From Faecalispora sporosphaeroides DSM 1294 (lineage in GTDB: Bacteria; Bacillota; Clostridia; Oscillospirales; Acutalibacteraceae), in the NCBI RefSeq assembly GCF_000383295.1, contig NZ_KB911066.1, forward strand, positions 546,836 through 578,835: a stretch of 32,000 nucleotides of DNA, read 5' to 3'. Position 1 is the first letter of the stretch. Each line of letters opens with the position of its first letter. Position numbers and translations under genes: made by a program. Positions 1 through 32,000 of this stretch are shown in pieces. The notes below the pieces were generated by a model, which saw nothing but the letters and a program-made list of their open reading frames with translations, ran no database searches and was not told the DNA's origin.

Positions 1-905
1 GCCGACCGATTCTCATCGGCGACAACCGTATTTTTGAAAACGCGCTCCGCATGGTAAACGCGGCCGCGCCCCATTACACCATCTCCGAAACTTCAGAGGC
101 CGACTGGAGCAAAGGAATCCCTGTTCTGGACCAAAAAGATCAGGATCCCGCCGAGATTGAAATCGGCAAAATCAACGCGGACTGCGGCAAAGCCGTGAAC
201 CGAATGATCCGGCTGGCATGCCGGCTGTGCCAGGAGGGTGCAATTGAGGGCTTTGTCTTCGCGCCCTTCAATAAGTCCGCCATGATCGAAGGGGGCTGCT
301 CCTTTGAAAGCGAGCACCACCTGATGGCTAATATTTTCGGAGTGACCGGGCCCTTTGGCGAGATCAACGTTTTGGGCGACCTGATGACCACCCGTACAAC
401 AAGTCACATTCCCATCAGCGCGGTCAGTGAAAGCCTGTCGGTAGAACGAATCCTTCGGGCCATTTTGCTCTCTTACCAAACGGTAAAGAACACCGGCGTG
501 GAGCACCCCGTTTTGGGCGTTGCCGCACTCAATCCCCACTGCGGCGAAAACGGGCGCTGCGGCCGGGAAGAACTGGACATCATCGGCCCCGCAATTGAAA
601 AAGCCCGCGAAATGGGGATGGATGCGCAGGGCCCCTTCTCCGCCGACATCCTGTTTATCAAGGCGTTCCGCGGGGATTTTCACAGCGTTGTCACCATGTA
701 CCACGATCAGGGACAAATCGCGTTAAAGCTGAAGGGCTTCGACCAGGGCATCACCGTTGCGGGCGGGCAGCCCTACCCCATTGTTACCTGCGCGCACGGA
801 ACCGCCTATGACATTGCCGGAAAAGGCGTGGTGCATACCTCCGCTTTTGAAAACGCGGTAAAAATGGCCGCCAAAATGGCGGTGCACAAGTACGCAAATT
901 CCTGA
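1..905 (+). CDS. PdxA-family NAD-dependent phospho-hydroxyacid dehydrogenase (PdxA2-like), 5' end truncated by the window edge
   Basis: The frame of ORF 51..905 stays open back to nt 3 (RPILIGDNRIFENALR precedes the first Met). Motifs LNPHCGENG, TMYHDQGQIALK and CAHGTAYDIAGKG are typical of PdxA/PdxA2. Confidence 0.85.
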   Translation, partial: RPILIGDNRIFENALRMVNAAAPHYTISETSEADWSKGIPVLDQKDQDPAEIEIGKINADCGKAVNRMIRLACRLCQEGAIEGFVFAPFNKSAMIEGGCSFESEHHLMANIFGVTGPFGEINVLGDLMTTRTTSHIPISAVSESLSVERILRAILLSYQTVKNTGVEHPVLGVAALNPHCGENGRCGREELDIIGPAIEKAREMGMDAQGPFSADILFIKAFRGDFHSVVTMYHDQGQIALKLKGFDQGITVAGGQPYPIVTCAHGTAYDIAGKGVVHTSAFENAVKMAAKMAVHKYANS

Positions 906-1035
906 CGGAAACAAGCAGACAGAAGGACCTTGGGGATGCGCGGGGCCGCCGGAAATGGAAGGCCGCACCGCGGGGATTCCCGGGGTATGGGGAGGATTCC
1001 CAAGGCCCTTCTCTGCCGCAAGGAGGATCAAAACG

Positions 1036-1902
1036 ATGAAGCTATGTTATCAGGTGGCAACACCGGATGTTGCGGTCGCACCGTCCGTTACGGCCTTTCA
1101 GGGAGATTTGGAGCACACCTTTTCCCGTCTGGCAGCCATTGGGTACGACGGCGCAGAGCTTATGACGCTGAATCCCGCCGAATTGGATTGGAACCGCGTC
1201 AAGCATACCGCCGAGCGTTACGGGCTCGCGATTCCGCTGGTCTGCACCGGAGAAATTTTCGGTCAGCTGGGTCTCTCTTTTTCCCACCGTGACGAAAGCA
1301 TTCGCCGGGCCGCGGTGGACCGCGTAAAAGAAATCATTGCATTCGCCGGTTTTTTGGGGGCGAACGTAAATATCGGCCGGGTACGGGGCCAGTATTCCGA
1401 CGACATCCCCAAAGAGCAAAGCTACCGCTGGGCCGTCGCCGCTTTGCGGGAGATCAGCACCAGCGCGGAAAAAGAGAATGTGAAAATCGCGCTCGAAACC
1501 GTCACCCTGATGCAGACGAATTTTATCAATACCCTTGAAGAGGCGGTGCAGCTGATTCAAGATGTGAACCACCCCAGCTTTGGCCTGATGATGGATGTCT
1601 TTCACTTGAATCTGGAGGAGAAGAACATCTACGACGCCATCTGGACATACCGGAAATACAATCTGCACGTTCATTTGGCAGACAACAACCGGCGCTACCC
1701 CGGGCACTGCGGGCTGGACTTTTTGAAAATCATACAGTGCTTTCGCAACGCAGGGTATGACGGCGCTTTCAGCACCGAAATTTTTCAAATTCCCGACCAG
1801 GAAAGAGCCGCGCAGGGCGCTATGACCCATTTGGGACCGATTTTGAAAAAGGTGTACGGGCGTCCCTGTTCCCCCGCTGCATTGGAGGTGGATCTCTCTT
1901 GA
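1036..1902 (+). CDS. Sugar-phosphate isomerase/epimerase, xylose-isomerase-like TIM barrel
   Basis: Internal Met of ORF 955..1902 (MKLCYQVATPD) lies 9 nt downstream of AGGAGG (1021-1026). Family-like pattern of TIM-barrel segments (GYDGAEL, ALETV, HVHLADNNR, DGAFSTE). Confidence 0.8.
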   Translation: MKLCYQVATPDVAVAPSVTAFQGDLEHTFSRLAAIGYDGAELMTLNPAELDWNRVKHTAERYGLAIPLVCTGEIFGQLGLSFSHRDESIRRAAVDRVKEIIAFAGFLGANVNIGRVRGQYSDDIPKEQSYRWAVAALREISTSAEKENVKIALETVTLMQTNFINTLEEAVQLIQDVNHPSFGLMMDVFHLNLEEKNIYDAIWTYRKYNLHVHLADNNRRYPGHCGLDFLKIIQCFRNAGYDGAFSTEIFQIPDQERAAQGAMTHLGPILKKVYGRPCSPAALEVDLS

Positions 1903-2561
1903 AACGAATCGCTTTGCTGCACACCGTCCCCAGTGTTTTTCTTTCTTTCGAGAAACGCATCCGCACCGCTTTGCCGGGCGAGGAGCTGAACATCCACAAT
2001 ACGCTGGACGACTTTTTGGCTTCGGACGCGAATGTGCGGGGCTTTACCCAAAACAACCGCAACAGGCTGTTTTTTCTGCTAAAAGCGATCGAGCTGGAAG
2101 AGCCGGACGTGATTACCGTTACCTGCTCGACGCTCACCCCCGAAGTCGCGCGCATTCGGCCCTTTCTTTCGGTGCCGTTGATCGCAATAGACGACGCCAT
2201 GGCGAAGAAGGCCGTTGCCCTGGGCAGTAAAATCACAGTGATGGCCACGGCGCAAAGCACCGTGGAACCCACCTGCCAAAAGCTTTTGGAGGAGGCCGCC
2301 AAAATCGGCGGAAAGGTAGAGCTTTCTCCCATGGTGTGCCACGACGCGTACGAAGCCATCAAGCGCATGGATCAGCCGGCTCACGACGCGGTTTTGCGCA
2401 AGGCGGCCGGGGGAATCCACGACCAGGATGTCGTTGTGCTGGCACAGGCCTCTATGGCGCATATGGAAAACGAGCTTGCCGCTATTTGCGGGGTCCCGGT
2501 TTTATCCAGCCCCGCGCTTTGTGTGGAGCAGATTGTTCACACCCTTTATCCGGCGCGATAA
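1899..2561 (+). CDS. Asp/Glu/hydantoin-racemase superfamily protein, function unknown
   Basis: ORF 1899..2561 has a TTG start overlapping the upstream stop (TTGA). About 220 aa with alternating beta-alpha pattern, a VTCSTLTP motif around Cys76 and a C-terminal VPVLSSP segment, as in the racemase / maleate isomerase fold. Confidence 0.55.
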   Translation: MKRIALLHTVPSVFLSFEKRIRTALPGEELNIHNTLDDFLASDANVRGFTQNNRNRLFFLLKAIELEEPDVITVTCSTLTPEVARIRPFLSVPLIAIDDAMAKKAVALGSKITVMATAQSTVEPTCQKLLEEAAKIGGKVELSPMVCHDAYEAIKRMDQPAHDAVLRKAAGGIHDQDVVVLAQASMAHMENELAAICGVPVLSSPALCVEQIVHTLYPAR

Positions 2562-2621
2562 ACGTTGCAATCATCAACCAATGCAAAAGCTCCCTGCCTT
2601 TGCGGAATGGAGGATTCATTT

Positions 2622-3464
2622 ATGAGCATCAGCGAAACGCGGCTGGCAGAGCTGAACACCTTCTGCCGCCGTCTGCGCAGCGAACTGATCGACACGCTGC
2701 ACAGCGTGCAGACCGGTCACCCGGGAGGGTCTCTCTCCTGCTGCGAGATTTTAGTCACTTTATACTTTCACCATCTGCGGGTCGACCCCCGAAACCCGCA
2801 GATGGAAGACAGGGACCGCTTTGTCCTGTCCAAAGGGCACGCGGCCCCCATGCTGTACCTTTGCCTGGCCCATAAGGGATTTTTTCCCCTTGTCGATCTC
2901 AAAACTCTGCGCCAAACGGGCAGCCATTTGCAGGGCCACCCCTGCGCGCATAAAACCCCGGGGGTAGAGCTTTCCACCGGCCCGTTGGGTTTGGGGCTTT
3001 CCGCTTCGGTGGGCATGGCGGAGTCCGCCCGCCTGAACCGGCTGGATTACCAGGTGTACACACTTTTGGGCGACGGTGAAATTCAGGAGGGCATTATCTG
3101 GGAGGCCGCCATGACCGCCGCCAAGCTGAAAACCCCGAATCTCGTCGCCATTCTGGATCACAACGGCGTTCAGCTGGACGGCACCAACGAAGAGATTATG
3201 CCCATGGGGGATATCGGCGCCAAATTTGCCTCTTTCGGCTGGCATGTCCTTTCCGCCGACGGACACGACATCGTGTCGCTTTCCAACGCTTTGGAGCAAG
3301 CCAAAGCCTACACCGAAGGCCCCGTCGTCATCCTCGCCAAAACGGTTAAGGGAAAGGGCGTCTCATTTATGGAGGGCAAAAACACCTGGCACGGCAGGCC
3401 GATTTCGGACACAGAATACGAAAGCATACAAAAGGAATGGAAGGGAGCTGGTAACCATGGGTAA
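2622..3464 (+). CDS. Transketolase, N-terminal (thiamine-diphosphate-binding) subunit
   Basis: Met at 2622 (MSISETRL) follows GGAGG (2608-2612). Motifs GHPGGSLS, SKGHAAP, GPLGLGLS and GDGEIQEG...ILDHNG. Confidence 0.9.
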   Translation: MSISETRLAELNTFCRRLRSELIDTLHSVQTGHPGGSLSCCEILVTLYFHHLRVDPRNPQMEDRDRFVLSKGHAAPMLYLCLAHKGFFPLVDLKTLRQTGSHLQGHPCAHKTPGVELSTGPLGLGLSASVGMAESARLNRLDYQVYTLLGDGEIQEGIIWEAAMTAAKLKTPNLVAILDHNGVQLDGTNEEIMPMGDIGAKFASFGWHVLSADGHDIVSLSNALEQAKAYTEGPVVILAKTVKGKGVSFMEGKNTWHGRPISDTEYESIQKEWKGAGNHG

Positions 3465-4398
3465 TCTGGTCGCCATTCGCGATGCTTACGGGAATGCGCT
3501 GGCCCGTCTGGGCGAGGCAAACCCGAAGGTAGTCGTGCTGGAAACCGACGTCGGCTCCTCCACCAAAAGCGCGGTGTTCGGCAGCAAATACCCGGAGCGT
3601 TATTTCAACATTGGCATCTCCGAGCTGGATATGAACGCCATGGCGGCCGGATTTGCCTCCTGCGGGCTGATCCCGTTCACCAATACCTTTGCCGTTTTTA
3701 TGACCCTGCGGGGCGGCGACCCGATCAACAGCCTGATCTGCTACGACAGCCTGAACGTAAAGCTGGCGGGCGCCTACAGCGGCCTTTCCGATTCCTACGA
3801 CGGTGCCAGCCACCACTCCACCGGCGACCTTTCGGTATTGCGCGCCTTACCGAACCTGACCATTCTTTCTGTGTGCGACCCGGTCGAAACGGAAAAAGCC
3901 GTATTTGCCGCCGCCGCCCACCCGGGCCCGGTATACCTGCGGCTAAGCCGCGCGGCGGTTCCCGCCATCTTTGACGAAAGCTACCCGTTTGAAATCGGCA
4001 AGGGCGTGGTTTTGCGGGACGGAAACGACGTCACCATTTTTGCAACCGGGTACCCGGTTCACAAAGCGCTGGAAGCGGCCGAACTGTTGGAAAAAGACGG
4101 CATTCACGCCCGCGTGGTAAACCTGCACACGGTCAAGCCTCTGGACGAAGAGCTGGTAGTCCGCTGCGCGGCGGAGACCGGGGCGGTCGTCACCGCCGAG
4201 GAACACAGCATTTATGGCGGCCTGGGCGGCGCGGTTGCAGAGGTGCTGGCGCGCGAGCGCCCCACCCCGATGGAATTTGTGGGCACTTCCACTTACACCG
4301 AAAGCGGCGATTATGAAGAGCTGCTTGCGAAATATGGACTGAACGGCCCCGCGATTTACCGCAAGGCCAAACAGGTGTTAGCGCGCAAAAAGAAATGA
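3457..4398 (+). CDS. Transketolase, C-terminal (pyrimidine-binding plus C-terminal domain) subunit
   Basis: Met at 3457 (MGNLVAIRDAYG) overlaps the upstream gene by 8 nt. Motifs ERYFNIGISELDM, GASHHSTGDL and TAEEHSIYGGLG. The ORF-track start at 3226 is an out-of-context extension. Confidence 0.9.
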   Translation: MGNLVAIRDAYGNALARLGEANPKVVVLETDVGSSTKSAVFGSKYPERYFNIGISELDMNAMAAGFASCGLIPFTNTFAVFMTLRGGDPINSLICYDSLNVKLAGAYSGLSDSYDGASHHSTGDLSVLRALPNLTILSVCDPVETEKAVFAAAAHPGPVYLRLSRAAVPAIFDESYPFEIGKGVVLRDGNDVTIFATGYPVHKALEAAELLEKDGIHARVVNLHTVKPLDEELVVRCAAETGAVVTAEEHSIYGGLGGAVAEVLARERPTPMEFVGTSTYTESGDYEELLAKYGLNGPAIYRKAKQVLARKKK

Positions 4399-4478
4399 TT
4401 TTTGCTTTCGCATCCCATCACAAAGCAGAGGGTTCTCATTCACAATACAAAGTGATCTATGAAAAGGAGTGGAAACGC

Positions 4479-5381
4479 ATGAAAGATTCTATTCACAAGT
4501 ATTTTCAGGTCGGCACCATCCATTGGATGTCCTTTCCGCCCGCACGGTATGATTCGCTCGAGTCGCTTCAGCTGATTGCACGGGACGATTTTTATGATGC
4601 AATCGAGATTTCACAAATCAAAGACGACGCCCTGCGCAAGGCGACGAAAGATATTTTGGAGCAATCTCATTTAAAAGTGTGCTACGGCGCGCAGCCCCGG
4701 CTGCTGGGGCCAAAGCTGAACCCCAACGCCCTTGCCGAAGAAGATCGTGTTTTGGCGGAGCAAACGCTGCTGGAAGCTTTGGACGAAGCGGAATATCTGG
4801 GTGCGAAGGGCATTGCCTTTTTGGCCGGAAAATGGGAAGCGGCCAAAAAGGAGCAGGCGTATTCTCAACTGATAAAAACCACCCGCAATGTGTGCAAACG
4901 GGCGGCCGAGAAGGGTATGTTCGTAGAGCTGGAGGTTTTTGACTACGATATGGATAAGGCTGCGCTCATCGGCCCGGCTCCTTATGCGGCAAAGTTTGCC
5001 GCCGATGTGCGCTCCTGCTGCAGCAATTTCGGCCTGATGGTAGACCTTTCGCACTTCCCCACGACGTATGAAACCAGCAAATTTGTCATTCAGACCCTGC
5101 GGCCTTACATCACCCACCTGCACATAGGCAACGCCGTGGTGAAAGAGGGCTTTGACGCATACGGCGACATGCACCCGCGCTTTGGGTACCCAAACAGCGC
5201 CAATGATACCGAGCAGCTTCTGGACTTTTTTACCGTGCTGAAACAGGAAGGCTTTTTCAATGCGCAGAATCCTCTGGTGCTTTCCTCAGAGGTTTCCCCC
5301 CGCCCTCACGAGGACGCCCACATCGTTTTGGCCAATACCAAGCGGGTCATCAACCGTGCATGGGCATTGCTGGAGGAGTAA
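4479..5381 (+). CDS. Sugar-phosphate isomerase/epimerase-like TIM-barrel protein
   Basis: Met at 4479 (MKDSIHKYFQVG) follows AAGGAG (4464-4469). Segments LGAKGIAFLAG, VELEVFD, VDLSHF and HLHIGN resemble the AP-endonuclease-2 / xylose-isomerase fold. Confidence 0.7.
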   Translation: MKDSIHKYFQVGTIHWMSFPPARYDSLESLQLIARDDFYDAIEISQIKDDALRKATKDILEQSHLKVCYGAQPRLLGPKLNPNALAEEDRVLAEQTLLEALDEAEYLGAKGIAFLAGKWEAAKKEQAYSQLIKTTRNVCKRAAEKGMFVELEVFDYDMDKAALIGPAPYAAKFAADVRSCCSNFGLMVDLSHFPTTYETSKFVIQTLRPYITHLHIGNAVVKEGFDAYGDMHPRFGYPNSANDTEQLLDFFTVLKQEGFFNAQNPLVLSSEVSPRPHEDAHIVLANTKRVINRAWALLEE

Positions 5382-5420
5382 GTACCGTTTTTTAATCAAA
5401 TTCAGAACGGAGGTCTTGTC

Positions 5421-6377
5421 ATGAAAATCGTCATTTTAGACGGTTATACCGAAAACCCCGGCGATTTGAGCTGGGATGGCTTTGCGGCATTGGGTGAGCT
5501 GACGGTATACGACCGCACCCCTGCCGACCAGATTCTTTCGCGCATTGGCGACGCGGAAATCGTGATTACAAATAAAACCCCGCTCACCCGTGAAACATTT
5601 GCCGCCTGCCCCGGCATGCGCTATGTGGGAGTGCTGGCTACCGGCTATAACGTGGTGGACATAGAGGCCGCGAAAGAAAAGGGAATTCCGGTCACCAACA
5701 TTCCAACTTACGGCACCACCGCCGTTGCGCAGATGGTGTTCGCTCTGCTGCTTGAAATCTGCCACCATGTCGGTGATCATTCCGAGGCCGTTCACCGCGG
5801 AGAATGGACCAGCTGCCCCGATTTTTGCTTTTGGAATACCCCGCTGATAGAACTGGCGGGCAAAACCATGGGTATAATCGGCTTTGGGCGAATCGGGCAA
5901 AACACGGCGCAGATCGCCCGTGCCTTTGGCCTGCGGGTATTGGCCTATGACGAATACCCAAACGACGCTGCCCGCGCCCTGGGCGACTATGTCACGCTCG
6001 ACGAGCTGCTGGCGCAATCGGATATCGTCTCCCTGCACTGCCCTCTGTTCCCGTCCACAGAGGGGATCATCAACAAAGACAGCATTGCGAAAATGAAGGA
6101 CGGGGTCATCCTGATCAACACTTCCCGCGGCCCGCTGGTAGAACAGGCCGATTTGGCACAGGCACTGAATTCCGGCAAGGTGTATGCCGCCGGGCTGGAC
6201 GTAGTAGCCACAGAGCCGATTCGGGCAGACAACCCGCTGCTCAGCGCCAAAAACTGCATCATCACTCCCCACATTGCCTGGGCGCCCAAAGAGAGCCGCG
6301 CCCGCCTGATGGAGATTGCGGTGAACAACCTGAAGGCGTTTTTGGAGCAGAAACCGGTGAACGTGGTAAACGCATAA
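5421..6377 (+). CDS. D-isomer-specific 2-hydroxyacid dehydrogenase (glycerate dehydrogenase / hydroxypyruvate reductase-like)
   Basis: ORF 5421..6377 with a GGAGG-like RBS upstream. Rossmann motif GIIGFGRIGQ, plus INTSRGPLV, GLDVVATEP and ITPHIAW. Confidence 0.85.
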   Translation: MKIVILDGYTENPGDLSWDGFAALGELTVYDRTPADQILSRIGDAEIVITNKTPLTRETFAACPGMRYVGVLATGYNVVDIEAAKEKGIPVTNIPTYGTTAVAQMVFALLLEICHHVGDHSEAVHRGEWTSCPDFCFWNTPLIELAGKTMGIIGFGRIGQNTAQIARAFGLRVLAYDEYPNDAARALGDYVTLDELLAQSDIVSLHCPLFPSTEGIINKDSIAKMKDGVILINTSRGPLVEQADLAQALNSGKVYAAGLDVVATEPIRADNPLLSAKNCIITPHIAWAPKESRARLMEIAVNNLKAFLEQKPVNVVNA

Positions 6378-6395
6378 TCCCTACTCATATTTCAT

Positions 6396-6433
6396 AGAAG
6401 CACAGCGGCGGGATTCCCTGCCGCTGTGCTTCT
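6396..6433 (+). other. Perfect 14-bp stem hairpin between the dehydrogenase and glycerate kinase genes
   Basis: AGAAGCACAGCGGC (6396-6409), loop gggattccct, GCCGCTGTGCTTCT (6420-6433). It is followed by AAAAAGG, so there is no U-tract. Confidence 0.6.
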
Positions 6434-6444
6434 AAAAAGGACGG

Positions 6445-7587
6445 ATGATCATGAAGAAATTCCTATTGATTCCCGATTCTTTCAAGGGCACCATGAGTTC
6501 CGCGGAAATCTGTTCCCTGATGAAAGAAAAAATTCAGGAATATTACCCCGCCGCGGAAGTTCATTCGATTCCGGTCGCCGACGGCGGCGAAGGAAGCGTG
6601 GACTGCTTTTTGCAGGCTCTGGGCGGTGAAAAAGTGTTTGTAACAACACAAAATCCCTTTTTTGAACCGGTCGACAGCTATTACGGTTTGATCGACGACG
6701 GCCGCACGGCTGTAATCGAAATGGCGGCCAGCGCCGGGCTCCCCCTCGTCGAGGACCGCAGGAACCCGATGAAAGCCTCGACCTTCGGGGTGGGGGAATT
6801 GATCCTGCACGCGGCCCGAAAGGGCGTATCCAAAATCGTCATGGGGCTTGGGGGCAGCTGTACCAACGACGGCGGCTGCGGCGCCGCCTGCGCGGTGGGC
6901 GTCCGCTTTCTGGATGAAGCCGGTAACAGCTTTGTTCCAACAGGAGACACCTTACACCGCATTCGGCGGCTGGATCTTTCCCAAACAGAACCGATGATAA
7001 AAGACATTGAATTTGTCACGATGTGCGACATCGACAACCCGATGTACGGCCCCACCGGCGCGGCGGCCGTATTCGGCCCCCAAAAGGGCGCAACGCCGGA
7101 AGAGGTTGCGCTGCTGGACGCAGGCGTACAGCACCTGAGCCAAATCATTCGGCAGGCCATGGGGCTTGATCTGGCGTTTGTTCCGGGAACGGGAGCCGCC
7201 GGAGCCATGGGCGCCGGCATGGCGGCGTTCTTCCATTCCCGGCTGCAAATGGGAATTCAGACCATACTCGACACGGTACAGTTTGAAAAACTCGCCGCAG
7301 GGGCCGATATGATTTTTACCGGCGAAGGCAAGCTGGACAGCCAGAGCCTGCGCGGCAAGGTCGTTATCGGCGTCGCCCGCAGGGCCAAAGCGCTTGGGGT
7401 ACCTGTCACCGCTTTGGTCGGCGACATCGGCGACGATATAGAGGCCGCTTACGACGAAGGCGTCAGCGCTGTTTTCAGCATTAACCGGGTCGCCGTGGAT
7501 TTTTCGGTGGCCAGACTGCGTTCACGGCAGGATTTGTCTCTGACGATAGACAACTTAATGCGGTTTTACCGGGCGATGAAGCTATAA
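6445..7587 (+). CDS. glxK: Glycerate kinase (GlxK/GarK family)
   Basis: ORF 6445..7587; the start could equally be 6451 (MKKF). Motifs IPDSFKGTMS, PVADGGEGS and FTGEGKLDSQSLRGKV. Confidence 0.9.
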   Translation: MIMKKFLLIPDSFKGTMSSAEICSLMKEKIQEYYPAAEVHSIPVADGGEGSVDCFLQALGGEKVFVTTQNPFFEPVDSYYGLIDDGRTAVIEMAASAGLPLVEDRRNPMKASTFGVGELILHAARKGVSKIVMGLGGSCTNDGGCGAACAVGVRFLDEAGNSFVPTGDTLHRIRRLDLSQTEPMIKDIEFVTMCDIDNPMYGPTGAAAVFGPQKGATPEEVALLDAGVQHLSQIIRQAMGLDLAFVPGTGAAGAMGAGMAAFFHSRLQMGIQTILDTVQFEKLAAGADMIFTGEGKLDSQSLRGKVVIGVARRAKALGVPVTALVGDIGDDIEAAYDEGVSAVFSINRVAVDFSVARLRSRQDLSLTIDNLMRFYRAMKL

Positions 7588-7801
7588 GGCTCAGGGAAAA
7601 ACTCCCATTTTACCGCTTTTCATGGATGCGCTGTTTGCCGCAGAGGGAGCTGATTTTCTCATTCCCGCCGCTGCGGAAACCGGCGAGACGCATGAAAACA
7701 ACCCAGCGCGGCGCCAAAAGCATTCGTTTAATGTTTTGGAATCCCGTTTGCACCCTCTTTTGCATAAGTCTCAAGAATGTTGTCAACATCCTACAAAAGA
7801 T

Positions 7802-7846
7802 GAAAGGATACCGTCCTTTGCGGGCAGTATCCTTTCCGTTTTATTT
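7802..7846. terminator. Bidirectional rho-independent terminator between convergent genes
   Basis: Perfect 10-bp stem GAAAGGATAC (7802-7811) / GTATCCTTTC (7827-7836). T-rich tracts lie on both sides: CGTTTTATTT on + and TCTTTTGT on -. Confidence 0.75.
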
Positions 7847-7851
7847 CTGGA

Positions 7852-8835
7852 TTAAAGAGTTTCAAACGGGGCGATGATTTCGCTGATTTTTTCCATCATC
7901 TCCTCATCGATCTCCCAGGTCAGGCAATGGATGTTCTGTTCCAGCTGCTGAATCGAGGATGCGCCCCCGATGATGCAGGTGACCTCCGGCTTTTGTCTCA
8001 GCCAGTTCAGCGCGATTTCGTTCATGGGCCTCCCGTATTCATCCGCAAGCTTCTTCAGCTTTTTCCCCGCCTCAAAATACCGCTCAAACTGGGGCCCCAC
8101 CAGCTTTGGATTCTCGTTGCGGATATCATGCCTGGAAAAGGTGATCCCGGAATGGAACTTACCCGCCAGCAGGCCCTGGAACAGCGGGCTGTAAGGCAAA
8201 AACGCCTGCCCGTGTTTTCTGACGGCGGGCAGCACCTCCGCCTCCGTGCGGTACTCCAGCGGAATACCGTGGTAGCTGGTGGTGTTCCGCTCCAGCATGT
8301 TATACAGGCTCTGCTGACAATGCACCGGTGTCAGCTTTCTCATCCTCTCCACATCCGCCTGAGAAAAATTGCTCAGTCCCACATAACGGATTTTACCGGC
8401 CTGTTTGATCTCCTCCAGCGCTTCGGCGGTTTCCTCCAGCGGCACGTTGGGGTCGGGCCAGTGCATCTGGTAAATATCGATATGGTCCGTCTGCAGCCTT
8501 GTCAGGGTTTGGTCAATCTCCTTCATCAGGCTCTTTTTGGAAAGGTTGTTGGTCGTTTCGTGCGCATCGTTCCAGAGGAGCCCGCCCTTCGACGCAATCA
8601 AAACCTTATCCCTCAAACGCCCCTGTTTCAGGGCCATTCCCAGCACCTGCTCCGAGTGCCCCCATCCGTACACAGGGGCCACGTCAAAAAAGTTGATTCC
8701 CAAATCAATCGCCCTGTGGATGATATCGACGGATTTCCTATCGTCCGTCGAATCCCAGTCGCCGCCGAAATTCCAGCAGCCCACGCCGATGACGGAGATT
8801 TCTTCCTCTATCATCTTCACCTTTTTGTAAAGCAT
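7852..8835 (-). CDS. Aldo/keto reductase family oxidoreductase
   Basis: ORF 7852..8835. Segments GINFFDVAPVYGWGHSE, DIYQMHWPD, IRYVGLSNF and IIGGASSIQQLEQN are AKR-typical. A GGAGGTG RBS lies upstream. Confidence 0.88.
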   Translation of the reverse strand: MLYKKVKMIEEEISVIGVGCWNFGGDWDSTDDRKSVDIIHRAIDLGINFFDVAPVYGWGHSEQVLGMALKQGRLRDKVLIASKGGLLWNDAHETTNNLSKKSLMKEIDQTLTRLQTDHIDIYQMHWPDPNVPLEETAEALEEIKQAGKIRYVGLSNFSQADVERMRKLTPVHCQQSLYNMLERNTTSYHGIPLEYRTEAEVLPAVRKHGQAFLPYSPLFQGLLAGKFHSGITFSRHDIRNENPKLVGPQFERYFEAGKKLKKLADEYGRPMNEIALNWLRQKPEVTCIIGGASSIQQLEQNIHCLTWEIDEEMMEKISEIIAPFETL

Positions 8836-8871
8836 AATCGCGCACCTCCACCGCTCTAATAATTGTATGGT

Positions 8872-9846
8872 TCAATTTCTTTTTTTCCGCACCTTATCCA
8901 AAACAACCGCTATTACAATCAGGGAACCGATGATGATCTCCATGATAAAGGAATTGATTCCCAAAAGGGTTCCGCCCTGCCGCAGGGTAGCCATGATCAT
9001 GGCGCCCAGCACCGCACCGATCACAGAGCCCTCACCGCCGTCCAGACTGGCTCCGCCGACCACCGCGGCCGCGATGGCGTCGAGCTCATACCCCGTGCCC
9101 GCATTCGGAACCCCGTTGCCAAGTCTGGAGGCGAGGAGGATTCCTGCTACGCCGCACACGCTGGAGCAGAATATGTATACGCCGTACACCACGGAGCGCA
9201 CGCGGATGCCGCTCAGTCTGGCGGCCTCTTTGTTGCTGCCGTAGGCGTACATGTTGCGCCCGAATACAGTCTTCTTCGCAATGAACAGGCCAATGCAGAC
9301 GAACGCGGCCCACGAAAGAAACAGATAGGGAATGCCGAGCAGGCTGTCTGCCGCAAAATTGGTAAATACCTTTGGAAGATCCGATATGGTTTTCGCACCT
9401 GTGATCAACAGAATCAAATTTCTGACGATGGTCAGGGAGCCCAGTGTGGCGATAAAGGGCGGAACGTTTGCGTCGTACACCAGAATCCCATTGAACAGCC
9501 CCACCAGAGCGCTGGACGCAATCGCCAGCAAAATGGCGATTGGGATAGGCACGCCGTTCACCATACCCATGGCGACGATCACGCCGGAAAGCCCGACCAC
9601 GGAACCGACGGAGATATCGATTCCCGATGAAGTGATGACAAACACCATTCCGATTGCGATGATGCCGTAGATGGAGGCCTGCTTCAGGAGCTTCATCAAT
9701 GTGTCCAACTGAAAAAACACCGGAGAGGTATTCCCGAAAAACAGAAACAGCACGGCGAGAATGCCGACCAGAAGCAGCTCTGTTTGGTAGCGCGCCAAAT
9801 AGCTGTTGTATTGCCTTTGTTTCAATGATTTATTTTCTGCCGTCAT
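8872..9846 (-). CDS. CUT2 (ribose/monosaccharide-type) ABC transporter permease
   Basis: ORF 8872..9846. Polytopic hydrophobic protein similar to RbsC/MglC-type permeases (GIDISVGS, ARLSGI). Confidence 0.85.
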   Translation of the reverse strand: MTAENKSLKQRQYNSYLARYQTELLLVGILAVLFLFFGNTSPVFFQLDTLMKLLKQASIYGIIAIGMVFVITSSGIDISVGSVVGLSGVIVAMGMVNGVPIPIAILLAIASSALVGLFNGILVYDANVPPFIATLGSLTIVRNLILLITGAKTISDLPKVFTNFAADSLLGIPYLFLSWAAFVCIGLFIAKKTVFGRNMYAYGSNKEAARLSGIRVRSVVYGVYIFCSSVCGVAGILLASRLGNGVPNAGTGYELDAIAAAVVGGASLDGGEGSVIGAVLGAMIMATLRQGGTLLGINSFIMEIIIGSLIVIAVVLDKVRKKRN

Positions 9847-9849
9847 CGT

Positions 9850-11358
9850 TTACTCCTTTCCCTTTATCCCGGAGGCCAGGCGAAGAATCCGTTCCTCCTG
9901 AAATTCGTCTCTGGATAAGATCCCGGTCTGCCGCCCCTCATACATAATCAGCATGCGATCGGCCAGCCCCATCACCTCAGGAAGATAGGAGGAAATCATG
10001 ATGATCGTTTTGCCCTCCTTGAGCAGGGTTTCAAAGATTTTATAAATCTCCAGCTTCGCGCCGACATCCACCCCCACAGTCGGCTCGTCAAAGATGAACA
10101 GCTCGCTGTCCTGCTCCAGCCATTTGGAAATGACGACCTTCTGCTGGTTCCCGCCCGAAAGATTCTTGACCCGCTGGTAAACGGACGGTGTTTTGATCCT
10201 GAGCGCATTGCAGAAGCGTTTGGCGATTTTAACGCTCTCGTGATTATTCACCACGCCATACCGGCTGATTTTATTCTGTGCCACCATATTGATATTGTCT
10301 GAAACAGACAAGCCCAGCGCCAGCCCCTGCGCGCGTCTGTTTTCGGGGAGCAGAGCGACCCCCGCCTTAATTCCTTGCGCCGGCCTGACAAAATCCGCCT
10401 GTTTTCCGTAAAGGGTGACGGTGCCGCCCTCTTTGACATCGGCGCCGAAAAGACTCCTCACAATTTCTGTCCGCCCGGAGCCGACCAGGCCGAACATGCC
10501 GAAGATCTCCCCTTTTCTCACCTCAAAGCTGATATTGGAAAACGCCCTTCCCCTGGATATATTATCAACCTTCAGTATCGTTTCCCCTGGAGCCTGATGC
10601 TGAATCTGGTACATGTTTTCCACGTTTCGGCCCACCATCATGGCGATCAGCTGATCCTGCGTGGTTTGGCCGATCGGAACAGTGCCCACCAACGCGCCGT
10701 CCTTTAGCACAGTGGCCCGGTCGCAGATGGAGAAAATCTCTTCCATCCGGTGCGAAACGTACAGGATTCCCACCCCGCTGTTCTTTAGCCGCCCGATCAT
10801 TTGAAAAAGCTGCTTCGTTTCATCGTTCGTCAGCAATGCGGTGGGTTCGTCAAAAATGACCAGTTTGGCTTTTTGAAATATGGTCTTGCCGATTGCGACC
10901 ATTTCCTGCTGCGCCACCGACAACGTTCGGATAATCGCTTTGGGATCGACATGCACGTGAATAGATTCCAGAATCTCCTTCGTGGCCCGATGGATCATTT
11001 TAAAATCAACGGTGCCGAGCTTGGTTTTGGGGAGCTGCCCCATAAAAAAATTTTCGGCCACGGACAGATGCTGCGCGAGATTGACGTCCTGATAGACCGC
11101 GCCGAATCCAAAGGCCTGGGCCTGAACGGGCGATCGGGCTTCTTTTAATTCGCCCTCCACATAGATTTCGCCCGCCGTTTTGGAGTAAATGCCCATCAGA
11201 ATTTTGATGAGCGTGGACTTTCCGGCGCCGTTTTCCCCAATCAGGGCATGCACCTCCCCCGGGTACACCTCTAAATCCACACCGGACAAAGCGCGAACTC
11301 CCGGAAAATCCTTTACCAGTCCCTTTATGGCGACGATTGGCTGTGCTTGCGTTTGCAT
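9850..11358 (-). CDS. CUT2 sugar ABC transporter ATP-binding protein (tandem ABC domains)
   Basis: Met at 11358 (MQTQAQPIVAIKGL) follows GGAGG. Walker A GENGAGKST, second-domain signature LSGGNQQKV, Walker B IFDEPT in both halves. Confidence 0.9.
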   Translation of the reverse strand: MQTQAQPIVAIKGLVKDFPGVRALSGVDLEVYPGEVHALIGENGAGKSTLIKILMGIYSKTAGEIYVEGELKEARSPVQAQAFGFGAVYQDVNLAQHLSVAENFFMGQLPKTKLGTVDFKMIHRATKEILESIHVHVDPKAIIRTLSVAQQEMVAIGKTIFQKAKLVIFDEPTALLTNDETKQLFQMIGRLKNSGVGILYVSHRMEEIFSICDRATVLKDGALVGTVPIGQTTQDQLIAMMVGRNVENMYQIQHQAPGETILKVDNISRGRAFSNISFEVRKGEIFGMFGLVGSGRTEIVRSLFGADVKEGGTVTLYGKQADFVRPAQGIKAGVALLPENRRAQGLALGLSVSDNINMVAQNKISRYGVVNNHESVKIAKRFCNALRIKTPSVYQRVKNLSGGNQQKVVISKWLEQDSELFIFDEPTVGVDVGAKLEIYKIFETLLKEGKTIIMISSYLPEVMGLADRMLIMYEGRQTGILSRDEFQEERILRLASGIKGKE

Positions 11359-11462
11359 ACGAACCTCCCTGTCTGAAAACCAGACTTCCTCCGCCACTCC
11401 CTCATGCTTGGAACCATCGGCTTCGGAAGTCTGATTTTCCCCCTTTAGAACGTATCGATTCT

Positions 11463-12491
11463 TTATTTGCCGGGATACAGCAGCTTCTGCACCGCATCCT
11501 CCTGAATATTCTTCTTCGTCACCAGCGTCGTTTCGGAAACCTTATCCTTTTCAAGCTCCTTGCCCTCGAGCTTCGATACCGCGGCCAACACCCCGTTATA
11601 GCCCATCCCGAAGGGGTCCTGAACGACGATGCCGGTCAGATTACCGTTTTGAATCGCATCGATTTCGGTATCGTCCGAATCGAAAGCATAGGTGACGATT
11701 TTATCGCCCTTTTTGCTTTGCTCCATCGCTTTCGCAATGCCGTCGCCCATGTGGTTGTTGTCGCCAAAAATCCCGATCAGGTCCTGATTGGCCAAAACTA
11801 GGTTATCGGCCGCGTCAAGCGCTTTCTGAATGTCGTTGTCGCAATACTGGGTTTCAAGAACAACAATGCCCGGAACAAGGCGCTTGATTTCATCCGTGAA
11901 CCCCTTGCAGCGCGCCTGGTTGACGGCCGAACCGGAATCCGCACTAATTAAGGCCACTTTTTTGCCCGCGGGATCAATGCCCTTTGCCTTCCACTGCTCC
12001 ACCATATCTGCCGCGGCGGTGGCGGCGGCCGCCGCGTGGTCTGTGGCGATATGCTGGGTATACGCATCCGTTTCCAGCTTATTGTCCACCGTTACCACGG
12101 GAATGCCTGCTTTGACTGCCTGCTCAACCGCCGGCACGGTGGAGGTGGAGCTGATGGAAGCGAGCACAATGCCGTCCGGCTTTGCGGCAATCGCGTTTTC
12201 CAGAATGGTCACCTGCTTATCGATGTCGGTCTCCGAGGCAGGGCCGTCTGTTGTAACCTTGATCTTCCCATTGCTTTCCTCCGCCGCGGCCTTCGCCCCG
12301 AGCAAAAGCGTCTGCCAATAAGAGGAGTCGGTGGCTTTGATGATTACGGTGACATGGTAGGTGTCTTTCCCCGCGCCGGAAGCCCCGGAAGCGGCGGACG
12401 GCGCCGGCGCCGGGGCCGCCGTACCCCCGCAGGCCCCAAGGGATACGGCCATCGAGGCCGCCAGAAGCACTGACAAAACCTTCTTCTTCAT
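11463..12491 (-). CDS. Sugar ABC transporter substrate-binding lipoprotein (periplasmic-binding-protein type I, RbsB-like)
   Basis: Met at 12491 (MKKKVLSVLLAASMAVSLGAC) follows GGAGG. It has a lipobox Cys, an Ala/Pro/Ser/Gly-rich linker, then an RbsB-like body. Confidence 0.88.
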   Translation of the reverse strand: MKKKVLSVLLAASMAVSLGACGGTAAPAPAPSAASGASGAGKDTYHVTVIIKATDSSYWQTLLLGAKAAAEESNGKIKVTTDGPASETDIDKQVTILENAIAAKPDGIVLASISSTSTVPAVEQAVKAGIPVVTVDNKLETDAYTQHIATDHAAAAATAAADMVEQWKAKGIDPAGKKVALISADSGSAVNQARCKGFTDEIKRLVPGIVVLETQYCDNDIQKALDAADNLVLANQDLIGIFGDNNHMGDGIAKAMEQSKKGDKIVTYAFDSDDTEIDAIQNGNLTGIVVQDPFGMGYNGVLAAVSKLEGKELEKDKVSETTLVTKKNIQEDAVQKLLYPGK

Positions 12492-12566
12492 ACTAACATC
12501 CTCCATTTCTTCAATAGAAAAATATATAACAGAAAAATTTCTGTTAACGATAAAGGATTCCCGTTT

Positions 12567-12584
12567 TATGGAACCGGTTCCATA
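12567..12584. promoter_or_regulatory. LacI-family-type operator: 18-bp perfect palindrome TATGGAACCGGTTCCATA
   Basis: Read directly from the sequence. It has a central CG and TGGAA/TTCCA arms like the cre/LacI consensus TGNAANCGNTTNCA. It sits 76 nt upstream of the SBP start codon and just downstream of the lacI-family stop. Confidence 0.7.
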
Positions 12585-12599
12585 TCCTTTGCAGCAAAT

Positions 12600-13619
12600 T
12601 CACTCTCCCTGCTTTCTTTCAGAACCCTTCAGTTCCAATTTACAGGGCACCACCCATATGTTTCTGCTGCCGTCCGGTTCCGCCATGCGGCGCATCAACA
12701 GTCTGATCGCCATTTTCCCCATTTCCTCCGTGTCGCGGGAAACGCAGCTGAAATGAAACCCCAGCGCATCCAGTGTGGGGATGCGGTCAATTCCAACGGC
12801 TGCGATGTCCTTCCCCACGGTGATTCCCGCCTCCACCATCGCCTTGAGGAACCCCATGCTGGTGCGGTTGTTTGTGGTCACCATGGCGTCCGGCAAATCC
12901 CCGGAGGCGATCATCCGCTTCATCAGTTCATAGGCCGTGTCTGTGGTGAAATCGCCCTTCCATACATCTTTATCGAGAATCACCCTATGGTACGCCGCCA
13001 TCGCGTCCTGAAAGCCCCGGTAACGCTCTCTTGCGATCTTCAGCTGCATATCACCCAGAATAATCGCAATCCTCTCGTTGCCCGCCTTAATCAGGCTTTC
13101 CGCCGCAAGATAACCGCTTTCATAGTTCTGAAAATAAACGGTGTCCCACTCCGAATCATCTAAATCTCTGTCGACCACCACGATGGGAACCGCCAGCTTG
13201 GAGAGCGCCCCTTTGATTATATCAATGGATTCCTTCCCATAGCCCATGGCAGGCGTGATGATGACCCCCCTGACCCGTTGCTGCTCCAGCATCCCGAGTG
13301 CCTTCAGCTCTTTTTCGCCGCTGTTCTGCGTGTCGCAGAAAATCAGGGAAAAGCCGTTTTCATCGGCCATTTTGGTGATTCCCTTCAACACCTCGGCAAA
13401 AAAGGGGTTGTCGATTTCGGGGATCACCACGCCGATAATACTGCTCTCCTGCTTGGAAAGGCTCACCGCGGCAGCCGAGGGCTTATACTGGTGTTCTTTG
13501 ATCACCTTCTCGATTTTCTGCCGAGCCTCGTTGCTGACATAGCCGCTATTATTCAGCACTCTGGACACTGTGGATTTGGACATTCCGGCTAATTTGGCCA
13601 CTTCTTTGATCGTTAGCAT
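12600..13619 (-). CDS. LacI-family transcriptional regulator
   Basis: Met at 13619 (MLTIKEVAKLAGMSKSTVSRVLNN) gives the canonical N-terminal HTH, followed by a PBP-type effector domain. Confidence 0.9.
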   Translation of the reverse strand: MLTIKEVAKLAGMSKSTVSRVLNNSGYVSNEARQKIEKVIKEHQYKPSAAAVSLSKQESSIIGVVIPEIDNPFFAEVLKGITKMADENGFSLIFCDTQNSGEKELKALGMLEQQRVRGVIITPAMGYGKESIDIIKGALSKLAVPIVVVDRDLDDSEWDTVYFQNYESGYLAAESLIKAGNERIAIILGDMQLKIARERYRGFQDAMAAYHRVILDKDVWKGDFTTDTAYELMKRMIASGDLPDAMVTTNNRTSMGFLKAMVEAGITVGKDIAAVGIDRIPTLDALGFHFSCVSRDTEEMGKMAIRLLMRRMAEPDGSRNIWVVPCKLELKGSERKQGE

Positions 13620-13789
13620 TATGAAACCCTGATTCCATTTCAGTATTTGTAAAACCGTTCCCACTACACATTCCTATGTATTTCAGATAAATAATATTAA
13701 TAAATTTAAAAACAGAAAAGCATTTTTACCAATAAATATGTTGAAGAGTGATCAAAATATGTTCTTTCTAATTTCAGTTTCCCCTTTTT

Positions 13790-13806
13790 TATGGAACCGC
13801 TTCCAG
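13790..13806. promoter_or_regulatory. Second, imperfect copy of the LacI-type operator (TATGGAACCGCTTCCAG)
   Basis: Shares the exact 13-mer TTTTATGGAACCG (13787-13799) with the first site (12564-12576). It lies about 170 nt upstream of the lacI-family start. Confidence 0.5.
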
Positions 13807-13991
13807 AATCTTGCTTATCTAGGTCGGCAAAAAGCGGACTATAAGACCGGAATTTCTCTCTGCCCCACAACTGAATTCTCTATTGAAAGAACATGTGGGG
13901 AAGTTCACAGTCATTTCTTTATAAAAATTGCACATTTCATTTGGAATGACTTTTTGATAATTGTGGGGTAATCTAAAATCCTGAAAAACTA

Positions 13992-14021
13992 TTGACAACT
14001 CCATGCAGAAAGCTATATGAT
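13992..14021 (+). promoter_or_regulatory. Sigma-A-like promoter candidate, TTGACA-N18-TATGAT
   Basis: TTGACA at 13992-13997 and TATGAT at 14016-14021, inside a 600-bp AT-rich spacer. No better promoter is visible closer to the ATG at 14225. Confidence 0.45.
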
Positions 14022-14057
14022 AGCGGCATAACACAAAGAGAATATTCCATAAACAAT

Positions 14058-14098
14058 GGCGTTTTGAAAATGACTTTTCAAAGCGCCTTTTTTGTTTT
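14058..14098 (+). terminator. Rho-independent terminator-like hairpin in the leader of the 14225 operon
   Basis: GGCGTTTTGAAAA (14058-14070), loop TGAC, TTTTCAAAGCGCC (14075-14087). That is 13 bp with one G-U pair, followed by TTTTTTGTTTT. Confidence 0.6.
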
Positions 14099-14224
14099 CC
14101 TTTTGGAATTCACGCTTCAAAGGCAAGACACAGCATTCCCGGCGCACTCTTATTCATCAAATAATAAATAATTTTATCATCCTTATTCATTTTAGAATGA
14201 AATCATCATTTTCAGGAGGAGCTC

Positions 14225-15493
14225 ATGAATTGTAAAACAGATGCCCTGACGATCAACAGAAGCCGGCTGCAAGAGAACCTGCTGGAGCTTTCTGCAATCG
14301 GAAAAAATCAGCAGGGCGGAATTGACCGATGGCTGGGCAGCGAGGCGGATTCTTCCGCCCGCAGGTGGCTGCGGGACTACTGGGAACATCACACAAGCAC
14401 AGAATTTCATACAGACGCGATCGCCAATCTGTGGGCGAAGAGTACGGGGACGCTTTCCCTTGCCCCACTGGTGATCGGTTCGCATCACGACACCGTTCCA
14501 AACGGGGGAATGTACGACGGGGCGCTGGGCGTGTTAATGGCCACCGAAATTTTGCAGACGCTTCAGGAATCCGGTAAAAAGCTGCGCCACCCCCTCTGGG
14601 TCGTATCCCTTACCGCAGAAGAGCCCAACCCGTTCAATGTATCTACCCTGGGCAGCAAGGTGCTGGGCGGAGTGTTGAAATACAAAGACCTCAAGGATGT
14701 CAACCATATGCAGACCGGCCAGACCCTGGCGGACGCCATCCGCCGCATCGGCGGAAATCTGGAGAAAATCGATTCTCTGCAAATTGCGCAAGGGCAGATA
14801 GCCGCCTTTCTGGAATGCCATATCGAGCAGGGCCGGCGGCTGGCCGACCAAAAGCTCCCATCGGCTGCGGTGTGCAGCATCACCGGGATTTACCGCGAAA
14901 TCATCACCGTAACGGGAACTGCCAATCACGCCGGCACCACTGTGATGACAGACCGGCAGGACGCTCTGTGCGCCGCATCCGAGGTGGTTCTGCTGGCGGA
15001 AACCTCCGCGGCGGCACTGCACAGCGACGAAGCCGTTGCCACCGTGGGCTTTTTGCAGATCAGGCCCAACTCGACGAACATCATTCCCGCGTCGGCAGAA
15101 ATGATTCTGGAAATGAGGGCATCCGACCCCGCAAAAAAGGAAGAATTTTTGAAGCTGCTCACACAGGGAGTGAACCAAATTGCCGAAAACAGAAAGCTTT
15201 CGATCCAACGCAAAATGATTCTGGACCAGCCGCCGATGCCGATGAACCCCACCGTGATCAAGGCAGTGGAGCAGGGCATTGAGCAAGGCGGCCGGCCAGC
15301 GGTTCAACTGGTGAGCATGGCGGGGCACGACGCCGCGCACATGGCCAGAGTGACACGCTCCGGCATGATTTTCGCCCAGAGCGTGAACGGCAAAAGCCAT
15401 TGCGCCGATGAAGCCGCCGAAATGGACGACATTGAGTATACCGCAAATGCAATGCTCTCTGCGTTGCTGATCCTGGATGAGGAGCTGGACTAA
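14225..15493 (+). CDS. M20-family Zn amidase of the hydantoinase/carbamoylase (allantoate amidohydrolase / N-carbamoyl-amino-acid hydrolase) type
   Basis: AGGAGG lies 6 nt upstream. Segment VIGSHHDTVPNGGMYDGALGV matches the GSHxDxVxxGGxxDGxxGV signature of this subfamily. Length is about 420 aa. Confidence 0.85.
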   Translation: MNCKTDALTINRSRLQENLLELSAIGKNQQGGIDRWLGSEADSSARRWLRDYWEHHTSTEFHTDAIANLWAKSTGTLSLAPLVIGSHHDTVPNGGMYDGALGVLMATEILQTLQESGKKLRHPLWVVSLTAEEPNPFNVSTLGSKVLGGVLKYKDLKDVNHMQTGQTLADAIRRIGGNLEKIDSLQIAQGQIAAFLECHIEQGRRLADQKLPSAAVCSITGIYREIITVTGTANHAGTTVMTDRQDALCAASEVVLLAETSAAALHSDEAVATVGFLQIRPNSTNIIPASAEMILEMRASDPAKKEEFLKLLTQGVNQIAENRKLSIQRKMILDQPPMPMNPTVIKAVEQGIEQGGRPAVQLVSMAGHDAAHMARVTRSGMIFAQSVNGKSHCADEAAEMDDIEYTANAMLSALLILDEELD

Positions 15494-16825
15494 ATGGATT
15501 TATACTATCCCTCTTACTTATACAGCAAAAAACAGTTTTTAAAGGACTATGCTCTGGCGGTGGAAAAGGGAGTGATTCAAAAAGTGAGCCCCTTCGCCGA
15601 GCTGCGGGCGCAGTTCCCGAACAGCTATGTACACCGGTGGGAAAACCAGGTGCTGCTGCCGGGCACGGTCAACGCGCACAACCACTCCTTTCAAAGCCTG
15701 CTGCGCGGAATCGCGGCAGACCGCCCTTTTCTGGAATGGCGCGACTGTTCCCTGTACCGCTACTCCCCCAGAATGCGGCTGGAGGACATTTATAACGGAG
15801 CGGTGTTCGCGTTTTCCGAAATGCTGCAATGCGGCGTGACGACCGTGTCGGATTTTTTTTACCTGCATAATTACGGCACGGAAAGCGACGAGGCGATCAT
15901 CCGCGCCGCACGGGATGTCGGGATTCGTCTGGTACTGGCCAGAACCATGTACGACTGGAACGGCGCGCCGGAGGGTTACCGCGAAACGGTATCTCAGGCG
16001 GTGGAGCGAACGAAAGCACTGGCACGGATGCACCGGGATGATCCCATGGTAACGGTGCTGCCCGCGCCGCACAGTCTGCACGCCGCCTCGCCGGAAATGA
16101 TTCAGGCCGGCTATGAGCTGGCGAAGGAGCTTGGAACAGGATTCCACATTCATGTGGCGGAGGAACGTTTCGAGGTCGAGGAGGTCAAGGCGGCGCACAA
16201 CGGCCTGCACCCGATCGAATATCTGGATCAGCTGGGTGTTGTGGACGAACGCATGATGATGATTCACGGCGTGTGGCTCAAGGACAGTGAAATCGATCTG
16301 GCCGGGTCACGCGGCGCAAAGCTGGCCTACTGCCCCTCGAGCAATATGTTCTTGGCGGACGGCATCACCGACATTCCCCGCATGGTAAATAGCGGCGTGA
16401 CCGTTGCTTTGGGCAGCGACGGCGCCTGCGGCAACAACCGGATCAGCGTGCTGGAGGAAATGCGCATGGTTTCGCTGCTACAAAAGGCCCATACGCTCAA
16501 CGCCCTCTGCGTCAACTACGAGCAGGCGTTTGAAATGGGAACGGCGGCAGGCGGCCGGGCGCTGGGCCTGCCCGTGGGTGAGATTGCGCGCGGCTGCTAC
16601 GCGGATTTCTTCGGGGTCGATCTGGGAGATTTGTCCATGCAGCCCCTGAGCGCCTCTATGGAGCAGCTTCTGCCGAACATCGTTTATTCCATGCAGCCCT
16701 CGGCGATTCAGAACGTCGTCGTCAACGGGAAGCGGGTTTACAGCTGCGGCGATTTTCTCACGATCCAAAAATCGCGGGTTCTGCTAAAAATCAAGGACAC
16801 GATGGAGCACCTGCAAAGCGCCTGA
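15494..16825 (+). CDS. Metal-dependent amidohydrolase, ATZ/TRZ / SsnA / HutF-like deaminase-deiminase subgroup
   Basis: The ATG abuts the upstream TAA. Motifs LPGTVNAHNHSFQS (HxH), HIHVAEE, MIHGVWL and ALGSDG. Confidence 0.85.
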   Translation: MDLYYPSYLYSKKQFLKDYALAVEKGVIQKVSPFAELRAQFPNSYVHRWENQVLLPGTVNAHNHSFQSLLRGIAADRPFLEWRDCSLYRYSPRMRLEDIYNGAVFAFSEMLQCGVTTVSDFFYLHNYGTESDEAIIRAARDVGIRLVLARTMYDWNGAPEGYRETVSQAVERTKALARMHRDDPMVTVLPAPHSLHAASPEMIQAGYELAKELGTGFHIHVAEERFEVEEVKAAHNGLHPIEYLDQLGVVDERMMMIHGVWLKDSEIDLAGSRGAKLAYCPSSNMFLADGITDIPRMVNSGVTVALGSDGACGNNRISVLEEMRMVSLLQKAHTLNALCVNYEQAFEMGTAAGGRALGLPVGEIARGCYADFFGVDLGDLSMQPLSASMEQLLPNIVYSMQPSAIQNVVVNGKRVYSCGDFLTIQKSRVLLKIKDTMEHLQSA

Positions 16826-16926
16826 CCGGAGCAATCGCCCCGATGAACAGATACCAAACGGAGCGCGTCCCTTCCCCGCCCGCGGCGGAGAATATGCCGG
16901 CGCACTGCCGATCAAAGGAGGAAGCT

Positions 16927-18132
16927 ATGAAACTGACAGCACAAGAGCAAGCCATGCTCGACGGAGAATATGGAACCGGAGTTCAGCTGGCCATGAAGGT
17001 GCAGGTTGCGGTGGGCGAAAGCTACGACGCACCTTACATGGTACCCATTACCCGGGCTCACGTGGCTCTGAGCAATCAGGAGGCCGACCTGTGGTTTGTG
17101 GAAAAGCTCGTCAACGGCGGCGCCGTTTGCCGGGTTCGCCCCACGGTAAACCCCAGCTTCAACTGGGAGCAGTTCAAGGAGTTTACCACGTTGGAGGCGG
17201 AGGACGAAGAAATCGTGCGGCGTACGCACGAGGCCTACAAAAAAATCGGCGCGATCATGACCTACAACTGTACCCCCTACCTGGAAAAGAACGTCCCCCG
17301 CTTCGGGGAGATCACCGCGTTTTCGGAATCCAGCGCCACGCCGTTTGTCAATTCGGTGTACGGAGCCAGAAGCAACCGGGAGGCCGCCGTCAGCGCCCTG
17401 TGCGCCGCCGTGACCGGCGTGGTGCCGTATTACGGCTATCTGCTTAACGAGAACCGCAGGGGCCAGATTCTGGTGGAAGTGGAAGCGGAAATGAAAAGCG
17501 ATTTCGATTATCAGCTGCTGGGGTACTGCACCCCGAAAAAGACCGGCTTTAAGCTCCCCGTGTTCAGCGGATTGAAAAATCCCGGGAAAGAAGCGCTGAT
17601 GAATCTGGGGGCGCAGCTCAATACCGGCGGAAATGTGGCGATGTACCATATTCTCGGCTTTACGCCGGAGGCCCAAACCATGGAGGCCGCCTTTCAGGGC
17701 AAAGAGCCGGAGGCGGTGGTCAGAATCACGCAGGAGGATCTGGACATCATGCGCGGTGAGCTGACGGATCCCTACGGCAAAATCGACTTTGCGCTCTTCG
17801 GGTGTCCTCACCTGACGATCGACCAGATCGCGACGGTCGCCGGGATGGTTCAGGGGAAGCGTCTGGCGGTGCCGCTGTTTATCATGACCTCCTCGCTTTC
17901 TTACGTGCTGGCGGAAAAGATGGATTACATGCGGATCATACGCGAGGCCGGCGGCTGGATCGTTTCGGACACATGCATGGATCAGCCCTGTTGGAAGTTC
18001 CTGTATGGCAAAAAGGGAGTTACGGATTCCCCAAAATGCGCTTACTACACCCGCCGCCGCCAGATGCAGTTTGTGATTACCGAGCTGGAAAACGCCGTAA
18101 CGGCCGCTTTGGAAGGAGAGATTACCCTATGA
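16927..18132 (+). CDS. Aconitase X large (catalytic) subunit, DUF521
   Basis: Met at 16927 (MKLTAQEQAMLDGEYG) follows AAGGAGG. About 400 aa with segments TRAHV, FGCPHLT and SDTCM that I associate with DUF521/AcnX. The ORF-track start at 16843 is an extension. Confidence 0.8.
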   Translation: MKLTAQEQAMLDGEYGTGVQLAMKVQVAVGESYDAPYMVPITRAHVALSNQEADLWFVEKLVNGGAVCRVRPTVNPSFNWEQFKEFTTLEAEDEEIVRRTHEAYKKIGAIMTYNCTPYLEKNVPRFGEITAFSESSATPFVNSVYGARSNREAAVSALCAAVTGVVPYYGYLLNENRRGQILVEVEAEMKSDFDYQLLGYCTPKKTGFKLPVFSGLKNPGKEALMNLGAQLNTGGNVAMYHILGFTPEAQTMEAAFQGKEPEAVVRITQEDLDIMRGELTDPYGKIDFALFGCPHLTIDQIATVAGMVQGKRLAVPLFIMTSSLSYVLAEKMDYMRIIREAGGWIVSDTCMDQPCWKFLYGKKGVTDSPKCAYYTRRRQMQFVITELENAVTAALEGEITL

Positions 18133-18551
18133 GCAAGACGTTTGAGTGCCATAAGATTTCGGAGGGTCAGGCCAAGGGCGAGGTGCTCATTTCTACCGAC
18201 GATTTCTGCTTTTATCTGGTCGACCCGCAAACCGGGGTGGTCATCGAAAAAAATCACTGTCTGTACGGGCAGAGCATCGCGGGCAAAATTCTGCTGTTCC
18301 CCAACGGAAAGGGCAGCTCCGTGGTGCAAACAGACGGTATGTTTCAATTAAAGATGAAGGGCACCGAGCCCAAGGCGCTGGTGATTCAGAATCCGGACAC
18401 CACCCTGGTGGCAAGTGCGATTTTGATGGAAATGCCGATGGTGGACCGGCTGGAGCCCGAGTTCTACCAAACCGTTCAAAACGGCGATTTGGCGGAGCTG
18501 GACGCCACAAACGGAGTGCTGAAGCTGCTCGGCAGGGAGGAGCGCGAATGA
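18129..18551 (+). CDS. Aconitase X small (swivel) subunit, DUF126
   Basis: Met at 18129 (MSKTFECHKISEGQAKGEVL) sits inside ORF 17802..18551, with an ATGA overlap onto the large-subunit stop. Segment GKILLFPNGKGSSV is typical of DUF126. 140 aa. Confidence 0.8.
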   Translation: MSKTFECHKISEGQAKGEVLISTDDFCFYLVDPQTGVVIEKNHCLYGQSIAGKILLFPNGKGSSVVQTDGMFQLKMKGTEPKALVIQNPDTTLVASAILMEMPMVDRLEPEFYQTVQNGDLAELDATNGVLKLLGREERE

Positions 18552-19513
18552 AGCCGCTGTTCTGGTTTATCGACGAGGAATGGAAGGACTACGATATAGA
18601 AACCGCCGTTCTAAGAGAGCAGTACCCCGACTGTGAGCTGAAATTTTCCAATTATAATTACGAACGCGATCTGGAGGAATTCGGGTACCGTGCGGACGCA
18701 ATTATCGCGCAGGTGTACGCGCAGATTCCCGCCTCCACCATACAGCGCCTGCAAAGCTGCAAGGGAATCGCCGTACTTGGCGGCGGCTACGACCGTGTCG
18801 ACACGGCGGCAGCCCGGGAAAAGGGGATCTGCGTCACCAACGTGCAGGGCTACTGCGCGGAGGATTTGGCGGATTACGTTCTGGCGGCCATCTTCCATTT
18901 TTATAAGGGATTGACCGAATACCACAGCAAACTGCAAAGCGGAGCATGGGGCGCACAGGCAGTCGAGCGGCTGCCGAGGCGGATTTCACACTCTACGCTG
19001 CTCATCGTCGGATGCGGGCGGATCGGCCTCACCGTCGCAAAGCGCTGTCAAAGCCTTGGAATGAAAATCCTCGGCTACGACCCTGACCGGGACGCCGCCT
19101 TTTTGAAGGAGCGGGGCGTGAAAAAGGTTTCTTTGGAAGAAGGCTTGCGTTTGGCCGATTATGTGAGCGTCAATGTGCGGCTGGACGAAAGCACCGCCGG
19201 TCTTTTGGGAGAGCAGGAGTTTTCCCTCATGAAGAAAAGCGCGTATCTCATCAACACGGCCCGCGGCGCCGTTCTGAAAGAGGATGAGCTGATCCGCGCG
19301 CTGGAAGCCGGCACAATCGCCGGCGCGGTGCTGGATGTCATCACGCATGAGCCGCCCCGGGAGCAGGAACCGATTTTCAGCGCGCCAAATTGTGTGGTCA
19401 CACCGCACGTTTCGTACATTTCGCAGGAATCCTTTGAGGAGCTGCGCGGCCGGGCCGCCTGGAACGCCATTCAAATGCTGCGCGGGGAACAACCGGCAGA
19501 CCTGGTGAACTGA
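18548..19513 (+). CDS. D-isomer-specific 2-hydroxyacid dehydrogenase family protein
   Basis: ATGA overlap with the upstream gene. Motifs LLIVGCGRIGLTVA, INTARGAVL, LDVITHEP and VTPHVSY. Confidence 0.85.
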   Translation: MKPLFWFIDEEWKDYDIETAVLREQYPDCELKFSNYNYERDLEEFGYRADAIIAQVYAQIPASTIQRLQSCKGIAVLGGGYDRVDTAAAREKGICVTNVQGYCAEDLADYVLAAIFHFYKGLTEYHSKLQSGAWGAQAVERLPRRISHSTLLIVGCGRIGLTVAKRCQSLGMKILGYDPDRDAAFLKERGVKKVSLEEGLRLADYVSVNVRLDESTAGLLGEQEFSLMKKSAYLINTARGAVLKEDELIRALEAGTIAGAVLDVITHEPPREQEPIFSAPNCVVTPHVSYISQESFEELRGRAAWNAIQMLRGEQPADLVN

Positions 19514-19689
19514 GTTTTTCGCCTTTATGAGGGGGCATGCTCTTTCATAAAAATACAGCTTCGCTTGAAAACGGACTGCGGCTTCTCCTCCTGCGGCGGA
19601 AAAGCCGATGACCTCTCAAACAGGCCATTTCAAGGGAAAGCACAACACATGCGAAAATGAAATTGAGACAGGATGAAGGAGAATCTACT

Positions 19690-20748
19690 ATGAGAAAAGC
19701 ATCTGCAAAAATTATTTCTCTGGCTCTAGCCGCCGCCATGAGCACTTCGCTTCTGGCCGGCTGTTCCGGCGGCAGCACAAGCAAGGCCCCGGCGGAAAGC
19801 GGCGCCGCCTCGCAGAGCGCGGCATCCGGCGGCGTTTACGACGGTACCGTCACGCTGGCGCATTCCAGCTGGATCGGCTTCTACCCGCTTGATCTGGCTG
19901 TGGAAAAAGGGTTCTTTAAAAATCACGGCGCAGACGTAAAGGTAGAAATCATCGAAAGCAAATCCGACAGCAAAAGTGCTCTTGCCGCCGGCAAAATTCA
20001 GGGCATTGCCACCTCGCTGGATACCAACATCATGAGCGCCGCCAGCGGAATCGACCTGCAGGTGGTTCTGGCGCTCGACACCTCCTCCGGCGGCGACGGC
20101 CTGGTTGCGAAAAAAGAGTTTAAAAGCTTTGAGGATCTGAAGGGCAAGACCATCGCGCTCGACACAACCGGGGGCGCGAGCTTCTTCTGGTTCAACTACC
20201 TGCTCAAGGAAAAGAACCTGTCCATGAGCGACTTTGACGTGCAGTCCATGGGCTCCGGCGACGCGGGCGCCGCGTTTGCCGCCGGCAAGGTGGACGCCGC
20301 CATGACCTGGCAGCCCTGGCTCGACAACGCAAAGAAAACCACCTTCGGCCAGGTACTGCTCTCCAGCAGCGAATATCCCGGCGTTATTGTGGACGCTCTC
20401 GGCCTGAGCACCGATTTCGTCCAGAAATACCCCGAGACAACGCAGGCCATCATCGACGGCTGGAACGACGCGATCGATTACATGAAGAGCAACCCGGACG
20501 ACGCGTATAAAATCATGAGCGTACCCGCGGGCATGAAACCGGACGCCCTGAAAGCCGCCTGCGAAACAGAGGTTCAGTTCTACGACAAGGCCGGCAACAA
20601 GAGCTATTTTGGAACCGCGGAAAACAAGGGCGACATTTACAAAATTTCTGAATTTGCCGCACAGCTTTGGGTCGACACCAAAATGGTAAGCAGCAAAGCA
20701 GATATTGATAAGGTACTGAATTCCACCTTTGTGAACGCCGCCAAATAA
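19690..20748 (+). CDS. NitT/TauT-family (NMT1/SsuA-like) ABC transporter substrate-binding lipoprotein
   Basis: Met at 19690 (MRKASAKIISLALAAAMSTSLLAGC) follows GAAGGAG. It has a lipobox and an Ala/Ser/Gly-rich linker. The body resembles aliphatic sulfonate / taurine / pyrimidine-precursor binding proteins. Confidence 0.8.
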   Translation: MRKASAKIISLALAAAMSTSLLAGCSGGSTSKAPAESGAASQSAASGGVYDGTVTLAHSSWIGFYPLDLAVEKGFFKNHGADVKVEIIESKSDSKSALAAGKIQGIATSLDTNIMSAASGIDLQVVLALDTSSGGDGLVAKKEFKSFEDLKGKTIALDTTGGASFFWFNYLLKEKNLSMSDFDVQSMGSGDAGAAFAAGKVDAAMTWQPWLDNAKKTTFGQVLLSSSEYPGVIVDALGLSTDFVQKYPETTQAIIDGWNDAIDYMKSNPDDAYKIMSVPAGMKPDALKAACETEVQFYDKAGNKSYFGTAENKGDIYKISEFAAQLWVDTKMVSSKADIDKVLNSTFVNAAK

Positions 20749-20782
20749 CAGGCAGGACAATCGAAATAAAACCCATCCTTCT

Positions 20783-20809
20783 CTGGGGAGAGCGCTCCGC
20801 TCTCCCCAG
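20783..20809 (+). other. Intercistronic hairpin downstream of the SBP gene
   Basis: CTGGGGAGAGCG (20783-20794), ctc, CGCTCTCCCCAG (20798-20809). The stem is perfect. Confidence 0.6.
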
Positions 20810-20882
20810 GAGATGTTGTTATTTGGAGCAAAGTGTGCCGCAGGGAACGGCAGACGGCGCCCTGACGAAAGGAGCTCGTGCT

Positions 20883-21755
20883 ATGGCAGAAAAAACGACG
20901 GCGGTTCCCGCCGCGGCCCTGACCACAAAATCCGCAAAACGAGAAACGGGGAACAAATCGATGTTTGGCGATAAAATAACAGCAGCCTTTCAGCCAAAAG
21001 GGAAAATCAAACAAAATACCGCCATGATTCTCGGCATTGTGGCCTTTCTTCTCATTTTGATTTTATGGAGCGGCCTGAGCTACGGAAAAATGGTCGATCC
21101 GCTCTTTTTACCCACCCCTACCGCCACTCTTCAGGCAAGCCTGCAGCTGTTTGGCAGCGGCTTCTGGACGGACATCGGCATGACGGTGTTCCGCGTAATG
21201 ACCGGATTTGTCATCGCGGCGGTCGTGGCGATTCCTCTGGGGGTGCTCATCGGAACCTACGCGCCGATCTCGGCCTTTTTTGAGCCGGTGTTTTCGTTCG
21301 TGCGCTATATGCCGGCCTCGGCCTTCATTCCTCTGTTCATCTTCTGGATCGGCATCGGCGAAAGCGAGAAGGTCGCCATCATCATTCTGGGCAGCCTGCC
21401 GCAGCTGGTTCTGATGACCGCAACCAACATCCGCAACGTGCATTCCTCGCTGATCGAGGTTTCGTACACGCTTGGCACCAACCGCAAAAACGTGCTGTGG
21501 AAGGTCATCCTCCCCAAGGCGATGCCGGATATTACCGACACGCTGCGCATCGTGCTCGGCTGGGCCTGGACGTACGTGATCGTGGCCGAAATGGTGGGCG
21601 CGTCCTCCGGCATCGGCTTTAAGATTCTGCAGGCGCAGCGCACCGTGGACGTGGGAAAAATCTTTGTGGGGATTCTGATTCTTGGCCTGATCGGCCTGAT
21701 GATCGATAACCTGCTGCTGTTCCTGAACAAAAAGCTGTACCCGTGGAACGAATGA
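20883..21755 (+). CDS. NitT/TauT-family ABC transporter permease
   Basis: Met at 20883 (MAEKTT) follows AAAGGAG. Polytopic protein with a BPD_transp_1-type region. The start is less certain; alternatives are the TTG at 20823 or a downstream Met. Confidence 0.8.
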   Translation: MAEKTTAVPAAALTTKSAKRETGNKSMFGDKITAAFQPKGKIKQNTAMILGIVAFLLILILWSGLSYGKMVDPLFLPTPTATLQASLQLFGSGFWTDIGMTVFRVMTGFVIAAVVAIPLGVLIGTYAPISAFFEPVFSFVRYMPASAFIPLFIFWIGIGESEKVAIIILGSLPQLVLMTATNIRNVHSSLIEVSYTLGTNRKNVLWKVILPKAMPDITDTLRIVLGWAWTYVIVAEMVGASSGIGFKILQAQRTVDVGKIFVGILILGLIGLMIDNLLLFLNKKLYPWNE

Positions 21756-21774
21756 CAGAAAGAGAGGGATTGTT

Positions 21775-22593
21775 ATGCAGACAGCGGTAATGGAAACCAC
21801 CGCCAAGCGCCCACATCAGGGGCTTGAAATCAAGAACGTCTCAAAGCTGTTTCAGAGCGAGAAAGGCCCGGTAAAGGCTCTCGATGGAATTAACCTCCAC
21901 GTGCGCTCCAAGGAATTTTTAACCCTGCTGGGAACCTCGGGCTGCGGTAAATCCACGCTGCTGCGCATCATTGGCGGGCTCGAAACCGCCAGCAGCGGCA
22001 CCATCAGCTATAAGCAGCAGGAGCTCAGGGGCGCGGGCTCGGACAGAGGCATGGTGTTCCAGAATTACACCCTCTTCCCGTGGCTGACCGTTCTGGAAAA
22101 CATCGAATTCGGATTAAAGCAGAAAAACGTGCCCGCAAAGGAGCGCCGGGAAATCGCGGAAAAATATGTGGACCTGGTCGCGCTGCGCGGCTTTGAATCG
22201 CTGTACCCCAAATCGCTTTCCGGCGGCATGAAGCAGAGGGTGGCAATTGCCAGAGCGCTGGCCAACGACCCCGATATTCTCCTGCTGGACGAACCGTTCG
22301 GCGCGCTGGATATGCAGACCCGCGAGCTGATGCAGGAGCTGCTGCTGAATGTATGGCAGCAGTCCCCGAAAACGATCATTATGGTCACACATGATATCGA
22401 CGAGGCGATTCTTTTGGCAGACCGCGTGGTGGTCATGTCCGCAAGGCCCGGCCGGGTCAGAGAGATCATCGACGTGGGGCTTGAGCGACCCCGCGATCAC
22501 CACACCCGCCTGACGCAGGAGTTTTTGCAGTATAAGGAGCGCGCCTCCGAACTGATCCGCGAAGAAAGCCTGCGCCTGATGAACGCGATCTGA
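21775..22593 (+). CDS. NitT/TauT-family ABC transporter ATP-binding protein
   Basis: Walker A GTSGCGKST, signature LSGGMKQRVAIARAL, Walker B ILLLDEPFGALD, H-loop VTHD. Confidence 0.9.
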   Translation: MQTAVMETTAKRPHQGLEIKNVSKLFQSEKGPVKALDGINLHVRSKEFLTLLGTSGCGKSTLLRIIGGLETASSGTISYKQQELRGAGSDRGMVFQNYTLFPWLTVLENIEFGLKQKNVPAKERREIAEKYVDLVALRGFESLYPKSLSGGMKQRVAIARALANDPDILLLDEPFGALDMQTRELMQELLLNVWQQSPKTIIMVTHDIDEAILLADRVVVMSARPGRVREIIDVGLERPRDHHTRLTQEFLQYKERASELIREESLRLMNAI

Positions 22594-22617
22594 TCCCTTC
22601 AGAAAAGAGGTGCCGTT

Positions 22618-23202
22618 TTGATTCAGCTGATTCCGCGCGCGCGGCAAAAAACGACGAAATGGTCGGGAGGGGAAACCTCTGAGCTGTTTATTGATCCGCC
22701 GCAGGCTTCGTTAGCGGCACAGGATTTTCTCTTTCGGATCAGCACCGCCTCGGTTGCCTGCGGTGCCAGTGAGTTTACCCTGTTCCCGCAAAAGCAGCGA
22801 ATTCTTCTTTTGCTGGAGGGGGACATCACGCTGACCTTTCGCGAGGGAGAAAGCATCCGCCTGAAGCCGATGCAGAGCGCCGCGTTTTCCGGCGCGTGGC
22901 ATACCCAGAGCCGGGGAACCGGGAGGAATCTCAACCTGATCCTCTTGCCGTCTGCCAAAGGGTCTGTTAAAGTGATAAAGCTCCGCCCCGGAAAAGTGTG
23001 GCGTTTTTCGCCGCAAACCCGCTTTACCGGGCTGTATTTCCCGTTCGGTTCGGCACACGTGACCGCCGGGGATTCCGGCTATTCCATACAAAAAAGAGAT
23101 TTCTTGTTGATTTCCAATCCTGCAGAAGGTATGATATTTGATGTGGATACGCTCTGCGAGCAGTATCTGATCATGACGGGAGTGGAGCTTGATGACCAAT
23201 AG
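22618..23202 (+). CDS. HutD/Ves-family protein (cupin-like, function unknown)
   Basis: TTG start follows AAGAGGTG. The N-terminal KWSGGETSELFIDPP matches the W-x-G-G-x-T-x-E signature of HutD. About 190 aa. Confidence 0.7.
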   Translation: MIQLIPRARQKTTKWSGGETSELFIDPPQASLAAQDFLFRISTASVACGASEFTLFPQKQRILLLLEGDITLTFREGESIRLKPMQSAAFSGAWHTQSRGTGRNLNLILLPSAKGSVKVIKLRPGKVWRFSPQTRFTGLYFPFGSAHVTAGDSGYSIQKRDFLLISNPAEGMIFDVDTLCEQYLIMTGVELDDQ

Positions 23203-24073
23203 AAGGGCAGCCTTGCAGACAGAACCGATTCAATTTTTAATTGCCAAGCTGTCTGCCGCGGCAAAGGAATCTGCCACTTACGAAAAACTGGCTTATTATA
23301 TAGAAAAGAATTATATGCGCGTCATTTTTATGACCGCCGTCGATGTGGCGCTGGACGCCAAGGTGAGCCAGGGCAGTGTTTCGCGTTTCTGCATGGCGCT
23401 CGGCTATAACGGCTATAATGAGTTTCAGCGCGAGCTGCAGAAAAGCGTCAGCGAAAAGATAACCGGACCCCAACGGCTGAATTATGTACTGAAGGATCGG
23501 CACAGCGCGGTCGGCGACATTCTCTCGAGCGAAGTGAATAATTTAGTGGAGCTGGAAGCTTCCATCGGCGGCCCCGCCTATGAAGCTCTGGTGAATATGG
23601 TGGCAAACGCGCGGGATTTGATACTGCTGTCGTCCAGAATGTCCGCCACCCTGCTGCCCTATATGCAGTATATTTTGAACAAGCTGCGCAACAATGTCTA
23701 CACGGTAACGCCGGAAACCCCGGCGTGGAATACGCTGGAATACCGCGACCCCAAGGATACAGGGATCGTTCTGCCGATTTTCCCCCGTTATCCGGATGCT
23801 TTGCTGAAAAAAGCGCGGGCGCTCAAAAACGGCGGCTTTCGGATCATTGCCGTTACGGACAGCCTGCTCTCCCCCATCTGCCAGATCGCGGACGAAACCA
23901 ATGTGGTTCCCATCACTGTGGCTTCGCTGTTCGACATTTACAGCACCCCCATGGTTTTTATGAACCTTGTCTTTCGGGACGCGGCCAAAAAGATTCCCGA
24001 TGTAAACGCGCGGCTGGAGCAGATCGAGCTTCAGGAAAAAAGCTCCGGCGTTTATCATATCTCCGGCCGCTGA
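23189..24073 (+). CDS. MurR/RpiR-family transcriptional regulator (HTH_6 + SIS domain)
   Basis: Overlaps hutD-like by 14 nt. HTH region AVDVALDAKVSQGSVSRFCMALGYNGYNEFQ, followed by a SIS-like C-terminal half. Confidence 0.85.
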   Translation: MMTNRRAALQTEPIQFLIAKLSAAAKESATYEKLAYYIEKNYMRVIFMTAVDVALDAKVSQGSVSRFCMALGYNGYNEFQRELQKSVSEKITGPQRLNYVLKDRHSAVGDILSSEVNNLVELEASIGGPAYEALVNMVANARDLILLSSRMSATLLPYMQYILNKLRNNVYTVTPETPAWNTLEYRDPKDTGIVLPIFPRYPDALLKKARALKNGGFRIIAVTDSLLSPICQIADETNVVPITVASLFDIYSTPMVFMNLVFRDAAKKIPDVNARLEQIELQEKSSGVYHISGR

Positions 24074-24092
24074 AAATCAATCAGACTATTCC

Positions 24093-24131
24093 GGGCATGA
24101 CGGTCGTCAGACTGTCATGCCCTTCTTGTTG
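24093..24131 (+). terminator. Rho-independent terminator closing the 14225-24073 operon
   Basis: GGGCATGAC (24093-24101), 12-nt loop, GTCATGCCC (24114-24122), then TTCTTGTTG. Confidence 0.8.
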
Positions 24132-24309
24132 TAAGAACGCTCCGTTTATGGCTTTTCTGCCCAGTCGGAAAGCTCATTCGGCCAGATTCCCGAAGAAAGA
24201 TGCATTGTCTGACCAGCAGCCGTTTATTTTTCTGTGAAATTTCAGCCGTTCTATGGTAAAATAGCCTTATCAATACGAAGCAAATGAAACAGCAGGAAGA
24301 GGGAAATGT

Positions 24310-26475
24310 ATGGATATGATCGCGGAGCTGTCAAAGGAATTCCGCCTGAACCAGCAGCATGTGGGGAACATCATTACACTGATCGACGACGGGAATACCA
24401 TTCCGTTTATTGCGCGGTACCGCAAGGAAATGACCGGCTCCTGCGACGACCAGGTTCTGCGCGAGCTGTCGGACCGCCTGCAATACCTGCGGAACCTGGA
24501 AAAGCGCAAGGAAGAAATTTTAGAGAGCATCGCGGCGCAGGGCAAAATGACCGACGCGCTTTTCCTCGCCGTTCAAAGCGCGAAAACACTCGCGGAAGCG
24601 GAGGATTTATACCGGCCTTACCGCCCCAAGCGCCGCACCCGGGCCACCATCGCGCAGGAAAAGGGCCTGCGCCCTCTGGCCGACCTGATCATGGCGCAAA
24701 CACAGCGCGGTACCACACTGGAAAAGCTTGCCGCTCCCTATGTCAATCTGGAAAAGGGTGTGGAATTCTGGGAGGATGCGGTGCAGGGCGCGCAGGATAT
24801 TCTGGCCGAGGAGATTTCAGACGACGCGGAGATGCGAAAAAAGCTGCGTCAGATCATACGAAGGGACGGGCTTGTGGTATCCCGCGCCGTTCAGGAAAAC
24901 CCGGTGTATGAAATGTACGCCGAATATTCCGAGCCCGTCAGTAAAATACCGAGCCACCGGATTCTGGCGATTGACCGCGGAGAAAAGGAAGAATGCCTGA
25001 AAGTAAAGCTGGAGCTGAACGATGTGCCCGCGCTTGCGGCCTTGTGCGATCGGTTTGTAAAACTTGGCAGCGTCACCTCTGCCTGCGTCAAAGGGGCCGC
25101 GGAGGATTCCTGGAAACGCCTGATTCTCCCCTCCCTTGAGCGAGAAATCCGGAACGAATTGACGCAGCGGGCGGCCAAGCAGGCGATCTCGATGTTTGCC
25201 CTGAATTTAAAGCCCCTTCTGCTCCAGCCCCCGGTGAAGGACAAGGTGATCATGGGCTTTGACCCCGCCTACCGCACGGGCTGCAAGATCGCGGTGGTGG
25301 ACGCGACCGGCAAGGTGCTGGACACCACCGTGGTGTACCCCACCCCACCCCACAAAAAGGTAGAAGAAGCAAAGCGGGAGCTCAAGCGCCTGATTGTCAA
25401 GCACGGCGTCACAATCATTTCGATCGGGAACGGCACCGCCTCCAAGGAATCCGAAATCTTTGTGGCAGAGCTCCTGCGTGAGCTGGAAACGCCGGTCAGC
25501 TATATGGTCGTCAGCGAGGCCGGAGCCTCGGTGTATTCGGCGTCAAAACTGGCCGCCGCGGAGTTCCCCGAGTTCGACGTTTCCCTGCGCAGCGCGGTCT
25601 CGATTGCGCGCAGGCTGCAGGACCCCCTGGCGGAGCTGGTAAAAATCGACCCCAAAGCCATCGGGATCGGCCAGTACCAGCACGACATGCCGCCCGCCGA
25701 GCTGGACAGCGCCCTGGAGGGCGTGGTGGAAAGCTGCGTCAACAGCGTGGGGGTCGATTTGAATACGGCGTCCGTCTCACTTTTGACTCACATTTCGGGC
25801 CTGAACGAAACGGTCGCCAAAAATGTGGTCGCCTACCGGGACGACAACGGGCCGTTCCAGAACCGCAGCCAGCTGAAAAAGGTTGCGCGGCTCGGGCCGA
25901 AGGCCTACGAGCAGTGCGCGGGCTTTCTGCGGATTCCGCGGGGAAAGAATATTCTGGACAACACCTCTGTCCACCCGGAATCGTACGATGCCGTCACAAA
26001 GCTTTTGGAGCTGCTCGGGAGGAAGCCCTCCGACCTGACAATGCAGGGAGTGGGCACGGTGTCGCAGCAGATTGAGAAGATCGGCTGGCAGAAGGCTGCC
26101 GCAGCCTGCGGCGTCGGCATTCCCACGCTGACCGACATCGTCGCCGAGCTGCAAAAGCCGGGACGCGATATCCGCGACGAGCTCCCCCCGCCGCTGCTGC
26201 GAACGGATATCATGAGCCTGTCTGACCTGAAAGCCGGGATGGAGCTGACCGGCACGGTGAGAAACGTCACCGATTTCGGCGCGTTTGTCGACATCGGCGT
26301 GCATCAGGACGGGCTGGTACACATTTCGCAGATGTCGGATCATTTTATCAAGCACCCGTCCGATCTGGTGAAGGTCGGTGATGTGGTACAGGTTACGGTG
26401 CTCAGTGTGGAGGAAGCGAAAAAGCGCATCTCCCTGACAATGAAGCGCACGGAAGCACAAAAAGCAAAGGCGTGA
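24310..26475 (+). CDS. tex: Tex-like transcription accessory protein (YqgF/RuvC-like, HhH and C-terminal S1 domains)
   Basis: Segments FIARYRKE, GFDPAYRTGCK, GIGQYQHD and the S1 domain GTVRNVTDFGAFVDIGVHQDGLVHISQM. An extended -10 TGGTAAAAT lies upstream. Confidence 0.92.
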   Translation: MDMIAELSKEFRLNQQHVGNIITLIDDGNTIPFIARYRKEMTGSCDDQVLRELSDRLQYLRNLEKRKEEILESIAAQGKMTDALFLAVQSAKTLAEAEDLYRPYRPKRRTRATIAQEKGLRPLADLIMAQTQRGTTLEKLAAPYVNLEKGVEFWEDAVQGAQDILAEEISDDAEMRKKLRQIIRRDGLVVSRAVQENPVYEMYAEYSEPVSKIPSHRILAIDRGEKEECLKVKLELNDVPALAALCDRFVKLGSVTSACVKGAAEDSWKRLILPSLEREIRNELTQRAAKQAISMFALNLKPLLLQPPVKDKVIMGFDPAYRTGCKIAVVDATGKVLDTTVVYPTPPHKKVEEAKRELKRLIVKHGVTIISIGNGTASKESEIFVAELLRELETPVSYMVVSEAGASVYSASKLAAAEFPEFDVSLRSAVSIARRLQDPLAELVKIDPKAIGIGQYQHDMPPAELDSALEGVVESCVNSVGVDLNTASVSLLTHISGLNETVAKNVVAYRDDNGPFQNRSQLKKVARLGPKAYEQCAGFLRIPRGKNILDNTSVHPESYDAVTKLLELLGRKPSDLTMQGVGTVSQQIEKIGWQKAAAACGVGIPTLTDIVAELQKPGRDIRDELPPPLLRTDIMSLSDLKAGMELTGTVRNVTDFGAFVDIGVHQDGLVHISQMSDHFIKHPSDLVKVGDVVQVTVLSVEEAKKRISLTMKRTEAQKAKA

Positions 26476-26617
26476 GTTTCGTTTGATCATACGTTTTCTA
26501 ACTTTATTCCGGATGCGAAAAATCAGATAGAACTGATAAAAAGGCGTATCGAGCCGATGCTTGAGGTCTGTGAATCCTAGCACCAGACCATTTTTTTAAA
26601 ATATCCAGAACAATTAA

Positions 26618-26663
26618 AATCGCATGGCCGGCAAACCGAAATACGGCTGCCGGCCATGCGATT
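26618..26663. terminator. Bidirectional terminator between convergent tex and ribokinase
   Basis: Perfect 16-bp stem AATCGCATGGCCGGCA (26618-26633) / TGCCGGCCATGCGATT (26648-26663). T-rich flanks on both strands. Confidence 0.8.
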
Positions 26664-26776
26664 GATTCTATATTTGATTTATTTGAGGAGGCATATTCAG
26701 GCCTTCACATCCCGTGAAAGCATAGGACAATCCGATTCTCAAATTCCTTGATAACACAAAACGCCAGTCATTCGGC

Positions 26777-27673
26777 TTATGTTATGCAGGATAGCTTGGC
26801 GCTGAGCACCTCCTCCCGCCATGGGATGGAGGGAATGGCTCCCTTGCGGGAAACCGCCAGAGAGGACGCGATGGACGCAAGCCGCAGGCATTCCTGCGGG
26901 GAATCACCCCTTGCGACCCCGGAGAAGAAATAGCCGGTAAAGGTATCCCCCGCCGCTGTGGTGTCCACCACGGGAACGTTGTAAATACCGTGGTAAAAGC
27001 GCTGCCTGCCAGCCTGATACACCGCTCCGGCTTTCCCTAAGGTTAAAACGGTGTGAACCTGCGGGTACCGCTTTTGAATCTGCTCGAGTACGGCATCGGG
27101 ATCACGCTCGCCTGTGATCTGGCTGCCCTCAACCTCGTTCATCATCAGCCAGTGTACCTTGTGAAGATCACATCGCTTCACCGCATCGTCGTACGGGGAA
27201 GGGTTCAGCGCGATTTTCATCTTTCGCTGTGCCGCACGTTCGATGAGATAATCGAGCAGGTTGATCTCATTTTGGAGAAGCAGCAGATCGCCCGCTCCAA
27301 AATGAGAGAGCACTTCGTCGACATACGCTTTCTCATTTCTCCGGTTGGCCCCGCCGAACAGAACAATGCTGTTCTGCCCTTTGCCGCTCACCTGAATGAT
27401 CGCGTTGCCGCTGCGTTCCTCCACAGTACGGATCAGGGAGAAATCCACATGATTTTCTTCGCAGGTCTTGCGGAGCATTCCACCGTCTTCCCCCAGCATT
27501 CCCGCATGGAACACCGTGGCGCCGCCCCGGGCCATCGCAACCGACTGGTTCAGGCCTTTCCCGCCGGGGTAGACATTCAGCTGCGTGGAGGAGATCGTTT
27601 CGCCGGGGGCGACGATGTGATCTACGGAATAAACATAATCAATATTGAGCGAACCAAAGTTCAGGATTTTCAT
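26777..27673 (-). CDS. rbsK: Ribokinase (PfkB family)
   Basis: Met at 27673 (MKILNFGSLNIDYV) follows AGGAGG. Motifs PGGKGLNQSVA and DTTAAGDTFTGYF. Confidence 0.88.
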   Translation of the reverse strand: MKILNFGSLNIDYVYSVDHIVAPGETISSTQLNVYPGGKGLNQSVAMARGGATVFHAGMLGEDGGMLRKTCEENHVDFSLIRTVEERSGNAIIQVSGKGQNSIVLFGGANRRNEKAYVDEVLSHFGAGDLLLLQNEINLLDYLIERAAQRKMKIALNPSPYDDAVKRCDLHKVHWLMMNEVEGSQITGERDPDAVLEQIQKRYPQVHTVLTLGKAGAVYQAGRQRFYHGIYNVPVVDTTAAGDTFTGYFFSGVARGDSPQECLRLASIASSLAVSRKGAIPSIPWREEVLSAKLSCIT

Positions 27674-27874
27674 TCGATTTCCTCCTTTCTTTCCAGCAAA
27701 GCACTGTTTTATCATCAATTCACTTTAGTATGGGCCAATGCAGCTGCCAAGGTCTATTCCCCGCCTGCGGTGGAGAAAGAGACCAATGATTGCTTTAAAG
27801 CCTTTGTTACTGTGCGGCGTTTCTTTCTTTTCGCTTCATTTCCTAGAAAGACGCAGCCGGTAAGCCGACAGATC

Positions 27875-28192
27875 TTATATCTCTACCAGCAGCTCCATCA
27901 GCGGGGCGTGCTGCTGCGCGCCGTATACGTCTCTGTCAAAGCTGGTGCCGGATGAAATCCGGCGGGCAAACGTGATCTTGAACCCGAGCGCCGGGTCAAA
28001 AAACACGATGTTGGTGATCAGGCTTTCGGGAATGTGATACAGCTCTGCCACCAGCGCACGGTTGATGACACCGCTTTCTTTGATCTTCCGGTAGATTTGT
28101 TCGTCGTCGAACAGGCAGTCCAGCGTCATTTCAAAGGGCCCGCTGTTTTTGGAGCGCAGCACCTTCGCGCATTCATACAGCCGCTTTTTCAT
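27875..28192 (-). CDS. DUF4387 domain protein
   Basis: Met at 28192 (MKKRLYECAKVLRSKNSGPFEMTLD) overlaps the upstream stop by 4 nt. About 105 aa. Segments SKNSGPFxxTLD and DVYGAQQH are as I recall for DUF4387, which usually follows DUF1446. Confidence 0.7.
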   Translation of the reverse strand: MKKRLYECAKVLRSKNSGPFEMTLDCLFDDEQIYRKIKESGVINRALVAELYHIPESLITNIVFFDPALGFKITFARRISSGTSFDRDVYGAQQHAPLMELLVEI

Positions 28193-29565
28193 TGCGCGCC
28201 GCCCCCTTTCCATTCTTCCACAGGGAACATCTCTTCCCCGTCCCGCACATCCATCAGGTGGTACAGAGAAAATTCGTATACCCTGCCGAAGGGCACGTCG
28301 CTCGGCGCAAACGGAAACGCCAGATTCCCCGCCGTGGATTTGCGGCCCTCGTACCCGTAATGCAGAAACGTAGAGCGCACCGTGGAGCAGATGGTATCGG
28401 CCAGCTCCTGCGTTTTGGCGATTACCTCGAACACCACGCCCACCTCATGCGGAAGGTCGCGGCAGGGCTCCATCTCGCCCATCACGCCGTTGATGCCGTA
28501 ATTGATAAAGTTGATTTGGTACTCGCTTTCGTTTACATCGCTGTAATAGTCGCGCACCTGTGCTTTTACCTTATCCTGCACCTCTTCCAGCCGGCCGATC
28601 AAAAGCGGGTCGCGGATACCGGCCACGACAAAGGTGCGAAACGCAACCGGCATGGCCCCTTCCAGCTTGATGCGGTAGGGATTGGTTTTCTCGATTCGGC
28701 TGCCGGTAACAAAAACGCTTCGCCCATCCTCGAGCTCGGTAAAGGTGCAGTGCTCCAGATTCAGCACAATGCCGGGGCCGTGCAGAAGATAGGGATGATC
28801 TTTTTCGTAAAAGGTATGGGCCGCAACCGAGGTTTTTGTGCACACCCGGTCTTTCGATAATGGAGTGACGATAAAGCCATCCTCACGGATGACGCCGAGC
28901 ATGCAGTCCTTGGTGGTGCCGGGCTGTGCGCACAGCGCCGCGCATTCCAGAATTTTGCCCGCGTGGTAGCCGTAGGCCAAATCGAACCCGTGGAACACGG
29001 CAACGGCGGCAAAGGGCGAGGGATCGTAGGCGCGGCCGCAGACGATGATGTCCGCCCCCTGCTCCAGCGCCCGCACAATCGGCTCATGGCCCATTTGCGC
29101 CACGATGCCCGTTGTTTTCTCAATGCGCTCCGGGGTGAGCTCGCCCACGGTCAGGCCCAGCGGGTCGATCTTCCCCTCGCTCAGGCGCTGCTTGACGACC
29201 TCTTTCTCTATATCGGCCCAAATGACGGTGAGCTTCAGATGCCGGAGCTCGTGCTCCTTTAATATTTCCTCTATGATCGAAAGCGTCCACTCCACGTGAA
29301 CGCGGCCTCCCGCCCCACCGGCGGAACCGATCACCACCGGAATCTTCGCCCTGGCGCCGTTCGTGATCATAATTTCCAAATCCTTTTTGCAGGCACGGCG
29401 GCTGACGATTGCCACCCCGGCCCCAAGCTTATGGGGGCCGGCGTCCGTGCTGCCCGCATCCACCACAATCGCGTCGGGATTCATTGCCATCCCGTTCAGA
29501 AAAGAGCTTTCCGGAAATCCATACCCGAGGATTCCGCAGGGGGAAAGCAGCCTGAGCTCTTTCAT
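28189..29565 (-). CDS. DUF1446 / AtuA-like (acyclic terpene utilisation family) protein, function unknown
   Basis: ORF 28189..29565 with AAAGGAGG upstream. The N-terminal RLLSPCGILGYGFPE...VVDAGSTDAGP and the ~458 aa length fit the DUF1446 family. Confidence 0.7.
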   Translation of the reverse strand: MKELRLLSPCGILGYGFPESSFLNGMAMNPDAIVVDAGSTDAGPHKLGAGVAIVSRRACKKDLEIMITNGARAKIPVVIGSAGGAGGRVHVEWTLSIIEEILKEHELRHLKLTVIWADIEKEVVKQRLSEGKIDPLGLTVGELTPERIEKTTGIVAQMGHEPIVRALEQGADIIVCGRAYDPSPFAAVAVFHGFDLAYGYHAGKILECAALCAQPGTTKDCMLGVIREDGFIVTPLSKDRVCTKTSVAAHTFYEKDHPYLLHGPGIVLNLEHCTFTELEDGRSVFVTGSRIEKTNPYRIKLEGAMPVAFRTFVVAGIRDPLLIGRLEEVQDKVKAQVRDYYSDVNESEYQINFINYGINGVMGEMEPCRDLPHEVGVVFEVIAKTQELADTICSTVRSTFLHYGYEGRKSTAGNLAFPFAPSDVPFGRVYEFSLYHLMDVRDGEEMFPVEEWKGGGAQ

Positions 29566-29567
29566 GT

Positions 29568-31670
29568 TTATTCCTCCTTTACGGTGAAATCTCCAAAGGC
29601 GGTGCGGCCGATGCTCAGCGAACCACAGCCGAACATGCCGTATTCATAGGAATCGTCTTTGGCGGAAAGCATCTCTTTCCCGTCGACCAAAAGGGTGATC
29701 GTATCGCCAACGGCTTTGAGCGAGAGCTCATAAGCCTGCTCCTGCTCCCACCCGAACGCGGCGCTGCCGAGCTCGCGGTAGCCAAAATCATTTTTGTACA
29801 GCTTCACGGTTCCGTCCGCGGCGAGACCTCCGGCGTAGCCGCGCATCGCGCCCTGCGCGCGGATGGTAAGCAGGTGGCTGTCGCCGTTGAGCGGCGTAAC
29901 CGGGGCCGTAACGGTGTAATCCGCCGCGTAGTAATTGCCCGCGTAGGCAAAGGCCGGCTCGCAGCGCATCAAAAGCAGCCGGCTGCCCTCCAGATCCCAC
30001 GCGCCGTGGTCGAACGAGAAGGGCGTCACGCAGCCAAACTCCGTTTTCTGCTTCGCGAGGGCAATGCGGTACTCGCTCTTCCCGGTAATCGAGAAATCAT
30101 CCAGATACAGCATTCCGAGTGTTTTGGATTTTGCCGGGGAGTAGCCTTCGATCACGATACCGACCTCATCGACCATATCGCCGTCGGTATCCGGAATCCG
30201 GAAGGAAACCTCCAGCCATTTGCCCTGCTGAAGCTTGATGTAGCCCTGCAGATGATCCTTTTTATCGCTGGTGGTGCGCACGTAAGGCGCGATGCCGATG
30301 GTCTCCCAGCCGTTCCACTGGTCCAAATACAGCTTCATGGAAACGATCTGGCCCGGGTAGGCGGTCGGCGTGAAAACAGGGCTGTACCGCTCATCTGAAA
30401 AATCGTCGCGGCGGTAGAACGGCTTGTAAAACAGCTTGCACTGGTGGCCGCGCTCCATGCGGTCCACCAGCACCTTCAAAGAGCCGGTGCCGCTTGCCGC
30501 CTGCTCGGTGGAATGCCAGGTGCGGCAGAAGAACGGGTCGGACACGCGCATGTTGTGCGTGGAGCCGGGCAGCTCAAAATCGAAATGAACCTCGCCCTGA
30601 CGATAGGAATCGCTGATTTCGGCGGGCATCTCTTCCCCTGCAATACGGTAGCCCAAAGCGGCGACCTCTTTGCAGTAGGTGGGGACATCCAGAATATTCA
30701 GGTAACCGGAAATACCGGAAAGCACAAGACCGTCATTGATCGGGCCGCGGTAGCGCTCCGGCAGCCCATCGATGCCGCACGCCACGCCCAGCACAGTGCC
30801 GACGTTCCCGGCGTTGCAGTCGGTATCCCACCCGCACATGGTGGCAATCTCCACCGTGCGCGCAAAATTCCCCTGCCCATACGCCATTGCTAGGATGCAC
30901 ACACCGGCGTTCGGAATGATATGGCATACTCCGCCGTATTTGTCGTAGCCCCAGTCGTCCACCAGCATCTGGTGGCAGGCCCGCCAGTCCTCCGGGTGCT
31001 CTGCGTGGAAACGCAGTACCGCGTCGGCAACCCGTCGGTACAGGGAGTCCTCCGGGATTTCCGCAAACCCGGCGCTCATGATCTCGTTGATGTCGCTGGT
31101 TTCAAATGCCTTTGCAATTGCGGCGCAGAAGAAGCGCGCCCCGTAAACGCCCTCACCGTCGTGAGAAACGCTGGCCGCCGCCGCGCCGTACTCCGCCGCG
31201 CGGTGCGGCTCGCAGGGGTTGACCAGACCCCATGTATCAATAAAGATCTGCCCGCCAATCTGCTCGGCAATCGTCTTGCCGTTCTGCTGGATCGAGCCGG
31301 AGCGCGGAGCGGGAATGCCCGCCTTCAGGTTCAGGTACGCGGTGTGCTCGGTGCTGCGGCCATAGCCGCCCCACCAGAACATGCCCACGCCTTCGCGCGC
31401 ATAATTCAGCCAAGCTCTGGCCACATCCTGCGGTTCCAACGGACGGTCAGCCGCGTCATCGTACAGCGCTCTTAAAAAATAAACAGGGCCGTTTACATCG
31501 TCGTCGGCTGCGAAATTTTTAAAGTCCTTTACATAGTCCGTAATCTCTCCATATGTATTTCGGATGCGCTCATAGGTCCAAATGGTCGGTTCCACCGGAG
31601 CGCCGAGCCGAATGCCGATGTTCATTCCCAAAAATCCGGAATAAACCTTTTCGAGATAATCCTTGATCAT
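29568..31670 (-). CDS. ADP-ribosylglycohydrolase-fold protein with a ~350-aa beta-rich C-terminal extension
   Basis: Met at 31670 (MIKDYLEKV) lies 7 nt after GGAGG. Segments FAADDDVNGP and the metal-site-like CGWDTDCNAGNVG are typical of the ARH/DraG fold. No signal peptide. The stop lies 2 nt before the DUF1446 ATG. Confidence 0.8.
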   Translation of the reverse strand: MIKDYLEKVYSGFLGMNIGIRLGAPVEPTIWTYERIRNTYGEITDYVKDFKNFAADDDVNGPVYFLRALYDDAADRPLEPQDVARAWLNYAREGVGMFWWGGYGRSTEHTAYLNLKAGIPAPRSGSIQQNGKTIAEQIGGQIFIDTWGLVNPCEPHRAAEYGAAAASVSHDGEGVYGARFFCAAIAKAFETSDINEIMSAGFAEIPEDSLYRRVADAVLRFHAEHPEDWRACHQMLVDDWGYDKYGGVCHIIPNAGVCILAMAYGQGNFARTVEIATMCGWDTDCNAGNVGTVLGVACGIDGLPERYRGPINDGLVLSGISGYLNILDVPTYCKEVAALGYRIAGEEMPAEISDSYRQGEVHFDFELPGSTHNMRVSDPFFCRTWHSTEQAASGTGSLKVLVDRMERGHQCKLFYKPFYRRDDFSDERYSPVFTPTAYPGQIVSMKLYLDQWNGWETIGIAPYVRTTSDKKDHLQGYIKLQQGKWLEVSFRIPDTDGDMVDEVGIVIEGYSPAKSKTLGMLYLDDFSITGKSEYRIALAKQKTEFGCVTPFSFDHGAWDLEGSRLLLMRCEPAFAYAGNYYAADYTVTAPVTPLNGDSHLLTIRAQGAMRGYAGGLAADGTVKLYKNDFGYRELGSAAFGWEQEQAYELSLKAVGDTITLLVDGKEMLSAKDDSYEYGMFGCGSLSIGRTAFGDFTVKEE

Positions 31671-31783
31671 TTTGTAGCCTCCCAATCGTTTCACTTATTG
31701 ACGGCAATGCCGCTAGAAAAGCCGTTGTTTTTACACAGACTCCCTTTGCAAGCGGATGCATTTTAAGAAACCGGTTACTCAGT

Positions 31784-31812
31784 ATTATACTCATTCTTTT
31801 GTCGCTTTTCAA
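31784..31812 (-). promoter_or_regulatory. Strong sigma-A-type promoter for the ARH-DUF1446-DUF4387 operon (TTGAAA-N17-TATAAT)
   Basis: On the minus strand, TTGAAA is at 31812-31807 and TATAAT at 31789-31784. This leaves a ~105-nt 5' UTR before the ATG at 31670. Confidence 0.65.
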
Positions 31813-31895
31813 GAGGCGTTATCCATAAAAATACGATAATTCTATGGTTATTGTCCTTAAATTTCTGTGGGAATCGGGAATAAAAAAGAAACCGC

Positions 31896-31925
31896 TTGCT
31901 TTTTGTTTCTCAGTTTGTTTATAAT
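31896..31925 (+). promoter_or_regulatory. Divergent promoter candidate TTGCTT-N18-TATAAT
   Basis: TTGCTT at 31896-31901 and TATAAT at 31920-31925. Downstream, GGAGGG plus an ATG at 31994 suggest a + strand gene that starts at the very edge of the window. Confidence 0.45.
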
Positions 31926-32000
31926 AGGACAAAAGAAAGTTGCAGGCGCAGCGCGTTTGAGGCGCCTGGATTCGGCCGTTTGGAGGGAAAAGCATGCAGA

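What the first reader, a model, noticed from the sequence alone, without database searches (positions are those of the whole stretch)
26777..31812. ARH-fold hydrolase + DUF1446 + DUF4387 (+ ribokinase) cluster of unknown function
Seen in sequence: a strong promoter (31784-31812) drives three genes with almost no spacing. The ARH stop is 2 nt from the DUF1446 ATG, and DUF1446 and DUF4387 overlap by 4 nt. A ribokinase follows 200 bp downstream on the same strand.

Established knowledge: ARH/DraG-fold enzymes cleave ribosyl linkages (ADP-ribosyl-protein, O-acetyl-ADP-ribose and similar). An ARH-fold gene next to a PfkB kinase is a recurring but unexplained theme, for example E. coli yegTUV. The DUF1446/DUF4387 (AtuA-like) pair has no established biochemical function.

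Inference: a cytoplasmic route that releases ribose, or a ribose derivative, from an unidentified ribosylated metabolite and phosphorylates it with RbsK. DUF1446/DUF4387 would act on the aglycone or on a ribose derivative.
Basis: partly seen in the sequence, partly recalled or inferred. Interest (0 to 1): 0.7.

Follow-up and report, generated by a model that had tools for sequence, protein, structure and literature searches.

The report
Riboside-and-citramalate-type catabolic gene cluster
This is half of a widely conserved bacterial gene cluster that most likely imports an unidentified ribose-carrying organic acid, splits off ribose with two enzymes of the ADP-ribosylhydrolase fold, and cleaves the acid with a recently solved new type of citramalate lyase.

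Summary

Three things change the picture.
1. The DUF pair now has a function. It matches PDB 9ERQ/9EVF, "citramalate lyase CmlA/CmlB" (50% identity, E=8e-140).
2. The cluster continues past the window end. The source genome (Faecalispora jeddahensis) has a divergent operon there: LacI, two CUT1 ABC permeases, a 507-aa binding protein and a second, 328-aa ARH.
3. The long ARH carries two extra beta-sandwich domains, the last one CBM66-like.

Among 57 species loci with full flanks, 55 keep the importer and 51 keep a short ARH. 45 keep AtuA+DUF4387, and 7 carry classical CitDEF lyase genes instead, never both. 42 keep a ribokinase-type kinase. A conserved LacI operator precedes both operons.

Best reading: uptake and breakdown of an unknown riboside of a citramalate/citrate-like acid into ribose-5-phosphate, acetate and a 2-oxoacid. 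The substrate is unidentified and no step has been tested biochemically.

The parts
31994..32000 (+). First 7 nt (ATGCAGA) of the divergent LacI-family regulator gene. The rest of that gene, plus two CUT1 permeases, a 507-aa SBP_bac_1 lipoprotein and a 328-aa short ARH, lie beyond the window end.
   Evidence: Same-genome contigs L004-L007 are 99.6% identical to the window over 4 kb. The LacI gene at L004 8670-9677 maps to window position 31994 onward.
31887..31900 (.). Second LacI-type operator-like palindrome (AGCAAGCGGTTTCT).
   Evidence: 2 mismatches to the site at 31766-31779. It lies in the same divergent intergenic region.
31784..31812 (-). Sigma-70-type promoter TTGAAA-17-TATAAT for the long-ARH operon.
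   Evidence: 11 of 12 consensus positions. Sequence read directly.
31766..31779 (.). LacI-type operator-like palindrome AGTAACCGGTTTCT, 5 nt downstream of the -10 hexamer.
   Evidence: 6 matches in the window against 1.34 expected, and both good matches fall in this intergenic region; the same motif lies 50-150 nt upstream of the long-ARH gene and upstream of the permease operon in other genera (L012, L013, L014, L016, L019, L035, L037, L039).
30636..31670 (-). Long ARH protein, N-terminal ARH-fold catalytic domain (about aa 1-345). The putative metal ligands E27, D56-D58, D282 and D284 are invariant.
   Evidence: Pfam PF03747, 181.5 bits. Invariant columns in 38 homologs. Foldseek match to ARH3 6g1q_B, target-normalised TM-score 0.73.
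30051..30593 (-). Long ARH protein, middle beta-sandwich domain (about aa 360-540).
   Evidence: AlphaFold2 model m1e00e6020a77. Foldseek hits to lectin and CBM-type beta-sandwiches.
29568..30026 (-). Long ARH protein, C-terminal CBM66-like beta-sandwich (about aa 549-700) plus the stop codon.
   Evidence: Family profile against the PDB: levanase CBM66 4b1l/4azz/4b1m, E=7e-7, aa 549-687. Foldseek target TM 0.74-0.81, rmsd 1.8-2.2 A.
28189..29565 (-). AtuA/DUF1446 protein, homolog of citramalate lyase subunit A (CmlA), 458 aa.
   Evidence: PDB 9erq_A, E=7.8e-140, 50% identity over 442 aa. Pfam AtuA.
27875..28192 (-). DUF4387 protein, homolog of citramalate lyase subunit B (CmlB), 105 aa. Its start overlaps the AtuA stop by 4 nt (ATGA).
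   Evidence: PDB 9erq_B, E=4.1e-25. Pfam DUF4387. Junction read.
27674..27874 (-). 201-nt spacer between DUF4387 and the kinase gene. It holds a weak promoter-like site (27750..27722, 9/12) and a 5-bp hairpin without a U-tract.
   Evidence: The fold is no more stable than shuffled sequence (z=0.16).
26777..27673 (-). PfkB-family, ribokinase-like kinase, 298 aa.
   Evidence: Pfam PfkB. Best NCBIfam match is ribokinase TIGR02152 at 212 bits, below the 299.65 cutoff. Kinases at the same position in other loci pass the cutoff.
26612..26663 (-). Strong intrinsic terminator (about 20-bp G+C-rich stem followed by a U-run) after the kinase gene. It lies between the convergent kinase and Tex genes and probably works in both directions.
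   Evidence: z=-6.6; 0 of 200 shuffles fold as well. Sequence read.

Best explanation
The window holds one of two divergent, LacI-controlled operons of a catabolic locus for an imported, still unidentified acidic riboside.

Proposed sequence of events:
1. A CUT1-type ABC importer, encoded just beyond the window end, takes up the compound.
2. Two cytoplasmic ARH-fold hydrolases cleave its ribosyl linkages. These are the 700-aa enzyme in the window, which carries two lectin-like domains, and a 328-aa enzyme in the divergent operon.
3. The ribokinase-like PfkB phosphorylates the released D-ribose.
4. The AtuA/DUF4387 heteromer, a CmlAB-type CoA/ACP-independent lyase, cleaves the released hydroxy-acid. 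That acid would be citramalate or a close relative such as citrate, in general a 3-hydroxy acid with a -CH2-COO- arm. The products are acetate and a 2-oxoacid (pyruvate if the acid is citramalate).

Shown here:
- gene order and spacing, promoter and terminator;
- homology to CmlAB;
- conservation of the nine-gene set;
- mutually exclusive replacement of AtuA/DUF4387 by CitDEF;
- ribokinase assignment of the positional equivalents;
- the conserved operator.

Inferred, not shown:
- that the ARH proteins are riboside hydrolases;
- that the acid is the aglycone;
- the identity of the substrate;
- co-transcription of the kinase gene.
For: 1. The locus is conserved. In 57 species loci with full 10-kb flanks around a long-ARH homolog, 55 have the CUT1 binding protein and permeases and 51 have a short ARH. 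45 have AtuA+DUF4387, 7 have CitDEF (52 with a lyase of either type), and 42 have a PfkB kinase. The taxa span Oscillospiraceae, Lachnospiraceae, Clostridiaceae, Paenibacillaceae, Bacillaceae, Halanaerobiales and Spirochaetes.

2. The DUF pair is a CmlAB homolog. The matches are 9ERQ/9EVF 'citramalate lyase subunit A/B', E=7.8e-140 and 4.1e-25, at 50% identity. Cml from Raoultella planticola cleaves citramalate directly to pyruvate and acetate (bioRxiv 10.64898/2026.01.16.699985). Proteobacterial homologs about 50% identical to the window protein sit next to a fumarate hydratase gene, which is consistent with mesaconate to citramalate to cleavage. I read that enzyme as class I or mesaconase-like from its size of about 500 aa.

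3. Non-orthologous replacement. CitD/E/F genes occur in 8 of the 22 loci without AtuA and in none of the 58 with AtuA (Fisher p=1.1e-5). They are usually directly downstream of an ARH gene on the same strand. CitF and CitD pass NCBIfam cutoffs.

4. Ribose. Kinases in other loci score 302-363 bits against the ribokinase equivalog TIGR02152, above the 299.65 cutoff. The window-type and canonical kinases never co-occur (17 against 23 loci). The LacI regulator's best match is RbsR. A variant locus couples the long ARH to RbsK, an IUNH-type nucleoside hydrolase and a Bmp-type ABC transporter.

5. Both ARH proteins keep their acidic metal-ligand motifs.

6. Hints that the substrate is acidic. The binding protein is distantly related to proteins that bind acidic oligosaccharides (AlgQ1/2, 5GUB group; E 1e-10 to 1e-12). 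GntR/FCD regulators are present in 34 loci.

7. Co-regulation. The palindrome AG(T/A)AACCGGTT(T/A)CT precedes both operons in several genera.

8. No match to any anti-phage defence family, and neither ARH N-terminus looks like a signal peptide when read directly.
Against: - No natural riboside of citramalate or citrate is known to me, and none turned up in the literature searches, so the substrate is hypothetical.
- The window kinase itself scores below the ribokinase equivalog cutoff (212 against 299.65 bits).
- At 50% identity to CmlA, the reaction type is probably kept but substrate specificity is not guaranteed.
- CitE in the replacement loci scores below the citrate-lyase beta cutoff (308 against 443 bits). 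The acid could therefore be citramalate, citrate or something else.
- Every characterised ARH-fold enzyme acts on ADP-ribosyl conjugates, not on free small ribosides.
- Three CUT1-type loci with full flanks (L013, L030, L033) have no lyase within 10 kb.
- The structure model is uncertain (pLDDT below 50) around residues 26-57 and 93-104, which includes the D56-D58 motif.
- The similarity of the binding protein to acid-binding proteins is weak.
Confidence: 0.55

Rival explanations
1. The same import-and-hydrolysis locus, but the lyase does not act on an aglycone. It would act on a carbon skeleton derived from an unusual branched or acidic sugar, such as a tertiary-alcohol sugar acid, or on a ribose derivative. 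The ARH enzymes would be furanosidases for that sugar.
For: - The C-terminal domain resembles CBM66, which binds terminal fructofuranose.
- The binding protein is related to proteins that bind acidic oligosaccharides.
- The window kinase is a divergent type that falls below the ribokinase cutoff.
Against: - Canonical ribokinases replace the window-type kinase in 23 loci, which points to plain D-ribose.
- Replacement by CitDEF requires a substrate that releases acetate through an acyl-ACP exchange. By established citrate-lyase chemistry that means a citrate- or citramalate-like acid, and no sugar acid I could think of has that structure.
- The cluster has no dehydrogenase or isomerase that could convert a sugar into such an acid.
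Confidence: 0.12
2. The ARH enzymes scavenge ribose from oligo-ribosyl or nucleoside-type material, for example ribosyl-adenosine derived from poly(ADP-ribose), or disaccharide nucleosides. The lyase module would be a separately useful acid-fermentation function that travels with the locus.
For: - The variant loci L071/L079 link the long ARH to an IUNH-type nucleoside hydrolase, a Bmp-type (nucleoside-type) ABC transporter and RbsK, with no lyase.
- By established knowledge, ARH3 cleaves ribose-ribose bonds.
- Up to three ARH genes occur in one locus (L037, L039, L046).
Against: - A lyase of one or the other type is present in 52 of the 55 CUT1-type loci. It sits inside the operons and is translationally coupled to the ARH gene in the window.
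- Two unrelated lyase systems occupy the same niche. That is hard to explain without a shared substrate flow.
- No uptake gene for a free acid is consistently present.
Confidence: 0.12
3. The ARH proteins reverse protein or nucleic-acid ADP-ribosylation, in a regulatory or defence-related role. The neighbouring metabolic genes would be unrelated.
For: All biochemically characterised ARH-fold enzymes (ARH1, ARH3, DraG, Tri1) act on ADP-ribosylated macromolecules or on O-acetyl-ADP-ribose. The short ARH gives weak NCBIfam hits to Tri1 and DraG (about 62-64 bits, far below their cutoffs).
Against: - The linkage to an ABC importer, a ribokinase and a lyase under one LacI operator is tight and conserved.
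- No ADP-ribosyltransferase partner gene recurs among the neighbourhood gene families.
- There are no PADLOC defence hits.
- The long ARH has no sequence-detectable PDB relative in its catalytic domain.
Confidence: 0.05
4. Chance juxtaposition. A CmlAB citramalate lyase for glutamate or mesaconate fermentation simply lies next to a ribose-scavenging operon in this genome.
For: In Proteobacteria and Prevotella, CmlAB homologs sit in methylaspartate or mesaconate contexts with no ARH genes nearby.
Against: - AtuA and DUF4387 occur together in 58 of the 80 long-ARH loci, across three phyla and in several different gene orders.
- The spacing to the ARH gene is 2 nt, with a shared Shine-Dalgarno sequence.
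- No mesaconase, methylaspartase or glutamate mutase is found in any of the loci.
Confidence: 0.03

Closest known systems
CmlAB citramalate lyase (AtuA family + DUF4387; PDB 9ERQ/9EVF; Raoultella planticola enzyme from the Berg laboratory)
   Same: - Two-gene arrangement of a roughly 455-aa AtuA protein followed by a roughly 105-aa DUF4387 protein.
- 50% identity over 442 aa to chain A and E=4e-25 to chain B.
- Presumably the same acetate-releasing C-C cleavage without CoA or an acyl carrier protein.
   Different: - The genomic context differs. The characterised type and its roughly 50%-identical proteobacterial relatives sit with methylaspartate ammonia-lyase or fumarate hydratase/mesaconase genes.
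- Here the partners are ARH hydrolases, a sugar-type ABC importer and a ribokinase.
- Cluster-linked homologs are 58-96% identical to the window protein, against about 50% for the characterised type.
- The substrate has not been tested.
Ribose utilization systems (Rus) of Bacteroidetes (Glowacki et al., bioRxiv 10.1101/574913)
   Same: The same logic of ribose scavenging. Ribokinase(s) and a regulator (LacI is the second most common type there) are coupled to variable hydrolases that include ADP-ribosylglycohydrolases and nucleoside hydrolases. The authors proposed that these free ribose from diverse, unidentified ribose-containing nutrients.
   Different: - Rus loci are SusC/SusD-type polysaccharide utilisation loci with a RusT permease. 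This locus uses a Gram-positive CUT1 ABC importer.
- The passages I read do not mention a lyase module in Rus loci.
- The long ARH here has a specific tandem beta-sandwich extension.
E. coli yegTUV operon (NHS-family transporter, ARH-fold YegU, PfkB kinase YegV; repressed by GgaR/YegW)
   Same: A transporter, an ARH-fold protein and a PfkB kinase under a dedicated repressor. The function was still unknown in 2024 (PMC10819704).
   Different: - An MFS nucleoside-type transporter rather than an ABC importer.
- One short ARH only, with no lyase and no lectin-like domains.
- Direct homology of the window proteins to YegU and YegV was not tested here.
ARH3 / DraG / ARH1 (ADP-ribosylhydrolase fold, PF03747)
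   Same: An all-helical fold and conserved acidic residues at the positions of the binuclear metal site. Foldseek gives ARH3 6g1q_B a target TM-score of 0.73. The short ARH keeps the TDDT and DxDT motifs.
   Different: - Only 14-15% identity to ARH3 in the Foldseek alignment.
- The catalytic domain of the long ARH finds no PDB sequence at E<0.01.
- Its motif variants are AADDD and WDTDC.
- The context indicates a small imported metabolite rather than an ADP-ribosylated macromolecule.
Classical citrate/citramalate lyase CitDEF (ACP-dependent)
   Same: It takes the place of AtuA/DUF4387 in 8 related loci. By established knowledge it catalyses the same overall cleavage, giving acetate plus a 2-oxoacid.
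   Different: - It is unrelated in sequence.
- It needs the 2'-(5''-phosphoribosyl)-3'-dephospho-CoA prosthetic group and the accessory proteins CitC, CitX and CitG, which are present in L037, L039 and L043.
- It is not present in this window.
CBM66 (fructan-binding module of Bacillus subtilis levanase SacC)
   Same: The C-terminal domain (aa 549-687) matches it at profile level (E=7e-7) and in fold (target TM 0.74-0.81, rmsd about 2 A, 20% identity).
   Different: - It is attached to a cytoplasmic ARH-fold enzyme rather than a secreted GH32 enzyme.
- Its ligand is unknown.
- The tandem module is essentially confined to this ARH family (498 cluster representatives, almost all about 700 aa with the module at residues 357-700).

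Membership tests
ADP-ribosylglycohydrolase fold family (PF03747) | Significant match to the family profile. | tested here: met
   181.5 bits against a gathering score of 26.2, covering profile positions 2-287 of 287.
ADP-ribosylglycohydrolase fold family (PF03747) | Acidic ligands of the binuclear metal site: an N-terminal Glu, a vicinal Asp-Asp, and a C-terminal DxD[T/S] motif. | tested here: met
   E27, D56, D57, D58, D282, T283, D284 and C285 are invariant in 38 homologs. The short ARH has STDDTE and DADT. The correspondence to ARH3 and DraG ligands rests on motif position and my knowledge of those enzymes, not on a structural superposition. The flanking Thr residues are replaced by Ala and Cys in the long ARH.
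ADP-ribosylglycohydrolase fold family (PF03747) | Hydrolysis of an ADP-ribosyl (or ribosyl) linkage. | not testable with these tools
   Needs an enzyme assay.
CmlAB-type citramalate lyase (AtuA + DUF4387) | Two subunits, AtuA-family and DUF4387, encoded by adjacent genes. | tested here: met
   The genes overlap by 4 nt. The two co-occur in all 58 loci that have either one.
CmlAB-type citramalate lyase (AtuA + DUF4387) | Full-length sequence similarity to the solved enzyme. | tested here: met
   9erq_A E=7.8e-140 over aa 4-445, 50% identity. 9erq_B E=4.1e-25 over aa 1-101.
CmlAB-type citramalate lyase (AtuA + DUF4387) | Context that supplies citramalate (mesaconase or the methylaspartate pathway). 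| tested here: not met
   No fumarase/mesaconase, methylaspartase or glutamate mutase is found in the window or in the 80 loci. Proteobacterial homologs do have a fumarate hydratase gene alongside.
CmlAB-type citramalate lyase (AtuA + DUF4387) | Cleavage of (S)-citramalate to pyruvate and acetate. | not testable with these tools
   Indirect support only: mutually exclusive replacement by CitDEF.
Ribokinase (NCBIfam TIGR02152 equivalog) | Score at or above the curated equivalog cutoff. | tested here: not met
   The window kinase scores 212.4 bits against a cutoff of 299.65, although ribokinase is its best match. Kinases at the same position in L037, L010, L061, L071 and L084 score 302-363 bits and pass.
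Ribokinase (NCBIfam TIGR02152 equivalog) | Ribose-binding and catalytic residues (the N/D of the GSxNxD motif, GGKGxNQ, and the AAGD catalytic Asp). | tested here: inconclusive
   The sequence shows GSLNIDYV, GGKGLNQS and TAAGDTFTG. I identified these as ribose-binding motifs from memory of E. coli RbsK and did not check them against a structure.
Bacteroidetes Rus-type ribose utilization locus | rusC/rusD (SusC/D) pair with rusK ribokinase(s) and the rusT permease. | tested here: not met
   The organism is a Firmicute. Uptake is by a CUT1 ABC system. Only the ribokinase-plus-variable-hydrolase logic is shared.
CBM66 | Sequence and fold match to the SacC module. | tested here: met
CBM66 | Binding of terminal fructofuranosyl residues. 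| not testable with these tools
   Ligand residues were not compared. Needs a binding assay.
LacI-regulated divergent operon pair | A palindromic operator with a central CG, overlapping or just downstream of the promoter and conserved in orthologous loci. | tested here: met
   The site lies at 31766-31779, 5 nt after the -10 hexamer. There are 6 matches against 1.34 expected. The motif is conserved in front of both operons in at least 8 other loci. Binding has not been tested.

The most novel reading that the evidence does not exclude
Many Firmicutes and some Spirochaetes feed on a so far undescribed class of natural metabolites: ribofuranosyl conjugates, possibly di- or oligo-ribosyl, of citramalate/citrate-type hydroxy acids. 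ARH-fold proteins would then be genuine small-molecule riboside hydrolases rather than de-ADP-ribosylating enzymes. The long form would use a CBM66-like module to hold a furanose, and a CmlAB-type lyase would finish the pathway.
Probability: 0.35. Interest if true: 0.8.

Novelty: new variant of a known kind. Interest (0 to 1): 0.66.

Why it matters
- It gives a concrete, testable biochemical setting for three poorly understood things at once. These are the many bacterial ARH-fold proteins that sit next to sugar kinases (including E. coli YegU), the AtuA/DUF4387 lyase family outside glutamate fermentation, and a roughly 350-residue lectin-like module found almost only in this enzyme family.
- The locus is present in at least 588 species genomes, including human-gut Oscillospiraceae and Lachnospiraceae and soil Paenibacillaceae. 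The unknown substrate is therefore likely to be a common nutrient.
- Finding the substrate would define a new metabolite class or a new route of ribose scavenging. It would also extend the known chemistry of the ARH fold beyond ADP-ribose.
- The mutually exclusive use of CmlAB-type and CitDEF-type lyases is independent comparative support for the newly assigned CmlAB function.

Tried and rejected
- Riboswitch or leader RNA. Rfam at E<=1 over 26000-32000 gave only a chance snoRNA hit. The 5' UTR and the DUF4387-kinase spacer fold no better than shuffled sequence.
- Defence system. No PADLOC hits for any of the five proteins.
- Primary paper on CmlAB. Four literature searches found only a preprint that uses the enzyme and a 2015 note on the DUF1446 gene next to methylaspartase. 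Active-site residues could therefore not be compared.
- Other architectures for the C-terminal module. An exhaustive HMMER search found it almost only in roughly 700-aa ARH proteins or fragments of them, so it gave no clue to the ligand.
- Other recurrent neighbours. An AraC regulator, a chemotaxis receptor, a type VII secretion ATPase and an ABC ATPase turned out to be regulators or unrelated genes, not missing pathway enzymes.
- Naming the substrate by reasoning. I considered:
  - aceric acid, Kdo or Dha from rhamnogalacturonan II;
  - Rib-Kdo capsular polymers;
  - ribosyl-adenosine derived from poly(ADP-ribose);
  - methanopterin fragments;
  - 3-hydroxy-3-methylglutaryl glycosides;
  - GlcN-malate from bacillithiol;
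  - citrate siderophores;
  - the citrate-lyase prosthetic group.
  None satisfies all three constraints: it must release plain ribose, yield an acid that releases acetate, and be taken up by a CUT1 importer.
- Inverted-repeat scan of the intergenic region. It returned only an AT-rich pair. The operator was found by eye and then tested.

Full report
**1. What is in the window**

The minus strand carries four genes:

| Gene | Coordinates | Length | Pfam match |
|---|---|---|---|
| long ARH | 29568-31670 | 700 aa | ADP_ribosyl_GH, E=3.8e-53 |
| AtuA/DUF1446 | 28189-29565 | 458 aa | AtuA, E=1.3e-27 |
| DUF4387 | 27875-28192 | 105 aa | DUF4387, E=2.6e-36 |
| PfkB kinase | 26777-27673 | 298 aa | PfkB, E=8.7e-46 |

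- The promoter TTGAAA-17-TATAAT at 31812..31784 matches 11 of 12 consensus positions. It is the best site in the region.
- The ARH/AtuA junction reads AAGGAGGAATAAACATG. That is a 2-nt gap with a Shine-Dalgarno sequence inside the upstream gene.
- The AtuA/DUF4387 junction is an ATGA overlap.
- A 201-nt spacer precedes the kinase gene. It contains only a 9/12 promoter-like site and a 5-bp hairpin with no U-tract, and it folds no better than shuffled sequence.
- A roughly 20-bp G+C-rich hairpin followed by a U-run at 26612-26663 lies after the kinase gene (z=-6.6).

The simplest reading is a four-gene transcription unit that ends at that terminator, possibly with a minor internal promoter.

**2.

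- The Pfam ARH domain covers only the first roughly 310 residues of the 700-aa protein.
- An AlphaFold2 model built on 38 homologs has a mean pLDDT of 80.7 and pTM of 0.83. It shows the helical ARH domain followed by two beta-sandwich domains at about aa 360-540 and 550-700.
- Foldseek matches the catalytic part to ARH3 (6g1q_B, target TM 0.73). It matches the last domain to CBM66, the fructan-binding module of Bacillus subtilis levanase (target TM 0.74-0.81, rmsd about 2 A).
- A profile of the family also finds CBM66 by sequence (E=7e-7, aa 549-687).
- An exhaustive search of 1.84 billion representative proteins found this tandem module almost only in roughly 700-aa proteins at the same position (498 hits). 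It is a signature of this ARH subfamily.
- The window ends 7 nt into a divergent gene. Contigs that encode the identical ARH protein are 99.6% identical to the window over 4 kb. They show, beyond position 32000: a LacI regulator, two CUT1 ABC permeases, a 507-aa SBP_bac_1 lipoprotein and a second, 328-aa ARH-fold protein.
- The source is Faecalispora jeddahensis or a very close relative (97% protein identity).

**3. Conservation**

A scan of one genome per species found at least 588 genomes with a long-ARH homolog. I analysed the best 80 with 10-kb flanks, by tblastn.

| Gene within 10 kb of the long ARH | Loci, of 57 with full flanks |
|---|---|
| CUT1 binding protein and both permeases | 55 |
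| short ARH | 51 |
| AtuA and DUF4387 (always together) | 45 |
| CitDEF | 7 |
| lyase of either type | 52 |
| PfkB kinase | 42 |
| whole gene set | 35 |

- Gene order varies. The genes form one co-directional operon in Lacrimispora and Paenibacillus and divergent operons in Faecalispora.
- The taxa span Oscillospiraceae, Lachnospiraceae, Clostridiaceae, Paenibacillaceae, Bacillaceae, Halanaerobiales and the spirochaetes Sphaerochaeta and Rectinema.
- Regulators vary: LacI in 36 of 80 loci, GntR/FCD in 34, and AraC or LacI-PfkB fusions in some Paenibacillus loci.

**4. The DUF pair has a name**

[quoted passage not shown] The match has E=7.8e-140 and 50% identity over 442 residues.
- The DUF4387 protein matches chain B, 'Citramalate lyase, subunit B (cmlB)', with E=4.1e-25.
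- A 2026 preprint uses this Raoultella planticola enzyme, a gift from I. Berg. It states that the enzyme cleaves citramalate directly to pyruvate and acetate (10.64898/2026.01.16.699985).
- I found no primary paper.
- Context evidence agrees with the assignment:
  - DUF1446 lies downstream of methylaspartate ammonia-lyase in Enterobacteriaceae (PMC4682846) and in Prevotella.
  - On Klebsiella and Neorhizobium plasmids, AtuA-DUF4387 pairs that are about 50% identical to the window protein sit next to a fumarate hydratase gene. I read that enzyme as class I, mesaconase-like, from its size of about 500 aa.
- Cluster-linked AtuA proteins are 58-96% identical to the window protein. They are therefore a somewhat separate group from the characterised type.

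**5. Independent support for an acetate-releasing lyase step**

- Clustering all ORFs of the 80 loci revealed CitD, CitE and CitF genes. L037, L039 and L043 also carry CitC and a CitX-CitG fusion.
- These genes occur in 8 loci (L014, L016, L019, L035, L037, L039, L043, L064). All 8 lack AtuA/DUF4387, and none of the 58 AtuA-positive loci has them (Fisher p=1.1e-5).
- They usually lie directly after an ARH gene on the same strand.
- Two unrelated enzyme systems with the same overall reaction thus occupy the same slot. That reaction is acetate plus a 2-oxoacid from a citrate- or citramalate-type acid.
- CitF and CitD pass the NCBIfam citrate-lyase cutoffs, but CitE does not (308 against 443 bits). 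I therefore cannot decide between citramalate, citrate and a related acid.

**6. The sugar is most likely D-ribose**

- The window kinase matches ribokinase best but scores below the equivalog cutoff (212 against 299.65 bits).
- In other loci the kinase is a canonical ribokinase that passes the cutoff. The five tested (L037, L010, L061, L071, L084) score 302-363 bits.
- The two kinase types are mutually exclusive: 17 loci have the window type, 23 have the canonical type, and none has both.
- The LacI regulator's best NCBIfam match is RbsR.
- In Lacrimispora defluvii and Hungatella (L071, L079), a 55%-identical long ARH closes an operon of LacI, RbsK, an IUNH-type nucleoside hydrolase and a Bmp-type ABC transporter, which is a nucleoside-type importer.
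- Both ARH proteins keep the acidic motifs found at the binuclear metal site of ARH3 and DraG. In the long ARH, E27, D56-D58, D282 and D284 are invariant. The short ARH has TDDT and DxDT.

**7. Regulation**

- The palindrome AGTAACCGGTTTCT lies 5 nt downstream of the -10 hexamer (31766-31779). A 2-mismatch copy lies at 31887-31900. The window holds 6 matches against 1.34 expected.
- The same motif lies upstream of the long-ARH gene and upstream of the permease operon in at least eight other loci from different genera.
- This is the expected signature of a LacI repressor that controls both operons as one regulon.

**8. Model**

1. The CUT1 importer takes up an acidic riboside. Two weak hints point to an acidic ligand. 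The binding protein's nearest solved relatives bind acidic oligosaccharides (AlgQ1/2 and the 5GUB group, E about 1e-10 to 1e-12). FCD-type regulators, which usually sense carboxylates by established knowledge, are common in these loci.
2. The two cytoplasmic ARH-fold hydrolases cleave the ribosyl bonds. Two or three ARH genes per locus suggest more than one linkage. The long form may cleave a ribose-ribose or terminal ribosyl bond, using its CBM66-like domain. This last point is an inference.
3. Ribose is phosphorylated by the kinase.
4. The hydroxy-acid is cleaved by the CmlAB-type lyase to acetate plus pyruvate or another 2-oxoacid.

Steps 2 to 4 are inferred from homology and context, and none has been tested. 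The substrate is unknown, and I could not find a known natural compound that fits all the constraints.

**9. Rivals**

| Rival reading | My estimate |
|---|---|
| The lyase acts on an unusual sugar acid rather than on an aglycone. This is disfavoured by the canonical ribokinases, by the CitDEF replacement and by the absence of any oxidoreductase. | 0.12 |
| Ribose is scavenged from oligo-ribosyl nucleosides, and the lyase is only loosely coupled. This is disfavoured by the presence of a lyase in 52 of 55 CUT1-type loci and by translational coupling to the ARH gene. | 0.12 |
| The ARH proteins remove ADP-ribose from macromolecules. No transferase partner recurs and there are no defence-family hits. 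| 0.05 |
| Chance adjacency. | 0.03 |

**10. Comparison with what is known**

- The logic resembles the Bacteroidetes ribose utilization systems, where ribokinases are coupled to variable hydrolases that include ADP-ribosylglycohydrolases (10.1101/574913).
- It also resembles the uncharacterised E. coli yegTUV operon (PMC10819704).
- Three things appear to be new:
  - the tight coupling of ARH hydrolases to a CmlAB-type or CitDEF-type lyase;
  - the long ARH architecture;
  - the implied metabolite class.
- I rate it a new variant of a known kind of system (a glycoside or ribose-scavenging catabolic locus) with an unknown substrate that is probably novel.

**11. Caveats**

- The structure model is poor (pLDDT below 50) at residues 26-57 and 93-104, near the Asp triad.
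- Neighbourhood counts rest on tblastn with at least 50% query coverage. The 80 loci are the best-scoring subset of at least 588.
- 'Short ARH' pools two subtypes. One is about 328 aa and 60-76% identical to the Faecalispora protein. The other is about 390-405 aa, only 24-37% identical, and found mainly in Paenibacillaceae.
- I mapped the ARH metal ligands and the ribokinase motifs from memory of the families, not by structural superposition.

Noticed in passing
window 51-7587 (+) and 7852-13664 (-): Two further sugar or sugar-acid catabolic units.
- Plus strand: a PdxA-like dehydrogenase at the window start (its best stretch matches only profile positions 61-320, so its 5' end may be missing), an IolO-like epimerase (218 bits, below the 300 cutoff), an Asp/Glu racemase-like protein, a split transketolase, a second xylose-isomerase-like TIM barrel, a D-2-hydroxyacid dehydrogenase and a glycerate kinase.
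- Minus strand: an aldo-keto reductase, a CUT2 ABC importer and a LacI regulator.
The gene set recalls pathways for tetrose, apiose or acid sugars.
   Followed up: partly
window 14225-24073 (+): An operon-like run of genes:
- an ErtE-like N-carbamoyl-amino-acid amidohydrolase (371 bits, below the 520 cutoff);
- a TRZ/ATZ-type amidohydrolase or deaminase;
- aconitase X (like cis-3-hydroxy-L-proline dehydratase);
- a 2-hydroxyacid dehydrogenase;
- an NMT1-type ABC importer;
- a 194-aa protein that gives no NCBIfam hit here but whose same-genome copy carries precomputed Pfam HutD;
- an RpiR regulator.
This may be a catabolic route for a hydantoin-, ureido- or imidazole-type compound.
   Followed up: no
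L071 3316-12100 and L079 (Lacrimispora defluvii, Hungatella sp.): A variant context for the long ARH: LacI, a canonical ribokinase, an IUNH-type nucleoside hydrolase, a Bmp-type binding protein, an ABC ATPase, two permeases and then the long ARH. There is no short ARH and no lyase. This suggests a second substrate class of nucleoside type, such as O-ribosyl nucleosides.
   Followed up: partly
L037 2843-13278, L039, L046: Some loci carry three ARH-fold genes: a 328-aa type, a roughly 387-407-aa type and the 700-aa type. Paenibacillaceae loci mostly have the longer 'short' type, which is only 24-30% identical to the Faecalispora short ARH. The substrate may contain several distinct ribosyl linkages.
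   Followed up: no
L003 1661-3595; L040 1692-3644; L041, L042, L045: A roughly 645-aa fusion of a LacI-type DNA-binding and sensor domain with a complete PfkB kinase domain sits at the head of the cluster in Gordoniibacillus (L003), Paenibacillus (L040, L041) and some Lachnospiraceae genomes (L042, L045). This is an unusual regulator architecture.
   Followed up: no
L034 13073-14770 and 11 other loci: A methyl-accepting chemotaxis protein gene lies next to the cluster in 12 loci, mostly Paenibacillus. It could mean chemotaxis toward the unknown substrate, or it could be coincidence within a related group of genomes.
   Followed up: no
L037 1717-2808, L039, L046: An AbrB-family membrane protein of about 360 aa (my reading of the sequence; it was not scanned against a family library) recurs directly downstream of a short ARH gene in loci of the CitDEF-type group. 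It may be an acid transporter.
   Followed up: no
L089 7986-16045 (Klebsiella plasmid) and L090 724-11195 (Neorhizobium plasmid): In Proteobacteria, AtuA-DUF4387 pairs are embedded with fumarate hydratase and several alcohol and aldehyde dehydrogenases. In Neorhizobium a P450, an aminotransferase and an agmatinase are also present. This suggests oxidative routes from branched C5 compounds through mesaconate and citramalate.
   Followed up: no
window 13001-14000: The lowest G+C of the window (0.444, against 0.52-0.61 elsewhere) falls around the intergenic region between the LacI gene (12600-13664, minus strand) and the M20 amidohydrolase gene.
   Followed up: no
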